Numbered from the stretch's first letter, positions 1 through 64,000 are shown. The stretch is 64,000 bases of DNA from a candidate division WOR-1 bacterium RIFOXYB2_FULL_42_35 (GCA_001771545.1 MEUC01000005.1:2379-66378), one strand, 5' to 3'. Notes: generated by a model from the letters alone, not told the origin. Numbers and translations: made by a program.

Positions 1-1127
1 CTGATACTCCTCAAAAGCTTTCAGCACGCGCTGATCAATAAGTTGATAATCGTTTTTAGTTGGATCTAAATTATTGTAAAGTTTGTAGTAAGCCGCCATC
101 TGTGGAGAAAGTTGTTTAGGAACAATTTTACCTTTAGACGCTACAAAATCATTCAGCTCTCTATAGAAAACAAAGTTTTTATTTTGGCCAACACAATCAT
201 TCAAGTCATCAGAACCAGATAAGGTCAAGAGATGAACCAGGTCTTTAACCAGCATAGTTTGCTCATAGAGCAGTTCCCCTGCCGCATAAGCCATCTCCGG
301 ATAATGGTTTTTGCCGTCTTTTGTCCATAACAGAACATACTTACCAAAATCATGGCCAGCGTAGCGGGCAGAAACAAGCCGGCCTTGTTTATCAACAGAA
401 ATATCATAATAATTATATTGCTGCTGCTCAGTCGGCGACTGCAAATCCTTAACAAGATGAGCCGGTAATTGATACCAATGTTGGTTTTCTTGATAGACCC
501 ATTGATTGTTATTTTTAACCAACCAGGCTCCAAAAGGGACAATAGTATTTTTATAATAAGCACTACTAATGTAATGGTCAGTAGCTCTCAGAATAGAATA
601 ATTACCGGCATCCGTTGGCGTGGTTAACATAAAATCCCAGCTAATTGGCTGGTTTTTCTTTACTCCAAAAGCAACCAAAAACGGCTGGTCTGGTCCTGCT
701 AAGGCTTTAACCTGGGCATAGGGCTGGTTATTAACTAAAATCAGTAATTTGTCCAGAGATGGATAAGCGATTAAACTAGTAGAATTATTTCTGAAATATT
801 GGGCTAAACCTTTAACTTCAGGCTGATTATTAATCAGACCAGCCAAATAAGGGATTCTGCTGAAATCATAAGTTGGGTCTTTTTTGTCCAGTTTATAATT
901 CATCACTCTAAATGGTGCACCCTTAGGGACAACCTGACTCAAAAGATAAATATCAGCTGGGGTTAAGTGTAAACAACCATGGCTGTCATAAGGAAAACCC
1001 AAATAATCATTAAAATAGATTGCCAAGTTGGTTTTATTAATAGTCTCAATACTTTGGTAGGTTTGAGCAAAGGCCAGTGAGGCTAAACCAAAAAGAACTA
1101 ACACTGCTAGACAAAGTTTTGTTCTCA
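1..1127 (-). CDS. Secreted protein with L,D-transpeptidase-like SHGC catalytic motif (the gene's 3' part lies beyond the window start)
   Basis: Hand translation of the minus strand from the ATG at 1127 gives MRTKLCLAVLVLFGLASLAFAQ (signal peptide), then ...PYDSHGCLHLTPADIYLLSQVVPKGAPFRV, which matches the YkuD motif SHGC(I/V)R. The frame stays open for ~375 codons to position 1. It is not in the ORF track because it runs off the edge. Confidence 0.4.
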
Positions 1128-1200
1128 TGGCATAATTCTAACTCAAAGGCTGACAGTTTGTAAGCCCAGGAGTTTTAAATTAACATTAGGAGGTATTGAG

Positions 1201-1920
1201 ATGAAAAAAGCAGTTTGTCTGGCAGTTACAGTTCTATCATTAGCAATCAGTATTGGGGTGGTTTGCTCCAATCCGGTTGAGGCCCAAAACAAGCTAATCA
1301 GAAAAACAATTACCAAGGTGATCCAACCGGAAATATCCTCTGTGTCCGCCCCAACGGTAACCACCGTTGAAGCCAACCCAACCCTATCGCCCGCACCGCC
1401 ACCACCACCAAATTATGATGTTACCCCTGTTACCGAAGATAAGGGTTTACTCGGTTGGGGACAAAACATTGACCTAGGCGGCTTCATTCAAGCCGGCAAT
1501 GGTGTTTTGGGTTTTAGGGCTAACTGGCTTTTTGCTGACCCATGGCAACTCGGTTCTAAGATCGGCTTGTCAGAAGATGCAGTTGAATACAAAGTTGGCA
1601 CTGGATTAGCTTTTGGTTCAGACCTTAACAATAATGCCATCAATACTATTCCCCTTTTCGCTGATGCAGTTGTTCATCTAAAAGAAGGCTCACTTTTTGG
1701 CCAGGATCCTTATGTTGGCGCCGGTCTAAATTACAACTTATATGGAACTGACTCAAACTTTGGCACTTGGGGCGGCCAATTTTATGGGGGAGTGCTAGTT
1801 GATTTTGGCTTTGCTTCCGGTAAAACAGGCTTAGAAATAGGTTATAGCGCTTTAAGAGTTGGAGATATCCGCTCAGCTAAAGGAATTTCTTTCTCGGTTA
1901 GGCAACCGTTAAGACTCTAA
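1201..1920 (+). CDS. Secreted Pro-linker plus Gly/aromatic-rich beta-strand protein (hypothetical, possible beta-barrel/porin-like)
   Basis: N-terminal signal peptide MKKAVCLAVTVLSLAISIGVVCSNPVEAQ, a PAPPPPPNY linker, then an alternating G/Y/F-rich C-terminal region. There is an AGGAGG RBS 6 nt upstream. Confidence 0.5.
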   Translation: MKKAVCLAVTVLSLAISIGVVCSNPVEAQNKLIRKTITKVIQPEISSVSAPTVTTVEANPTLSPAPPPPPNYDVTPVTEDKGLLGWGQNIDLGGFIQAGNGVLGFRANWLFADPWQLGSKIGLSEDAVEYKVGTGLAFGSDLNNNAINTIPLFADAVVHLKEGSLFGQDPYVGAGLNYNLYGTDSNFGTWGGQFYGGVLVDFGFASGKTGLEIGYSALRVGDIRSAKGISFSVRQPLRL

Positions 1921-1939
1921 AATTTACGATTAACTTAAA

Positions 1940-1976
1940 AAAATAGGGCAAGGGATTTTTCCCTTGCCCTTAATTT
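1940..1976. terminator. Bidirectional rho-independent terminator between convergent genes
   Basis: Perfect 9-bp stem GGGCAAGGG/CCCTTGCCC with loop ATTTTT, flanked by A-run and T-run. Confidence 0.7.
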
Positions 1977-2009
1977 ATAGGCTAAAATCGATCATAACAA
2001 TCTCCTTCT

Positions 2010-3131
2010 TTACAGTAATAAGTTGCGAACATATTCGGCAATCGCTGGTGAAGCAGTTAACCCGGGAGATTCAATGCCAATTAAATTAATAAAACCTGGC
2101 AATCCTTGTTCTTTTTCATCCTGAATCACAAAATCCCTAACACCCTCTCCCTGCCCCTGCAATTTCGGTCTTATCCCTGAAGTATCAACTCTTAAATCTT
2201 CTAATTCAACAAACGGGAGAATTTTTTTGGCCGATTCATAGAATGCTGTGGCTTTATTAGGATCAACGTCATAATTCAAATCCCTACTGTTGATATAAGT
2301 GGCATCTGGTCCCAAACGCAGCTCTCCTTGCAGATTTAAGGTAGCATGAACACCCAGCCCGGCACCCTTAACTTCTGGCACCGGATAAACCAAGTGTTTG
2401 ATTGATTTGCTTTTACCATGCCCCACACTGAAATAATCCCCTTTACAATACTTTAAATCATAACCCAGCTTCTCAACCTCAAGGCCAACATAACTGGCCA
2501 AGGTATCAGATTCTAAGCCGGCAGAATTAATTACTACCTCTGAAAAAAACGAGAACTCATCACCGTTATTGCCAACCATTACCTCATAGCCAAAAGCGAT
2601 TTTTTGTACCCCCACAACCTCACAAGAATAGGAAATCTCCGCCCCCTTGGCTTTTGCCTCTATCTCAAAGTGCTTCATCAAAGCATGGGAATCAATAATG
2701 CCTGTTGAAGTAGAATAAATAGCCGCCAGACCAGCAACGTTAGGTTCAAGTTTTTTCACTTCCGCAGCAGAAATTATTTTCAAATCGCGTACGCCATTTT
2801 TCTTAGCCTTAGCTAAAATTGCTTCCAGACAAATAACTTCTGTTTGGTTGGTGGCCACAATTAACTTGCCCAATTTTTGACAAGGAATATTATACTGCTG
2901 GCAAAGGTCATAAAGCAGCTGATTACCTTCAACACAAAGCTTAGCCTTGAGCGAACCTGGCGGATAATAAATCCCAGCATGAATAACTTCACTATTACGA
3001 CTGCTGGTTTCTTGCCCAAAAGCAGAGTGTTTTTCGAGAACGAAAACAGATTTTCTATCATCGGACAATGTTGCAGCGAGACTCAAACCAACAACCCCTG
3101 CCCCAATAATAGTTATATCAACTTTGTCCAT
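2010..3131 (-). CDS. FAD-dependent oxidoreductase, L-2-hydroxyglutarate oxidase (LhgO/YgaF)-like
   Basis: DITIIGAGVVGLS dinucleotide-binding motif and SRNSEVIHAGIYY motif. The probable start is the internal MDKVD (the track ORF extends to 3173). TAATG stop/start overlap with the upstream epimerase. Confidence 0.6.
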   Translation of the reverse strand: MDKVDITIIGAGVVGLSLAATLSDDRKSVFVLEKHSAFGQETSSRNSEVIHAGIYYPPGSLKAKLCVEGNQLLYDLCQQYNIPCQKLGKLIVATNQTEVICLEAILAKAKKNGVRDLKIISAAEVKKLEPNVAGLAAIYSTSTGIIDSHALMKHFEIEAKAKGAEISYSCEVVGVQKIAFGYEVMVGNNGDEFSFFSEVVINSAGLESDTLASYVGLEVEKLGYDLKYCKGDYFSVGHGKSKSIKHLVYPVPEVKGAGLGVHATLNLQGELRLGPDATYINSRDLNYDVDPNKATAFYESAKKILPFVELEDLRVDTSGIRPKLQGQGEGVRDFVIQDEKEQGLPGFINLIGIESPGLTASPAIAEYVRNLLL

Positions 3132-4171
3132 TAGAAGAAATGTTTGACAAGCCCTAAAATACCCTGACTCCATGGCACCCGATGAGATATTCCGGATTTA
3201 TTCTGAAAAGTATGAAGATTTTCCAAGTACCATTTATAATTACGAGTCAAAGCATCCTTATTGGAAAACTTTGGTTTAAAGCCCAAAATCTTTTCCGCCT
3301 TGTCTGTGCCAACAAAAGAATCAGTCGCTGCCGTTTCATAAACCCATTGGTAAAGTGGGGACAATTTAAAAAACTCTAAAACTTTCAAAGCCACAATAAC
3401 TGGCCAAGCAGGAAAACCGATGATCTTTTTACCAAAACCAGCTGCAGTTAAGACCGCTTGAAAATCTTCCTTCATAGTCGTAAAGTCATGCGCACCAACA
3501 TTAAAAGTGTCGTTAACAATCTTTTTATCCTTAGTCATACACAAATAGATAGCTTCACACAAATCCTCAACATCCAACAATTGGTAACGATTATTACCGC
3601 TGCCAATCATAGGAAAATTCTTGCCATCTTTGGCCCAGTCATAAAGCATGGCAAAAACACCCAAGCGTTCCGGCCCTATAAATGATTTTGGCCTGATAAT
3701 CGGCACGCATAACCCCTTGGCTCGATATTCAAGACAAGCATCTTCAGCTAAGATTTTAGCTTCGCCATAATAACCGACTCCGATCTTTTTATCATCCTCA
3801 AAGATCGGGTGATGGTCTGGCACGCCATAGACAGCAGTTGAGGAAATATGTACAAAACGATCAACTTTATGCTCAAAAGCTGCTTTAACTAAAACTTGCG
3901 TCCCTTTTACTTCTGTTGACATTATTTCTTCTTTTTCATACAGAGGTAAAGCTGCTGCCGTATGAATAACAATCTGCACTCCTTGCATGGCAGCATTAAC
4001 AGCATTTTCGTCTCTAATATCACCAACAATGATTTTGACCTTATCCCTTTCCGGATAATCAAACTCTGCTAGATCTAAGGAAACAATATCCTTAATTCCT
4101 TTATTGAACAGATATCGGATCATATTAATCCCCAGAAATCCAGAACCGCCAGTAACTAATACTTTCATCAT
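3131..4171 (-). CDS. NAD-dependent epimerase/dehydratase (SDR family)
   Basis: MMKVLVTGGSGFLG Rossmann motif. Strong AAAGGAGGA RBS 5 nt upstream of ATGATG at 4171 (the track ORF extends to 4225). Confidence 0.75.
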   Translation of the reverse strand: MMKVLVTGGSGFLGINMIRYLFNKGIKDIVSLDLAEFDYPERDKVKIIVGDIRDENAVNAAMQGVQIVIHTAAALPLYEKEEIMSTEVKGTQVLVKAAFEHKVDRFVHISSTAVYGVPDHHPIFEDDKKIGVGYYGEAKILAEDACLEYRAKGLCVPIIRPKSFIGPERLGVFAMLYDWAKDGKNFPMIGSGNNRYQLLDVEDLCEAIYLCMTKDKKIVNDTFNVGAHDFTTMKEDFQAVLTAAGFGKKIIGFPAWPVIVALKVLEFFKLSPLYQWVYETAATDSFVGTDKAEKILGFKPKFSNKDALTRNYKWYLENLHTFQNKSGISHRVPWSQGILGLVKHFF

Positions 4172-4184
4172 AGGATCCTCCTTT

Positions 4185-5171
4185 TTACAAACAAGCCAAA
4201 TTTTTTTCCAGATAGTTGCGAACATAATCGGAAACAGAAGTTTCCAGTGAGTTGAAGCGAACCGGCAAGCCAGTTTTTTTAAGCTTGCTTAAATCTGCCT
4301 GTGTAAAATATTGGTATTTATCCTTAACAATTCCTGGCATCTCAATATAGTCAATTTTTACTTCCAAGCCTAAGGCTGAAAAAATAGCTTTACCCAAATC
4401 ATTCCAGGTTCTGGCCTGCCCGGTACCAATATTATATATTCCTTTTACTTGAGGATTTTTATAGAATTCGAACATTAAGTCAACTACATCCTTAATATAG
4501 ACAAAGTCGCGCTTCTGTTCCCCATCTTTATACTCCGGTTTGTAAGATTTAAAAAGTCTAATCTTCTTATCCTTCTTAATCTGCTGATAAGCCTTAACCA
4601 CTAGACTGCGCATATCGCCTTTGTGGTACTCGTTAGGCCCATAAACATTGAAATATTTCCAACCCACAACTTTATCAACTAATTTATTATTGATCAGCCA
4701 AAAATCAAAGTTTTGTTTTGATTGACCATAGAGGTTGAGCGGTTTTAAAGTTAGGCTCTTGGCATCATCATCCGAATATCCCTGGTTTCCATCACCGTAA
4801 GTGGCAGCTGAGCTAGCGTAGAAAAAAGGAATCTCATCTTTTAGCGCCCACTCAGCGAGAGACTTGGAATATCCATAATTATTTTGGCGCAGATATTCTT
4901 CGTTCAGCTCAGTAGTTGAAGAACAAGCCCCGATGTGAAAAACGGCTTTAACATTTCCAGGCAGCTTCCCTGCCCTAACATCATTGATAAATTCGTCTTT
5001 ATCAAGACAATCAACATATTGCTTATTAGCTAGATTTTTTTTCTTGAGGTCGGAATTAAATTCATCAACAATGAGAATTTGGGTCTCCCCCCCGGAATTA
5101 AGTTTACCTAGAAAGCAGCTGCCAATAAAACCGGCTCCACCGGTTAAGACAATTAAATCTTTTTCAGACAC
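4185..5171 (-). CDS. hldD: ADP-L-glycero-D-manno-heptose 6-epimerase
   Basis: LTGGAGFIGS, GACSSTTE, YGYSKSL, ASSAATYG, YFNVYGP and YFTQADL all match HldD/RfaD hallmarks. Confidence 0.85.
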   Translation of the reverse strand: MSEKDLIVLTGGAGFIGSCFLGKLNSGGETQILIVDEFNSDLKKKNLANKQYVDCLDKDEFINDVRAGKLPGNVKAVFHIGACSSTTELNEEYLRQNNYGYSKSLAEWALKDEIPFFYASSAATYGDGNQGYSDDDAKSLTLKPLNLYGQSKQNFDFWLINNKLVDKVVGWKYFNVYGPNEYHKGDMRSLVVKAYQQIKKDKKIRLFKSYKPEYKDGEQKRDFVYIKDVVDLMFEFYKNPQVKGIYNIGTGQARTWNDLGKAIFSALGLEVKIDYIEMPGIVKDKYQYFTQADLSKLKKTGLPVRFNSLETSVSDYVRNYLEKNLACL

Positions 5172-6241
5172 TTAAGATCTTCCCCTTCCCAGTCCATTTT
5201 TAAGCGTTTTCTCTTTTTGGTCAAACTCTTGCCAAAAACATACCCGGTTAAGAGTGGCAGAGAAACACTCGGTTCAACCCAAGCCATGGCATATTTAGCC
5301 TCTTTCTTAAGTTTTCCCCAGGAGCGCGATTCACCCAAAGTTGAACCCGAAAGCCCACCATCTTGAGTAACTGCAGTTGTAACCTGAATGGCATAATCAT
5401 GACCACGATCCAAACCAAAAATATAGCCCATCACAATTGAATCGTTGATATAATTCTTAGGCACACCACCAGCAACGTAGATCGCTCCGGTTTTAGGGGA
5501 TTTAACAACAATTTGCACCAATTCAATATTATCCTGAATTGAATCAATGGCAATTCCTTGGCGGCCTTCTCTCTTGGCACGAACACGGTGTTCTGTTAAG
5601 CCAATGCCAATTGAAGAGTCATTCAAGGCTGGACAAAAAACCGGCACCCCATGCTGACGACACTGCCATAAAATTGACTCTTCATCATCAATCGCATCAG
5701 CCAAGTGTTCCAAATAGGCTCGGCTGGAATAATTACCAGGTTTCATCTTATCAGCAACTTGCCCGCAAAATAAGTCGGCTTGAAAAACTTTTTCTTCATC
5801 AATATACGTATCGTAGATGCGGTCGATCTTTAAATCCCTTAAAGTTGGGTCATCTGCATCAATACTGCCAAGATAATGGCCGTGTCCAAGAGCAGCGTAG
5901 ACATCTTGATAAATAATTGCTCCGGTTGAAACAACCACGTCAACTGCTTTGTTAACTATTAAATCACGGATAACTCTTCTTAAACCTGCAGCAATTAATG
6001 GTCCAGCTAGACCAAGCAAAACTGTAGGACGCTTTTTATCCTGATACATATTTTTGAGCACCTGGGCACACTGGCCAATATTTCTAGCTTGGATCGACAT
6101 GTCTGCCATAGCAGAAACAAGGTCGGCAACCGTGGTTTTTGAGTCTACCTTAATGTGTTTAACTCTATTCTTAAGAATGCGTCTCTTTTTGGCTTTGTCT
6201 ATCATAATAGAGACTATTTTAGCATAAAACTCACCCCCCAT
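5153..6241 (-). CDS. Deoxyhypusine synthase-like protein
   Basis: GGVPKNYI and SGSTLGESRSWGKL motifs are characteristic of the DHS family. The start is uncertain (MGGEF at 6241 or the internal MIDKAKK). Confidence 0.7.
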   Translation of the reverse strand: MGGEFYAKIVSIMIDKAKKRRILKNRVKHIKVDSKTTVADLVSAMADMSIQARNIGQCAQVLKNMYQDKKRPTVLLGLAGPLIAAGLRRVIRDLIVNKAVDVVVSTGAIIYQDVYAALGHGHYLGSIDADDPTLRDLKIDRIYDTYIDEEKVFQADLFCGQVADKMKPGNYSSRAYLEHLADAIDDEESILWQCRQHGVPVFCPALNDSSIGIGLTEHRVRAKREGRQGIAIDSIQDNIELVQIVVKSPKTGAIYVAGGVPKNYINDSIVMGYIFGLDRGHDYAIQVTTAVTQDGGLSGSTLGESRSWGKLKKEAKYAMAWVEPSVSLPLLTGYVFGKSLTKKRKRLKMDWEGEDLKCLKKI

Positions 6242-6314
6242 CTACGTAAAGGTCCCTCCCCCCCCCCTCACTTTGTAGAGGTAGGAGGGGTCCTTTTACG
6301 CAAAGACGGAGGGT

Positions 6315-6343
6315 GAGTTGATCTGACATTTTAAAGGCTCTAT
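6315..6343 (+). promoter_or_regulatory. Sigma70-type promoter (TTGATC-17-TATAAT) upstream of antiporter pseudogene
   Basis: TTGATC tgacattttaaaggctc TATAAT, lying 4 nt before the ORF at 6347. Confidence 0.5.
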
Positions 6344-6346
6344 AAT

Positions 6347-6688
6347 GTGCTTATGCAATCAATTCTAGTTGTCGGCATTATAATCTTCACCGGCTTCATC
6401 TTCGGTCAAATTGCCAACTTCTTCAAATTGCCAAGAGTAACCGGCTATATCCTGGCTGGTGTAGTTCTTAATCCGGGAATAACTCACTTAATCCCCCAAA
6501 ATTTTATTAATCACACAGACCTGGTCACAAACATTGCCCTTTCTATTATCACTTTTTCTATTGGCGGCAGTTTAGTGTAATAATTGGGGCTACAGTTTTA
6601 CACGAACTAATCGGCCCCATCTGCGCCGAGATCGCATTAAAAGCTGCTGGAGAAATTAAAAACCCTTAGAGTAATTAGCGCGGTGCCG
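6347..6688 (+). pseudogene. CPA2-family cation/proton antiporter remnant (N-terminal 77 aa plus C-terminal ~29 aa; ~300 aa of middle deleted)
   Basis: The N-terminal piece ...KLPRVTGYILAGVVLNPG is the CPA2 TM1-2 signature. After the stop at 6580 another frame reads IIGATVLHELIGPICAEIALKAAGEIKNP*, a typical CPA2 membrane-domain C-terminus. Confidence 0.6.
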
Positions 6689-6692
6689 ACTT

Positions 6693-9600
6693 TTACGCTT
6701 TTCGATGATAATCTTGCAACGCCTTAACATCAAAACCTTTTTTCTTCAGAGCATCAAGACCATTGACAGTGGCTCGGGCGCCAGAAATCGTCGTAATCAG
6801 CGGTACATTGTGCATCACGGCTAGTGAGCGGATTTTTGCTTCATCAATTTTAGTCTTCTTGCCCCCGGGAGTATTAATTAAAAAGGCAATCTCTCCTCTG
6901 TTAAGTAAATCAAGGATAGAGCCGGCTTCTTCATGAATTTTAGCTACGATTTTAACAGCGACCCCATTCTTCGTTAAAACCTTACCCGTTCCGGCCGTTG
7001 CTACAATACTATAACCAAGATCAACCAATCGTTTGGCAATCAAGATAATTGACCGTTTATCCTTATTTTTCACACTAACAAAAATCTGGCCGGATAAAGG
7101 GATCTTTTGACCTGCTGCTATCTGCGCCTTCATAAAAGCCCGGCCATAATCACTATCAATCCCCATAACCTCACCGGTTGATTTCATTTCCGGCCCCAAA
7201 ACAGCATCTGCACCAGGAAAACGATTAAAAGGAAAAACAGCTTCTTTAACCGCCACATGATCAATCTCAACTTCTTTTTCAATGCCTAACTGTTTCAAAG
7301 TTTTGCCAATCATCACCTTGGTAGCGATTTTGGCCCAGGGGATACCAGTTGCTTTACTGACAAAAGGAACTGTTCGGGAAGCGCGCGGGTTGACCTCTAA
7401 AACATACAAGGTGTCACCCTGAACTGCATATTGAATATTCATCAGGCCTTTAACTTTTAGCTCTTTTGCCAAGGCATAGGTTGATTTTTTTATCTCCTCG
7501 ATCATTTCTTCTGAGAGAGAAAAAGGCGGTATCGCACAAGCCGAATCGCCAGAATGAATGCCTGCTTCTTCAATATGCTCCATAATACCGCAGACAACGG
7601 TTTTTTTACCGTCAGAAACGGCATCAACATCAACCTCCAGGGCATCTTCAAGAAATTTGTCGACTAAAATTGGATGCTCAGGAGAGACATCAACTGCCCA
7701 ACCCATAAATTGCTCTAAAGACTTATCATCATAAACAATTTCCATGGCCCGACCACCAAGAACATAAGAAGGACGAACCAAAACCGGATAACCAATTCTT
7801 TTAGCCACCTTTTTGGCTTCAACATAAGATCTAGCCATGCCATTGGCCGGTTGTCTTAATTTTAATTTTTTAAGGATCCGTTGAAAAAGCTGCCGATCTT
7901 CCGCTCGATCAATACTTTTCGGCGAAGTCCCAATAATCTTGCCCCCGGCTTTTTCGATCGCAAAAGCCAAATTAAGCGGGGTCTGACCACCAAATTGCAC
8001 AATAATCCCGTCTGGTTTTTCTTTTTCAATAATATGGACAACGTCTTCTTTGGTTAAGGGTTCAAAATACAATTTATCAGAAGTATCGTAGTCAGTTGAA
8101 ACTGTTTCCGGATTGGAATTGACCATGATTGATTCGATCCCTTCTTCTCTCAAAGCAAAAGAAGCGTGGCAACAACAGTAATCAAATTCAATTCCTTGAC
8201 CAATCCGGTTCGGCCCTCCGCCCAAAATCAGCACCTTTTTCCTCTTCGACGGTTTTGATTCACACTCTGATTCATAAGTTGAATAATAATATGGGGTATA
8301 AGCGGGAAACTCGGCCGCACAAGTATCAACCAACTTATAAACAGGAAAAATCTTTTGCTCAACCCGTATTTTTTTGATCTCGTCTTCTGTCTTGCCCTGC
8401 AAATGAGCAATCTGGCAATCAGAAAAACCGAGTTGCTTCATTTCAAACAAAGACAGATCCTCCCGAGGAGCTTCAAGGATCTGCTTCATATTTTCTAAGA
8501 ACCAGGGGTCAACATGGGTTAACTTATAAAGCTCATCAATTGACATGCCCTGTTCAATCGCATGGCTAATATAAAAAATTCTCCGATCATTCGGTTTGCG
8601 TAAATTCTCAATAAGTTTATCCGGCTCAATAAAAGATTTACCATCATTACCCAAACCAAAACGCCCAACTTCTAGAGACCTTAATCCTTTTTGCAAAGCT
8701 TCTTTAAAGGTTCGACCAATTGCCATCGTCTCTCCAACAGACTTCATGGAAGTACCCAACACCGCTTCAGCATCTTTAAATTTTTCAAAAGTAAAACGCG
8801 GAATTTTTACAACACAGTAATCAATGGTTGGCTCAAAAGAAGCCGGGGTTTCTTTGGTGATATCATTCCTAATTTCATCCAACGTGTATCCAACTGATAA
8901 CTTCGCCGCGAACTTAGCAATAGGAAAACCTGTCGCTTTAGAGGCTAAGGCAGAGGAACGGGAAACACGTGGATTCATTTCAATAATAATCATGCGGCCA
9001 TCTTTAGGATTAACCGCAAATTGGATATTAGAACCGCCTGTCTCAACCCCAATCTCACGAATACAACGAATCGAAGCATCTCTCATAATTTGATACTCTT
9101 TGTCAGTTAAAGTCTGCGCTGGTGCAACAGTAATAGAATCTCCGGTATGAATACCCATAGCATCAAAGTTTTCAATCGAACAGACAATTACCACGTTGTC
9201 ATTTTTATCCCGCATTACTTCCAGCTCGAATTCTTTCCAGCCGGTTAAATCTTCCTCAATTAAAACTTCATGGGTTGGGGATAACTCTTGGCCATATTTC
9301 ACTATGCGCTCATATTCTTCTTCTGTGGTGGCAATCCCAGAGCCGGTACCTCCTAAGGTGAAACTAGGACGGATAATAGCCGGGAGTTTAACATACTCAA
9401 GCAACTCTTCAGCTTGCTTCCAAGTCTTAGCGGTACCACTGCGAGGCAAATCGATCTTGGCCTTTTTCATGGCGTCCTTAAATTGTTGTCGATCTTCCGC
9501 TTTTTTGATCGCCTTAAGGTCAGCCCCAATCATCTCCACACCAAATTTTTCTAAAACACCCATTTCTGCCACAGCAACTGCAGTATTTAAACCTGTTTGG

Positions 9601-9875
9601 CCCCCCAGTGTCGGCAGCAAAGCATCTGGCCGTTCTTTCTCAATAATTTTAGCGACAATTTCTGGGGTAACGGGTTCAATATAAGTGCGATCAGCCATTT
9701 CCGGATCAGTCATAATAGTGGCTGGATTAGAATTAACTAGAATAACTTCATAGCCCTCTTCTCTCAAAGCCTTGCAAGCCTGGGAACCAGAATAGTCAAA
9801 TTCACAAGCCTGACCGATTATAATCGGACCAGCACCAATGATCATGATTTTTTTTATGTCTGTTCGTTTAGGCAC
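6693..9875 (-). CDS. carB: Carbamoyl-phosphate synthase large subunit
   Basis: 1060 aa. Two ATP-grasp halves, [24 protein letters not shown], and a C-terminal MGS-like domain. Confidence 0.95.
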
Positions 9876-9891
9876 GGGAAACCTCCGGTTT

Positions 9892-9943
9892 CAATGACAA
9901 ATTAAAAATGTCAAATGACAAATGTATGTATGCCTTCGGCATG
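9892..9943. repeat. Repeat R1: conserved core CAATGACAAATTAAAAATGTCAAATGACAAATG plus GC hairpin ATGCC-TTC-GGCAT
   Basis: Shares a 25-nt block with R4 and a core plus covarying hairpin with R2 and R3. Lies between carB start and the four-helix-bundle gene stop. Confidence 0.7.
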
Positions 9944-9947
9944 TTAG

Positions 9948-10298
9948 TTATAGACTCCCTCTAGCTTTATTCGCAATCGAACTTAAAATCTTCATTAATT
10001 CATGTGATTCCTGGATCAAGTCATCCAAATTATCTTCTTTATAAATAATCTGCGCTTTTTTAATCAATCTCAACCAATATCTGGTCTCCCTAGCTTCTTT
10101 CCTTGAGATAATTACCTTATTTATAAAATCTCTCTTGGTCGCCGCTCCATCAGCCTCTTCCATGTTAGCCCCAATCGAAGTGCCTGACCTAACCAACTGT
10201 CTAGCTAATACATTTCCAGACTGAGTTTTCGGCAACTTGTCCGCAAACTTAAGTATGCGAACTCCAAATTCCAAGGTTCTATCTTGTATGTCCACCGC
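9948..10298 (-). CDS. Four-helix-bundle protein (23S rRNA intervening-sequence protein / Avd-like family, PF05635)
   Basis: ARQLVRSGTSIGANMEEADGAATKRDFINKVIISRKEARETRYWLRLI matches the family signature (RSAxSIxxNIAEG...KdFi...iArgS..E..ywL). The likely start is a GTG with GAGGAGG RBS 8 nt upstream (the track ORF starts at a TTG at 10322). Confidence 0.65.
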   Translation of the reverse strand, partial: AVDIQDRTLEFGVRILKFADKLPKTQSGNVLARQLVRSGTSIGANMEEADGAATKRDFINKVIISRKEARETRYWLRLIKKAQIIYKEDNLDDLIQESHELMKILSSIANKARGSL

Positions 10299-10316
10299 GA
10301 CCACCTCCTCAACCAA

Positions 10317-10366
10317 TGTCAAATTTCAAATGACAAATGTCAAATGAATGTGTGCCTCCGGCACAT
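10317..10366. repeat. Repeat R2: core GACAAATGTCAAATGAATGTGT plus GC hairpin GTGCC-TCC-GGCAC
   Basis: Same core-then-hairpin layout as R1. It forms an inverted-repeat pair with R3 across the TIR gene. Confidence 0.7.
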
Positions 10367-10369
10367 TAT

Positions 10370-11053
10370 TTACAAATCTCTTAAAACCTGATGACCTGAT
10401 CCCGTTAATCTCCATGTCAAAGAATCAGTCATTCCATTATAAAAGCCAATGCTCCCACCTTCTTCTATTAGATCATCATACATCAGTTTATTCGTCGCTA
10501 AGTTATATTCCTTCACAGATACCCCCAGAAATTTCTTCAAAACTTTCTGTGGCATTTCGGATTCATCAGCATTCACCAAAAGTTCAAGAATTTTTCTTTC
10601 ACTATCATTTAATTCCCTAGCCTCTCCCTTGTTCTGCTTTTTAATCCCTAAAGTAGCTTTAAATCTATCAACAATTTCTCTGATTACTTTTTTTGGATCT
10701 TTGCTCCTGTCCAAACATCTAAACTGCTCTCTCCCCTCAGTGCGGCCAAGAGGAGATACCCCATCCTCAACAATAGCAATAATTTGTTTTTTTGCATTAT
10801 CGGCACGTCCAATTTCTTGTTGGACGATCTGAGACTTATGCGCATGAAAAGTATACAAAACAACAAAAATATCCTTAGAATTGATATGGTTATTTAATTT
10901 GTCAGATAATTCTTTATCTCCCTCAGCATTCTCTGGTCGTTCCGCAATATATAAATCAATTCCCATACCGCAAAAGGCAGAAAACAATAAATCAATATAG
11001 ATTTGATCTTCTTCATGATTGCTATGGCTTAAAAAAGCTGTTTTATTTTTCAT
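10370..11053 (-). CDS. TIR-domain protein with C-terminal winged-helix DNA-binding domain
   Basis: N-terminal part AFLSHS...IDLYIAE...FVVLYTFHAHKSQIVQQEIGRA...IIAIVEDGVSP follows the TIR betaA-alphaA-betaB...betaC-alphaC pattern with a conserved Glu. C-terminal part SERKILELL...LGVSVKEYNLATNKLMYDDLIEEGG...WRLTGSG is wHTH-like. Start taken as MKNKTAF (the track ORF extends to an ATG at 11080 inside the R3 hairpin). Confidence 0.55.
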   Translation of the reverse strand: MKNKTAFLSHSNHEEDQIYIDLLFSAFCGMGIDLYIAERPENAEGDKELSDKLNNHINSKDIFVVLYTFHAHKSQIVQQEIGRADNAKKQIIAIVEDGVSPLGRTEGREQFRCLDRSKDPKKVIREIVDRFKATLGIKKQNKGEARELNDSERKILELLVNADESEMPQKVLKKFLGVSVKEYNLATNKLMYDDLIEEGGSIGFYNGMTDSLTWRLTGSGHQVLRDL

Positions 11054-11063
11054 ACAATAGTAC

Positions 11064-11113
11064 GTCGCGCAGCGACACATTCATTTGACATTTTTAATTT
11101 GACATTTGTCATT
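11064..11113. repeat. Repeat R3 (inverted relative to R1/R2): GC hairpin GTCGC-GCA-GCGAC plus core ACATTCATTTGACATTTTTAATTTGACATTTGTCATT
   Basis: Its 32-nt core differs from R4 at one position. It abuts the carA stop codon and overlaps the 5' end of the TIR gene. Confidence 0.7.
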
Positions 11114-12248
11114 ATTTATCCATTAACCTCGTAAATTCCTTAAATAGGTAGGTTGCGTCGTGTGGCCCTGGTCCAGCCTCCGGGTGATACTGAACAGAAA
11201 AGATCGGCAAGTCCTTATGCCGCATTCCTTCAACTGTTTGATCATTTAAATTAATATGGGTTAGTTCAACTTGTTTATCAGGGATGGAATCGATATCAAC
11301 AGCAAAACCATGATTCTGCGCCGTGATAGCAACTTTTCTGGTTTTTAAATCCATAACCGGCTGGTTGCCGCCATGATGACCAAACTTTAATTTATAAGTC
11401 TTGCCACCAAAAGCTAAGCCTAAAAGTTGATTGCCCAAACAAATACCAAAAATTGGCGCTTGGCCAATTAATTTTTTAATGTTTTTAATCGCATAGGTCA
11501 CAGCCGCAGGATCAGCCGGACCATTGGAGAGAAAAATCCCATCAGGCTTCATAGCCAGAACATCTTCGGCTGGAGTTTTAGCTGGGACAACCGTAACTCT
11601 ACAACCAACCCTCTCCAAATGATGCAAAATACTAAACTTAATCCCAAAATCATACGCCACAACATTGTATTTCAATTTCGGATTTTTACCTTCATTTGAC
11701 ATTTTTAATTTGTCATTTGTCATTCTAGCGAAGCTAGTCTCATTCCACACATATGGTTCTTTACAGGTCACAACTTTTACTAGATCAACACCCTCGACCC
11801 CAGGACAAGTCTTGGCTTTTTCAATCAAGCTCTTTTTAACAGTATCAACCGTTGAGATTACTCCCTTTAAAGCCCCTTGGGTGCGCAACTTTTTAGTTAA
11901 GGCTCGAGTATCTATCCCTGCAATGGCAATAATGCCATGTTTTTTGAGATATTCTGATAAGGTTTGAGTGCTCCGATAGTTAGAAGCAACCACACTGTTT
12001 TCTCGGACGACAAAACCTTCCACTTGTGGGATTGGTGACTCAATATCCTCTTCATTAACGCCATAATTACCAATAAGAGGATAAGTCATAGTAACAATTT
12101 GGCCTTTATAGGAAGGATCGGTGAGAATTTCTTGGTAACCAGTTAGCGAGGTATTGAAAACAATTTCTCCACTCTTTTCGGTTTCGGCCCCAAAAGACTG
12201 TCCCTGGAAAACTGTACCATCTTCAAGTGCGAGGATTGCTTTTGTCAC
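11112..12248 (-). CDS. carA: Carbamoyl-phosphate synthase small subunit (glutamine amidotransferase)
   Basis: [39 protein letters not shown] and [11 protein letters not shown] are CarA class-I GATase hallmarks. Confidence 0.95.
11690..11734. repeat. Repeat R4: in-frame copy of the R-family core inside the carA inter-domain linker (encodes [12 protein letters not shown])
   Basis: CATTTGACATTTTTAATTTGTCATTTGTCATT followed by CTAGC-GAA-GCTAG; it matches R3 at 31 of 32 positions. Confidence 0.65.
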
Positions 12249-12299
12249 ATGTTTTTACCTTAGTTATTATAACGAAAATTCGAGGTGGTCGCAAGGTGG

Positions 12300-12346
12300 G
12301 AAAAAACAGAAAAACACCCCCTCTCTTTAGGGGGTCGTGGTTTTAT
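12300..12346 (-). terminator. Rho-independent terminator downstream of the UPF0182 gene
   Basis: Minus-strand reading: CCCCC-taaagaga-GGGGG stem followed by TGTTTTTCTGTTTTTT. Confidence 0.65.
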
Positions 12347-12365
12347 GTGAGCGGGGTGAGTTAGA

Positions 12366-15137
12366 TTACTTCGCCAAATCTTGCAACAGCTTCTTCAGCT
12401 CATTAAGCTTTTCGCCATACGAACCAAAATTGCCTTGCTTTAAATTGGACTGCGCTTGATCAAAAACATTAAGGGCTTTTTGGGCCAGTTCTTTCGGGTT
12501 TAAATATGACTCTGTCTTCTCTTCTAATTTAACCGAGCTTCTCACCCGACCGGAAAAGACTTGAGAAAAAGCCGAGTCCAAGGATTCTCCCATAGCCACA
12601 TTATTACCATAAACCACAATTATTCTTTTTAACTGGGGCAGCTCCCCTGAAGAAGCCTCTAGATAAACCGGCTCAACATAAACAATGGAGTTTTTGATCG
12701 GAATGGCTAAAAGATTACCGCGAATAACTCGTGAACCACCTTGCCCCCACAGCGTAAACTGCTGAGAGATTTCTGTTTGTTGGTCAATCCTAGCCTCAAC
12801 CTGCATCGGCCCGTAAACCAATTTATCTTTAGGAAATTTATAAACAATTAACTTGCCATAATTAGGCATGTCTGAGCGGCCAGCCAACCAAGCAATCATG
12901 TTATCTTTATTATTAGGAGTAAACGGCAACATCAAAAGAAATTCTTCTCTTTTTTCTTTTGGCAGCCTCATTATTATATAGTAGGCTTCCATCAGCTGTT
13001 CATTGCCGGCATAAATTTCTTTGGGAATATTCCACAGGTCTTCTTGGTTGTAATAAACCTGGGGTTCATCCATATGGAAAGTTGCATACTTGTGTGCCTG
13101 GATCATAAATAAGTCGTAAGGATAACGAAGATGTTTCTTTAAGTCCTCGGGCATTTGAGCGAAAGATTTAAAAAGACCAGGATAAATCTTCTGGTAAGTC
13201 TTGGCCAAAGGATCAGCAGCATCAATAATATAAAAATCAACACTACCGTCATAAGCATTAACAACCGCCTTGACCGAGTTGCGAATATAGTTGAAGCGAG
13301 CGTAGCTTGTTCCGGTTGGGTCGGAATAGGGATAAAGATTAGAAGTTGTGTAAGCATCCTGAATCCAATAAAGTTGACCTTTGGAGATTACCAAATAAGG
13401 ATCACTGTCGTAGCTTAGAAAAGGCGCAATCGTTTTTACTCGGCCAGCGATTGAGCGGTTAAACATAATGCGGCTATCTTTGGTAATATAATCGGTTAGC
13501 AAGATTTTTAGGTCGGAGAAATTAATCGCAAAGGCCAAGCGCCGCAAGAAAGAACTAATTTGCACCCCACCCTTGCCTTGATAGGTTGAATAGACATTGC
13601 TGTCCCCTTTAGGATAATCAAATTCTTTTTCCTTGGTTTTTACAAAAACATAATTATCAGATTCTTCGCCATAATAGATCTCTGGCCGCTCAATCTTCAA
13701 ATCAGTCGAACTAACTGGCGGAATGTCTTTAACCAACAGATTAGGCAAACCATCGGAAGTCTTTTCATTTACAGGAGAGAGACAAACCCCATAACCATGG
13801 GTAAAACTCAAATGCTGGTTAACCCAGTTTTGAGCCTTGGCCGGTAGTTTAGAAATTTTTAGCTCTCGAGGAGAGAGCATGACTTCTTGATATTTGCCAT
13901 TAATTTGATAACGGTCAACATCAACATCAGCAAAGTCATAATAGAGCCGAATCCCTTGCAACTGATTGTAAGTTTTTTTGATCGGCCGCGGATCCCACAA
14001 CCTGATATTACTAATAGTTTGGGTGTTGCGACGCAAGTCCGCAAGAGAAAGGTCCTGTTCTGCCGCGAATTCTTTTTCTTCAATATTATCTAAGCCATAG
14101 GCTTGGCGAGTAAATTTAATGCCGTTGGCGATATAGGGGGACTCCATAGAAATCTCATTGGGTTTTACTTGTAGATTTTGAATAAAGGCCGGATAAATTC
14201 CCCCCATCACAACAGCAACAACTAAGTAAGTAGCCGCACCAACCAGCGGAAGCTTATAATCCTTTTGAAAAATATTGATCAAGAAAAGTGCTGACAGGAC
14301 AAATAAAACCAAGATTTGCAGATTGTAGCCCAACAACTGGGCGTTAACATCAGTATAGCCGGCACCAAAAACTATTCCACGGGCAGAGTAAAGAATTTCT
14401 AATCTTCCTAACCATAAACCCCAAGCAAACACTCCCGTCAATAAGGCCAAAAGTAATGCTAAATGGGCCTTCACCCCTCTAGCGAAAGAAACTTCAACTT
14501 GCTCAAGAGAAAAACCATTCTTGGTAAAATATATCCAGAGTGCAGCTAAACCAGAGATCATTAGCGCAGACATGATAAAACCTTGGATAAATTTCAATAA
14601 CGGGAATTGAAAAACATAAAAGCCAATATCCTTATTAAAAATAGGATCGGCAATCCCAAAGGAAGAAGCATTCAAGGCCTTGAGCACAACTTGCCATTGA
14701 GTTAAAGCAGACAGCCCCATAAAGAGAGCAACAACCAGGATCCCCAGCAACCAAAAAAGATTAGCCCTATCATGCCCTTCCGGTTGCGGCCCAACGTCTA
14801 TGATCTGGTCGTCATCATTATCGTTAGCTCCCCCCCCTTCTCCAAAAAGCTGCTCAATCATTTTTTGGATGTCAGGAGATTTTCTCCTAACCCCATTTTT
14901 TTTCAATCCTTTGGTCAAACGATTGGCAACATAAATATTAACCGCCGCAATTACCAAGAAAAGCAGGCCAAAAGCTAAGCCGGTTAAAACTTTGGCTTTA
15001 AGATTGATCCAAAAAATTGCCGAAAAACCCAGATTTTGCAGCCAGAGAAAGTTCGGATAAATAGAAATCAGGGCAGAAATAAGACTCCAAACAATAAAAA
15101 CCAAAATGATTGTAATAGCCAGGGGAAAGCGTCGCAT
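12366..15137 (-). CDS. UPF0182-family large membrane protein (COG1615-like)
   Basis: 923 aa. An N-terminal ~300 aa with multiple TM helices is followed by a large soluble domain. Size and architecture fit the UPF0182 family. Confidence 0.45.
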   Translation of the reverse strand: MRRFPLAITIILVFIVWSLISALISIYPNFLWLQNLGFSAIFWINLKAKVLTGLAFGLLFLVIAAVNIYVANRLTKGLKKNGVRRKSPDIQKMIEQLFGEGGGANDNDDDQIIDVGPQPEGHDRANLFWLLGILVVALFMGLSALTQWQVVLKALNASSFGIADPIFNKDIGFYVFQFPLLKFIQGFIMSALMISGLAALWIYFTKNGFSLEQVEVSFARGVKAHLALLLALLTGVFAWGLWLGRLEILYSARGIVFGAGYTDVNAQLLGYNLQILVLFVLSALFLINIFQKDYKLPLVGAATYLVVAVVMGGIYPAFIQNLQVKPNEISMESPYIANGIKFTRQAYGLDNIEEKEFAAEQDLSLADLRRNTQTISNIRLWDPRPIKKTYNQLQGIRLYYDFADVDVDRYQINGKYQEVMLSPRELKISKLPAKAQNWVNQHLSFTHGYGVCLSPVNEKTSDGLPNLLVKDIPPVSSTDLKIERPEIYYGEESDNYVFVKTKEKEFDYPKGDSNVYSTYQGKGGVQISSFLRRLAFAINFSDLKILLTDYITKDSRIMFNRSIAGRVKTIAPFLSYDSDPYLVISKGQLYWIQDAYTTSNLYPYSDPTGTSYARFNYIRNSVKAVVNAYDGSVDFYIIDAADPLAKTYQKIYPGLFKSFAQMPEDLKKHLRYPYDLFMIQAHKYATFHMDEPQVYYNQEDLWNIPKEIYAGNEQLMEAYYIIMRLPKEKREEFLLMLPFTPNNKDNMIAWLAGRSDMPNYGKLIVYKFPKDKLVYGPMQVEARIDQQTEISQQFTLWGQGGSRVIRGNLLAIPIKNSIVYVEPVYLEASSGELPQLKRIIVVYGNNVAMGESLDSAFSQVFSGRVRSSVKLEEKTESYLNPKELAQKALNVFDQAQSNLKQGNFGSYGEKLNELKKLLQDLAK

Positions 15138-15280
15138 AAGTAAGTACCTCCCGATTAATTTAACTCCACACGATAGATTTTAGTGTGGGGTTATTAGAGG
15201 ACTCAACTTATCACAATTCTACTTGCTTTTCAATTACACTATGTTAAGATAATGAACAAAATTGAAAAGGAGGCGACAAA

Positions 15281-15481
15281 ATGCATATTACCCCAAACGA
15301 AAGTACTCTTGACCGTTTTATTAGAATTGCCCTGGGTGGTCTTTGTATTATTACAGTTACCTACGTTAACATGTCAGCTGTTTTAGTAGCCGCACTATTA
15401 ATAATTGGAGCAATCCTACTATTAACTGCCCTAAGCGGCCACTGTTTAGTTTATAGAATATTAAAAACAAAAACCAACTAA
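15281..15481 (+). CDS. DUF2892 (YgaP-like) small membrane protein
   Basis: LDRFIRIALGGLCIIT...LLLTALSGHCLVYRIL matches the DUF2892 signature (DRxIR...G...L.T...G.CP.Y.L). AAAGGAGG RBS. Confidence 0.55.
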   Translation: MHITPNESTLDRFIRIALGGLCIITVTYVNMSAVLVAALLIIGAILLLTALSGHCLVYRILKTKTN

Positions 15482-15503
15482 TATTAATAGAATAAAAACC
15501 GTG

Positions 15504-15539
15504 CAAATCGAGGAATTAGTTTCCTCGATTTGTCTTTTC
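15504..15539 (+). terminator. Rho-independent terminator
   Basis: CAAATCGAGGA-attagtt-TCCTCGATTTG stem-loop followed by TCTTTTCT. Confidence 0.7.
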
Positions 15540-15562
15540 TAAAGTCTCTTTAAAAGAGTAAA

Positions 15563-16795
15563 ATGACAGAAGAAAACCAGATAAAAACATTCAAACATGC
15601 CAGATTTTCACACGTTCTCAGAAACAAGAATTTTCTCTGCCTCTGGCTTGACCAGCTCATGTCCCAGATAGCAGACAGATTTTTGCTTTATATTTTGCTG
15701 ATCCTTGTTTACAAACTAACAAAAAGCAACTTAGGGGTTAGTATCCCTTTACTCATTTTTGGTTTTTCTGCGGTTTTATTTGGTCCCAGCGCCGGTGTTT
15801 TTGTAGATCGCTGGAACAAAAAACATGTTATGGTTATTTCAAATCTTCTGCGGGGCGGATTGACTCTCTTGATAATTCCCTTTATGAATCATAGCCTGAT
15901 AGTTGTTTTCATAATAAGTTTTTTAATATTTACCATTTCTCAGTTTTTTGCCCCGGCAGAAACATCGAGCATCCGCCTGCTGGTGGAAAAACGTGACCTG
16001 ATTGCAGCAAATTCTCTCTTTATGATGACCTTGATGACAGCTTCTATTATTGGGATTGGTCTGGCTGCTCCCCTAACCAATTTTTTTGGAATTACATACG
16101 TGCTTATTGTTGCAGCTTTTCTTCATCTTTTATCAACCCTGGCAACACTGCTGATTTCTCTTGAACATAGAGAGAGACAAATGGCGCTTGGCTTTATTAG
16201 TTTATTCAAAGAATTACTAACGGGTTTTGAGTTTATCAGAAGAAAGGCAGTTATAAGGGGAGCACTAATAAAATTATTTTTCTCAACATCAGTGCTTGCT
16301 GCCGTATGCATGCTGTCAGTCAGTTTTTCAGAAAAAATCCTTGGGATCGGGGCGGCTAACTTTGGCTATTTGATATTTTCTACTGGGATCGGGATGGTAA
16401 TTGGGGGCTTGTTTCTGGGCCGATTTGGACATCACTTTAAAAGAAACCGCTTGGCTCACATTGGCTTTCTCTTAGCGGGGTTAGCCTTGATAACCTTAAG
16501 TCAAACACAAAATATCTGGCTAGTCTTTATTGCCATCTTTTTCCTAGGTACTGGCAATGCCTTTATCGTTACCCCCCTGCAAACCATTTTACATGAGAAA
16601 GTCCCCAAGGTTGTCCAGGGCCGCGTTTTTGGGGTGCAAAATATGTTTATTAACTCTGCCTTTACTTTTCCGGTAGTTATTTTAGGAGAGATCGCCGACC
16701 TAGTTGGCTTACACACCATTATCGCTTCGTTAGGTGTTTTAGTCTTATTAACAGGACTGCTTGATACAATTGTTAATAGAAACCAAACAGATTAA
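15563..16795 (+). CDS. MFS transporter
   Basis: 410 aa with ~12 predicted TM helices and an MFS-like N-terminal motif region (RFLLYILLILVYKLT, GPSAGVFVDRWNKK). Confidence 0.7.
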   Translation: MTEENQIKTFKHARFSHVLRNKNFLCLWLDQLMSQIADRFLLYILLILVYKLTKSNLGVSIPLLIFGFSAVLFGPSAGVFVDRWNKKHVMVISNLLRGGLTLLIIPFMNHSLIVVFIISFLIFTISQFFAPAETSSIRLLVEKRDLIAANSLFMMTLMTASIIGIGLAAPLTNFFGITYVLIVAAFLHLLSTLATLLISLEHRERQMALGFISLFKELLTGFEFIRRKAVIRGALIKLFFSTSVLAAVCMLSVSFSEKILGIGAANFGYLIFSTGIGMVIGGLFLGRFGHHFKRNRLAHIGFLLAGLALITLSQTQNIWLVFIAIFFLGTGNAFIVTPLQTILHEKVPKVVQGRVFGVQNMFINSAFTFPVVILGEIADLVGLHTIIASLGVLVLLTGLLDTIVNRNQTD

Positions 16796-18333
16796 ATTGT
16801 AATTTTCCACAATGGACACCATAATACAAAAAGCAAAATCACCAAGGCCATAAAGATCCAGAGCAGATAAACATTGAGACTTCTTCTCATAACTTTTTTT
16901 AGCATATTGCATAGTGCTTCGATTAAGGCAGCAACGCCACAATAAAACTTATCTACACTTAAATAAGACAGAAGCGTGCTATTTTCTTTCCCTCTTCCCT
17001 CTCCCACCCCCAACAACCCGAACCTAACCCCAAAAAAATAAATGGCCAGCCCTAAAAATACTGCCATTGTCGTATCAACTAACAACTTAAAATTCCAAAA
17101 CTCAAAGTGCAATAAAGCAATACCAGTTAAGGGAACAAATTTATTCAAAACCGGACCAGGAAAAAGCCCAACCACTAAACAGATCCCTGCCAAAATCAAC
17201 AGAGAAAAACACATCGGGGCAGGAACTTCATTGGTTTTTTTAAGCTGCGCCGGTAATTCACCCCAAAAAACTTGCAGAAATAATTTGAGAAAAACAGCCG
17301 TTGTCCCTGCTGCCGTGATAATTAAGGCTGTTTTGAGCCAAAGATTCCCAGCAGTCGCACTAACGATTAAAGCTTTACTGGCAAAACCATTAAAAGGCGG
17401 GATTCCAGATATCGCCAGAGCACCGATGCAAAAAGTTGCGGCAGTTATAGGCATGCGCTTGCCTAAGCCTCCTAAGTTTTTCAACTCCCTTTCCCGAGTT
17501 GCATAAATAACCGCACCCAGACAAAGAAAGAGCAGCATCTTAAATGTTGCATGGTTGAGAATATGAAAGAGCCCCCCACCTATGCCCAAGCTTGTGCCTA
17601 TGCCCATCCCCAAAAGCACATACCCCATTTGGCTTATACTCGAATAAGCCAGCAGCCTTTTAATATTAGTCTGTCTTATAGCTAAGACAACACCAAAAAT
17701 CATCGAGAGCACCCCAACCCATATTAAGAGCTGCATTCCCAGTTTAAAAATAAATAGCATTCTAATTAAGCCATAGGCACCAATTTTAATCACCAAGCCA
17801 GAAAGAAGTGCCGAGACCGGTGAGGGAGCAATCGGATGAGCATCCGGCAACCAAACGTGAAATGGCACAGCCCCAATCTCAATTAAACAACCGATTACAA
17901 AGAGAGCTAGAATAAGCTTGATTGATTCAGCCGGTAAAGTGTGCGCAACACGAGCAAATACGGCAAACTCAAAAGTCCCGGTCAGGTTATACAGCATCAA
18001 AGCTGCCACCAAAATAAACAGACCACCGGCAAACATCATAATTACATATTTAAACCCGGCAGGAAATGATTCTTTCTTAGTGTTATCAACAATTAAAAAG
18101 TAAACAGCAACAGTCATCAATTCCAAACAAATATAAAAGCTTAATAAATCCTTGGCTAAGATTGTTCCTAAAATACCGAGCAAGGCCATTAAAAGAACAA
18201 AATAGTAGCGGAATAAGTTTCGTTTTACATAAGCGAGTGAATAAACAAACACCAAAGAAAATAACATCGTAACCATAATCAACATAAAAAAACTTAAACT
18301 ATCGACCGGCCAAAATGACGTTGGAAATATCAT
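16792..18333 (-). CDS. Mrp/Mbh-type antiporter subunit D-like (NuoN/MrpD proton-pumping family)
   Basis: 513 aa polytopic protein. WLPDAHPIAPSPVSALLSG (conserved TM7/8 motif of NuoL/M/N-MrpA/D). Confidence 0.75.
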   Translation of the reverse strand: MIFPTSFWPVDSLSFFMLIMVTMLFSLVFVYSLAYVKRNLFRYYFVLLMALLGILGTILAKDLLSFYICLELMTVAVYFLIVDNTKKESFPAGFKYVIMMFAGGLFILVAALMLYNLTGTFEFAVFARVAHTLPAESIKLILALFVIGCLIEIGAVPFHVWLPDAHPIAPSPVSALLSGLVIKIGAYGLIRMLFIFKLGMQLLIWVGVLSMIFGVVLAIRQTNIKRLLAYSSISQMGYVLLGMGIGTSLGIGGGLFHILNHATFKMLLFLCLGAVIYATRERELKNLGGLGKRMPITAATFCIGALAISGIPPFNGFASKALIVSATAGNLWLKTALIITAAGTTAVFLKLFLQVFWGELPAQLKKTNEVPAPMCFSLLILAGICLVVGLFPGPVLNKFVPLTGIALLHFEFWNFKLLVDTTMAVFLGLAIYFFGVRFGLLGVGEGRGKENSTLLSYLSVDKFYCGVAALIEALCNMLKKVMRRSLNVYLLWIFMALVILLFVLWCPLWKITI

Positions 18334-19793
18334 GGCAATAACACCTTTAGGGCTGGCTGAATTAGATTAATAACCAGGGCTGGAAATATGCCGATCAACA
18401 GACATAAAAAAGCAAAAGCATAGACTGTCAGGTGCTCAAAATGTCCTACCGGGTTTGGTCTAAAGTCATGTTTATGATGGAATTCTTCCGGAGAAAAAAA
18501 CATTTGGATCACTCGAAAGTAACAAGCGGCAGTTAAAAGAATGCCTAAAAAGAGACAAAAGATGATCAGATAATTATGCTTCAATAAAACTGCCTGGATA
18601 ACAAACAATTTACTAACAAAACCATTTAAAGGCGGAATACCAATAGCCGCTAAAGATAACAAACAAAAAGTGATCGTCAGCCCGGGCATCTGCTGCCAAA
18701 CACCTTTCATCTGGTGTATTTTCCAAAACCCGGTTTGGGAAATAATAATCCCGGCACAAAAAAACAACCCTGTCTTAATCAGAGCATGATTAAAAATATG
18801 AAACAAAGCCCCTTGCAAGCCTAATTGCGTCCCCAACCCCACCCCAATTAAAATAAAACCTATTTGACTGATACTGGAATAAGCCAACATTCTCTTAATT
18901 TCAATCTGAACCAAAGCCATCGCTGAAGCAAAAATCAGCGAAACAATCCCAAAGAAAATGATTACATTGCCAACCCCATGAGTCAATAAGGTCGCGCCAA
19001 AAAACAAATAAAAGATGCGCAACATTGCATAGAGACCAACCTTAAGAATTAACCCGGAAAGAAGACCACTAACCGGCGTTGGGGCCTGAGAATGAGCCTC
19101 TGGAATCCAAGTATGCAAAGGAAACATGCCACACTTAATACCAAAACTAATCATCATCAGAGAAAAAACCACATAAACAATTTGCGGATTAGCTTGATAA
19201 ATCCCTGGGATCTGCACTGCTATAACATCCATATTCAAACTGCCGGTCAACGAATATAAAATAGCGATTGAGAGCAAAAAGAAGACCCAGGTGGCCTCGG
19301 TCATAACCAAATATTTAAAGCTGGCAATAATTGTACGTGGTTTATGCTTATAAGTAATCAAGACATAGGAAGCTACCGCTAGCATCTCAAAGAATACATA
19401 CAGATTAAAAATGTCACGAGTCAGAATAATCCCTAAGATCGACGACAAGGCTATCATCAGCAGGGAATAAAACCTTCGGGCATACAAATATATCCCCAAA
19501 GAATAAATAAGAATCAGCAAACCAACCAACATAACTAAAACCGCAAAAAAGAAACTTAATCCGTCGACTTGCAAACTGATGCCAAATGGCGCCGGCCAAC
19601 CGCCTAAGTTATATTTGATAACCTGGCCAGCCAAAACCGAACGAGCCGTTGTGGAAAGCACAAAAGCAGAGGCCAGCCAGGCAAAAATGGCAACCAACTC
19701 GGCCCCCCTTTTCACTTTAGTATACTTAGTCAAGTGAGTTAAGAAGGCCGCTAAAAGAGGAATAGATATAATTAGTATTGGTGCATTTATCAT
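18330..19793 (-). CDS. Mrp/Mbh-type antiporter subunit D/A-like (MbhH/MrpD family)
   Basis: 487 aa; WIPEAHSQAPTPVSGLLSG motif; second MrpD paralog. Confidence 0.75.
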   Translation of the reverse strand: MINAPILIISIPLLAAFLTHLTKYTKVKRGAELVAIFAWLASAFVLSTTARSVLAGQVIKYNLGGWPAPFGISLQVDGLSFFFAVLVMLVGLLILIYSLGIYLYARRFYSLLMIALSSILGIILTRDIFNLYVFFEMLAVASYVLITYKHKPRTIIASFKYLVMTEATWVFFLLSIAILYSLTGSLNMDVIAVQIPGIYQANPQIVYVVFSLMMISFGIKCGMFPLHTWIPEAHSQAPTPVSGLLSGLILKVGLYAMLRIFYLFFGATLLTHGVGNVIIFFGIVSLIFASAMALVQIEIKRMLAYSSISQIGFILIGVGLGTQLGLQGALFHIFNHALIKTGLFFCAGIIISQTGFWKIHQMKGVWQQMPGLTITFCLLSLAAIGIPPLNGFVSKLFVIQAVLLKHNYLIIFCLFLGILLTAACYFRVIQMFFSPEEFHHKHDFRPNPVGHFEHLTVYAFAFLCLLIGIFPALVINLIQPALKVLLP

Positions 19794-19846
19794 TTTATTT
19801 ATTGATGCTTATCCGCCGAAGTCTGCCGTAGGCAGACGAAGGAGGA

Positions 19847-20197
19847 TTAGTCATTTTGTTTGTTAATTAAATCCTTTACATCCAGAGTTTTATACTCTTC
19901 ATATATTTTTAAGGCTAAGGCCAGCGCCAGGGAAGTTATCACCAGACCAATCACAATGGAAGTCAACATCACCGCCTGAGGCAGCGGATCAACCATCGGC
20001 AGAAGAGTTCTGCCATGATCAAAAATAGCCGCCTGGCCAGAGACTACATACCCAAGGCTGACAAAAAACAAAATCACTCCGGAGTTCATCACATAGAGGC
20101 ACATGATTATTTTTATAGTATTTCTTTTGGTCAGAACTCCAAAAAGTCCCAACAAAATAATAATTATTCCTACCGTAATCCCATTAAAGCCGATCAT
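19847..20197 (-). CDS. mrpC: Mrp antiporter subunit C (NuoK-like)
   Basis: 116 aa, 3 TM, NuoK/MnhC-like. Confidence 0.7.
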   Translation of the reverse strand: MIGFNGITVGIIIILLGLFGVLTKRNTIKIIMCLYVMNSGVILFFVSLGYVVSGQAAIFDHGRTLLPMVDPLPQAVMLTSIVIGLVITSLALALALKIYEEYKTLDVKDLINKQND

Positions 20198-20622
20198 TCT
20201 TCACTCCCAAATTTAATTAGGCGATAAAAAACCACGGCAATCCCTGTTCCCACCATAAAACCAATGGTCAAGTTAAGAAAAAAAATTAAGCCGGCACTTG
20301 GCACTGTCCCAATCTCTCCCCTGGGCATAAAGTCCGAGAGAAAAGCCCGGCCGAAAAACATGCTCATAAAACCCATCAGCAGAAAAACCAGCATACCAAT
20401 ATTTTTTATTAAAGAAAGAGCTTTCTCTTGAAAACGGTTTTCTGCCTCCTTAATCCCTTCAACCAAACCCAAAAGGATAATGGCTGAACCAAAGATTACT
20501 CCACCCTGAAAGCCACCTCCCGGAGAGAGATGGCCATGAGAAATCAAATAACAGCCATAAAGCAACATAAAAGGAAAGAGTTTTCTGGTAAAAATACTGA
20601 CAATTTCAGACGTTCGCTTCAA
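20194..20622 (-). CDS. mrpB: Mrp antiporter subunit B (MnhB/MbhF-like)
   Basis: HGHLSPGGGFQGG motif characteristic of MnhB. Confidence 0.7.
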   Translation of the reverse strand: MKRTSEIVSIFTRKLFPFMLLYGCYLISHGHLSPGGGFQGGVIFGSAIILLGLVEGIKEAENRFQEKALSLIKNIGMLVFLLMGFMSMFFGRAFLSDFMPRGEIGTVPSAGLIFFLNLTIGFMVGTGIAVVFYRLIKFGSEE

Positions 20623-20888
20623 TCCTTTTCTCCTTCACCTGGTTTTCTCAGCAACATAAAAACCCCCAAAGCTGCTGCGAAGAAAACAGTTGCTTCTCCC
20701 AGCGTATCATAGGCCCGATAATCCAGATAGATGGCCGTGACAATGTTAAGTGCCCCTGTATCAGCAACTCCATGGTTAAGATAATATTGCGACAGCCCTG
20801 TTTTAGGCTGGCCAAAATTTATTTTTATGGCACTAAGAAGAAAAAAGGCCAAGAGCAACAACAGAATTATCGGTACAATTCTTTTCAA
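20619..20888 (-). CDS. MnhB-domain small subunit (MbhE-like; split MrpA C-terminal part)
   Basis: GALNIVTAIYLDYRAYDTLGEATV is the MnhB-domain signature. Confidence 0.6.
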   Translation of the reverse strand: MKRIVPIILLLLLAFFLLSAIKINFGQPKTGLSQYYLNHGVADTGALNIVTAIYLDYRAYDTLGEATVFFAAALGVFMLLRKPGEGEKD

Positions 20889-21118
20889 TTTTCTCTTCTC
20901 CTGGTTTTACTGATCGCCACCACAAAAAGAACTGTTGAGACCCCTGCCCCAATGGCAGCTTCTGCCATGGCAAGATCTAAAGCATGGAGGTTAAAGAAAA
21001 GAAAGGTCAGCACCAAGCTGAAGGCGGCTAAAATAATGACTGAATTCAAGAGATCTTTCATCTCAATTGCCAGTAATGCCGTGACAATTAACATAATTAA
21101 AAAAACGTCATTAATCAT
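20885..21118 (-). CDS. DUF4040/MbhD-like small membrane subunit (split MrpA C-terminal part)
   Basis: ALDLAMAEAAIGAGVSTVLFVVAI. The likely start is the internal MINDVF (the track ORF extends to 21181, overlapping mrpG). Confidence 0.55.
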   Translation of the reverse strand: MINDVFLIMLIVTALLAIEMKDLLNSVIILAAFSLVLTFLFFNLHALDLAMAEAAIGAGVSTVLFVVAISKTRRREN

Positions 21119-21410
21119 TTTTAGCTTCCCACGGTTTAATCCCCGATTCAAGCGCACCCCTAGCAATGGCATGTGAAGCAACCGGGCTAGTAATCAAGAT
21201 AAACACGGCAATCAGAAAAATGCGCCAAGAAAAATGACTCAAGCCAGAATAAATCATTAAACCAATAAAAATAGACAGTACCCCACCCGTGCCTGCCTTA
21301 CCAGCGGGATGGAGACGGGTATAGACATCGGGAAAACGCATAATGCCTATAACCCCAAAAGAGATAAATAACATTCCCAAAGCAAAAAAAACATCAGCAA
21401 CTATAATCAT
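21111..21410 (-). CDS. mrpG: Mrp antiporter subunit G
   Basis: GVIGIMRFPDVYTRLHPAGKAGTGG is the MnhG/PhaG signature. Confidence 0.7.
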   Translation of the reverse strand: MIIVADVFFALGMLFISFGVIGIMRFPDVYTRLHPAGKAGTGGVLSIFIGLMIYSGLSHFSWRIFLIAVFILITSPVASHAIARGALESGIKPWEAKND

Positions 21411-21670
21411 CGGTGCAACTCCCGACCGGTTAAATACTTCGCAATAGCAATCACAGAAACATAACCCAAAATAGCATAAACCAGGGCCACGTCCAAATAG
21501 ACCAAGTAATTATAATGCACCGCCATTATGACAATTATTACCGTAATGTTGGTGACCATGAGATTAAGGCCGATTAAGCGATCAAAATGCGTTGGCCCAC
21601 TGACAATCCTAACCAAACACAAGAATGATGTCACAGACAAAATATAGGCCATAATCAAAAACCAGTTCAA
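21407..21670 (-). CDS. mrpF: Mrp antiporter subunit F
   Basis: RIVSGPTHFDRLIGLNLM is the MnhF signature. Confidence 0.65.
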   Translation of the reverse strand: MNWFLIMAYILSVTSFLCLVRIVSGPTHFDRLIGLNLMVTNITVIIVIMAVHYNYLVYLDVALVYAILGYVSVIAIAKYLTGRELHR

Positions 21671-22179
21671 TAGAAGATCCTCCTTAGTTGGGCTTCTGTT
21701 CGGCCTTTAATGATTCTGGCTGCCTGATGAACATTTTGTCTTTTAACGTTTAAGCAATGAACCAATAATTCTTTTTCCTGCAAATCAACGGTCACGGTTC
21801 CAGGAGTTAAAGTAATCGAATTAGCTAAAAGCGCTCGAGCAAACCGGGATTTCAAACGTGTTTTTATTCTTACAAACCCAGGCTTTATTTTCATAGAAAG
21901 AACATAATAGACAACCATGAAACTGCCTAAATATATCTCAAACAGCAACACAAAAATATAAGCAAAAGAATATTGAAAACGGGGCAATTGACCATCTTGA
22001 ATCTTTTCCTCTTTATCAATAAAAAGATCATAGGTAAAAACAGCAATCACAAAAGAGAAGAGTACTCCAAGCAGTAAAGAAAAAGCGTCTAAGCTAAAAG
22101 TGAAGAGCAGCCAGACCAGCAAAAGAAAAACAAAAGTAATGATTATCTTTTGAGTTTCTCCGGGTCGTGTTATCCTCAT
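21667..22179 (-). CDS. mrpE: Mrp antiporter subunit E
   Basis: ANSITLTPGTVTVDL motif of MnhE. Confidence 0.65.
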   Translation of the reverse strand: MRITRPGETQKIIITFVFLLLVWLLFTFSLDAFSLLLGVLFSFVIAVFTYDLFIDKEEKIQDGQLPRFQYSFAYIFVLLFEIYLGSFMVVYYVLSMKIKPGFVRIKTRLKSRFARALLANSITLTPGTVTVDLQEKELLVHCLNVKRQNVHQAARIIKGRTEAQLRRIFY

Positions 22180-23201
22180 GCTTTATTTAAATCCCCAACC
22201 AACTCAAGCAACCGGCCATAACTCATGCGGTCAAACTTAAGGCAGAGTCGAGGCAGGCTAAGAAATTCTTTATTGCGCACTTCTACAGGCAGCGGACCAC
22301 TTGGTTTTATTTCCCCTTCAATAACATCTTGATATTTACAACTTAGCTTTTGCAAGTATTGCTCAGAGATCTTGTGGTTAAGCCTAATTATAGTAATATC
22401 CCTAGCGTAACGAATGGAATGATAATTCTTATAAAATTCTGTCACAGCCTTAACCGCTGCTTGCGCCGAATTAACAATTCTAAAAAGATTTAAATCAATT
22501 TCCCGAACATAGCCTCCCTTAATCAACTCTTTCTTAACAAAAGCCAACCAGGTTTTCCAGTAACTCTTGCCTGGGGTTTCCACTAAGACGATGGGACGAG
22601 GAGCTGCTTTGCCGGTTTGCATCAGAGTTAAGATTTCAAAACCTTCGTCATGGGTACCAAATCCACCGGGAAAAAGCACGGTGGCTTCCGATTCTTTTAT
22701 AAAAGCCAGCTTTCTGGTAAAGAAATAATTTACATTGAGCAGTTTTTCGCCCTGAGCAATATATTGATTTGGTTGAACTTCCAAAGGAAGTTTAATTTTG
22801 ATAGCAAAGCCTTCCTTTCCCGCGCCCTTATTGCCGGCCTCCATCACCCCACCACCTCCACCAGTGATAACCATAAACCCTTGCTCAACTATTCCTTTGG
22901 CAAAGTCTTCAACCATTTTATATTCCAGACTGTCGGCAGGTGTCCGGTGAGAGCCAAAAATAACCACTTTTCTTTTAGCTCGATATTTGGCAAAAGTGCG
23001 AAAGATATGCCGCAGCTCTTTGATGGTTGTGTTAAGCAGAAACAAGTCTCTTTCATCCGCTCCATCTAAATGAAGCTTTATTACGGTGGTCAAAAGTTGG
23101 CGAATATAATCACGTGTGTGCGGAGTGCTGTATTTTTTCGCCAACGCTGCTATTTCCTGATCGGTTTGAGGATTGTCGGTTTGATATGTTTTGTGGTTCA
23201 T
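22176..23201 (-). CDS. LOG-family (TIGR00730 / lysine-decarboxylase-like) nucleotide 5'-monophosphate nucleosidase-like protein with terminal extensions
   Basis: VITGGGGGVMEAGNKGA and LFPGGFGTHDEGFEIL (PGGxGTxxE) motifs. Confidence 0.7.
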   Translation of the reverse strand: MNHKTYQTDNPQTDQEIAALAKKYSTPHTRDYIRQLLTTVIKLHLDGADERDLFLLNTTIKELRHIFRTFAKYRAKRKVVIFGSHRTPADSLEYKMVEDFAKGIVEQGFMVITGGGGGVMEAGNKGAGKEGFAIKIKLPLEVQPNQYIAQGEKLLNVNYFFTRKLAFIKESEATVLFPGGFGTHDEGFEILTLMQTGKAAPRPIVLVETPGKSYWKTWLAFVKKELIKGGYVREIDLNLFRIVNSAQAAVKAVTEFYKNYHSIRYARDITIIRLNHKISEQYLQKLSCKYQDVIEGEIKPSGPLPVEVRNKEFLSLPRLCLKFDRMSYGRLLELVGDLNKA

Positions 23202-23396
23202 TAAACTTTACACCTTACATTTTAAACCTTCCACAGTTTACCAACAATTTATTCGACTGACAACTTCTATTCCTTGGTTCTATTCCTTGGTCACAAAAGG
23301 TGACTCTTTTTTGACTTCTCACCGGAAAGGTTGAAAATTCTTAATCGAGCGAAATTTCCTGCAAAAACTGCAGATAAAGTGACAGGGTCAATTATC

Positions 23397-25457
23397 ATGA
23401 AAATACAAGGCAATGTTCCCCAAGCTTTAAGAAAACATCTTCCTCCAGAAGGAGCCAGTTCAATTCTTTTGGTGGTTCCCCGATATACACGTTTGGCCAT
23501 GCCCAGACACAGTGTGCGTTACCTGGCAGGCACATTAGTCGATCATAATCTAATGCAAAGAATTGCGCAAAACTCAAAGATTAAGGGCTTAAACGATGTT
23601 GCACCACCAGAACTTCACGTGCGAATACTAGATTTAAGTGTTGCTCCAAAAGATTTTGATTTGGCCGGATTCTTGACTTCTTTTTCTCCTTCAGTTTTAG
23701 GAGTCACTGTTGATGCCCACTCAGCTGGAGCTGCTTTTGAGATTGCTAAACTAGCCCCTAGTCATACTTTGAAAGTAGCTGGCGGCTACTTCCCTTCTGC
23801 CCAACCTTCATCCACCCTTAAGGGAGGTTTTGACATTGCAGTTATTGGTGCCGGTGAAGAAACTTTGGGAGAGATTGTCCTAGCTCAACATTTTCTTGCT
23901 TATGGACAATTTAAAGATGTTCTAGAAGAAATCCCAGGAATCTCATACAAAACAAATAGTAAAACCACAGCAAGAAACGAAAACAGAATTCCACAGATCC
24001 ACCTAGACGACCTGCCTTTCCCTCATAACGCTGATCCTCTCCTCATCTTTAATCGTTTTCCCCAGCTAGAGGGATTAACACAAGCATCCATAGTTGGATC
24101 AAGGGGTTGCGGTAATAGGTGTTTATACTGTTCTGGCCATTCAGTTACGTTAGGAAAAGTTAGATCTAGATCAGCAGCAAATATTTTGGCTGAAGTAGCC
24201 GCTCTTTATCAATCTGGAACTCGCACAATAGTTTTCGATGAAGAAGATTTCATGTTATTACATCCCAGAGCAGAAATGACAAAATTACTGGCTGGCTTAA
24301 GGACTTTAAAAGAGCAAGATCCAACTTTTGGCTGGGTTATAGAAACTCGTGGGGATAGACTTTCTCCTGAATCAATAATAGCCATGGCCGCCGCTGGACT
24401 TAAGATATTAGCTTTTGGAGTTGAAACACTAGATCAACCACTCGCCAGAACATTAAAAGCTGATCCAAGATTATCAATTGACAACTTAAATGAAGCAACA
24501 AGAACTGCGCAGGCTGCCGGGATTGAAGTTTATTACAACTTAATAATTGGCACTCCTGGCTACGGCTGGCAACAAGCCTTATCAACCGCAAAAGAGTTAC
24601 TTAAACAACCACCAGACAAAGCTGCGGTTGGTAGATACAAACTTTATCCTGGCTCTCCTTTTTACGAGCAAAGTTCCACAGCAGATCGCTTGGCAGTGGA
24701 AACCAGACAATTAAGAATTGTTAATCCAGACAAAGATTATCCGACTCTCCCTACAGCAGCAATGACGGCAGCAGAAATAAAACAATTGGAGGACGAACTG
24801 GAAATTTTTGTTTTTGGTTTAACCATAGCGAGGGCTTTCCCACCGGTCAGGCAACAATGGCTCGTCGCACTTCAAGGAATTATAGAAGCTTTTAGAATCA
24901 ATGCCATTTATGATTTGTTTTTAAACTCCGAAGAACCACCGCTGCCAAGAGAAAAGTTGCTGCAATCTTTACCAAAAGATCTTCAAACCTTTTCCGGAAA
25001 AAGACAACAAGGCAGCAAAGGTTTTCGTTGCGAAGAAGCACTGGGTAACATGGAAACGAGAAAAAAAGTCCTCAACTATCTCCCTGCCCTTATTTCTCTA
25101 CAGCTTCCAGAAGAAAGCACTAAATTAATTGATTCCCTTTTAGAAAACACCACCGTACAAGGAGGCCGTCAACTTGCTAGTCTCCCTCTTAATCAAATGA
25201 AAGATTTCCTAACAGGCGTTCTTATAATGCTTCAACTTTCACAGAAAAGGCATGGGCAAATATTTACTCGTGTAATTATAAATGATCCAGAAAATATTTA
25301 TGCAATTGCGAAAAGGAAACCAACCCTTGATAACAATCGACTCGCTCTTCAGGCCGAGCGCTTCTTAAAAGGGGAAAGCAATAAGATAGAAATCTTTGGC
25401 TATAATTTGGAAATAAACAACGAAGCCCAAACCCTAACAATTAGTCCGGCAAGTTAA
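23397..25457 (+). CDS. B12-binding-domain radical SAM protein with ~300 aa C-terminal extension
   Basis: N-terminal ILLVVP...YLAGTL B12-binding fold and a SRGCGNRCLYCSG CxxxCxxC cluster. The probable start is the internal MKIQGNV (the track ORF starts at a TTG at 23331). Confidence 0.7.
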   Translation: MKIQGNVPQALRKHLPPEGASSILLVVPRYTRLAMPRHSVRYLAGTLVDHNLMQRIAQNSKIKGLNDVAPPELHVRILDLSVAPKDFDLAGFLTSFSPSVLGVTVDAHSAGAAFEIAKLAPSHTLKVAGGYFPSAQPSSTLKGGFDIAVIGAGEETLGEIVLAQHFLAYGQFKDVLEEIPGISYKTNSKTTARNENRIPQIHLDDLPFPHNADPLLIFNRFPQLEGLTQASIVGSRGCGNRCLYCSGHSVTLGKVRSRSAANILAEVAALYQSGTRTIVFDEEDFMLLHPRAEMTKLLAGLRTLKEQDPTFGWVIETRGDRLSPESIIAMAAAGLKILAFGVETLDQPLARTLKADPRLSIDNLNEATRTAQAAGIEVYYNLIIGTPGYGWQQALSTAKELLKQPPDKAAVGRYKLYPGSPFYEQSSTADRLAVETRQLRIVNPDKDYPTLPTAAMTAAEIKQLEDELEIFVFGLTIARAFPPVRQQWLVALQGIIEAFRINAIYDLFLNSEEPPLPREKLLQSLPKDLQTFSGKRQQGSKGFRCEEALGNMETRKKVLNYLPALISLQLPEESTKLIDSLLENTTVQGGRQLASLPLNQMKDFLTGVLIMLQLSQKRHGQIFTRVIINDPENIYAIAKRKPTLDNNRLALQAERFLKGESNKIEIFGYNLEINNEAQTLTISPAS

Positions 25458-25481
25458 TGTTGAAAGCATAAAAACAGCTGA

Positions 25482-26066
25482 TCATTCTTGCAAATTAAAG
25501 GTCAAGCCAACAAAAGCACCAAAAAGAGCAATCCTGGCTCCATCATAATATTGCTCACTATATTTCAAACCAAACTCTAAATATTTTGCAAGATGCCCTT
25601 GGTTCCCCACCCTCATCTCGGTACTAATAGAAACTCCCCAGCTAAAACCTGATAGAGTTTCGAAGTCATAAAGAGTTTTATGTTTGGGATCCCGCACAGT
25701 TGCTTGACCAAACAAATAGCCAACATCAACCCCTGTCTTGACCATATTCCATCTAAGACCATTAGGTAAGGTCTTAGTAAAAAGGGCATAATCTATTTCC
25801 AGACCAAAATAATTAAACAAAGAGGAAATTTCATAGCTATTATTCTCTGATCCCTGCCACTCAAAGATTTGCAAATCATAAACAGCGGCAATCTTTAGGT
25901 CACTTAGCCTTAAATCAATACCCAAGCCAAATCCCAGGGAATAGCCAGGGCCAGTGATAAAGCCTTTTAACCCATTACTAACAACATCAGTTACATCATG
26001 CAAAGGGAAAGCACCAGCAAGGCTTATTCTAGGCTGTAAACCAAGCGAAACCGGAAAATCAGTCAT
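25482..26066 (-). CDS. Hypothetical Gly/aromatic-rich beta-strand protein (paralog-like to the 1201..1920 protein)
   Basis: Shares the LFGQ and YLEFGLKYS (cf. GLEIGYSAL) blocks with the secreted 239 aa protein. No evident signal peptide. Confidence 0.4.
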   Translation of the reverse strand: MTDFPVSLGLQPRISLAGAFPLHDVTDVVSNGLKGFITGPGYSLGFGLGIDLRLSDLKIAAVYDLQIFEWQGSENNSYEISSLFNYFGLEIDYALFTKTLPNGLRWNMVKTGVDVGYLFGQATVRDPKHKTLYDFETLSGFSWGVSISTEMRVGNQGHLAKYLEFGLKYSEQYYDGARIALFGAFVGLTFNLQE

Positions 26067-26216
26067 GTTAACTTCCTTATATAGACAACGTTCGTTCCAA
26101 ATATCTATCTATAAGATATGGAATAAATTTCAGGAAAGATCAGTATTTAAGCAACAAAATCTGAACGTCGGTAAATCTATCTTGCTTATAAAAAACAATC
26201 CGGCTATAATCCGTTC

Positions 26217-27614
26217 ATGAACCTGGAAACAATAAGGAACCTTATTCTTCTAACCGGTTGGCCGGTCTTGATAATCGGCAGCATCTTTTTAACTTACAAA
26301 GCCTTCCAATTCTACAACAGTGTTAATCGTGTTGTCTTTGGCAAACTCGTAATGATTATGACCGGCGGCTGGCTGCTGACCATGTACTCACTGGGCATTG
26401 TGGCAACAGTAGCCATGTATGCCAACATCCAAAGCGGGGTTTACGTTGTTTTACCTATTTTCATCGTCTGGGCAACTACAATGGTTATTTTAACGGTTAT
26501 TGATCTGTCCTGGCAAAAGGAAGCGGTAACAATTAATGAGTTCTATCAAGACATTGAAAGAAAGTATCAGTCCATCTTTGAGTTTTCTCCTGAAGCAATA
26601 TTACTGCTTGATACTACCGGAATCATCCTAGCCTCAAACGACCGCTTGCAAGAATGGCTGGACTTTAAAACCAAAGATATTGTCGGTAAAAACATTGTGG
26701 TACTCCCCTTCTTAACCGAAGAGAGTAAAGCTAACATCATGAAAAACTTCGCCGAACGACTCATGGGCAAAGACTCAGCCTCCTACCAGGTAGAGTTTTT
26801 CAACAAACAAGGCGGACGCATGTTTGGTCAAGTTGTGGCTGCCACAGTTAGAGATAAGGCTGGCAATATCATTAGAAACTTAACCATGATTAGCGATGTT
26901 ACTGAACGGGTAAAACTGGAAAAACTAAGAGATGACCTGACTCACATGATTGCTCATGATTTAAAGAATCCAATTGTTAGTATCTCTAGTTCAACCAGTC
27001 TCTTAATTGAGGATATCGGCCAACAAATTTCCGGGCAGCAAAAATCCCTCCTTAACAACATCTTAATTACCTGCAAGAAATTATCCAATCTGATTATGGA
27101 TTTACTGCAAATAAAAAATGTTGAAGACAATAAGTTGACCCTAAAAAAAGAAAAGTTCAATCCACAGGAGCTGGTAGCCGGTCTAACCTGGATAAAAGAT
27201 TTAGCTAGCCAGAAAGAGCTCAACCTTGAAATCAATGCTAGCGCGGATCTGTGGCTGGAAGCAGATAAAGACTTGATCGGTCGAACTATTGAGAACTTAC
27301 TCTCTAATGCGATTAAACATACTCCACCAAAAGGTCAAATCACCTTAAACATCAAAGAAGAATCTGGTCAGCTCTTGTTTGAGGTCATTGATAATGGCCA
27401 AGGCATTCCTAAACAATATATCCCCATGGTCTTTGATAAGTTTTTTAAAGTTGAAGATCAAAACCAAGGATCCTGGCTTGATACAGGCTTGGGTTTAACT
27501 TTTTGCAAGCTCGCAGTTGAGGCCCACGGCGGTAAAATCGGGGTAGAAAGCGAGCCGACTAAAGGAGCCAGGTTTTTCTTCACTATTCCACAACAAGCAG
27601 GGGTCAATTTTTAG
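26217..27614 (+). CDS. Sensor histidine kinase (TM - PAS - HisKA - HATPase_c)
   Basis: LTHMIAHDLKNPI H-box; GLGLTFCKLAVEAHGGKIGVESEP G2 box; N-terminal TM helices; PAS region. Confidence 0.85.
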   Translation: MNLETIRNLILLTGWPVLIIGSIFLTYKAFQFYNSVNRVVFGKLVMIMTGGWLLTMYSLGIVATVAMYANIQSGVYVVLPIFIVWATTMVILTVIDLSWQKEAVTINEFYQDIERKYQSIFEFSPEAILLLDTTGIILASNDRLQEWLDFKTKDIVGKNIVVLPFLTEESKANIMKNFAERLMGKDSASYQVEFFNKQGGRMFGQVVAATVRDKAGNIIRNLTMISDVTERVKLEKLRDDLTHMIAHDLKNPIVSISSSTSLLIEDIGQQISGQQKSLLNNILITCKKLSNLIMDLLQIKNVEDNKLTLKKEKFNPQELVAGLTWIKDLASQKELNLEINASADLWLEADKDLIGRTIENLLSNAIKHTPPKGQITLNIKEESGQLLFEVIDNGQGIPKQYIPMVFDKFFKVEDQNQGSWLDTGLGLTFCKLAVEAHGGKIGVESEPTKGARFFFTIPQQAGVNF

Positions 27615-28014
27615 GCTTCAACTCCACTGGGGCTTTCCTGGCAATGGCATGCTTAATTGTCCGAATTAAGATAATTGAATCATATTCACCCTTAACCAAA
27701 TAATCCTGTACCCCGTCACTAATGGCCTTGAGAGCTAAGTCATTTTCTTCTTTAATGGTTAAGATAATTATTGGGGTTGTTCCACATTTAGACAAGACTT
27801 TTTGGGCCGTATCTATCCCTTTGGAATCAGAGAGATTTAAGTCTAGCAGAATAACATCTAGTCTGTTTTCCTCAATAATTTTCAGGGCTGTAGCCAAATC
27901 CCAAGCATGAAGCAAACTATGCTCTTCTGGCAGCTTATCTAACATGTATTTTGCTATCTTGGCATACTCCGGGGTATCTTCTACCAACAAGATATTCAAT
28001 TGCTTATCGTTCAC
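27604..28014 (-). CDS. Stand-alone response-regulator receiver (CheY-like)
   Basis: ILLVEDTPEY...VILLDLNLSD...PIIILT...K: Asp-pocket and conserved Lys pattern. Confidence 0.8.
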   Translation of the reverse strand: MNDKQLNILLVEDTPEYAKIAKYMLDKLPEEHSLLHAWDLATALKIIEENRLDVILLDLNLSDSKGIDTAQKVLSKCGTTPIIILTIKEENDLALKAISDGVQDYLVKGEYDSIILIRTIKHAIARKAPVELKPKN

Positions 28015-28090
28015 AAATTACTCCTCCTGTTTCAGACCAAAGAACAAATACAAGGAGATAAAAATCCTCCCCTTTGTTCGGATTTTTATC

Positions 28091-28163
28091 TAGCCCCAAG
28101 GGGAATCGAACCCCTATCTCGACCTTGAGAGGGTCGCGTCCTAACCGTTAGACAATGGGGCCA
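28091..28163 (-). tRNA. tRNA-Glu: tRNA-Glu (anticodon CTC)
   Basis: GGCCCCATTGTCTAACGGTTAGGACGCGACCCTCTCAAGGTCGAGATAGGGGTTCGATTCCCCTTGGGGCTA folds as a cloverleaf. 7-bp acceptor stem, anticodon stem CGACC/GGTCG with loop CTCTCAA, TTCGATT T-loop; no CCA encoded. Confidence 0.85.
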
Positions 28164-28208
28164 AGCGAATCTAGATTATAGCACAAAAAAATGTTATAAT
28201 TGAATACG

Positions 28209-29675
28209 ATGGCCTCAGAAGAAGACCTAAAAAAGCTCATTGAAGACAAGTTAAAAGGCTATAAATTCGTGGCGGTCTCCAACCGTGAGCCCTACATCCA
28301 CAAAGTCAGCGGCGATAAAATCAAATTCTTCCAGCCGGCTTCCGGTGTTGTCACAGCCCTTGATCCTGTTTTGCAAGCTTGTCATGGTTTATGGGTTGCC
28401 CACGGTAGCGGGGACGCTGACCGCAAGGTTGTTGACGATAAAAGCCGCATTCAAGTGCCCCCCAATGATCCCCAATATACACTTAAGCGTGTCTGGTTAA
28501 CCAAAGCCGAAGAAACCGGTTATTATTATGGTTTCGCTAATGAAGCCCTCTGGCCACTTTGCCACATCGTTTATACCAAACCAAAATTTAGCGAATCCGA
28601 CTGGAACTATTATAAATTGGTTAACGAACGCTTTGCCAAGGCTATTTTGGAAGAAATTGGCGATCAGGAAACCCTCTTATTCATCCAGGATTATCATTTT
28701 ATGCTGCTGCCCAAACTGATTAAAGACGCAAACCCAAAAGCTAAGATTGCGCTTTTCTGGCATATCCCCTGGCCCAACCCGGAAGTCTTTCGTATCTGCC
28801 CCTGGAAAAAAGAGCTCCTGGAAGGCTTACTTGGCGCCGATTTACTTGGGTTCCACCTCCGTTATCACGTTGATAATTTTTTGGAGACCATTAACCATAA
28901 TCTAGAAGCCAAGGTTGATAAGGTCGCCTCAAGTGTAACTTATAAAGGTATGGAAACTCTGGTCCGACCATATCCAATCAGTATTGATTTTGAAAAAATC
29001 GCTAAAGAAGCGGCCTCAAAAGCAACTCAGGATGATATTAAAAAGGTAAAAGAAGACTTAGGTATTACTTGTGAACTAATTGGGGTTGGGACAGATCGAA
29101 TTGATTACACTAAAGGGATTATAGAAAAATTTACTGCTATTGATCGTTTCCTGGAAAAATATCCGGAATATCAAGGCCGCTTTGTCTACATTCAAATTGG
29201 CTCCCTCAGCCGCATCCACCTTGATACCTACAAAAAACTTAACGATGATATTAATAGTTTGGTAGAAAGGATTAACTGGAAGTACTCTTCGGATCATTGG
29301 TCGCCGATTATTTTGATTCGCAAATATTTCACTCCTCAAGAACTTTTGGCCATTTATCGGATGGCTAATATTTGTTTGGTTACTTCCCTGCACGATGGCA
29401 TGAACCTGGTCGCTAAAGAATTTATCGCAGCTTGTTCTAAAGATAAAAGCATGTTGGTCTTATCACAATTTGCCGGCGCTGCCAGAGAACTAACCGACGC
29501 AGTTACTTTTAACCCCTATAATCCAGAAGAGTGCGCAGACGCGATAAGAACCGCCCTAACCATGCCGGCGGAAGAGAGAGAACAACGTGTCGAGAGAATG
29601 AAAGCAGTTGTAAAAGAAAACAATATCTATAATTGGGCTGCAAAAATCATCCAGGCCCTACTTAGATTGTCCTGA
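28209..29675 (+). CDS. otsA: Alpha,alpha-trehalose-phosphate synthase (UDP-forming), GT20
   Basis: VAVSNREPY, WVAHGSG, LLFIQDYHFMLLP, FFWHIPWP, GADLLGFH and LVTSLHDGMNLVAKEF are OtsA hallmarks. ATG at 28209. Confidence 0.9.
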   Translation: MASEEDLKKLIEDKLKGYKFVAVSNREPYIHKVSGDKIKFFQPASGVVTALDPVLQACHGLWVAHGSGDADRKVVDDKSRIQVPPNDPQYTLKRVWLTKAEETGYYYGFANEALWPLCHIVYTKPKFSESDWNYYKLVNERFAKAILEEIGDQETLLFIQDYHFMLLPKLIKDANPKAKIALFWHIPWPNPEVFRICPWKKELLEGLLGADLLGFHLRYHVDNFLETINHNLEAKVDKVASSVTYKGMETLVRPYPISIDFEKIAKEAASKATQDDIKKVKEDLGITCELIGVGTDRIDYTKGIIEKFTAIDRFLEKYPEYQGRFVYIQIGSLSRIHLDTYKKLNDDINSLVERINWKYSSDHWSPIILIRKYFTPQELLAIYRMANICLVTSLHDGMNLVAKEFIAACSKDKSMLVLSQFAGAARELTDAVTFNPYNPEECADAIRTALTMPAEEREQRVERMKAVVKENNIYNWAAKIIQALLRLS

Positions 29676-30385
29676 TGAAATATCTGCTGCTCCTTGACTA
29701 TGATGGAACTTTAACCCCAATAGTCAGCCGTCCAGAACTAGCCACTCTAACTCCAGAGAGAAGAAAGCTCCTCAAGCAATTAGCCAACAACAAAAACTTT
29801 AAAATAGCCTTGGTCTCTGGTCGCACTTTATCAAGCTTAAAAGCCATCGTCAAAATCCCGGGACTGATCTACATCGGCAATCACGGTTTTGAAATAAACT
29901 TTAAAAACAAACTAATCGTTCAACCGGAAGCTGCCAAAGCTATTCCCACTTTGAAACTCATTCTAAAAAAACTCAAAGAAGAACTAAGACCAATTATTGG
30001 CGTCATTGTTGAAGACAAAAAATATACTCTCAGCTTTCATTTTCGCTCGGTCGAAGCAAAAATGGTTCCCAAAGTAAAAAAGATTTTCTGGCAAGTCGTC
30101 AAACCATATCTAAAGAAAATTAGAGTAACAAAAGGCAAAAAGGTTTTCGAAGTCCGCCCTCCCCTTGATTGGCATAAAGGCCAAGCCGTGCTTTGGTTGC
30201 TCAAACAATTAAAAGGGGGATATTTACCTATCTATATTGGCGACGACGTAACTGACGAGGATGCGTTTAAGGCCATAAAACAGAGCTATCGCGTCGGCAG
30301 AAAGAAGAAAAGTTATGCCAGGCACACGCTAAGAAATGTCACGGAAGTCTACAGATTTCTTGGAACTCTAGTCAACTCCGCGTAG
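29675..30385 (+). CDS. otsB: Trehalose-6-phosphate phosphatase (HAD family)
   Basis: LLLDYDGTLTP DxDGT motif; IGDDVTDEDAF; ATGA overlap with otsA. Confidence 0.85.
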   Translation: MKYLLLLDYDGTLTPIVSRPELATLTPERRKLLKQLANNKNFKIALVSGRTLSSLKAIVKIPGLIYIGNHGFEINFKNKLIVQPEAAKAIPTLKLILKKLKEELRPIIGVIVEDKKYTLSFHFRSVEAKMVPKVKKIFWQVVKPYLKKIRVTKGKKVFEVRPPLDWHKGQAVLWLLKQLKGGYLPIYIGDDVTDEDAFKAIKQSYRVGRKKKSYARHTLRNVTEVYRFLGTLVNSA

Positions 30386-30448
30386 GAGAGCCTCTTAGGC
30401 TCTCCGTCTTAAGGTCAAACGGCAGAGGCTAAGAGCCTCAGCTACGCG
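30379..30448 (+). other. Structured three-stem element / complex terminator overlapping the otsB stop
   Basis: Outer stem CGCGTAG...CTACGCG encloses two hairpins, GGAGAGCC-tctta-GGCTCTCC and GAGGCT-aag-AGCCTC, followed by TTTGG. Confidence 0.45.
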
Positions 30449-30584
30449 TTTGGAGAAAAATTTCCCCCTCTTCCAATTTCCTCCAGCTATGCTAGTATTC
30501 TAGCAATGGAACAAATAATTAACAAGGAAGAAGGGATTGAAATTCCCTTCCCGATCAGGACCATAGTCACGAAAGGATCACAAC

Positions 30585-31322
30585 ATGTCTAAAATTAAAA
30601 AAGCCCAGAAACCCTTTACTTTTTTTAGCACTTCTTTACTGGTTGAGATTACCGGCAAAAAGGCCCATCACCTAAAAGAATTCATTGAAGTCTTGAAAAC
30701 CATTGATGAAAGTTCAATTTTTTACCATGTCCACCATTCGTTCCGGGAATATAACTTTGCCCCTGGCAAATATTCCAATGATTTTGCCCGCTGGGTTGCC
30801 GATGTATTAGAAGAAAACAGCCTGGCAGAAAAACTGGCCGCCATTAACATTGCTGATTTCACCTGTTTAGCTGGCTTACGTGATCGTCTGGTAGAAATTA
30901 TCACCAACCATCTTAATGCCAGCGTGGAAATCAGGAAAGCCAGCCCGGGCAGGGAATTCTATTTTCTACGTGCAGTGGCAATAATAAACCCTAGTTCCTA
31001 CCAGGCTTGGACACTGGGCCAATTTACCGAATGCCTGCAAAAAGTTGGTATGCGCTCCCTCTACCACCACTTCTTTGATGCCAGACTAAGGTTGGGACAT
31101 AAAACCAATGACTTTTCCAATTGGATAGATACAGCCTTAGGCAGAAAGGAACTTGCCCAAAAGATCGAACAGCTTGACCCATATTTTATGACCATGGACC
31201 AACTCAAAGGAAAAATTATCGAACTTTGTCTGGCCGAAGAAGAAAAAGAATATCACCTTCTCGATCTAACCAGATTTGTTGCCAAAAAAATTATCAACAA
31301 AGTCATTAGGAAACAATCATGA
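30585..31322 (+). CDS. Conserved hypothetical protein translationally coupled to treT
   Basis: 245 aa with no recognisable catalytic motif. ATGA overlap with the downstream TreT-like gene. 5' UTR hairpin GAAGGGA-ttgaaat-TCCCTTC. Confidence 0.4.
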   Translation: MSKIKKAQKPFTFFSTSLLVEITGKKAHHLKEFIEVLKTIDESSIFYHVHHSFREYNFAPGKYSNDFARWVADVLEENSLAEKLAAINIADFTCLAGLRDRLVEIITNHLNASVEIRKASPGREFYFLRAVAIINPSSYQAWTLGQFTECLQKVGMRSLYHHFFDARLRLGHKTNDFSNWIDTALGRKELAQKIEQLDPYFMTMDQLKGKIIELCLAEEEKEYHLLDLTRFVAKKIINKVIRKQS

Positions 31323-32548
31323 AAAAAATTAGCTTAAAAGATTACGCCGCAGTAACTCGAACACAAAACTTAGAAGAGATCGCCCTACTGGCAGAAAAGC
31401 TCAGCGGCCTAACCGTTAAAATGGTCAACTCCACTTCAATGGGCGGTGGAGTCGCGGAAATGCTCCATCGCACAGTCCCTCTCTTTAACGAGCTAGGGCT
31501 AAAGGTCCAGTGGGATGTAATTAAGGGCACCGGCGCCTTTTTTAATGTCACCAAAGCCTTTCACAATGGTCTGCATGGTAACGAGGTTGAGATTGACGAT
31601 AAGATGTTTGAGGTCTTCCTGGATGCCAATGAAAGTAATGCCAGTAACATGCGCTTTGATGAAGACATCATCGTTATCCATGATCCCCAACCTGCTGCCT
31701 TGATCAAAGAAAAAAACAAGACCTCGGCTAAATGGGTCTGGCGCTGTCATATAGATACCGCCACCCCCAACCTGCGCATTTGGAACTTCCTCCAACAGTT
31801 TATTAACAAATATGATGCTTCGATTTTTTCTGCTCCCAGCTTTGCTAAGGAGCTCCCTATCCCCCAATATATGATTTACCCGGCTATTGACCCGTTTGCC
31901 GATAAAAATAGGGATCTGACCAAACAAGAAATAGAAGATGTACTCAGAAAATACCAGGTTCCCACCAATAAACCTATCGTCCTGCAAATCTCACGCTTTG
32001 ACCGGCTTAAAGATCCCCTTGGCATATTTGAAACTTATAAGTTGGTTAAAAAACATGCTAATTGTCGTTTTGTTTATGCGGGAGGAACTGCAGACGATGA
32101 CCCGGAAGGAACAGCCGTACTGGCAGAACTACAAGAAAAAGCTGCCGGAGAAGAAGATTTTCAGATCATCCTGCTGCCCCCTTTTGCCGACATTGCCGTC
32201 AATGCCCTGCAGCGCACCGCAACAATAGTAATGCAAAAATCTTTGCGTGAGGGGTTTGGTTTAACGGTTACCGAAGCACTTTGGAAGTCAAAGCCGGTAA
32301 TTGCCAGCGCTGTTGGCGGGATTCCCCTGCAAATAATCAACGGCTTAACCGGCCAGTTGGTTCACTCTGTGGAAGGGGCTGCTTACCAGGTCAGGTATTT
32401 GCTTAACAATCCTCAAGTGGCTAAAAAACTGGGGCAATACGGCAAAGAACACGCTCGAGAGAAATTTTTACTTACCAGGGTTATCCGCAATTACCTCTTA
32501 CTCTTTATTGCCCTCCAGCACCCCGGCAAAAATATTATTGAGCTATAA
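31319..32548 (+). CDS. treT: Trehalose glycosyltransferring synthase TreT-like (GT4)
   Basis: VNSTSMGGGVAEMLHRTVPL..., VIHDPQPAAL, WVWRCHIDT, ISRFDRLKDP and the GT4 C-terminal EGFGLTVTEAL resemble archaeal/bacterial TreT. Confidence 0.6.
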   Translation: MKKISLKDYAAVTRTQNLEEIALLAEKLSGLTVKMVNSTSMGGGVAEMLHRTVPLFNELGLKVQWDVIKGTGAFFNVTKAFHNGLHGNEVEIDDKMFEVFLDANESNASNMRFDEDIIVIHDPQPAALIKEKNKTSAKWVWRCHIDTATPNLRIWNFLQQFINKYDASIFSAPSFAKELPIPQYMIYPAIDPFADKNRDLTKQEIEDVLRKYQVPTNKPIVLQISRFDRLKDPLGIFETYKLVKKHANCRFVYAGGTADDDPEGTAVLAELQEKAAGEEDFQIILLPPFADIAVNALQRTATIVMQKSLREGFGLTVTEALWKSKPVIASAVGGIPLQIINGLTGQLVHSVEGAAYQVRYLLNNPQVAKKLGQYGKEHAREKFLLTRVIRNYLLLFIALQHPGKNIIEL

Positions 32549-32592
32549 GAATTAGTTTCCCTCAAGAAATACAGTAGCCCACAAAAAAGATC

Positions 32593-32637
32593 AAGCCCTA
32601 TAAGCAAAGATAAACTATTGCCTATAGGGCTTTTGGC
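32593..32637. terminator. Bidirectional rho-independent terminator between treT and the wza-like gene
   Basis: 10-bp stem AAGCCCTATA/TATAGGGCTT with T-run on plus side and TCTTTTTT on minus side. Confidence 0.65.
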
Positions 32638-32642
32638 CTTAA

Positions 32643-35171
32643 CTATTTATTGGCTGTTATGTAGAGCAGATAAACTGAGACCAGTGAGGTCGTAAGGCTG
32701 GCCAGGGTTTTGGCCACATCACCAGCCGTCCCCCAGAATTGATTCCAGTCAAAAGGTTTTTGGTATCTGGTTAAACTGAGGGGCTTGGTCGGCACAAAAA
32801 TCGTGTCTCCTGGTTTAACAGCCATAGTCCAGTTAATCTTTTCTGTTTTGCCGCTAACTCGCAAGACACGAGTTTCCTTAAAATCGGCAAAAGTAGTTTC
32901 TCCGCCACAAGCATTAACATAATCATTAACCGTTTTACCTTTTTCATACAAAATAGTGGCCGGAGAATATATTTCTCCCAACACAATTACCCCCATTTCC
33001 TTATTAGGAATAGTTAAGCTGTCCCCTGCCTGTAAAACTATATCCTGGTCACTGCCGGTCTTAAGATTGCCTAGTTGTATCACCACTCGACCGGGAATAT
33101 CCATTTCTAATTTTCTCAGGGCAAAGTCATATTCCCGATTGATTGATCCGGCACGAAACTCCGCTTCTCCTGAAGGCAACCCATAAGGAATTTCACTTAA
33201 TTCACGTCTCTTATTCTCAGCAAACTCTTTCTTAACCTTCTCAATCTCACTAAGCTGTTTTGCTTTCAATGCTTCACGGATAAAAACAGCCCCTTCCAGA
33301 AAAGCCTTGTCGGTAAAACCGCCGGCTCTGTCTATTACCGAGCTTAGGTGTTCACCCTTATGAAGAATATAGTTGCCGGGATATAACACATTGCCCTTTA
33401 AGGTAACGATATTAACAGAAAAATAATCGGGGTCTATACGAACAAACAAATAATCGTTCTTTTGCAAAAGAAGATCTTCGTTTTTGTCTTTATCGGTTAA
33501 AATTCTTTTTAAATCAAGGGTATAAATAACAACTTGATTCTTTTCATTACGAATCAACTCAGCCTTGTGAAAGGCACTCTCTTTCAGTCCACCTGCCTGG
33601 AAGATTAAATCAGAGACATGCATTCCTTGAGTTAAAGGGAAAGAAGAATCACCGTCATTAATTTCTCCATTAACATAAACAGTTGGACTCCCTTCAAGCT
33701 CGGTCTTAGAAAAAATACGGATTTTATCAAACTCTTTTAGATAGGGATTATTCTCTACCTCCCCCGCTTTCAATAAAGATAAATCAATTGCCATAATTTT
33801 CGGACGCATATCCGGAGGAACCAACCTAATAATTTGAGCCCGCTGCATATAGGTCTCCGGCGCCAGACCTTGTGCCTTCGCCAACAAATCACCTAGACGC
33901 ATCCCTGACTCCAGCTCATAACGCCCGGGTCTGATCACATTGCCTTGCAAATAAACAACATTTTTAATGGTTGAAGTAATTGAAAAAACCGTAATGTAGT
34001 CTAGATTGCTAAGGTAGACCGGTTGGCTATCTTTTGTTTTGAGATAATCGGCATAATCAATATCAATAGCTGTTTCTGCACGATTGTCTTTTTTGCGCTC
34101 TATTTGTAAACGCTGAAGATAAGTGGTTGGGGTTATCCCTCCGGCTAAGCCAACAATAAAATCATTCAAGTCTGTTTTTCCTTTTAACTCGTAGATAGCC
34201 GGCCGCCGAACATTACCACTAATAGCAATCGTCTCTCCTATAGGAGGGATCTGGACAACATCACCACTTTTCATGATAACATCACCTGGTTTTTTGCCAT
34301 GCAGAATAAACTGATAAAGGTCAACAGCTTGAATAACCTGGTTATTGCGGAGTAACTTTATGTTCCGTAAAGAGCCCACTCGTGTTGGCCCTCCGGCCAT
34401 AAAAATAGCATCATAAAGAGTGTTATTGGATTTTATTGTATAGGCCCCAGGATTGGCAACCTCACCAATAACATAAATCTTAATCGAGCCAATTTCTTTA
34501 AGAGTCAAATCAAGATTAAAGTCCGCCACATAAGTCTCTGCCAGCCTTTGCGTCAGGATATCTTTGGCTTTGGCAAGGCTATAGCCGGCCAACTGGATTA
34601 CCCCAACCTTAGGTAAGGTCACTGTACCACGCTCATCAACCTCCAAAGCATAGGTATCATTGATGTTCCCCCAAATAGTCACAACCAACTGGTCACCGGT
34701 GTTGATATTATAGTCAACCCCTAAAGGGATCCCTGCTGTTGAGCTAAAACGTTGGCCAACTGTCTTACTAAAGACATTATAACCAAACTGCCTTAAAGTT
34801 GTGGATTGATCGCCAACCTGACGGGTAAACCCCTGTTCAATAGCAGAAAGTTCCGCTGCAACCGCAGCTTCTTTTTGGTCACCAGGCACAATAGTCTCAT
34901 CGTCTTTTAAAGTGGTTTGCTCAAGATCCACTGCCTGTTTTACAACAGGCTTAGTTGTGCCACTGGCAGACGGTTGAGGAGTATCAAATCCCAAAGCCTT
35001 CTTAATTTCATCTTTTTGTTGAGGTGTTAAATTTTTAACTTCCTCCTTTTGTTGGGGAGTCAGATTATTTATAGTTGTTGTGACATCCGCTGCCAAGGCT
35101 GGCAAGGGACAAATTGTATTTAATAAACAGATCACCAAAAAAACACTTATCCTCTTAAGCACAAATTTCAT
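32643..35171 (-). CDS. Polysaccharide export protein (Wza-like, multiple SLBB domains)
   Basis: Signal peptide, repeated SLBB beta-grasp units (G.V..PG.Y.L..g.tL.dai..AGG) and a C-terminal TM helix. Confidence 0.7.
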   Translation of the reverse strand: MKFVLKRISVFLVICLLNTICPLPALAADVTTTINNLTPQQKEEVKNLTPQQKDEIKKALGFDTPQPSASGTTKPVVKQAVDLEQTTLKDDETIVPGDQKEAAVAAELSAIEQGFTRQVGDQSTTLRQFGYNVFSKTVGQRFSSTAGIPLGVDYNINTGDQLVVTIWGNINDTYALEVDERGTVTLPKVGVIQLAGYSLAKAKDILTQRLAETYVADFNLDLTLKEIGSIKIYVIGEVANPGAYTIKSNNTLYDAIFMAGGPTRVGSLRNIKLLRNNQVIQAVDLYQFILHGKKPGDVIMKSGDVVQIPPIGETIAISGNVRRPAIYELKGKTDLNDFIVGLAGGITPTTYLQRLQIERKKDNRAETAIDIDYADYLKTKDSQPVYLSNLDYITVFSITSTIKNVVYLQGNVIRPGRYELESGMRLGDLLAKAQGLAPETYMQRAQIIRLVPPDMRPKIMAIDLSLLKAGEVENNPYLKEFDKIRIFSKTELEGSPTVYVNGEINDGDSSFPLTQGMHVSDLIFQAGGLKESAFHKAELIRNEKNQVVIYTLDLKRILTDKDKNEDLLLQKNDYLFVRIDPDYFSVNIVTLKGNVLYPGNYILHKGEHLSSVIDRAGGFTDKAFLEGAVFIREALKAKQLSEIEKVKKEFAENKRRELSEIPYGLPSGEAEFRAGSINREYDFALRKLEMDIPGRVVIQLGNLKTGSDQDIVLQAGDSLTIPNKEMGVIVLGEIYSPATILYEKGKTVNDYVNACGGETTFADFKETRVLRVSGKTEKINWTMAVKPGDTIFVPTKPLSLTRYQKPFDWNQFWGTAGDVAKTLASLTTSLVSVYLLYITANK

Positions 35172-35932
35172 CTAGAACTCTCCTTTTTAATATTAACATT
35201 GTTAAGCAGAGAAAGACTCTTTATGTAATTTAAAAAGAAAGCAAACATAATGCCGATAATCAGGGCTACAACGCCGGAAAATACTATTTTTTTCGACCCC
35301 CCCCTGCCAACAGCAAACCTTGGGGAGACTGCTGGGTCAAGGGGCTGGAGAGACAAACCTAGGGAATTTTTCAATGAATATTCTTGCAACTTTTTCACAT
35401 AGGTGTTAGCAATAATGTCTACCAACTTAGGGTCAGAAGAAGTCGCGGTAACGCGTAACAACCTGCCTTTAAGATCGCTTTTTACAGAACCCTTCACCAA
35501 ACCAACTATTACTTCTTCTGATGAACTGGCTTTGATTCCCTCAAACCCCTGACCATTAATCTTGCTTTTTTTATCATATTTAGCTAACCATTCGTCCAAA
35601 AAGCCCTTTTGCTTCAAGTCCTGCGCTACTGCCACGGCTAATATGCGACTATCAATAATAACATCTAGCACCGTATCACTACTCTGGCCAGAACGGCCGA
35701 AGAAAGAGGCAAATAGATTATTAATATTACTAGAAAACTCTTCCTTTGATTGCAGGACTAAAACAGTGGCTTCTGCCTCATAGACACTAGGCTGGCTAAG
35801 CCCCTGCCAGGTAGATACAGCAATAGCTAGAATGACTAAAGTCATAATCAGGAACTTATATTTATTTAGAACCTTAAGTAAATCAATTATATTGATTTCA
35901 TCTTCCATAATCAGCTCCTCAGAAACAACCAT
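35168..35932 (-). CDS. Polysaccharide chain-length determinant (Wzz/PCP-type, two TM)
   Basis: N-terminal IDLLKVLNKYKFLIMTLVILAIAVS TM helix plus a C-terminal TM (IVFSGVVALIIGIMFAFFL), with a periplasmic domain between. Confidence 0.6.
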   Translation of the reverse strand: MVVSEELIMEDEINIIDLLKVLNKYKFLIMTLVILAIAVSTWQGLSQPSVYEAEATVLVLQSKEEFSSNINNLFASFFGRSGQSSDTVLDVIIDSRILAVAVAQDLKQKGFLDEWLAKYDKKSKINGQGFEGIKASSSEEVIVGLVKGSVKSDLKGRLLRVTATSSDPKLVDIIANTYVKKLQEYSLKNSLGLSLQPLDPAVSPRFAVGRGGSKKIVFSGVVALIIGIMFAFFLNYIKSLSLLNNVNIKKESSR

Positions 35933-36054
35933 TATACTTCAGATCAATCAAACACTCAAGACTGCTGCGGACTACTCGACGAATAAACTTCTATTTTTAA
36001 CAAAAAAAAGGCTCCAAAATAATTAAGCATTGGAAAACATTACAAAAATATAAA

Positions 36055-37104
36055 TTATTTTACCACCATAGAACGAACAGCAGAAGATACTCCTGGGCCA
36101 AAAGCAGCTGATTGCTCAATCTTAGCCCAATTATCTTTAAACCATTTGATAGTCTCATCTAGTCCTTCATCAAAATCTGTCTGAGGATTATACCCCACCA
36201 ACTTGCGGGCTTTTTCAACAGAAGCAAGCAAGCGACTCTTAGTATCCCACTTTCTTTTCGGAGAAAATTTAATGCCGGCAGGATTCCCGGTTAAGGCATT
36301 AATTTTTTCGGCCAACTCTTTAATCATTGTCTCGCGCTCCGAAGCCAGATTAAACTCTTGCCCAATCGCCGCTTCAATTACTCCTGCCCGTAATAAACCA
36401 TCAACAATATCACCTACAAAAGTAAAATCCCTGGTTTCCTCCCCGGTCCCTGTAATTGGTAAAGGCATTTTCTTGAGCGCCCAATATATGAAATTAGGTA
36501 TCACATTGCGATACTGCCCGGGAATCTCTCCCGGCCCATAAGAATTGAAGAACCTGGTTTTAACCACCGGAACCTCATAGTGGTGGTGGAAAAAATTGCA
36601 ATACAACTCCCCCAACATCTTGGTAATTTGATATGGAGTAGTGAGATGCATCGACATAAACTCTTCTTTTAATGGCAAGGGCGCTTTAGACCCGTAAATG
36701 GAACAACCGGAAGAAGCATAGACAAAACGTTTTACTTTGGCCTTAGTCAGAGTAGCATATTCAAGTAATTTAAGGGTCCCCTGTCCATTAACATCCAAAT
36801 CTTCTTCCGGATGATCAACAGAGTTTTGGTTAGCAAAAAAAGCTGCTAAATGAAAGATATATTCCGGTTCTTCAAAAAAGACTCGTTTTAACTTAATTTC
36901 ATTCCGAATATCACCTTCGACAAATAAAACATTAGGTAAAGAAGGGATGTTCCAACGCTCGGCAGAGGAAAGGTTGTCTAAAATGATCACCTTGGCAGCG
37001 CCAGCCTCAGCTAAGGCCTTAACTAAGTTACTGCCAATGGCCCCAGCCCCTCCAGTAACTAAGACTGTTGCTCCTTGATAAGCCTTTAAATATTCTGTAG
37101 TCAT
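36055..37104 (-). CDS. NAD-dependent sugar epimerase/dehydratase (SDR, UDP-glucuronate decarboxylase / 4,6-dehydratase-like)
   Basis: VLVTGGAGAIGSNLV, YASSGCSIYG and YxxxK (YQITKMLGE). Confidence 0.8.
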   Translation of the reverse strand: MTTEYLKAYQGATVLVTGGAGAIGSNLVKALAEAGAAKVIILDNLSSAERWNIPSLPNVLFVEGDIRNEIKLKRVFFEEPEYIFHLAAFFANQNSVDHPEEDLDVNGQGTLKLLEYATLTKAKVKRFVYASSGCSIYGSKAPLPLKEEFMSMHLTTPYQITKMLGELYCNFFHHHYEVPVVKTRFFNSYGPGEIPGQYRNVIPNFIYWALKKMPLPITGTGEETRDFTFVGDIVDGLLRAGVIEAAIGQEFNLASERETMIKELAEKINALTGNPAGIKFSPKRKWDTKSRLLASVEKARKLVGYNPQTDFDEGLDETIKWFKDNWAKIEQSAAFGPGVSSAVRSMVVK

Positions 37105-38348
37105 TACTTTACCGCCTCTTTAATGATATTTTCGAAAGATGTCACACAAGCTTCACGAGAGAAGTACTTTTCTGCGGCTTGCCGCCCATTCTGACCCATC
37201 TCGTCCCGCAACTTTTTATCATTATATAGTTTCAAGACCGCTTGCGCAAGCTCAGCCGGGTTTTCGGCCTCAACACTTAGGCCACAGTTATGTTCTGCCA
37301 CAATCTTAACTGCATCACTTTTACAAGAGACGCTGACAATTGCAGGAAGTCCTGCAGCCATAATGCTTAAAAGCTTACTAGGCACAACAGGAGTAGCCAG
37401 GGCTTTACGAAGTGTTACCAAAGAAACATCTGAACTATGAAGAATTAAAGGATAAAGGTTATGTGGTTGGGTTGGTACAAAAAGGACATTTGTAAGACCA
37501 AGTTCTTTAACTTGAGCCTCCAAAGCTGGCTTCTTGACCCCATCACCGACTAAAACAAATTTGATATTATCGGTCCTGAGTCTTGTGTCCTGAATCTTGT
37601 GTCTTTGCAAAATCTCCGCCGCTCTAACAACAACATCAAGTCCCTGAGCAAACCCCATTACCCCGGCAAAAGAGACCACAAACTTGTCTTTTAAATCATA
37701 TTTACGGCTGAAATCATTATCTCTGGCTCCAGGTTGGATAGCTAAAGTATTAACCCAGTTATGAGCAATCTTTACCCGCTCCTCTTTGGCCCCTTTAGTG
37801 ACGACATAATCCTTATTGCCGGCAGAATGAACCGCAACATAATCGGACTTTTTATAAACGAACTTTTCCATAATTTGAGAAAGCTTAATCAATGATTTAT
37901 TATTTAACAAACCCAGATCAATCACAGTTTGCGGATAAAGATCCTGGATATTACTAATCAAGGGGCTTCTTTTCATCCTTCCCAGCCAATACCCGGCAAG
38001 TCCCAAAGTAAGTGGCGGCGAATAGATCAGAATGGCATCCACTTTTTTCACCCTTAAGCCGCCAAGAAAGAAAATTATGGCCAAAAGAAAATGCTCAACC
38101 CCACGAAAGAAAGGACTTGTCCTCACTAAAGGTGGGGTTTGATAACGAAAAACATTTATGCCGGCAATTGTTTCCCTGTTAGGCAAAGCCTTAAGATCCG
38201 TCCCTTCGGCAACATTATAAAGAGGCTTGCGAGTCACCACAGAAACTTTATGGCCCCGTCTAACCAGTGATTCTGCCAATTCAAAAAAAAGGGTGGCACA
38301 GGATTTTGTTTCCGGAGGGAAAGCCTCAGATAAAATAAGTAGATGCAT
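37104..38348 (-). CDS. Glycosyltransferase family 4
   Basis: GT-B fold with C-terminal GT1-type motif. The probable start is MHLLILSEAFPP (the track ORF extends to 38393). Confidence 0.7.
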   Translation of the reverse strand: MHLLILSEAFPPETKSCATLFFELAESLVRRGHKVSVVTRKPLYNVAEGTDLKALPNRETIAGINVFRYQTPPLVRTSPFFRGVEHFLLAIIFFLGGLRVKKVDAILIYSPPLTLGLAGYWLGRMKRSPLISNIQDLYPQTVIDLGLLNNKSLIKLSQIMEKFVYKKSDYVAVHSAGNKDYVVTKGAKEERVKIAHNWVNTLAIQPGARDNDFSRKYDLKDKFVVSFAGVMGFAQGLDVVVRAAEILQRHKIQDTRLRTDNIKFVLVGDGVKKPALEAQVKELGLTNVLFVPTQPHNLYPLILHSSDVSLVTLRKALATPVVPSKLLSIMAAGLPAIVSVSCKSDAVKIVAEHNCGLSVEAENPAELAQAVLKLYNDKKLRDEMGQNGRQAAEKYFSREACVTSFENIIKEAVK

Positions 38349-40542
38349 TGATTGTTTGTGGGACTCCTGTTTTGATTGATTCAATAATGGCAAAGGTAGT
38401 TAAAGTTGTATAAATATGGTCTTTAAGAGGCACAGCTTCCCGACTACTCTTAACCGCAGCAAAAAAAGCTTCAAACTCTCCTTCGTAACCACGATCAAGG
38501 TTAAAGGATTTTTTCTTTTGACCCCTACCATCTTTAGCAAAAAATAATGATTTAAAGTTATCAATTACACAAACTGACTTGCCGGAAAACACTTCAATTC
38601 TTTCTCTGGGAAGAAGTTTATCGCCTTGAGAAGCGTAAAGGATTGTCGCAATCGAACCATTGTGCATTTTAAGCGTAATAACTAAATTGTCTTCCCCTTT
38701 TTCTGTGGCAGCCTGAGCAAAAACACTTTCGGGCAATGAGCCGGATAAAGCTTGAACCAAATCAACAAAGTGACAAACCTCGCCAACAACCCTGCCCCCA
38801 CCCTCCGCTGCATCGTGAACCCAACTTTCAGCCGGGACAAACCCAGCATTAACTCGACAATTGATAACCAGGTTTGAACCAGAACCGAGCAATTCTTTGG
38901 CCTTCAAGGTCAAGGGAGCAAAACGACGGTTAAAACCTACCATCAGGAGCCGTGGATCGGGGTTCGCCGTGCCTGCCGGCAGGCAGGTGGTTCGTGAATA
39001 GATATCGATTATTGATTTAAGTTCTGAATCATTCATGCACAAAGGTTTTTCTACAAAGACGTGCTTACCAGCCTTAAGGGAATCAATCACCATCTGGGCA
39101 TGAAGATTATGCCTAGTTGCAATTAAAATCGTATTAATATTTGGATCTTTTAATAATTCCTGATAGTCGGCCACACAATACTCAAACCCATATTTTTTAC
39201 CTGTGTGACGACCCTTAAAACCTTCCGCATCTGCAAGCCCAACCAATTTAATATTTTTGAACTTTTTTAGAATGGGGAGCATGCTAGTGTTGGCGTGGAG
39301 GCCTGCGCCGATCAGCCCTATTTTGACCTGCTCCAACTGTCTGCTGTCTGCTGTCTGCTTTCTACTATCTAATAAGCTTATCTTCTTCGACCCAGGACCC
39401 ATGACCCCAGACCCAAGACCATCCCCATATTCTAACAAAACCCCAAGATACGGCACTCCCCCCTTTAAAATCATCTCATACCCGGCTAGAGCTTCTGCCA
39501 ACTTAAAGCGATGGCTAATAAGCTTTTCTAGTTCAACCTTTCCTTCAGCTACCAAATCAAGGAAACAAGCCATATTGCGTTGAGTGGTCCAACGAACATA
39601 AGGCAAAGGATAATCTTGCCCTTTATTTTCATAAAGGGGATCAAATTTACCGGGGCCGGTGGCGCGAGAAACAATGACACTTAATTCTTTTTTGAAGAAG
39701 TCTTGTCTGGGCACATCCAAAGAAACCATACCACAAGCAACAATACGGCCCTTATCCCGGGAAATTTCCGCAGCCATTTCAATCGGTTTATTATCTTGAG
39801 AGCCTGCCATAATAATAACGGCATCAGCCCCAACTCCGCCAGTAAAGTCAGCTACAACTTGATTAATATCATCTCTACCAATTAAGGCAACTTGATCAAC
39901 TCCAAATTCCCTGGCCATTTTTAGTTTGGCCTCGGAGATATCAACCCCAATAACTTTACAGCCAAAGGCTTTAAGCATCTGAACCGTTAACTGTCCCAAC
40001 AGCCCTAACCCAAGAACAACGACATTTTCACCAAAAGTTAAGTTGGCAACCCGAATAGCATTCAAAGCAATCGAACCTAAACCGACAAACGAGGCTTCTT
40101 CAAAAGAAACCCCTTGAGGAATTTTGACCAGCATATTTTTTGGCACATAACTTAGTTCGGAATGAGTGGCAAACCCATCGCCAAAACAGGCGATTCTATC
40201 GCCAACTTTGACACCATAAATCCCCTCTCCAACCTCTCTAACCAGACCGGCTGAACTGTAGCCAAGAGTAACAGGAGTATCTAAACGGCTCATGACAGCT
40301 TTATAAGTATCTAATAAACCGTCAACTTTAATTTTGTTGATAACCTGTTTAACCAGGTCAGGACGAGCCAGGACTTTTCCCAAATAACCTTTTTGAGCCA
40401 GACTGATCATTAGCTTCTCCGTGCCAACGCTGACAAGGGAATTTTTTGTTTCCAACAAAACCCCACCAGAACGCAAAAGAGGATCCGGAACTTCCACTAA
40501 CTGAAGCTCCCCTGATTTATAGTTTTGGATTATCTGTTTCAT
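38326..40542 (-). CDS. Bifunctional oxidoreductase: N-terminal Zn-dependent alcohol dehydrogenase (MDR) domain fused to C-terminal Gfo/Idh/MocA domain
   Basis: N-terminal MDR fold (GDRIACFGDG..., VVLGLGLLGQL). C-terminal IGLIGAGLHAN...EKPLC Gfo/Idh/MocA Rossmann domain. They are joined by a low-complexity repeat-encoded linker. Confidence 0.7.
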   Translation of the reverse strand: MKQIIQNYKSGELQLVEVPDPLLRSGGVLLETKNSLVSVGTEKLMISLAQKGYLGKVLARPDLVKQVINKIKVDGLLDTYKAVMSRLDTPVTLGYSSAGLVREVGEGIYGVKVGDRIACFGDGFATHSELSYVPKNMLVKIPQGVSFEEASFVGLGSIALNAIRVANLTFGENVVVLGLGLLGQLTVQMLKAFGCKVIGVDISEAKLKMAREFGVDQVALIGRDDINQVVADFTGGVGADAVIIMAGSQDNKPIEMAAEISRDKGRIVACGMVSLDVPRQDFFKKELSVIVSRATGPGKFDPLYENKGQDYPLPYVRWTTQRNMACFLDLVAEGKVELEKLISHRFKLAEALAGYEMILKGGVPYLGVLLEYGDGLGSGVMGPGSKKISLLDSRKQTADSRQLEQVKIGLIGAGLHANTSMLPILKKFKNIKLVGLADAEGFKGRHTGKKYGFEYCVADYQELLKDPNINTILIATRHNLHAQMVIDSLKAGKHVFVEKPLCMNDSELKSIIDIYSRTTCLPAGTANPDPRLLMVGFNRRFAPLTLKAKELLGSGSNLVINCRVNAGFVPAESWVHDAAEGGGRVVGEVCHFVDLVQALSGSLPESVFAQAATEKGEDNLVITLKMHNGSIATILYASQGDKLLPRERIEVFSGKSVCVIDNFKSLFFAKDGRGQKKKSFNLDRGYEGEFEAFFAAVKSSREAVPLKDHIYTTLTTFAIIESIKTGVPQTINASTYFI

Positions 40543-41380
40543 GTTTTTGACAATACTGATCTATTATAGCAGAATAATTCTCCAAAAAGTTATTGATGCT
40601 GTTAGTATCCTCAATAAAATTAACCAAATCGAGAAAAAGATTGTTTTTTTTGATTTTTCCGGCCTTGAGATGAATCTCTTTTAGCATTTGCGACCATGAC
40701 ATCCCGCTATATTTAGTATCGGCAAAGAGGAGCTTCAAGCTTTTGGCGCCAGGTATAATGTCCTTACCCATATACCAAACCAGGTCATACATATCGCGGC
40801 CTTTAAAATCAATTTCCTTGGCTTTACCTTTGTAAAACAAACGGGTCAGAAAAGCGTGAACTTTGCCGGCCATTAAATCCGCCAATGAATATCTTTTTAG
40901 AAAATAAGTCCTGCCCCCCTTTTCCACTAAGGCAGTTTCCAACACAGCCTCCGGCAAGTTAACCTGGGCAATTTCTACTTTTAGCAAAAGTGTAAATGAT
41001 TGTTGAAAATCAAGGCCCAGTTGCTTTAAGAAAGGGAACTTGAGATAAATTTTATTATTTTGGCCCTTAAGCGCAAAATCAATCTCCTGGTATTTAAGGG
41101 TTTGCCGAAACATATTTTTAAGATCCCCGGCTATCTTTTGATGGTCTAATTTTACCGCACAATCAAAATCAAGGTCTTCGGACAAACGCGGCAGGTTAAA
41201 GCAAAACCGCAAGCATGTCCCGCCGGTAAAAATCAGCTTATGGTTAAGCTCTTTATTGCCATAGATATATTCTAAAACGATATTCTGGAGATGCTCCTTA
41301 ATCAAATTGATTATATAACCGGTTCTCACCTTTTTCTGCTTAGCTTCACTAACAATAGCTTTTAATTGCTCAAAAAGCAT
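40517..41380 (-). CDS. Nucleotidyltransferase AbiEii/AbiGii toxin family protein (DUF1814)
   Basis: LIFTGGTCLRFCFNLPRLSEDLDFD matches the AbiEii motif (KGGTAL...RfSeDiDf). Confidence 0.65.
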   Translation of the reverse strand: MLFEQLKAIVSEAKQKKVRTGYIINLIKEHLQNIVLEYIYGNKELNHKLIFTGGTCLRFCFNLPRLSEDLDFDCAVKLDHQKIAGDLKNMFRQTLKYQEIDFALKGQNNKIYLKFPFLKQLGLDFQQSFTLLLKVEIAQVNLPEAVLETALVEKGGRTYFLKRYSLADLMAGKVHAFLTRLFYKGKAKEIDFKGRDMYDLVWYMGKDIIPGAKSLKLLFADTKYSGMSWSQMLKEIHLKAGKIKKNNLFLDLVNFIEDTNSINNFLENYSAIIDQYCQKHETDNPKL

Positions 41381-42005
41381 GCTTGCTCCTCAAGGCCTGA
41401 TAAATCCGACGCATTTTTTCACTTCGGGCAATAGCCAAATAATCTTCAAATTCCCGCCAATCGGCCGAGGAAAAACCCTCCAAATTTAATCTTAGTTCGG
41501 CCACGGTTTTTGCGTTGGCATGTTTAATGGTTCGTTTGGCAAAATAAAGGTAATCAAATAAAGCCTTACTCTTGGAAGCGATATCATAGTTTTTGCCTTC
41601 AAATTGCGCCCGGCTAAAACCGCAAAACAACTGTCGCTTGATTTTGGCATAACTGAAATTAGCAATTTTAGAGCTGTAGTTTTTGGTTGCCCTGCCGGTA
41701 ATTGAAGCGACACCAAAAACAGCTTCGGATAAAACACCGTATCGGGCCAAAACGGTCTCTTTGCTGACATAAGAAGGTTGGTCCAAGAGAGAAGCAAGAT
41801 AGTTGAGATACTCATCTTTGTTGGCACAATTTTGCCAATATTCTTCCGGCACATAAAAGCCTCTCTTGAGCTTAATCAGTTTACCGGCTTTTAACCAGTT
41901 TTTGACGTTCTGGTCAAAAGAAGCCGGTTTAATATCAGGGAATAAAAGGGCAAGATTATCTTTTCTCACGTAAGGCAGTTTTATTATTTGCTCTGAAATG
42001 CTCAT
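41370..42005 (-). CDS. AbiEi-family antitoxin-like protein (type IV TA)
   Basis: N-terminal wHTH ending KAGKLIKLKRGFYV (AbiEi L.R.G.Y motif). Encoded immediately upstream of AbiEii with an overlapping stop/start. Confidence 0.55.
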   Translation of the reverse strand: MSISEQIIKLPYVRKDNLALLFPDIKPASFDQNVKNWLKAGKLIKLKRGFYVPEEYWQNCANKDEYLNYLASLLDQPSYVSKETVLARYGVLSEAVFGVASITGRATKNYSSKIANFSYAKIKRQLFCGFSRAQFEGKNYDIASKSKALFDYLYFAKRTIKHANAKTVAELRLNLEGFSSADWREFEDYLAIARSEKMRRIYQALRSKHAF

Positions 42006-42047
42006 TTGTTTTGGTTAGGGTAACAAGGCTTGTACTTATCTGGTACA

Positions 42048-42076
42048 AATATACATCTTAATCAGGCAATTGTCAA
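42048..42076 (-). promoter_or_regulatory. Sigma70-type promoter for abiEi (TTGACA-17-TATATT)
   Basis: Minus-strand reading: TTGACA attgcctgattaagatg TATATT, about 40 nt upstream of the ATG. Confidence 0.45.
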
Positions 42077-42089
42077 ATTTTAGGTCTAC

Positions 42090-42126
42090 TCACGTACCGG
42101 CTTTTTGCGAAAGGTGTACATTATCT
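42090..42126 (-). pseudogene. Fragment A: decayed copy of the DUF362 gene 3' end (encodes IMYTFRKKPVRE*)
   Basis: CTTTTTGCGAAAGGTGTACATTATC is homologous to 44240..44265 inside the DUF362 gene. It follows the DUF2283 stop in the same frame. Confidence 0.6.
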
Positions 42127-42355
42127 ATTTTTTCGCTTTTACTTTCTGACGCATGAGTTCAAAGGTCATATGGTAAAATTGCGATTTGGGTTCAGGCAGG
42201 TTCTTAGAGGCATCGAGAATTTCAATGCCAAGAACTTTGCCTTTTTTATCGTAATCAAAAATTATGCCCTCCTTGACCTCATCACTTTCATAATAACGGC
42301 TATCACCAAACCTTATATACATTGCATCACTTTTTTCGTCGTAATTAACCTTCAT
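42125..42355 (-). CDS. DUF2283-family protein (putative antitoxin-like partner)
   Basis: MKVNYDEKSDAMYIRFGD...GKVLGIEIL matches the DUF2283 pattern. Confidence 0.6.
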   Translation of the reverse strand: MKVNYDEKSDAMYIRFGDSRYYESDEVKEGIIFDYDKKGKVLGIEILDASKNLPEPKSQFYHMTFELMRQKVKAKK

Positions 42356-42614
42356 TATAGACCTCCCTTAAATATTTTTTAATTTTACTTGTCCTATAAG
42401 CTGTAATCACGATTTTGGTCGTATTTTCAATTGCATAAACGACCCGATATAAAAATCTTTTACCACCTTTTGATAAAATTTTCTGGGCGACCTGACGGCC
42501 CGGAATGCCAGTCGTTAAAACTTGGTGGGGTTTATTTATTACACGCTCTACCTCAGCTTTAGCAATGCCGCGCTCCGTTAATTGTTTCTCCGCATGGGGA
42601 TGATAAACTAACAT
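42345..42614 (-). CDS. DUF4258-family protein (putative toxin-like partner)
   Basis: HAEKQLTERGI...RVVY...KIVITAYR matches the DUF4258 pattern. Overlaps the DUF2283 gene start. Extended -10 (TGATATAAT) 9 nt upstream of the ATG suggests a leaderless transcript. Confidence 0.6.
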   Translation of the reverse strand: MLVYHPHAEKQLTERGIAKAEVERVINKPHQVLTTGIPGRQVAQKILSKGGKRFLYRVVYAIENTTKIVITAYRTSKIKKYLREVYNEG

Positions 42615-42671
42615 CTTATTGGCATTATATCATGAATTCAACCAGATGGGCTCTAAACTTTAAGCTCCCTC

Positions 42672-42755
42672 GACAGGTTTTTTGCGGAATGTATACATAA
42701 TCTTATGCAGCAAATCGGCAAACATTGACTCGTAAAAAAGTGGTTGATGGCTGGA
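42672..42755 (-). pseudogene. Fragment B: decayed copy of the DUF362 gene 3' end (encodes ...SHQPLFYESMFADLLHKIMYTFRKKPVEGA*)
   Basis: An ~85-nt block >85% identical to 44229..44314; in-frame with the upstream HepT-like stop. Confidence 0.7.
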
Positions 42756-43223
42756 TTAAAGTTTTGACAAAAAGTTAATAAAAGCCTTAAGCTGAAGGTC
42801 AACCTCTTTATAAAGAGCCGGTAAATTCTCGGCTAAATTCTGGCAGCGCTGCCATTTTAATTCAAAACCATAAATATGTCTAAAAAGGTGTCTAAAGCTT
42901 AAATATTCGTTCAAGTTTTCCCCTAATTCAACTGATAAAACTGCGGGCCGGCGGTTAGGCACATTAGCCAACATGCGCCGCAAAATTTGAGTATGCCAGC
43001 CCTCGCCCTCCGGCAGGCCACCATCAACGGCATAGGCAATCCTTTCAAAGATCTTTTCCAGTCCGGTATAAAAGTCATGCAAAATACTGCCTGCCGCCCT
43101 AATTAGGGTGGTATCCGGCTGATCCTTGATGCTTTTTAGCGCCAATTGCATTTCATCAACCAAGCGGCCAAGGTTCTTATTTTCTAAACTGATATCTGTT
43201 ATCAAGCCGGCAAATTTAGCCAT
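42756..43223 (-). CDS. HEPN-fold toxin-like protein (HepT / nucleotidyltransferase-substrate-binding HI0074-like)
   Basis: R-x4-H-x-Y motif (FRHLFRHIYGF). Overlaps the upstream MNT gene by 8 nt. Confidence 0.5.
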   Translation of the reverse strand: MAKFAGLITDISLENKNLGRLVDEMQLALKSIKDQPDTTLIRAAGSILHDFYTGLEKIFERIAYAVDGGLPEGEGWHTQILRRMLANVPNRRPAVLSVELGENLNEYLSFRHLFRHIYGFELKWQRCQNLAENLPALYKEVDLQLKAFINFLSKL

Positions 43224-43581
43224 AAATTAATTGCCCTTTTTTTTGGATTAAATCTTTTAACTTAGGGGCCGCGTCTTCCAAGGGAACCAGATCAACACTT
43301 ACTTTACCGGCAAAAAGCCGGGATATCTTACTTAAAGCAGAAATATATTCTTGGGGTTGTATCCCCTCTACAGCCAAATCAAGGTCAGAATGTTTATGGA
43401 AAAGCTCACCATCAATTATTGATCCGAACAAAAAAACCTTTTTAGCGCCAAATTGCCTGCCCAGCATCTGCGCTGCTTTGGCAGCAGAAAGTTTTAGGGA
43501 TTTAATCAGTAACTGTTTAGCTTGATATTCCTTTTCAAATTGTTTTTTCCAGAATTTCTGGTAATTTCTTAGACTTGCCAT
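43216..43581 (-). CDS. Minimal nucleotidyltransferase (MntA-like antitoxin)
   Basis: LFGSIIDGELFHKHSDLDLAV matches the GS-x9-13-DxD MNT motif. Confidence 0.65.
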   Translation of the reverse strand: MASLRNYQKFWKKQFEKEYQAKQLLIKSLKLSAAKAAQMLGRQFGAKKVFLFGSIIDGELFHKHSDLDLAVEGIQPQEYISALSKISRLFAGKVSVDLVPLEDAAPKLKDLIQKKGQLIYG

Positions 43582-43590
43582 AATGGTTAA

Positions 43591-43619
43591 ATTGTATCAG
43601 ATGTTTTAGGGGATAACAA
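43591..43619 (-). promoter_or_regulatory. Sigma70-type promoter for mntA-hepT (TTGTTA-17-TACAAT)
   Basis: Minus-strand reading: TTGTTA tcccctaaaacatctga TACAAT ttaaccatt ATG (near-leaderless). Confidence 0.5.
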
Positions 43620-43686
43620 ATTAAATTTACTTTGTGAATCGTGAACGGTGAGGCGTAACAGCCCACATTAATTCGGCATTATTCTT

Positions 43687-43762
43687 CCACAGGTTTTTTA
43701 CGGAAGGTGTACATGATTTTGTGGAGCAGAGCTGCAAGCATCGATTAGCAAAAAAGATAAGC
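43687..43762 (-). pseudogene. Fragment C: decayed copy of the DUF362 gene 3' end (encodes MLAALLHKIMYTFRKKPVEE*)
   Basis: CCACAGGTTTTTTACGGAAGGTGTACATGATTTTGTGGAGCAG... is ~70% identical to the D copy. It follows the MNT109 stop directly. Confidence 0.65.
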
Positions 43763-43763
43763 A

Positions 43764-44093
43764 TCAAACCAGGCGGATACCTTTTTGGATAATTTGCCTG
43801 ACCAGGCTGACTTCTTTTTTCTTTTTAGCAAATTCCTGTGGCGTATAACATAAAAAGTCAATATCAGGCAATTCTTTATCTGACCAGGTTTTTAGCTGTT
43901 TGGCCACTTCCGCCCCTCTTTTGATAAACCTGTATTTATCAAACTCCTTGGAAACAAGTGCAATATCAAGATCGCTATTTTCATTGGGCTGGCCATAAGC
44001 GTATGAACCCCACAACCAAATTTCCTGCGGCTTAAAAATTTTTTTTAATTGTTCCAAATATCTGGCCAAAAAAGTTTCCACAGTTATATTCAT
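43764..44093 (-). CDS. Orphan minimal nucleotidyltransferase (MNT) translationally coupled to the DUF362 gene
   Basis: LWGSYAYGQPNENSDLDIALVS MNT motif. Its ATG overlaps the DUF362 stop (AAATGA). No HEPN partner follows it, only fragment C. Confidence 0.6.
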   Translation of the reverse strand: MNITVETFLARYLEQLKKIFKPQEIWLWGSYAYGQPNENSDLDIALVSKEFDKYRFIKRGAEVAKQLKTWSDKELPDIDFLCYTPQEFAKKKKEVSLVRQIIQKGIRLV

Positions 44094-45193
44094 TTTACCG
44101 TCTCACCCGTTATAAGTTTTTTAATTATTTCTGCCTTACTTAATCCTTCTCTAGCATCTTCCGGACTACAATTTTCGTATGGCATAACATCAGAAATATC
44201 AGGATAACGTAAAACCTGATAATATTTTTCCACAGGTTTTTTGCGAAAGGTGTACATAATCTTATGCAACAGGTCAGCAAACATTGATTCATAAAAAAAG
44301 TGGTTGATCGCCGGGTGAACCCAAGCAAAAAGCGCTAAATAATTCCAGTGATCGCGCTTAAGATAAAATTTATTGGAAACAAACTTGTGATAATCCTGAT
44401 TCATTTCAATCTCTGCTTCCTTTGGCACCAAGCCATTCCTATAAGCCAAGTAATAATGTCTGATCTTCTTAAGATCAACACCCATCATCTTGGCGGTGAT
44501 TAAGTCAGCCGCCTCAAAACTATCTGAGGCAATCAGCCAGCCTAATTTGAAGGAATCTCCCACCATCGGACCGCTGCGAGTTAAACCATAAGTACCGTCA
44601 ATTATCGTGTACTTGTTCTTGATGGCTTGGTTGATAGCAAAAATCGCTTCGTTAAAAACAGGATGATAGCGCAAGCGCATCACATTGGGCACACAACCCC
44701 ACTGATTTTTGTAAGAAAGAGAAATCTGCGTCATAGCATGCACTTTGGGGACCGGCAAAGTAATAAAAGCGTCAATCTCATGCAGTAAAATCTTGGGCAT
44801 TTCAATTTTAAAATCACGACCAAATTTATGGACAGTTAAAAACTCAAAAGGAAGCTGAGAAAGATTAACAACCCTGATGCCATATTTCTTTTCCAAATCA
44901 TAGAGCCCATAATCGTGAAAGGCATCTTTGACTTCGTAGGAATTGTACCCTCCGTCCGATTCCCCCACTATCACCTTACAGCCATAATCTCTTAAAATTT
45001 TTATTAAAGCTTCCAAGAGTTGCGGTGTGGTAGTAACTCCAGGCTTAAACTTAGGATGGCCTAAATTGGGCTTTAAAAAAACGCGATACCCAGGTTTCAG
45101 CTTGTTTTTTAAACCGATAAAGTCAAGAGCTTGGCCCAATAACTCTTCAATTTGATTAACCCTCAAATCATAAATATAAAGACGAGCCGTCAT
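44090..45193 (-). CDS. DUF362-domain protein (polysaccharide-locus enzyme of unknown function); its 3' region is the source of repeats A-C
   Basis: RVFLKPNLGHPKF...TTTPQLLEALIKILRDYG...VIVGESDG is a DUF362-type N-terminus. The C-terminal ...FYESMFADLLHKIMYTFRKKPVE (44229..44314) is followed by a 45 aa tail. Confidence 0.55.
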   Translation of the reverse strand: MTARLYIYDLRVNQIEELLGQALDFIGLKNKLKPGYRVFLKPNLGHPKFKPGVTTTPQLLEALIKILRDYGCKVIVGESDGGYNSYEVKDAFHDYGLYDLEKKYGIRVVNLSQLPFEFLTVHKFGRDFKIEMPKILLHEIDAFITLPVPKVHAMTQISLSYKNQWGCVPNVMRLRYHPVFNEAIFAINQAIKNKYTIIDGTYGLTRSGPMVGDSFKLGWLIASDSFEAADLITAKMMGVDLKKIRHYYLAYRNGLVPKEAEIEMNQDYHKFVSNKFYLKRDHWNYLALFAWVHPAINHFFYESMFADLLHKIMYTFRKKPVEKYYQVLRYPDISDVMPYENCSPEDAREGLSKAEIIKKLITGETVK

Positions 45194-45245
45194 TCTTCGG
45201 TCTGCTCCTTAATTGCTTGTGTTGCACCTATGGCTTTTGATCATT

Positions 45246-46394
45246 TTATTGAAAAACAAGTTTTGTAAACAGATCCACAAAAGCTTGCTCGTATTTTTGA
45301 GCAGTAAAGCCTTGTTTGATTTTGTTAATGTTTTCCTCAGCCATATTAGCGCACAATAAGTGGTCGGAAAAAAGTTCTTTTATTGCTTGAACCAATTTTT
45401 CCGGCGCTTGAGCCGGCACAAAAAAACCATTAACACGATCAAGAACAACATCAGGAATCCCACCCTGCATAGTTGTGATAATTGGCAAACCAGCAGCCAT
45501 GGCTTCCAAAATAGCTATCGGCAACCCCTCATAAGGGTAATAAGTAGGAAAGACAAAAAGGTCACTATCCCAAAGCAATTGTTTTTTTTCTGTTCCTTTT
45601 ACAAATCCAACAAATTGCACATTAGTAGTAAGGTTATTTGCCTTAACATAGTTCTCAGCCGCATTTTTCTCTAATAAGCTTGGCCAACTACCAGCAAAAA
45701 TAAATTCAAGAGGAAAGCTTTGTTGCTTTAAAATTGCAGCTGCTCGCAATATATCAAAAAAACCTTTAGAGACAAGCAAGTTGTTAAGGAATAAAACCTT
45801 AAAGTTGCTTCTGCCTCCAAATTTAATGCTGGTAAGCTTAGCCTCAACCTCAGACTCTGTAGGCAATAATTCATTAACTACAAAATTAGTAACAACCACA
45901 ATTTTCTCTTCTGCAACTAACCCCCTAAAAACATCCCGTAGGGAACTGGTTAAAACTATAGCCAGGTCAAGCTGAGACAAGGTCATTTTGATCCACAGCT
46001 TTAATGGCCAACCAGAATTTTCATAGAGCACCCTAAAATACCCGCCATGCAGATGTATAACACATTTTTTGCGACAAATCTTAGCTAGTAAAATAAACAA
46101 GCTATCCCGAAGAAATCCTAGCCTAGTTTGCGCGATTGCCAAGTAGACTATTTTAGGTCTAAATACTATCATCTGCCAGCCTAAAGCGAAAAAAGATAAA
46201 ATATCCTTAAGGAATTTAATTGGTCTAAACTTGCCAATATTTAAATCCGTTATCAACCTTGCTCCACTAGTATTAATATTTTTGACACAAAAAGCCCTGT
46301 TTAAAACCTTGGAATTCGCCAATTGTTCTAAGGCAATAGAAGTGCCATGATATGGAGGAGGAAAAGAACCAATTAAAACAACTCTATTTTTCAT
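45246..46394 (-). CDS. Glycosyltransferase family 4
   Basis: EGLPIAILEAMAAGLPIITT GT1-type C-terminal motif. Confidence 0.75.
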   Translation of the reverse strand: MKNRVVLIGSFPPPYHGTSIALEQLANSKVLNRAFCVKNINTSGARLITDLNIGKFRPIKFLKDILSFFALGWQMIVFRPKIVYLAIAQTRLGFLRDSLFILLAKICRKKCVIHLHGGYFRVLYENSGWPLKLWIKMTLSQLDLAIVLTSSLRDVFRGLVAEEKIVVVTNFVVNELLPTESEVEAKLTSIKFGGRSNFKVLFLNNLLVSKGFFDILRAAAILKQQSFPLEFIFAGSWPSLLEKNAAENYVKANNLTTNVQFVGFVKGTEKKQLLWDSDLFVFPTYYPYEGLPIAILEAMAAGLPIITTMQGGIPDVVLDRVNGFFVPAQAPEKLVQAIKELFSDHLLCANMAEENINKIKQGFTAQKYEQAFVDLFTKLVFQ

Positions 46395-46419
46395 AACAAG
46401 TTTGATTTTTTTCTTCTCA

Positions 46420-47511
46420 TTAACCTACAACTCTCCTCTTCGTTTTATGACAAAAAACCACCAGGCTAACAATTAACAAGGGAATCATTGAAAACAAGAA
46501 AGTTAATTGCTTGTTTGGCAAAGGGAATAGCCCGTAAGTGTTATGGAAACTGGCAAAAAAAACAGAAACAAAGATAAGTAATAATATGGTTTTATGAGGA
46601 TAAACATATTCTTCAATGATTTCAGTAATAAGCCAGTAGAAAACGATAAACGTCGGAGCCATAAGTCTTTCATAATTACTACCAAACAACGTGGAAACAA
46701 TAACTAGCGAAAGATAAACTAAAAGATACCGATGCTCCTTAAAAAAAGACACTGTTTTATTTAGAAAAATGAGAGGAAGAAGGCTGAGCGGAATAAAAGC
46801 ATTAATAAAAGATCTAAACCAGGCTTCAGGCAAAGAAAACTTACCTCCATGACGCAAAAAAGCCTGGAACAAATTTAACCCTCCCACAGGATTAATGAAC
46901 AACCTAAGCAGTAAAAAAACTAATATTCCCGGGGTAACAGCTAAGACTATTTTCTTGGATTCTGATCTTAACTTCTTTTTCTCTAGCAAAAAAAAGAAGC
47001 TTACTGGCACCATAATCATAACAGTTTCTCTAGTTAAGGCCCCAATAAACAAGACAAAGGCAAACACTCCCCAGCGACACCCCAACATTGCCCAAAACAA
47101 CACTATAATAAAAATTAACGAAAGGGTATCATTTATTTGAAAATAGTTCCAAGCTAAATAACCAAATAAATACTTATTCAAAACAAATAGGCTAACAACA
47201 AAAAAAGCAATAAAGCCTTGTCGGGCAGAAACATATAAAAGAAAAAAATAGCAACTGATAGCCAGGACAACTAAGGAAAGAAAAGCAAAAACATAAAAAC
47301 CCAAAGGGGTTGCTACGGGGAACAAACCAACAATATATGGACCTAACATTCTATAAGCAAAAGGTTGCTGTACCTCCGCCGCTATGCCAGGAGCTGCCAA
47401 AGCAATCTTTTGGTAGTCAGCCAAATCCCACGCAGAGAAAGGCTCAGAGGCAAAAGGGATCTTCCCATATAAAATTATCATCAAGACAGTTATAACAACC
47501 AAGAGAATCAA
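46420..47511 (-). CDS. Polytopic membrane protein (possible GT-C-like / polysaccharide polymerase-type)
   Basis: 363 aa with ~10 TM helices and no soluble domain; sits in the polysaccharide locus. Confidence 0.3.
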   Translation of the reverse strand: MILLVVITVLMIILYGKIPFASEPFSAWDLADYQKIALAAPGIAAEVQQPFAYRMLGPYIVGLFPVATPLGFYVFAFLSLVVLAISCYFFLLYVSARQGFIAFFVVSLFVLNKYLFGYLAWNYFQINDTLSLIFIIVLFWAMLGCRWGVFAFVLFIGALTRETVMIMVPVSFFFLLEKKKLRSESKKIVLAVTPGILVFLLLRLFINPVGGLNLFQAFLRHGGKFSLPEAWFRSFINAFIPLSLLPLIFLNKTVSFFKEHRYLLVYLSLVIVSTLFGSNYERLMAPTFIVFYWLITEIIEEYVYPHKTILLLIFVSVFFASFHNTYGLFPLPNKQLTFLFSMIPLLIVSLVVFCHKTKRRVVG

Positions 47512-47575
47512 ATGTTTTTTATTAATGCTAATTTTAGATCCCTTTCAGTAATTTCATATACTCAACAGCAACAGC

Positions 47576-48751
47576 TTAGTTGCGATAACAAATCAGAAAA
47601 TTATTATTAATCGCCTGCCAATTAAATTGTTCTTCAATAACTTTCCGACCATTTGCACCAAGCACTGCTCTTAAGTCTTTATCATTAACTAATAATCTTA
47701 ATTTTCCCGTTAGCTCCTCTTTTTTAGTCTCGTCGTAAATTAGACCATTATTAAAAGAAAGCCTCTCCTTAACCGCAGGAATATTTGAGCCAATCACAGG
47801 TAAATTGCAAGCCATAGCATCAAGCATGGAAACAGAACACTCTTTGGGCCAGACACCAACATCGGCCGCACAATAATATTGCGGTAAATCCTTATTAAGG
47901 ATAGCATCAAGCCAAAGTATTTTACTACTAACTCCTTGGATCTCAATCCGACTTCTCATTTGTTGAACATATTCTCCCTGCCCGCCACCAAGAAATAAGA
48001 GAAAAATATTTTCATTCTCAGACATTAAGGAACAAACAGCCTCCAACAAAACGTGTGGCCCCTTGTTGGGAATTAATTTGCCCACATAAATTATTAAGAT
48101 ATCCCTATCTTTTAACCCCAAAAATCCTCGACACAATTGTCTTTGCCGCGGGTTAAAACGAAACAATTCATGATCAACTCCCAAGGGAATCACTTTGATT
48201 TTATTTAAAGGAAAGCCATAACTCACATGCATAAACTCCTTGGTTGATTCAGTCACACCAATTAGACAATCAGCTTGTTGCTCAATGAGTTTTAAAAAAG
48301 TGCCCCTGAATAAGGGGTATAAATATTTTAGGGGATTACGGCTAGCACAAGCAACCATATGGTCATCATAAAGAAGTCTAAATTGTGTTTTTCCTTTTTT
48401 TAGGCAAGCTACTCTTATAGCTGTAAAAGTTACAATACCATGAACATGAATTACATCAGGATTGAACTCTCTAATTTTCGTTTCTAAACCTTGCAACCAA
48501 ACCCGTCCATTAATCTCAAAGAGGGTTTTTAACCTATGCACCTGTATCCCGTCAAAATCAAACGAGCCTGTTTCCTGCAATCTTTTTCCCAATACGGCTA
48601 CAGAGGCCCTTCCTTTGAAAAGGATAGGGGCATACCGCTCCGAACAAATAACAGCGACTGCATGCCCTTGTTTTTTTTGCTCTTTAGCTAGAAAAGTTTC
48701 CTGATAGCCTAATTCAGGCTGAAAATAATCTATCACATGCAAAATTTTCAT
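47576..48751 (-). CDS. Glycosyltransferase family 4
   Basis: SMLDAMACNLPVIGSNIP motif. Confidence 0.75.
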   Translation of the reverse strand: MKILHVIDYFQPELGYQETFLAKEQKKQGHAVAVICSERYAPILFKGRASVAVLGKRLQETGSFDFDGIQVHRLKTLFEINGRVWLQGLETKIREFNPDVIHVHGIVTFTAIRVACLKKGKTQFRLLYDDHMVACASRNPLKYLYPLFRGTFLKLIEQQADCLIGVTESTKEFMHVSYGFPLNKIKVIPLGVDHELFRFNPRQRQLCRGFLGLKDRDILIIYVGKLIPNKGPHVLLEAVCSLMSENENIFLLFLGGGQGEYVQQMRSRIEIQGVSSKILWLDAILNKDLPQYYCAADVGVWPKECSVSMLDAMACNLPVIGSNIPAVKERLSFNNGLIYDETKKEELTGKLRLLVNDKDLRAVLGANGRKVIEEQFNWQAINNNFLICYRN

Positions 48752-48756
48752 TTAGA

Positions 48757-50196
48757 CTAGTGCTCCCCTTTCAGAACAAATCGAATGGCTGGCTTTTTTA
48801 CAGCAAACTTATCCGCATATAACAACCTCATAACAACTGTTAATCCAACAATTAAAAAGAGTTGTTTTTCGGTCAAGAGACTATCAAACAAGCTTTGAAA
48901 AAGAAAAACCACTAAAGCGATTTGAACAGCAATTGAGAAATTTCTTATTTTGATATCTCCGGCCACATTAGCAATATCCGCAACCCGTCTTAAATCAACA
49001 AAGCAACAGCCAATTAATAAGACATAAATAATGAGACCAAATAACCCTAATTCTGTTAATATCTGTACATACACATTATGAGGATCAAATTTATTACCAT
49101 TCGTATACTTGGCCACATGTTCACAAAAATTCCCCATTCCAACCCCTAAGGGATTCTCCAAAAAAACCGGCATAACACCATGGAAAATACTACTTCTAGC
49201 CAGAACAGAACCATCCCTGCCGCTAAATGCCATATTCATACGAGCCCAGAAACCAGCCCCAGCCAAAGCTCCAACACCAGAAAATAGTAACACAAATATT
49301 ATCGCTAATACTACCATTGATTTAGCAGAAAACCGCTCAAAAATAAAGACCGAAAGTATCACCCCAATGACCAAACCACCAAAGGCTGCCCTAGATAAAG
49401 AAAAAAGCGCTCCAAGTGCCACAATAATAAGAATAACTGAATAAGCGGTCTTCCATAAAAAGTTTCTAGAGTTATAAATTAGAGAAAAAATAAACGGGAT
49501 AAAAAAGGTCGCATATCCACCCCAAATCCCCACATTACGAACTAGTCCTCCCGCTCTAAGACGCGCATAGGGATTATTTATGTCGGGCAAAATCCCACTA
49601 GCTGTCATGAAGGTAGGATCAACAAGATACTGATAAAAAACCACCAAAGACATAATAAAACCAGACAAGACTATGGCAATAATGACCTGCTCCATAAAAA
49701 TCTTGTCGTTAACAACATTGACAAAACAAACAACGAATAAAGACATGGCAAAAATGGTAAAAAGCAATTGGGTGCTATTTTTAATATTAACAGCAAACAA
49801 GAGACTGGTCAGCATAGCAATGGTAACCAAAGCAAACAATAAGATTAATTCAGGAAAATAAAGTTTGATCTTTTTATTAGTCAAGAGTAGTTTTATAAGC
49901 CAAACAAACAAAAACACAAAGCCAAATATTTTAAAAGGTGTGGTACTATATACTTTGGACAACGACTTCAAACCCGGCAAAACCTGAATTGGTAACAGAA
50001 GCATCAAAAACAAAAAGAACCACCTGGATCTATTATAAAACAACAGAAAAAATATACCCCCAATAATTAACAGAGCCAACAACAAGAAGGAAAAAGAAGC
50101 GAACAGGGTTGGGGAGCACAGAATCAATACCCAAAAAACAATAAACAAGCTGATCAGCAATGGCTCATTTTTAAACAACCAATTAAGTCTTGTCAT
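48757..50196 (-). CDS. O-antigen ligase/polymerase family membrane protein (Wzy_C)
   Basis: About 12 TM helices and LFSLSRAAFGGLVIGVIL (Wzy_C signature). Confidence 0.65.
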   Translation of the reverse strand: MTRLNWLFKNEPLLISLFIVFWVLILCSPTLFASFSFLLLALLIIGGIFFLLFYNRSRWFFLFLMLLLPIQVLPGLKSLSKVYSTTPFKIFGFVFLFVWLIKLLLTNKKIKLYFPELILLFALVTIAMLTSLLFAVNIKNSTQLLFTIFAMSLFVVCFVNVVNDKIFMEQVIIAIVLSGFIMSLVVFYQYLVDPTFMTASGILPDINNPYARLRAGGLVRNVGIWGGYATFFIPFIFSLIYNSRNFLWKTAYSVILIIVALGALFSLSRAAFGGLVIGVILSVFIFERFSAKSMVVLAIIFVLLFSGVGALAGAGFWARMNMAFSGRDGSVLARSSIFHGVMPVFLENPLGVGMGNFCEHVAKYTNGNKFDPHNVYVQILTELGLFGLIIYVLLIGCCFVDLRRVADIANVAGDIKIRNFSIAVQIALVVFLFQSLFDSLLTEKQLFLIVGLTVVMRLLYADKFAVKKPAIRFVLKGEH

Positions 50197-50197
50197 A

Positions 50198-51361
50198 TTA
50201 ATTAACCAGCCCCTGATAAACCACTAGTAGTTTCTCAAAGTTTTGATTCCAATCAATCCTCTCCTCTGCAATCAGTAAATTTTTCTGTCTCATTTTTTCC
50301 ATCAATGGCTTATCTCTTAAGAGTCGCCCTATTTTTTCGGCCAAGACAACAGGATTTTTTTGGGAGGAAAAATAACCATTTATACCATCTTCAATCCAAT
50401 CGTGATAAGCAGGAACATCACTAACAACTACTGGTAACCCACAAGACATTGCTTCTAAGAGAGATAGAGAAGTTCCATCACTCAACGAACTGCTAACATA
50501 AATATCAGCACACTGATAATATAAAGGAAGGTCTTTATTATCAACACGCCCAAGAAAACTAATTTGCTCAAAGACTCCCAATTGCTTCGCTAATTGCTGC
50601 ATCGAATCAAACAAACTCCCTCCACCTATAAGAACAGTCCGAATGGGCTGCCCTATCTCTATTTTTGAGGCCAAAGCTCTAACAAAAAACTCAACCCCAT
50701 AAACTGGCTCAAAATGCCTGGTCATAACTAAAACTTTATCTTGGCTAAATCCCAGTTTTTCTTTGAGCCGCTGTTTTTCCTCCATACTCACAGGAAAAAA
50801 CTGCTGACGGTCTATGCCTAATTGAGGAAAAACAATTGTTTTACCAAAACATTTTGGGCAAATATTAATGACCCTATTTTTCACTTCTTCACAATCAGAA
50901 TATACCATTGAGGCCTGACTCAAGACAAATTTTGTTAAATAAAACCAGAATTTACTCTTTTTAGGTTCAAGTAAAATATCCGACCCCCAAGTCATTATTA
51001 ACAAAGGTTTAGCCCCAGCCAAAACAGCATACAAGCTATCCGTTTGAACCCAACCGGAGTGAACAACATCTGGCTTGATCTGGCTAATTTTCTGTCTTAA
51101 ATAATTCGCCCGGCGAAAAACTTCCAACACTATTGGCAAACGCTTGCCACGAGAAAAGTCTTTATAATGGTGAATTAACAAACATGGCAGTGAGATGATT
51201 TCCTGAAACATGTATTTGGAATTGGTTTCAGCCAGTGGATTAAGAAATGAAATCAAATGGATCTCGTTTTTTGATGAACTTAACTTGGTTAAAAACCTAT
51301 AGTCATGAATACCAAAGGTTGAAGTAACATAGAAAATTTTCATCTTGACTTCCCTAACCAC
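50198..51361 (-). CDS. Glycosyltransferase family 4
   Basis: GTSLSLLEAMSCGLPVVVSD motif. Confidence 0.75.
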   Translation of the reverse strand: MVREVKMKIFYVTSTFGIHDYRFLTKLSSSKNEIHLISFLNPLAETNSKYMFQEIISLPCLLIHHYKDFSRGKRLPIVLEVFRRANYLRQKISQIKPDVVHSGWVQTDSLYAVLAGAKPLLIMTWGSDILLEPKKSKFWFYLTKFVLSQASMVYSDCEEVKNRVINICPKCFGKTIVFPQLGIDRQQFFPVSMEEKQRLKEKLGFSQDKVLVMTRHFEPVYGVEFFVRALASKIEIGQPIRTVLIGGGSLFDSMQQLAKQLGVFEQISFLGRVDNKDLPLYYQCADIYVSSSLSDGTSLSLLEAMSCGLPVVVSDVPAYHDWIEDGINGYFSSQKNPVVLAEKIGRLLRDKPLMEKMRQKNLLIAEERIDWNQNFEKLLVVYQGLVN

Positions 51362-52200
51362 TCACAATATTTCCTTATCCCTTCATCCAAGCCAACCTGC
51401 GGTAGCCAATTAAGCTCCTGAAAAGCCAAATCAAGCCCCTTAATCTCTCCACTATAATCGTCATTTCTGGGAGTATCAGCAAGAAACTTAATAACTGGTT
51501 CTGACTTAAAAATCTTCTTTATTAGCTCAGCCAGTTCCTTAATTGCAACAGAAGACTTCCCGGCAAGGACATAAGTCTTGTTTTCAGCCACTGATTGCAA
51601 TGCCGCGACACTGCCAAAGGCCAAATCCTCAACATAAATAAAATTTCTCCTTTGCTGCCCGGAGCCATGGATAATTAATTCTTCTCCTTTTAAGGCTTTA
51701 GCCACAAAGAGGGAAATCACATCTGCCTGCCTGCTCCTGGGACCATAGACTGTGCCATAGCGCAAAATAGTATATGGCAACCCATACAACAGAGAAAAAT
51801 TCTTACATAACATTTCAGCGGCTAGCTTAGAAGTTGTGTAAAGGTGACCCTTTTCATCATGCACATAAACACTACTAGCAAAAATAAAACGCCTTATCCC
51901 GTTCTTTCTGGCGGCATCCAAGAGATAAGTGGTTCCTAAAACATTTAATCTTATTACCTCTACCGGATTAGCCTTAGCCAAATCTATATTAGAAAATCCA
52001 CCAATATGATAAATAACTTCTATGCCCTGCAAAGTTTTTTCAACAACAGCTTGATCCACAAAACTCCCTTGAACAAATTCTAGATCATTCCGCTGAGGGG
52101 GTTTAACATCTAAAATTCGAACATCATGACCAGCTACAACTAATTTATCAACTACCTGGCTGCCAATAAAACCACTGCCACCAGTAACTAAAATCTTCAT
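51340..52200 (-). CDS. NAD-dependent epimerase/dehydratase (short SDR)
   Basis: MKILVTGGSGFIGSQVV, YTTSKLAAE (YxxxK). Confidence 0.8.
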   Translation of the reverse strand: MKILVTGGSGFIGSQVVDKLVVAGHDVRILDVKPPQRNDLEFVQGSFVDQAVVEKTLQGIEVIYHIGGFSNIDLAKANPVEVIRLNVLGTTYLLDAARKNGIRRFIFASSVYVHDEKGHLYTTSKLAAEMLCKNFSLLYGLPYTILRYGTVYGPRSRQADVISLFVAKALKGEELIIHGSGQQRRNFIYVEDLAFGSVAALQSVAENKTYVLAGKSSVAIKELAELIKKIFKSEPVIKFLADTPRNDDYSGEIKGLDLAFQELNWLPQVGLDEGIRKYCEWLGKSR

Positions 52201-53333
52201 GAAAGAACCTTCTTTAACGAATCAGCAATATAATCAAGTTCATCATCTTTTAAGCTAGGATATAAGGGCAAACAAATTTGCCTGGAGCAAACATAATCTG
52301 CATTAGGAAAAAGATCACCTTCAGCATTAACCATAGTATCAGGATAACGCTGAAAAACTGGCTGTGAATGGCAAGCATCAGAATAAACTTCCCCAGGCAA
52401 AGCCACTCCAAATTTTTCTCTCATGGTTCTTTTCACCACAGCTCTATCAAACTTATCATCCAAGTAAAGGATATATTTGTAATAAGCACACTGCATCTCT
52501 TTAGGGAAAGGCAATAATTTAATACCCTTTAAATTAGCTAGTTTTTTATCATACAATTTGGCCAACCTGCGACGTTCCGCTATAATATAATCAACCTTAC
52601 GCATTTGCTGTAAGCCCAAGAGGGCATGAATCTCAGAAAAACGCCAATTATAACCAAATTCAGTATGGACATTAACATTATGGTCAGGTTTGCCATGTTC
52701 ACGCAGGGTTAAGGCCATCTTATAGATATTCTCATCATTAGTGGTTATCATCCCCCCTTCAGCAGTTGTTAATATTTTAGTTGGATAAAAAGAAAAAGAT
52801 CCTCCAATACTTAAGGCTCCTGCCTTAACACCATTGAGCGAACTACCATGGGCATGGGCTGCATCTTCAATTAAAAATAAGCCCATGTCTTTACAGATTT
52901 TTTCAATCTCTTGATAATGAGAAGAAATAATCCCGCCAATATGCACAATAATTACGCCAGCAGTATCTGGTGCAATTTTTCTTTTTAAATCTTCTGGATC
53001 AATTGAGAGATCTTCTTTTGTCACATCAACAAAAGCAACTTTACCACCAGCATGAATTACAGAAATTGGTGTCGCCATAAAAGTAACCGTGGGAACAATA
53101 ACTGTTTTTCCCTTTACACCAAAGGATCGCAACATAATTTCCAGAGAGCTGGTTCCACTATTAACCGCTACCGCATATTTGGTACCAATATATTTTGCAA
53201 ATTCCGCTTCAAACTCCTCAACCTTTTTACCCATGGTCAAATAACCACTTTTAATAACGTCAAGAATCCCTTTTTGGATATAATCAATATCCTCATCAGA
53301 GTAATCAAGCCTTAAGAGGGGGATATTCTTCAT
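52197..53333 (-). CDS. DegT/DnrJ/EryC1/StrS-family PLP-dependent sugar aminotransferase
   Basis: DAAHAHGS...SFYPTKILTTAEGGMITT (Lys-containing motif). Confidence 0.85.
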   Translation of the reverse strand: MKNIPLLRLDYSDEDIDYIQKGILDVIKSGYLTMGKKVEEFEAEFAKYIGTKYAVAVNSGTSSLEIMLRSFGVKGKTVIVPTVTFMATPISVIHAGGKVAFVDVTKEDLSIDPEDLKRKIAPDTAGVIIVHIGGIISSHYQEIEKICKDMGLFLIEDAAHAHGSSLNGVKAGALSIGGSFSFYPTKILTTAEGGMITTNDENIYKMALTLREHGKPDHNVNVHTEFGYNWRFSEIHALLGLQQMRKVDYIIAERRRLAKLYDKKLANLKGIKLLPFPKEMQCAYYKYILYLDDKFDRAVVKRTMREKFGVALPGEVYSDACHSQPVFQRYPDTMVNAEGDLFPNADYVCSRQICLPLYPSLKDDELDYIADSLKKVLS

Positions 53334-54697
53334 ATTCTTGCTCCTTTCGAAACTGTTTCATTTAATTTTAAAAACTCATCAACCACAGCAAGACTTAAAC
53401 CATCATTTAAAATCATATCTCCACTTTGGTGAAAGAAATACTCCCAATGTTCTTTGTCTAACTTGTCCTTAACTTCCTCGTATATTTCTGTCCCATAGTA
53501 CGGAGCCAGAACACTTAAACTGTAATAATCAGCCTGCAACTCTTTGGCAAACTCAATAGTTTCTCTTAAGTCCGCATCTGTTTCTCCTGGAAAACCGGCC
53601 ATAAGATAGACGGTTAAAGAAATCCCCGCCGCCTTAATCAATCTGGCTGCCCGCATCATTACTTCTTTAGTAGCATTTTTCTTAATTTGTTTAATGATTC
53701 TTTCGCTGCCAGATTCAACCCCAATTTTGGCACAAATACACCCAGCCCACTTCATTAATTTAACCAATTCTTCATCCAAGCAATCCGCCCGAGTATCACA
53801 TTTCCACTTGAAGTTATAACCCCGCTCAATGATTTGTCGGCAAATTTCCTTGGCACGGTCCTTTTTAAGGGTAAAGGTGTCATCAACAAAATAAATGATC
53901 GTTGTTGGATTATCCTTAAGGACCATTTCGATTTCTCTCAAAACACTTTCAACAGATCTAAATCTAGTTTTTCGTTTCCAGATAGCCGGACTAGCACAAA
54001 AAGTGCAACAAAACGGACATCCCCTACCAGTTAAAATATACCCCAGATCCAATTTCTTTAACCCCTGACCATTATTCCAAAAAAGATCTCTACTAGGCAA
54101 AGGAATAGAATCTAAATTCTCAATAAAAGGACGGTCTGGGTTATGAATAATTTTAGTTCCCTTTCTATAACTTAAACCCAAAATTGATTGGGTTTCTTTC
54201 CCGCTCAATAATTCTAGAAAATTTTCCTCCCCTTCCCCACGAATGGCCAAATCAAAATCTTGGCATTGCAATGTTCCTTCTGCATCTAAAGTTGGGTGTG
54301 GACCACCAACAATAACCAGGATTTTTTCGTTGACAGCTTTAATCATTCTAGCAATATTCTTAGAACTCTTAATTGCTGCCGTATAGACGGAAATTCCTAC
54401 AACGTCTGGAGAAAAAGCCTTAATAGCATCACTAACTTCCTCCCAAATGGGATGATTAAGATCATTAAGCGCTTCCTTATATGCCCCATAATGTTGAAAA
54501 ATTTCCCTTTGATTAAGATAAGAATCTGTATCCAAATAATCAGCATTATAAATCCTGACTTCGTGACCCTGCTGTTGTAACACCGCAGCAATATAAGACA
54601 AGCCAAGATTAAGCCCATTGAAATGACTGCCCATTAAACGGTAAAACGGCGGCGAAATAAGTAAAATTCTTTTTTTCTCTTTTATTTGATTATTCAT
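53330..54697 (-). CDS. B12-binding-domain radical SAM protein (class B; likely sugar C-methyltransferase or epimerase type)
   Basis: N-terminal B12-binding Rossmann fold and GRGCPFCCTFC (CxxxCxxC). Confidence 0.75.
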   Translation of the reverse strand: MNNQIKEKKRILLISPPFYRLMGSHFNGLNLGLSYIAAVLQQQGHEVRIYNADYLDTDSYLNQREIFQHYGAYKEALNDLNHPIWEEVSDAIKAFSPDVVGISVYTAAIKSSKNIARMIKAVNEKILVIVGGPHPTLDAEGTLQCQDFDLAIRGEGEENFLELLSGKETQSILGLSYRKGTKIIHNPDRPFIENLDSIPLPSRDLFWNNGQGLKKLDLGYILTGRGCPFCCTFCASPAIWKRKTRFRSVESVLREIEMVLKDNPTTIIYFVDDTFTLKKDRAKEICRQIIERGYNFKWKCDTRADCLDEELVKLMKWAGCICAKIGVESGSERIIKQIKKNATKEVMMRAARLIKAAGISLTVYLMAGFPGETDADLRETIEFAKELQADYYSLSVLAPYYGTEIYEEVKDKLDKEHWEYFFHQSGDMILNDGLSLAVVDEFLKLNETVSKGARI

Positions 54698-55871
54698 ACA
54701 ACTTTACTCCAAGAAGATCATTGTACACAAGCAAGTAACGTTCGGCAACACTGCTAATTGAGAATTTCTTTTCTATTTTCCGACGTGCTTGCCCACCCAT
54801 TTGAGAAGCCAACTTTTCATTAGATAAAAGTTTTGTTAGTGCTACTGTAAAAGCAGCACTATCCCCAGGGGGAATCAGGAACCCTTCCTGGCCAGAAGCA
54901 ACAATCGCTTCCGTAATCCCCTGGATATTAGAAACTACAACAGGCAAACCACAAGCCATTGCCTCAACTAAAGCATTGGGAAAACCTTCTCTTAAAGAAG
55001 CAAAGACAAAAACATCAGCAATTTTCAAAAAGTCTTCAACATTATCTGTTTTACCGATAAAAACAAGCCGCTTGTCCCCACCCCACTGATGAACTTTCTG
55101 CTTTATTTCGGTTAAATAATCCTCATCTTCAACAGGACCAACTAAAACCAAACTGACAGACTGATCATTTTGAGCCACCCGACTAAAAACATCGACCAGA
55201 AAATCAACCCCTTTTCTTTTGCAAATTGCCCCAACAAAAACAAGAATTTTACAATTCAAATCAAACCCCAATTGTTTTTTTGATTTTTGTTTCTGTTCTA
55301 AACTTTCAAGGGGACTAAATTTTTGAGTATCTACACCATTGGGAATTTGTGAATAAGCTTTTGAAGGCAACCCTGTTTTAAGGTAAGAATGTCTAAAAAC
55401 TTCACTTAAACCAATAATTCGATTTACCCAAGAAAGAACCCTTAAAAATATTTTGCCGCAGCGCCGCTGACTTAAAGAATAAGGATCATCATCTCCGAAT
55501 AAAGTTAATTTGACAACAATTTTCTTGCCAAATAATCTAGCTGCCAAAATCGCTGCATAGGTAAACGGGGTACAAGCTCCATGGATATGAACAATATCAT
55601 ATTGTCGCCTTTTTTGAAATAAAGCCACAAATATCTTTGGGGCAAAATCAAGGCCCTTATTGCAAGGCGAAGAGTTAACGGCCAAGCGATAAACCTTGAT
55701 ACCCTCAATGTCTTCTTCTTTCTGACAAGCACCAGCCTTAGTTGTGATGACAAAAACATTAACACCTTGCTTCTTCAATTCCTTGGCCAAAGACAAGGCT
55801 TGCTGCCCTGCTCCCGTAAAAAGGGGCGGAAAACTGCCTAAAACAAAACAAACATTTTGGTTATTTTTCAT
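54690..55871 (-). CDS. Glycosyltransferase family 4
   Basis: EGFPNALVEAMACGLPVVVSN motif. Confidence 0.75.
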   Translation of the reverse strand: MKNNQNVCFVLGSFPPLFTGAGQQALSLAKELKKQGVNVFVITTKAGACQKEEDIEGIKVYRLAVNSSPCNKGLDFAPKIFVALFQKRRQYDIVHIHGACTPFTYAAILAARLFGKKIVVKLTLFGDDDPYSLSQRRCGKIFLRVLSWVNRIIGLSEVFRHSYLKTGLPSKAYSQIPNGVDTQKFSPLESLEQKQKSKKQLGFDLNCKILVFVGAICKRKGVDFLVDVFSRVAQNDQSVSLVLVGPVEDEDYLTEIKQKVHQWGGDKRLVFIGKTDNVEDFLKIADVFVFASLREGFPNALVEAMACGLPVVVSNIQGITEAIVASGQEGFLIPPGDSAAFTVALTKLLSNEKLASQMGGQARRKIEKKFSISSVAERYLLVYNDLLGVKLYE

Positions 55872-57841
55872 AACAAGCTCTCTTGCTGCTCTGATAGTTT
55901 GGGAACATTAGCCTGATCAACATGAACCCTTAGCCAATATTCCAAAACGACAAAAGACCAAATATCTATCTCGGAAACAAAATAATTCCCTTTTAAAAAC
56001 TGCTTGTGTATTTTTTTCATCCACTTATAATCAAAGAGGCCTCTTTTCTTTATCGTCTCCTCAGAAAACACGTCATCGACAAAAGATTTCAACTCGTGCT
56101 TTATCCATTTTTCAAATGGGATACCAAAAGATGCCGACGGTTTCTGCGCAAGTTCTCGAGGCAAATAAGAATCCATGGCTCTTCTTAATAAAAACTTATC
56201 CTTTTTTAGATTATTTGGTAGACATAAACACATCCGAATCATGTCCAGACTTAAAAAGGGTAAGCTCACCTCTGCTTCAAAGTGAGAAGAAACGCTATAA
56301 AATGAGGGGAGCTGCTGATTACTTTGGTAAGTCTTTAAAGTAAGATAGGTGTTCTGAGTTGAAGTCTGTCCTAAGTTCAAGCCAGCAACCATATCTCTAT
56401 ACCCCTTAGCAACTACATCTGGATCAAAACTGGCGGGGGGATCACTAAAAATCTTGTTGAGATGTTTTTCATCTATTGTTGATCCTTTCCACTTAAACAA
56501 TCCCAATTTATTGGTTAGGTAAGTATAAAAAAACAGGACCCCCTTCCGCTTCCTTGTTAAAGAGAAAGCACATAACTGGGCAAAACGATCCCTCAGAAAG
56601 GAAAGAAAACACAACCTGACTGATTTCGGCACACGCTGTGAAAAAGCAATTGATTTATCAACTCGATCAAATAGTTGCCAAGCAGAATTTAACCCAAAGA
56701 TAGAGTCCGCACCTTCACCACAAAAATACTGACTAATATTGTATTTTTTACCAAGAGAAGCAACCAAATACATCATATAACCACTATTAGCTACAGGCAG
56801 GTCAAGTCCCTTTAGGTAATCAATAAAAACATCTGAAAGTTTCTCTGCACTGAATAAAATCTCATGGTGATTTATTTTTTTATTTTCCGCCATTAATCGG
56901 CCAAAATATCGTGCCGGATCATTATCATCAAAATAAATAGTAAAACTATGCAAAGGATTTGGCGATATTTCCTTTAACAATGACGCTAAAACACACGAAT
57001 CAACACCCCCACTAAGCAAAAGCCCTAACGGCCGGCTATCGTCATCAATATTATCTTGAAGATTTTTTTTCAAGATATCCAACATTTTTAGGCTCAGAGT
57101 TTCTACTTTCTCTTCCTCAACTATCTGAGCAAACAATAAACGTAGATCCCAAAAGGAATATACTCTTGTCACCCCAGAAGCATATTTAAAAACTTGGGCA
57201 GGAAGAAGGCTGCGTATTCCTTTTATAGGGGTCAGGGGTTGTTCAAAGGCTTTCATAAGCAAATATGAATATATTGCTTCCACATCCAACACTTTATCTA
57301 CCAAATTAGTTCTTAATATCAGCTTCAAACTATTAGCTAAACAGATTACCTCTCGATCACAAAAATAATAAATAGCACACTGTCCAATTTTATCTCTGGC
57401 AGCAAAAATAACCTCGCGATGCAAAAGCACAAAGCTGAACACACCCTCAAAATGTTCCACACATTTCTCCCCATAGACCCGATAAGCATCAATAATAAGC
57501 TCTCCATCACAACTCGCACGAGAAATGACTCCTTTGGCCGCTAACTGTTGCTTTAGCTTCTCTTTACTGTAAATGCGTGCATGATAGAAAACCATATATT
57601 GCTCACTACTATCTGAAGAAAAAAAATAATTAGATTGGTCGGCAAAAGCCAGTAGCTCTTTATTACCATCAAAATCAATCCTTTTAATTAAAGCCATCCC
57701 CATATTGTCAGCAACAAAAGGCACCACTTTGGGTTTTAAGCAAATCAGATAGCTCATCTTTATCTTTCTATATGCCCTCGCCAACCATCGGCTGGCACGA
57801 AACGAAGATTTTCTAGCTGTTGATATCCCCTGTTTTCCCAT
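55868..57841 (-). CDS. Asparagine synthase-family amidotransferase-like protein (no evident N-terminal Cys nucleophile)
   Basis: LLSGGVDSCVLASL SGGxDS PP-loop. The N-terminal region lacks an MCG start. Confidence 0.7.
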   Translation of the reverse strand: MGKQGISTARKSSFRASRWLARAYRKIKMSYLICLKPKVVPFVADNMGMALIKRIDFDGNKELLAFADQSNYFFSSDSSEQYMVFYHARIYSKEKLKQQLAAKGVISRASCDGELIIDAYRVYGEKCVEHFEGVFSFVLLHREVIFAARDKIGQCAIYYFCDREVICLANSLKLILRTNLVDKVLDVEAIYSYLLMKAFEQPLTPIKGIRSLLPAQVFKYASGVTRVYSFWDLRLLFAQIVEEEKVETLSLKMLDILKKNLQDNIDDDSRPLGLLLSGGVDSCVLASLLKEISPNPLHSFTIYFDDNDPARYFGRLMAENKKINHHEILFSAEKLSDVFIDYLKGLDLPVANSGYMMYLVASLGKKYNISQYFCGEGADSIFGLNSAWQLFDRVDKSIAFSQRVPKSVRLCFLSFLRDRFAQLCAFSLTRKRKGVLFFYTYLTNKLGLFKWKGSTIDEKHLNKIFSDPPASFDPDVVAKGYRDMVAGLNLGQTSTQNTYLTLKTYQSNQQLPSFYSVSSHFEAEVSLPFLSLDMIRMCLCLPNNLKKDKFLLRRAMDSYLPRELAQKPSASFGIPFEKWIKHELKSFVDDVFSEETIKKRGLFDYKWMKKIHKQFLKGNYFVSEIDIWSFVVLEYWLRVHVDQANVPKLSEQQESLL

Positions 57842-59244
57842 TCTTTAACATTAGAAACAATATCAACATTTTCCAACCAAGAAATTTCTTTCACAAAATA
57901 ATGACTATCAAGGGCATTTCTGATTGTTGGAATCTTGTCGAAATCAAACCCCATTATAAAGCTGGCAACAGCATCTAAAATAGCTGCGTTCCCTCCCCCC
58001 AACAATAAACCTGCTTTGCGAGGCACAGGTTCCAACGGACCATTCCCTTCGCCAGCCCAGATACCATCAATAATAGACAGATATTTTCTCTGGGGGTTTT
58101 CTTTTATTTCCCCTTTATTATCAGAAAATCTTAGAATCAAATTCAAATCCAGCGTAGTTCTCCAAATCGTATCATTGCCATACCAAGCCCCATCACGGTT
58201 AATTGTAAAAGCAAAAGATTTCTTCTTAAATCTGTTTTTAGTTTTTCTGATAAAAAATCGAAAAGGGACATATAAGTATTTAAGCAAAAATTGACCAAAT
58301 TTAACCCTGCTAAACAGATCTATTAAATATTGACCAAGTTTATAATCAACTCCTAACTCATCCCCAAACATATCCCCTCCATTTGCAGGAGAACCTATCC
58401 GATGATGAGGCAACCCTCTCTTCTCATTAGTTATGCCTACCATATTTTTAAGGCCCAAAGTAATCCCTGCCTTACAATGAGTTTTTAATTTGGACACACT
58501 AATAATCACATCACTTTTTAACAATGTCTTAGGGATCGAATAGATATGCTTCCCAGGCTGATGAAACTTTGGCACAAAGTTTTCATAAACCCCAGCCGTG
58601 CTTCTATATCTATTACAATGCTTATCGACAGGAGCTAAAAAACTTTTCTTTTTTAAATCTACCAACTGATAACCCAAAAAATCCCCCTGTTGCTTTCTTG
58701 AAGCAATAATTACATCGTTTTCATCTCTGAGCGCCACGAGGTCCCTAAAATCTACAGTTTCAAATTCAATTCCCGTATTATTTGAATAAAAATCTCTAAT
58801 CTTATCCAAGCCAGTAAACTCAATTAACTTAGCAAAATCCACTTCCTTGATTGGGGAATCAGCAATAATTATCCGCCCTCTCCCCTTTAAGGCAATATAA
58901 ACATAATCAACAATTGCCCTAATTAAAGATCCATGAGCAATTGTCGAAAACAAACCAATCTCACCCAAGGAATGTTCAAAAACAACCAAATTTGGTTTTA
59001 TTAACACTTGCTGTCCAGGTTGAATTAATGATCCTAAGGGGTTCCAGCCTTGTTGTCCATAATTTTCAATATCCAATTGTAACTTAGCCAAAAGTAGCCG
59101 AAACTCTTCATAACAAGAATTGTCCTGGTAAGCCCCGACATTCTTGAACGGGTACTCAGGAAACTCTTTTCCAGGATGAAAAGGCGGAACCTTAGCATAA
59201 TCCCCATCACATTTAATAATAGCAACCCTGTTTTCTATCGACAT
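57760..59244 (-). CDS. DUF362-domain protein (second copy)
   Basis: QVLIKPNLV...HGSLIRAIVDYV...IIIADS, a DUF362-type core; 494 aa. Confidence 0.55.
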   Translation of the reverse strand: MSIENRVAIIKCDGDYAKVPPFHPGKEFPEYPFKNVGAYQDNSCYEEFRLLLAKLQLDIENYGQQGWNPLGSLIQPGQQVLIKPNLVVFEHSLGEIGLFSTIAHGSLIRAIVDYVYIALKGRGRIIIADSPIKEVDFAKLIEFTGLDKIRDFYSNNTGIEFETVDFRDLVALRDENDVIIASRKQQGDFLGYQLVDLKKKSFLAPVDKHCNRYRSTAGVYENFVPKFHQPGKHIYSIPKTLLKSDVIISVSKLKTHCKAGITLGLKNMVGITNEKRGLPHHRIGSPANGGDMFGDELGVDYKLGQYLIDLFSRVKFGQFLLKYLYVPFRFFIRKTKNRFKKKSFAFTINRDGAWYGNDTIWRTTLDLNLILRFSDNKGEIKENPQRKYLSIIDGIWAGEGNGPLEPVPRKAGLLLGGGNAAILDAVASFIMGFDFDKIPTIRNALDSHYFVKEISWLENVDIVSNVKEWENRGYQQLENLRFVPADGWRGHIER

Positions 59245-59326
59245 AAGTAATAGCCCCCCTTAGTATTTGGTATTTCTTTGATTAAATTTCACAAAACCTC
59301 TTGATTATTAAAATTATAAATGCCAA

Positions 59327-61246
59327 CTATGCCACACATACATTTTCCTTGGCTAATTTTTCAATCAGAGCCTTCATCCGATCAATACTTCCAGATCGAA
59401 GATCGTTAACATAATTATGCAAAAACACTTGTCTGCCCTTAGCCAATCTCTCCAAAACTTCCCCATCAGCTGACAATATTTTCCATAAAGCTGCCGCAAG
59501 TTCTTGTTTGTTTTGAACTTTTAAGGCTGCCCCATCCTGAACAAAAGGCATTGAAAAGACAGCCTTAAAATAATCAAGGGAAACAACAGGCTTACCAACA
59601 ACAATTCCATCAACTGCAGTGGTCGAGCCTAAAACAAGAAGACAATCTGCAGCTTTGATCAATTCCCACATATCACAATTCGACAACAAAATAGCATTAA
59701 CATTTTTTCCCTTAATCATTAGCTTGTATTTATTATGCAAATTCTGATCAGTCATGGGATGTAATTTTACAATCAAAACAACATCTGGCATATCCCCCAC
59801 AACATCTAGCAAGTCGGAAAGCAAATACATATGCCACGGATACACTGCCAATGGCGTGAAAATATGATGATCAGGGGGAGCATATAAAATAATTTTTTGA
59901 GTGGGGCTTATGCCTAAGCATTTCAATATCTCTTCCTTCTCTCCGCTTCTTGATAATACTCTATTTAGATCATCGTAAACCATTGAACCAACAGGCTGAC
60001 ATTTATTATGATTTTCTTTATTAAGCCTTTCAAACTCATCTTTTTCTTTATGCCCCCAGGTTGCGTAAAAATCAACATGGATCATATCTGAGGAGATTTT
60101 TGAACTATTCATTATCCCATGTTGCAAAGCCAGGGAGGGAATGTCTTTCTTGCGCGCCAGATCAATTAAAATCCTCTGCTGGGTATCAACATAACTGGCT
60201 AAAACTATCACCTGGGGACTAGAAACATTTAACAAACTGTCTATCTGTTGGATTTGCTTTTTCAAAGAAACAAACCTGTTTAACATTATGTTTGCAAACA
60301 TCACCAAGACATATTTCCCCCAATTTATTCCAACAAAACAAAACTGGTCAGCAGAGACAATTTGAGATTTTACCTGCCGCCAAAGGGATTGATAGACCTG
60401 CTGCGCCACAGAGTCGTTCACTTTTGTATACCGCCGCAAACTGCAGGGCTTCAAGTTAGTGTCCCAATATTTTAAGCGTGTTTTGTAATCAAGAGGAGAA
60501 ACAGTCACCAAAACATTATAGTGAAAATTGTTTTTCAAATTTTCCAGCAGAGAAAGAGAAATCCTATGTTCTTCAACTAAAAGAGAGATACTGTCAGCCT
60601 GTTTTCTTCTAACGAGAGCTTCCCAAACGGTGCGCCCATAATCAATTAATCTGCATAATAAATATAAAGACAGTTTTTTGACTTTATCAGGCCAGCTTGT
60701 TATAAAACTCTGCTTGGGAAGTGGTAATAGCAACATTTCTCCCACAACACAACTAATTTGCTGAACACCACAAACATCTTGAAAAAGCTCAACATCCCGT
60801 GCCGTTAAAAGCAAACCAAAAACACTCTGGTAGCTTTTAGTTATCTGCCTAAAAACCACTAAATCCCTGATTAAACCAACAATCTCTAGAATTACTTCCA
60901 ACTCAAGAACCACCCCCATATTCACACCCATAACAGTGAATTGGTCAGTAAATTCGACAAACGGAGGCCGTTTAAACCAGTTTCTGGCAAAATCATAACA
61001 ATAGTTATGGGCTTTCAGCAGCTCCTGGGTATCTACACAAGCAGTATAAAAATTAAACTCTAAATCAAAATTCTTATTGTCTTTGTATTTATCTTCAAGA
61101 TATTTCAACAACAAGTGGTCGCAACAAACAATTTTGAAAGGAACCCCAACACTCAAAACCTTACCAAGTTCAGCCTCAACTTGAGCAGCATAATCTGTCG
61201 TTATATTAGGACCAATAAATATTAATTTTCTTCTATTGGTTAACAT
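59327..61246 (-). CDS. CDP-glycerol glycerophosphotransferase (TagF/TagB)-family protein
   Basis: C-terminal domain with IVKLHPMTDQ (KxHP motif). N-terminal ~300 aa unassigned. Confidence 0.5.
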   Translation of the reverse strand: MLTNRRKLIFIGPNITTDYAAQVEAELGKVLSVGVPFKIVCCDHLLLKYLEDKYKDNKNFDLEFNFYTACVDTQELLKAHNYCYDFARNWFKRPPFVEFTDQFTVMGVNMGVVLELEVILEIVGLIRDLVVFRQITKSYQSVFGLLLTARDVELFQDVCGVQQISCVVGEMLLLPLPKQSFITSWPDKVKKLSLYLLCRLIDYGRTVWEALVRRKQADSISLLVEEHRISLSLLENLKNNFHYNVLVTVSPLDYKTRLKYWDTNLKPCSLRRYTKVNDSVAQQVYQSLWRQVKSQIVSADQFCFVGINWGKYVLVMFANIMLNRFVSLKKQIQQIDSLLNVSSPQVIVLASYVDTQQRILIDLARKKDIPSLALQHGIMNSSKISSDMIHVDFYATWGHKEKDEFERLNKENHNKCQPVGSMVYDDLNRVLSRSGEKEEILKCLGISPTQKIILYAPPDHHIFTPLAVYPWHMYLLSDLLDVVGDMPDVVLIVKLHPMTDQNLHNKYKLMIKGKNVNAILLSNCDMWELIKAADCLLVLGSTTAVDGIVVGKPVVSLDYFKAVFSMPFVQDGAALKVQNKQELAAALWKILSADGEVLERLAKGRQVFLHNYVNDLRSGSIDRMKALIEKLAKENVCVA

Positions 61247-61260
61247 ACTTAACTGTTATC

Positions 61261-62730
61261 CTATGCCCCTTTCCCATTCTTTCGAAACATCACAATTAAG
61301 TTAAGCCCAATCTGCTCAGCTCTTTTAATAAAAACAACAACCAGGGGGGAAATAATTAAACTAAAAAACAATAGCTTTGAAGCAATTTGACTCCCCAAGG
61401 TAAGAAAAACCAGCTGTGGCAAAAGTAAATTATAAAAACCGACAACCATTATTACCACGTAAATCAAAGGAAAATAGATTTGATAAAGATAAAACAGCGA
61501 ACCGGAAAAAGACTTTTTCAAATACCACAAAGTAAAACCAGCATTAATGACTTTATAAGTAATAAAAGCCACGGCCGTCCCTATCGCCACACCAACTATA
61601 CCCCAACCCATTAGTATTAATAGCCAGCTAACCAACAAATTAATGGTGATCGCCAAAACCTGAATCGAGAGGTAAATAAACTGGCGGTTAATGGTGTTAA
61701 AGATATTAGCAGTCATCACACAAACCCCAATCATTAATATCAGGGCCGAAGAAACACCATTTTGATACTGCGGCAAAATAAGCTTAACTATATCACCTAA
61801 AAACATCAGTCCACCTCCCAACATAACAGCCATAATAATTGATAATAAAAGTTGTGGCTGAAGTGCATGTCGCTCCAAAGACTCGAAGGAATTATGTTTA
61901 CCATATTGCTCGTTTAACCGTGGGTAGATCACATTGCCAATGGAGGAAGGGATCATTTGCATAAAACCAACTACCATCAAACCAAGGCCATAATAGCCCA
62001 ATTGGGTTAAATCTAAAAATTTTAAAATCAAAACACGATCAACAGTAGTCAAAATTAAAAAGGCAAAACCAACCAACATTATAGGGAAACCAACCTTAAT
62101 CAAACCCCAAATTTGTTTAAGGGAATATTCCCAGTGAAATCTAAGCTTGGAAAAAAACAAGGTTAAACAAACCATAATTACCTGAAAACACAACAAAGCC
62201 CACAAATGGCCGTAGATTTGAAACTTGATCACTAAAATAATATCAATAACAAAAAATATTATTGATCCGGTAATCGTTAATATAGAGACTAACACAAAGC
62301 GCTTATAGGATTCCAAGACACGAAACAAAAGAGCATAAATCATACCAACAAAAACAGTCATACTAGATATCCTTAGGGCAAAAGCTAGCAATGTATCATG
62401 AGCGAAAAAAGAATAAATAAAAATCCCCAGAGAAACCAATAATGGCAAGGTAAACATTTGGCTAAAGGCCAGGTTTTTAATCTGTTCAGCTTTCTTTTCC
62501 TCTCCCTTGCCTATATACAAAGGAATATCCCTTGACATGCCATTTTGCGTACCCAGAGTAGAAAACTGATGATACTGTTGGATTAATTCTACTGCCTTCC
62601 AAAAACCAAAATTAGTGGGGCCCAAAAAACGGGCAACAATAATTCCCCGAACAAAACTAAAAACAAAAGAAAAAATCGAGCTAAAATAAACACTCAACGC
62701 ATCAATAACTGTAGCTTTTTTTTCACTCAT
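61261..62730 (-). CDS. Polysaccharide flippase (Wzx, MOP superfamily)
   Basis: 489 aa with ~12-14 TM helices; Wzx-like N-terminus (FSFVRGIIVARFLGPTNFG). Confidence 0.7.
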   Translation of the reverse strand: MSEKKATVIDALSVYFSSIFSFVFSFVRGIIVARFLGPTNFGFWKAVELIQQYHQFSTLGTQNGMSRDIPLYIGKGEEKKAEQIKNLAFSQMFTLPLLVSLGIFIYSFFAHDTLLAFALRISSMTVFVGMIYALLFRVLESYKRFVLVSILTITGSIIFFVIDIILVIKFQIYGHLWALLCFQVIMVCLTLFFSKLRFHWEYSLKQIWGLIKVGFPIMLVGFAFLILTTVDRVLILKFLDLTQLGYYGLGLMVVGFMQMIPSSIGNVIYPRLNEQYGKHNSFESLERHALQPQLLLSIIMAVMLGGGLMFLGDIVKLILPQYQNGVSSALILMIGVCVMTANIFNTINRQFIYLSIQVLAITINLLVSWLLILMGWGIVGVAIGTAVAFITYKVINAGFTLWYLKKSFSGSLFYLYQIYFPLIYVVIMVVGFYNLLLPQLVFLTLGSQIASKLLFFSLIISPLVVVFIKRAEQIGLNLIVMFRKNGKGA

Positions 62731-63998
62731 TTTTTAAGGTTCCCAACTGGCCTAAGAATATATTTAGAGATAATTCTCTGCTCTTTATCGTTTTCTACAA
62801 ATGTCTCATCCAATTCCTGGGCCGAGTACTGCAAACGCAGAAAATACTGGTCCCCACCCATAGGAACATAATAAACAGAAGGAATTAAGGCTGACTCGGA
62901 CTGATCGTGACTGATCAACAACTGCTTCTGTCTATCACCAACAACAACCAAGCCCTGGGTTGCGCCTAAACCATGTTTAGCTGATATTAGAGCAGATAAG
63001 CTTTGCGCATGATTGATTAGTTGATCTTCAAGCGGAAAAACTTCTAGTTCATTTCCGCCATTATGAGTAGCAAAGAAAACACTCTCTCGCTCAAAACCAG
63101 TAGGCAAGAAAGTTAAATTAAGGGGATGAATAATTCTTCGTTTTCTTCCTTGCAACAAAACTAACTCTGTATTAATTTTCAACTCTTCAGTATCTGCACA
63201 ATATTGATATTCTTTCTTAATTATTCCCCCATTAAAATCATGAGAAAAGCTGATTCGGAGCACTTGATTAGTTTCCTGAACAATAAGAGGCTGGCAACAA
63301 ACCAAATCAGTAATCTTATGCTGGCCTTCTTTCTCAATAATCAAATGGCCAGAGAAGAAATCAGCCCCAAAGGAGATATCATCATAATATCCATGGGGCA
63401 AGGTTCCTAATAATGGTTTTGAGAAAACATTCTTAAACCAAAGTTTATCGATTGCTAACCCCTTTAATTTATTAAAAATACATTTAATTGTTTTCGATTC
63501 AACAATCAACCAACGGTCATCCTCATGATATTGAAAAGCAGCCTTGTCCATCTGTTTAACAGACAGAATTTGTGTCGCCAAAGATAAAGGCCTTGGCTTA
63601 ACTACTTTTTTGTAGCAACAATCTAACCTCTCTTGATACTTCTGCCATCTTTTTTCCCCAATATGCGTCCTAAAATCACTTGACCATAAATAGCAAAGTT
63701 CTTGCCAGTCTTGGGCGGTAGTATTTTTCAGCCGTTCTAATGTTGCATAGATCTCAAAACATTTGGTATTAATTTCCAAATCTGCTCGCCCTGTTAATGC
63801 CCAGCGATTGATATTGTATTTTTCCTGTTTTTTAACCGGGATAGGCTGCTGGGCAGATTCAAGTCGGATTACATTGCCAGCAAATTCATGTCCCAAAGAA
63901 AACAAAATTTGCGATGGTAAAACCAAGCTAAAATTACTATCAGCTCCCAACTTTTCAAACAAAGCAAAAATACGCTGCCATTCTTTTTTCGTTCCCAA
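62727..63998 (-). CDS. Hypothetical protein (the gene's 5' part lies beyond the window end)
   Basis: Open frame runs to the window edge. No recognised motif. First gene of the minus-strand polysaccharide gene series within the window. Confidence 0.4.
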   Translation of the reverse strand: MGTKKEWQRIFALFEKLGADSNFSLVLPSQILFSLGHEFAGNVIRLESAQQPIPVKKQEKYNINRWALTGRADLEINTKCFEIYATLERLKNTTAQDWQELCYLWSSDFRTHIGEKRWQKYQERLDCCYKKVVKPRPLSLATQILSVKQMDKAAFQYHEDDRWLIVESKTIKCIFNKLKGLAIDKLWFKNVFSKPLLGTLPHGYYDDISFGADFFSGHLIIEKEGQHKITDLVCCQPLIVQETNQVLRISFSHDFNGGIIKKEYQYCADTEELKINTELVLLQGRKRRIIHPLNLTFLPTGFERESVFFATHNGGNELEVFPLEDQLINHAQSLSALISAKHGLGATQGLVVVGDRQKQLLISHDQSESALIPSVYYVPMGGDQYFLRLQYSAQELDETFVENDKEQRIISKYILRPVGNLKK

Positions 63999-64000
63999 CA

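Follow-up and report, generated by a model that had tools for sequence, protein, structure and literature searches.

In a groundwater bacterium of the candidate division WOR-1, a DUF362 gene of a sugar operon is followed by four small cassettes carrying toxin-antitoxin (TA) genes, alternating with displaced DUF362 3' ends. Because the differences among these ends are almost all synonymous, copies A-D (D in the resident gene, C, B and A downstream) are identified by their sequences as the 3' ends of four distinct DUF362 alleles, each of them functional, and not as the progressively decayed copies of a first-pass annotation, since identity does not fall with distance. The 3.7 kb that separate codon 322 of DUF362 from the start codon of ADH-Gfo would record four or more distinct horizontal insertions into a normally short operon junction, and we give about half of our confidence to an account in which DNA from related donors entered by recombination several times in succession, each time displacing the resident DUF362 end. 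The features are listed in Table 1; the window is the whole 64-kb stretch of DNA analysed.

Table 1. The array and its flanking genes, ordered from the DUF362 gene to the ADH-Gfo fusion gene.
Feature	Position	Strand	Description
DUF362 ORF	44090..45193	(-)	367 aa; Pfam DUF362 E 1.1e-37
Natural DUF362 part			residues 1-322, ending ...KKPVE at 44228; then 45-codon foreign tail in frame
Copy D	44228..44314	(-)	3'-terminal coding part of the functional allele of DUF362 resident here (HPAINHFFYESMFADLLHKIMYTFRKKPVE)
HEPN' fragment	44093..44227	(-)	joined to DUF362; C-terminal third of a HEPN gene (PF05168)
Cassette 1, MNT nucleotidyltransferase	43764..44093	(-)	Pfam NTP_transf_2 7.8e-12
Remnant C	43679..43762	(-)	displaced DUF362 3' end (..SMLAALLHKIMYTFRKKPVEE), starting immediately 3' of the MNT stop; stop 43679-43681
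Spacer	43582..43678	(-)	promoter-like TTGTTA-17-TACAAT, TG-extended, upstream of MntA; consensus match only
Cassette 2	42756..43581	(-)	MntA 43216-43581 (Polbeta 1.3e-10) and HepT-like_2 42756-43223 (8.3e-34)
Remnant B	42660..42759	(-)	NPAINHFF, 1-nt frameshift, YESMFADLLHKIMYTFRKKPVEGA; overlap contains the HepT stop codon; stop 42660-42662
Cassette 3	42125..42659	(-)	short spacer with extended -10-like TGATATAAT; DUF4258 42345-42614 (Pfam 1.6e-8) and DUF2283 42125-42355 (Pfam 1.7e-20)
Remnant A	42086..42124	(-)	displaced DUF362 3' end (IMYTFRKKPVRE), adjoining the DUF2283 stop; stop 42086-42088
Cassette 4 (AbiE)	40517..42085	(-)	promoter-like TTGACA-17-TATATT with inverted repeat TTGTAC-N7-GTACAA (sequence match); AbiEi 41370-42005 and AbiEii 40517-41380 (Pfam AbiEii 9.6e-20)
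ADH-Gfo fusion gene	38326..40542	(-)	next gene after DUF362 in empty-site relatives

All four cassettes (MNT, MntA/HepT-like_2, DUF4258/DUF2283 and AbiEi/AbiEii) lie on the operon strand, with the gene identities originally proposed. HepT-like_2, Polbeta/NTP_transf_2 and AbiEii pass the Pfam cut-offs, and the NCBIfam matches of MNT to MntA (5e-9) and of AbiEi to TAA_AbiEi (9.8e-10) fall under theirs. The paired, overlapping antitoxin and toxin genes match the family models of MntA/HepT (type VII) and AbiE (type IV), and the cargo is accordingly predicted to include TA systems of these two types. Cassettes measure 0.5-1.6 kb and carry no mobility gene, well inside the limit of <20 kb without mobility genes used for such insertions, and their G+C content (0.38-0.40) matches that of the flanks. 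The left edge of the AbiE cassette, at TTGACA, is common to homologues at three other loci (L145-L147), and at its other end the last 8 codons and stop of AbiEii come from the first 26 nt of ADH-Gfo.

The HEPN' tail of the DUF362 reading frame matches Pfam HEPN weakly (positions 82-113 of 117, E 0.079); a phmmer search with it against 1.84 billion representatives gave 7 hits, including full-length proteins (P0244 and P0246, 132-136 aa) that align over residues 84-125 and score as HEPN at E 1e-26 to 1e-28. The HEPN' stop overlaps the MNT start (ATGA). These alignments mark MNT as the predicted antitoxin partner of the truncated HEPN and cassette 1 as a decayed HEPN-MNT pair, MNT being an "orphan" because its partner is truncated and fused in frame to DUF362.

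The four DUF362 3' coding ends are present where they had been annotated, with one copy between each pair of consecutive cassettes. A 26-nt core (ATGTACACCTTTCGCAAAAAACCTGT) gives four minus-strand matches at <=3 mismatches (44232-44257, 43689-43714, 42673-42698 and 42096-42121), and 0 in 100 shuffles, chance predicting none. Longer alignments cover the intervals of Table 1, approximately so for B and C (C is 77% identical to B over 70 nt, B 86% to D, A 90% over 31 nt). No two copies are near-identical (77-90%), their divergence from one another is about that from orthologues in other genomes (79-85%), and remnant A is nearest at the nucleotide level (26/30) to copy D and, in a tie, to the empty-site relative L055, the closest relative and the only other locus with the KKPV subtype found in all four copies. 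Between D and B 11 of 69 nt differ, all synonymously, and a total lack of non-synonymous change was reached in 0 of 20,000 simulations (mean 8); D and C differ at 8 synonymous and 2 non-synonymous codons (P ~1e-4), and every difference in comparisons involving A is synonymous.

DUF362 orthologues share the ...LLHKIMYTFRK(K/R)P(V/I) terminus and, in 43 proteins of 304-337 aa, stop 1-11 (mostly 2-3) codons past the conserved proline; A, B and C, which end in PVRE, PVEGA and PVEE followed by a stop, therefore carry natural gene ends. The earlier description of a stop just after PVE holds for these three but not for D, which continues for 45 more codons (KYYQVLRYPD...) to 44090: D does correspond to the natural end, where orthologues stop, but it is internal here owing to the fusion, its own last codons and stop being absent. 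The 5' edges of the remnants vary by about 60 nt, giving lengths of ~39 (A), 84 (C) and 100 nt (B), and the longest exact runs are 8-20 nt for pairs of copies, none being common to all four. Each remnant retains an in-frame ATG and a stop, which, with the near absence of non-synonymous change, would also suit small translated peptides (MFADLLHKIMYTFRKKPVEGA and similar) or regulatory spacers selected in place; this seems very improbable, as A comprises merely 11-12 codons, B is frameshifted and C contains a stop in their upstream parts, a remnant in another genome (L056) is clearly decayed with an internal stop, and no independent pointer to such a peptide was found.

The array is not an assembly artefact, because the same locus occurs in 24 independently assembled contigs (ENA, JGI and NCBI assemblies); in the 10 contigs retrieved, identity is 99.8-100% across whatever part of the 8-kb array region (38326-46394) the contig includes. 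The empty site proposed for comparison, in which DUF362 is directly followed by ADH-Gfo, is found in 8 related Margulisbacteria/WOR-1 genomes (L003, L005, L055, L060, L062, L063, L067 and L068), with a single repeat copy and a gap of roughly 10-55 nt, the junction that would have been the insertion target; the 39-100 nt repeats align with the DUF362 3' end in L055 and other relatives. Still other relatives hold methyltransferase or deacetylase genes at this junction. Among ~120 DUF362 loci, a second DUF362-end copy is found only in L056/L057, in the order DUF362, deacetylase, methyltransferase, remnant (INHAFYESLLSDLLLKIIYAFR and a stop) and ATP-grasp, with cargo that is neither mobile nor TA, and none of the ~120 other loci bears the scar of an integrative element. 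The idea of a dedicated hotspot for defence modules is therefore not supported, the only other remnant flanking ordinary deacetylase and methyltransferase genes.

The nearest homologues of the cassettes belong to WOR-1/Margulisbacteria, are only 62-65% identical and lie at other loci; the DUF362-end unit is absent beside the nearest MntA/HepT and AbiE relatives at these unrelated loci, which supports the view that the ~85-nt unit derives from the target and was not carried by the cassettes. In L136, a further WOR-1 genome, a perfect 29-nt repeat located in the 5' coding region of metH encloses an MntA/HepT cassette, and a divergent remnant of the metH 5' end lies upstream; in L146 an 18-nt copy of the end of the upstream glycosyltransferase (IKVYD and a stop) lies 3' of an AbiE cassette. 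These examples are not uniform, the L146 remnant being only 18 nt long and the L136 core perfectly identical.

No recombinase was found in the 64-kb window among ORFs of >=100 aa that were scanned or had precomputed Pfam hits, a set outside which a few ORFs fall (e.g. 6693-9875 and 62727-63998), in agreement with the annotation that no integrase is present. From the reading of the array as a scar of serial integration at a gene's 3' end, serial insertion at the DUF362 3' end is supported, while a site-specific or integron-like mechanism is not, there being no integrase in the 64 kb, no attC fold, no shared core and variable 5' edges. Chromosomal integrons commonly hold TA cassettes, IntI and attI are absent in CALINs, and attC sites often begin where the preceding ORF has its stop codon and fold as imperfect hairpins in single-stranded DNA. 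An array of this kind, its ~85-nt unit recombined as a folded attC, would resemble ours in its co-oriented small cassettes, many of them TA, and in a repeat beginning at a stop codon. However, copies B, C and D fold no better on either strand than shuffled sequence (z -0.23 to +1.65 against 200 shuffles), and GTTRRRY / RYYYAAC occur at chance frequency (2-3 matches per strand in 4 kb, ~3.9 expected), without consistent placement at the boundaries. No IntI was found among the ORFs covered in the window, the unit is gene-derived coding sequence conserved at the amino-acid level and missing beside the nearest cassette homologues, and the cassettes have their own promoter-like sequences. The integron or CALIN reading is thus so improbable as to be effectively refuted.

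A recombinase encoded elsewhere (on an ICE, a phage or the chromosome) could instead recognise an attB site in the DUF362 3' end, where small non-autonomous elements with replacement DUF362 ends would integrate serially in tandem. Such behaviour is known from e14 and phage 21 at icd and from ICE/CIME accretion at 3' ends, e.g. fda in Streptococcus thermophilus, systems that depend on an integrase and a fixed att core. There, as here, a substitute 3' end keeps the gene intact and the displaced native end stays downstream, and tandem accretion of ICEs and CIMEs yields alternating elements and repeats; an intact gene followed by cassettes and 3'-end remnants, the single repeat copy at the empty site and the precise abutment of cassettes and remnants all fit, selection would hold element-borne replacement ends synonymous, and the perfect L136 repeat could be an att core. 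In contrast to those systems, neither an integrase nor a fixed att core was found in the 64-kb window, the units are only 0.5-1.6 kb, and the repeats lack both a constant extent (39/84/100 nt) and an identical core. Moreover, the same element family does not recur at this target among the ~120 DUF362 loci, where the one further remnant lies beside glycan genes of housekeeping type; no DUF362-end motif was found in 2.9 million viral contigs, and the junction at D fuses two genes in frame instead of presenting a clean att site. Site-specific accretion therefore appears unlikely.

The closest precedent is the "insertion with long target duplication" of restriction-modification (RM) genes, a process reportedly described by Nobusato et al. 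in 2000. RM gene units insert without an integrase, with target duplications of 30-500 bp, mostly in naturally competent species (PMC2853133; PMC3874152); some repeats overlap gene 3' ends, and the mechanism is unknown (Furuta, Abe and Kobayashi 2010; PMC2853133). In both cases small addictive modules lack a mobility gene and lie between direct repeats, tens to hundreds of bp long, for which an empty-site genome has one aligning copy, and the 39-100 nt repeats here exceed the 30 bp required by Furuta et al. On this model each insertion would have duplicated the then-resident DUF362 end, homologous recombination between insertions later swapping the functional DUF362 and freezing older alleles in the remnants. 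The variable 30-100 nt repeats aligning with the empty site and the absence of mobility genes agree with the RM cases (PMC2853133), and glycan loci recombine often, as the variable gene content of the junction in relatives would suggest. Unlike RM units, however, the cargo here consists of TA cassettes, four events are stacked at one site, and the repeats are not the nearly identical duplicates of a single target that a recent duplication would leave, but come from different alleles whose differences are confined, almost without exception, to synonymous sites, the functional copy being a replacement gene end. About twice as many events would be needed (three insertions and three allele replacements), and long target duplication itself has no known mechanism, so that we hold this alternative to be doubtful.

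Successive recombination from related donors, our preferred reading, has partial counterparts in minimal mobile elements, TA- or RM-type cassettes that general recombination exchanges at sites framed by conserved genes, and in the homology-facilitated illegitimate recombination of transformable bacteria, in which a one-sided homologous anchor is combined with a non-homologous second junction. Cassette exchange and a one-sided anchor would be shared with these, but they normally produce clean replacement or deletions in the recipient, whereas here a short piece of the anchor's end has been duplicated three times. Each incoming segment would have come from a related yet distinct lineage and consisted of a donor DUF362 3' end and a self-contained TA cassette, from its own promoter to the stop of its last gene. 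The upstream join would be ordinary homologous recombination within DUF362 or preceding genes, and the downstream join would fall in the terminal 40-100 nt of the resident gene, either illegitimately or through a short DUF362 fragment already carried behind the cassette. Each event would provide a new functional gene end and push the old one downstream as a remnant, so that the newest cassette would be the one nearest DUF362. Through addiction, TA genes would plausibly give recombinants that gain a further cassette an advantage over those in which one is exchanged for another. The outer junctions would then have been trimmed by later deletions: one took away the stop of DUF362, the spacer and two thirds of HEPN, giving the DUF362::HEPN' fusion, and another the AbiEii stop with the native intergenic DNA.

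Recombination from related donors is favoured by the allelic nature of the copies, their orthologue-like level of divergence, the documented integrase-free insertion of RM genes, the natural ends of A, B and C, the empty site, the variable edges and the absence of a recombinase in the 64 kb, as well as by the illegitimate outer junctions (DUF362::HEPN' and AbiEii running into ADH-Gfo), the same scar around non-TA cargo in another lineage (L056/L057), the analogous gene-end replacements in L136 and L146, and cassettes that match the flanks in G+C and have their homologues in WOR-1/Margulisbacteria. Against it, three cassettes end exactly at stop codons beside a remnant, a precision not expected from random illegitimate joining, the pattern varies between this array and the L136 and L146 examples, and neither a donor genome nor a single-cassette intermediate was found among the relatives compared, the nearest cassette homologues being distant and elsewhere. 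The four known remnants, moreover, all begin no more than 100 nt from the end of a gene of 1 kb, which counts against it too and hints that some constraint is linked to the gene end. The array is not a new integron-like machine; we read it as the clear trace that repeated import of genes through recombination has left at a sugar-operon gene of a groundwater bacterium.

The array that follows the DUF362 gene is genuine and not an artefact of assembly, the latter being a possibility raised in the first-pass annotation, as the locus recurs in 24 contigs of independently made assemblies (ENA, JGI and NCBI) from several groundwater samples taken at Rifle. Ten of these contigs were retrieved; each matches the window at 99.8-100% identity across the part of the 8-kb array region (38326-46394) that it covers, and none of them is a population variant with fewer cassettes. 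The 26-nt core of the repeat matches four times at ≤3 mismatches and never in 100 shuffles, and longer alignments bear out all four copies, i.e., copy D inside the DUF362 ORF and the displaced remnants C, B and A between the cassettes.

Features of the array region, in the direction of transcription, with the reading of each DUF362-end copy in the DUF362 frame
Feature	Position	Strand	Reading in DUF362 frame
DUF362 (containing copy D)	45193 to 44090	minus	...HPAINHFFYESMFADLLHKIMYTFRKKPVE, then KYYQ...
MNT	44093 to 43764	minus	
Remnant C	43762 to 43679	minus	stop, SMLAALLHKIMYTFRKKPVEE, stop
Spacer, 97 nt	between remnant C and MntA	minus	
MntA + HepT-like_2	43581 to 42756	minus	
Remnant B	42759 to 42660	minus	NPAINHFF, frameshift, then YESMFADLLHKIMYTFRKKPVEGA, stop
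Spacer, 45 nt	between remnant B and DUF4258	minus	
DUF4258 + DUF2283	42614 to 42125	minus	
Remnant A	42124 to 42086	minus	stop, IMYTFRKKPVRE, stop
Spacer, 80 nt	between remnant A and AbiEi	minus	
AbiEi + AbiEii	42005 to 40517	minus	
ADH-Gfo	40542 to 38326	minus	

Differences among the copies are almost entirely synonymous. Between copies D and B, 11 of 69 nt differ, and codon comparison shows all 11 changes to be synonymous; when 11 changes were placed at random, the mean was 8 non-synonymous codons, and zero was not reached once in 20,000 trials. The 12 nucleotide differences between D and C affect 8 codons synonymously and 2 non-synonymously (P about 1e-4), and copy A differs from any other copy by synonymous changes only. 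Since drift of a duplicate in place would lead mostly to non-synonymous changes, each copy must have diverged inside a working gene; neutral decay in situ is ruled out by the codon test, and with it the earlier description of the copies as progressively decayed. The four copies are the ends of four different functional DUF362 alleles. Nucleotide identity among them (79-85%) is about that between the copies and orthologues in other genomes. All four share a KKPV subtype found elsewhere only in L055, the closest relative with an empty site, which ties with copy D as the nearest sequence to copy A (26/30). That the remnants encode functional peptides is very unlikely. A second, longer DUF362 paralogue (57760-59244, minus, 494 aa) lies in the same polysaccharide cluster, with its domain match in the C-terminal half only; it has no nucleotide match to the repeat and was rejected as the source of the copies.

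The native end of the gene is well defined. All 43 orthologues found in the Margulisbacteria/Saganbacteria clade (304-337 aa, 61-85% identity) end in ...H(K/R/T)(I/L/V)MY(T/I/L)(F/I)Rxx P(V/I), followed by 1-11 further residues, in most cases 2-3, so that orthologues lacking this terminus, which the first-pass annotation had envisaged, were not found. Because the orthologues stop so soon after P(V/I), remnants A, B and C carry natural stops, as had been proposed for every copy; copy D departs from this, the window DUF362 having no stop of its own and reading on for 45 codons. This tail is the C-terminal third of a PF05168 HEPN protein (Pfam profile positions 82-113 of 117). A phmmer search with it against 1.84 billion representatives gave 7 matches; those that are full-length proteins, P0244 (136 aa) and P0246 (132 aa), are assigned to HEPN at E 1e-26 to 1e-28 and align with the tail at their residues 84-125. 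The stop codon of the tail overlaps the start codon of MNT, and therefore the MNT previously called an orphan is the rest of a HEPN-MNT pair whose toxin survives as a C-terminal third fused to DUF362. A single deletion removed the stop of DUF362 along with the promoter and the 5' two thirds of the toxin gene, fusing the two frames. A protein record, P0001, has the same HEPN tail, but lacks 37 aa internally, in frame, and has N in place of K where the two parts are fused; it was not located on any contig, and suggests that the fusion is also present in a second strain or sequence version.

At the other edge of the array, AbiEii takes its last 8 codons and its stop from the first 26 nt of ADH-Gfo. 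Homologues of AbiEii have a length of 280-290 aa and end soon after a ...QYC(Q/N)... motif, so the window AbiEii is essentially complete. Both outer junctions, DUF362 to HEPN and AbiEii to ADH-Gfo, are therefore illegitimate, with all native intergenic DNA lost. An AbiEii homologue elsewhere (L145, 62% identical) likewise overlaps the start of a PNP_UDP_1 gene by 8 nt (5866-5873).

The same junction in related genomes provides the empty site that the first-pass annotation had proposed to look for: in eight genomes of the clade (L003, L005, L055, L060, L062, L063, L067 and L068), DUF362 is followed by ADH-Gfo after roughly 10-55 nt, L055 being the closest at 85% identity. Other relatives carry SAM methyltransferases (L004/L064/L065, L007, L058 and L066) or a deacetylase-like gene (L006) at this position, with no remnants, and no TA gene occurs at the junction in any of these empty-site, methyltransferase or deacetylase-like loci. 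When about 120 DUF362 loci were each searched with their own C-terminal peptide, a second DUF362-end copy was found only in one other lineage, L056/L057 (L056 9768-11383, the same in L057), where the order is DUF362, polysaccharide deacetylase, methyltransferase, a visibly decayed remnant (INHAFYESLLSDLLLKIIYAFR, stop, RLI) and then an ATP-grasp gene where ADH-Gfo otherwise stands. The same scar is therefore possible with non-addictive cargo. The remnant scar is rare, and does not point to a family of elements that targets DUF362.

The site-specific or integron-like mechanism originally put forward does not agree with the structure of the repeats. As reported before, no recombinase or transposase matched in the 64-kb window among ORFs of ≥100 aa that were scanned or had precomputed Pfam hits, a set that leaves out a few ORFs such as 6693-9875 and 62727-63998. 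The 5' edges of the remnants are unequal (roughly codons 294, 299 and 311), and exact matches between copies reach 8-20 nt at most, none common to all four. As folded single-stranded DNA, the copies do not exceed shuffles in stability, and attC core motifs occur at chance frequency, away from the boundaries; with both tests negative, an integron can practically be dismissed. A recombinase acting in trans is rather improbable in view of the variable edges and the missing common core, and is favoured by the exact stop-codon/remnant junctions and by the clustering of all remnants in the last 100 nt of the gene. No mimic of the DUF362 end turned up when 2.9 million viral contigs were scanned with degenerate patterns in two rounds, and a phage or integrative element bearing one was rejected.

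A site borne by the cassettes was likewise considered. The MntA/HepT genes closest to those of the window (63-65% identity) are found in another WOR-1 genome, with a TPR gene on one side and metH on the other, and beside trpC in a third genome, and the nearest AbiE relatives (58-63%) follow Glycos_transf_4 or DUF2079 genes. No DUF362-like sequence is found at these MntA/HepT (L136-L144) and AbiE (L145-L147) loci, so the repeat is derived from the target, and the association of the unit with TA cassettes at unrelated loci, an alternative entertained earlier, was not seen there. A weak C-terminus-like match beside an AbiEi homologue (L091) is a chance similarity in an unrelated small helical ORF.

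Serial import by recombination is the most economical account of the array, and one that we would accept about as readily as doubt. In each event, a donor DUF362 end and a cassette would have been brought in together, one side joining by homologous crossover in or upstream of DUF362 and the other through a second junction in the final 40-100 nt of the resident DUF362, either illegitimate or via a short DUF362 fragment already behind the cassette in the donor. With such a fragment, only general recombination would be needed, and both the spread and the stacking of units would be explained. The resident end would be displaced rather than replaced, new units being added beside the gene, and loss of a resident TA module would cause post-segregational killing, which may bias the outcome towards stacking. 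True long target duplication in situ followed by allele replacement would require twice as many events, and seems about as improbable as the trans-acting recombinase.

Some loci hint at a wider pattern. In L136 (WOR-1 RIFCSPHIGHO2_01_FULL_53_15), an MntA/HepT cassette lies between perfect 29-nt direct repeats (CCTCGTCATGGACGGCGCCATGGGGACGC, 5556-5584 and 6520-6548) that correspond to the metH motif LVMDGAMGT; the copy downstream of the cassette is inside the 5' coding region of an intact metH, and the one upstream forms the end of a divergent metH 5' remnant ORF (..SFLCLNDALNRRSLVMDGAMGT versus MSFLEEISKKILVMDGAMGT). A flanking repeat is absent from three of the four other MntA/HepT-like_2 loci, and was rejected as a general trait of these cassettes. 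In L146, an AbiE cassette follows a glycosyltransferase gene (Glycos_transf_4) ending VKVYD-stop (4291-4308), and directly after the cassette stands ATCAAGGTTTACGACTAA, reading IKVYD-stop (5865-5882), which departs from the gene end by G>A at the first base (V>I), by two synonymous changes (TAT>TAC, GAT>GAC) and by TAA in place of TGA as the stop; as a gene-end copy this 18-nt repeat is suggestive at best and may be due to chance. AbiE cassettes of four genomes (the window and L145-L147) align exactly from the -35 hexamer TTGACA to the AbiEii stop, and thus the TA unit looks like a tightly bounded promoter-to-stop module. The promoter region (window about 42025-42076, minus) reads TTGACA-17-TATATT followed by an inverted repeat, TTGTAC-N7-GTACAA, kept in the four genomes and probably the autoregulatory operator of AbiEi.

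The exact stop-codon/remnant junctions, the AbiE edge and the L136 and L146 repeats hint that promoter-to-stop TA cassettes in Margulisbacteria/WOR-1 might be a separate class of mobile unit that takes along a short copy of the terminus of an adjacent gene as portable attachment site, a reading we regard as a long shot. If true, a conserved gene end would be an integrase-free (or trans-recombinase) platform for cassette capture that builds arrays, integron-like in function and mechanistically unrelated.

Two further loci were noted. An unrelated contig (L143, 1450-6821) has at least four TA-type cassettes in tandem (MNT/HepT, MntA/HepT-like_2, DUF4258-like/DUF2283 and PIN) downstream of a UDP-glucose dehydrogenase gene, interleaved with REP-like (GGTCACTGTGCCCGACCGG) and GACTCAGGACT-type repeats; it was rejected as a parallel case, the repeats being REP-like and not gene remnants and its three 73-aa ORFs mutually unrelated. 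Within the window, a ThsB-like TIR-domain gene (10370-11080) and a 23S-rRNA-intervening-sequence-protein gene (9948-10322), both minus, are wedged between carA (11112-12248) and a 1060-aa ORF (6693-9875) that is probably carB, another defence-type insertion (9948-11080) in a housekeeping operon, with spacers too short for remnants.

The locus is a variant of known recombinational scars and not a new system or recombination machine. It falls under the operational criteria of the work on insertion with long target duplication (PMC2853133), but here TA modules are the cargo, a single site carries a stack of four events, and the repeats represent different alleles instead of near-identical copies. 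Its architecture also resembles icd/e14 and ICE/CIME accretion, whose integrase and fixed core were, however, not found here. Movement of chromosomal TA modules without mobile-element machinery is still poorly understood, and this locus is an unusually readable record of it: four insertions lie in a stack, relatives have the empty site, and the near-purely synonymous divergence of the displaced gene ends shows that a different allele of the target gene took part every time. It extends the integrase-free style of long target duplication from restriction-modification genes to TA cassettes in a little-studied uncultured phylum, and suggests that addiction modules may pile up because recombinants deleting the resident module are counter-selected. 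Genes for abortive infection and TA genes are here situated within an operon for surface polysaccharide, a likely phage-receptor locus.
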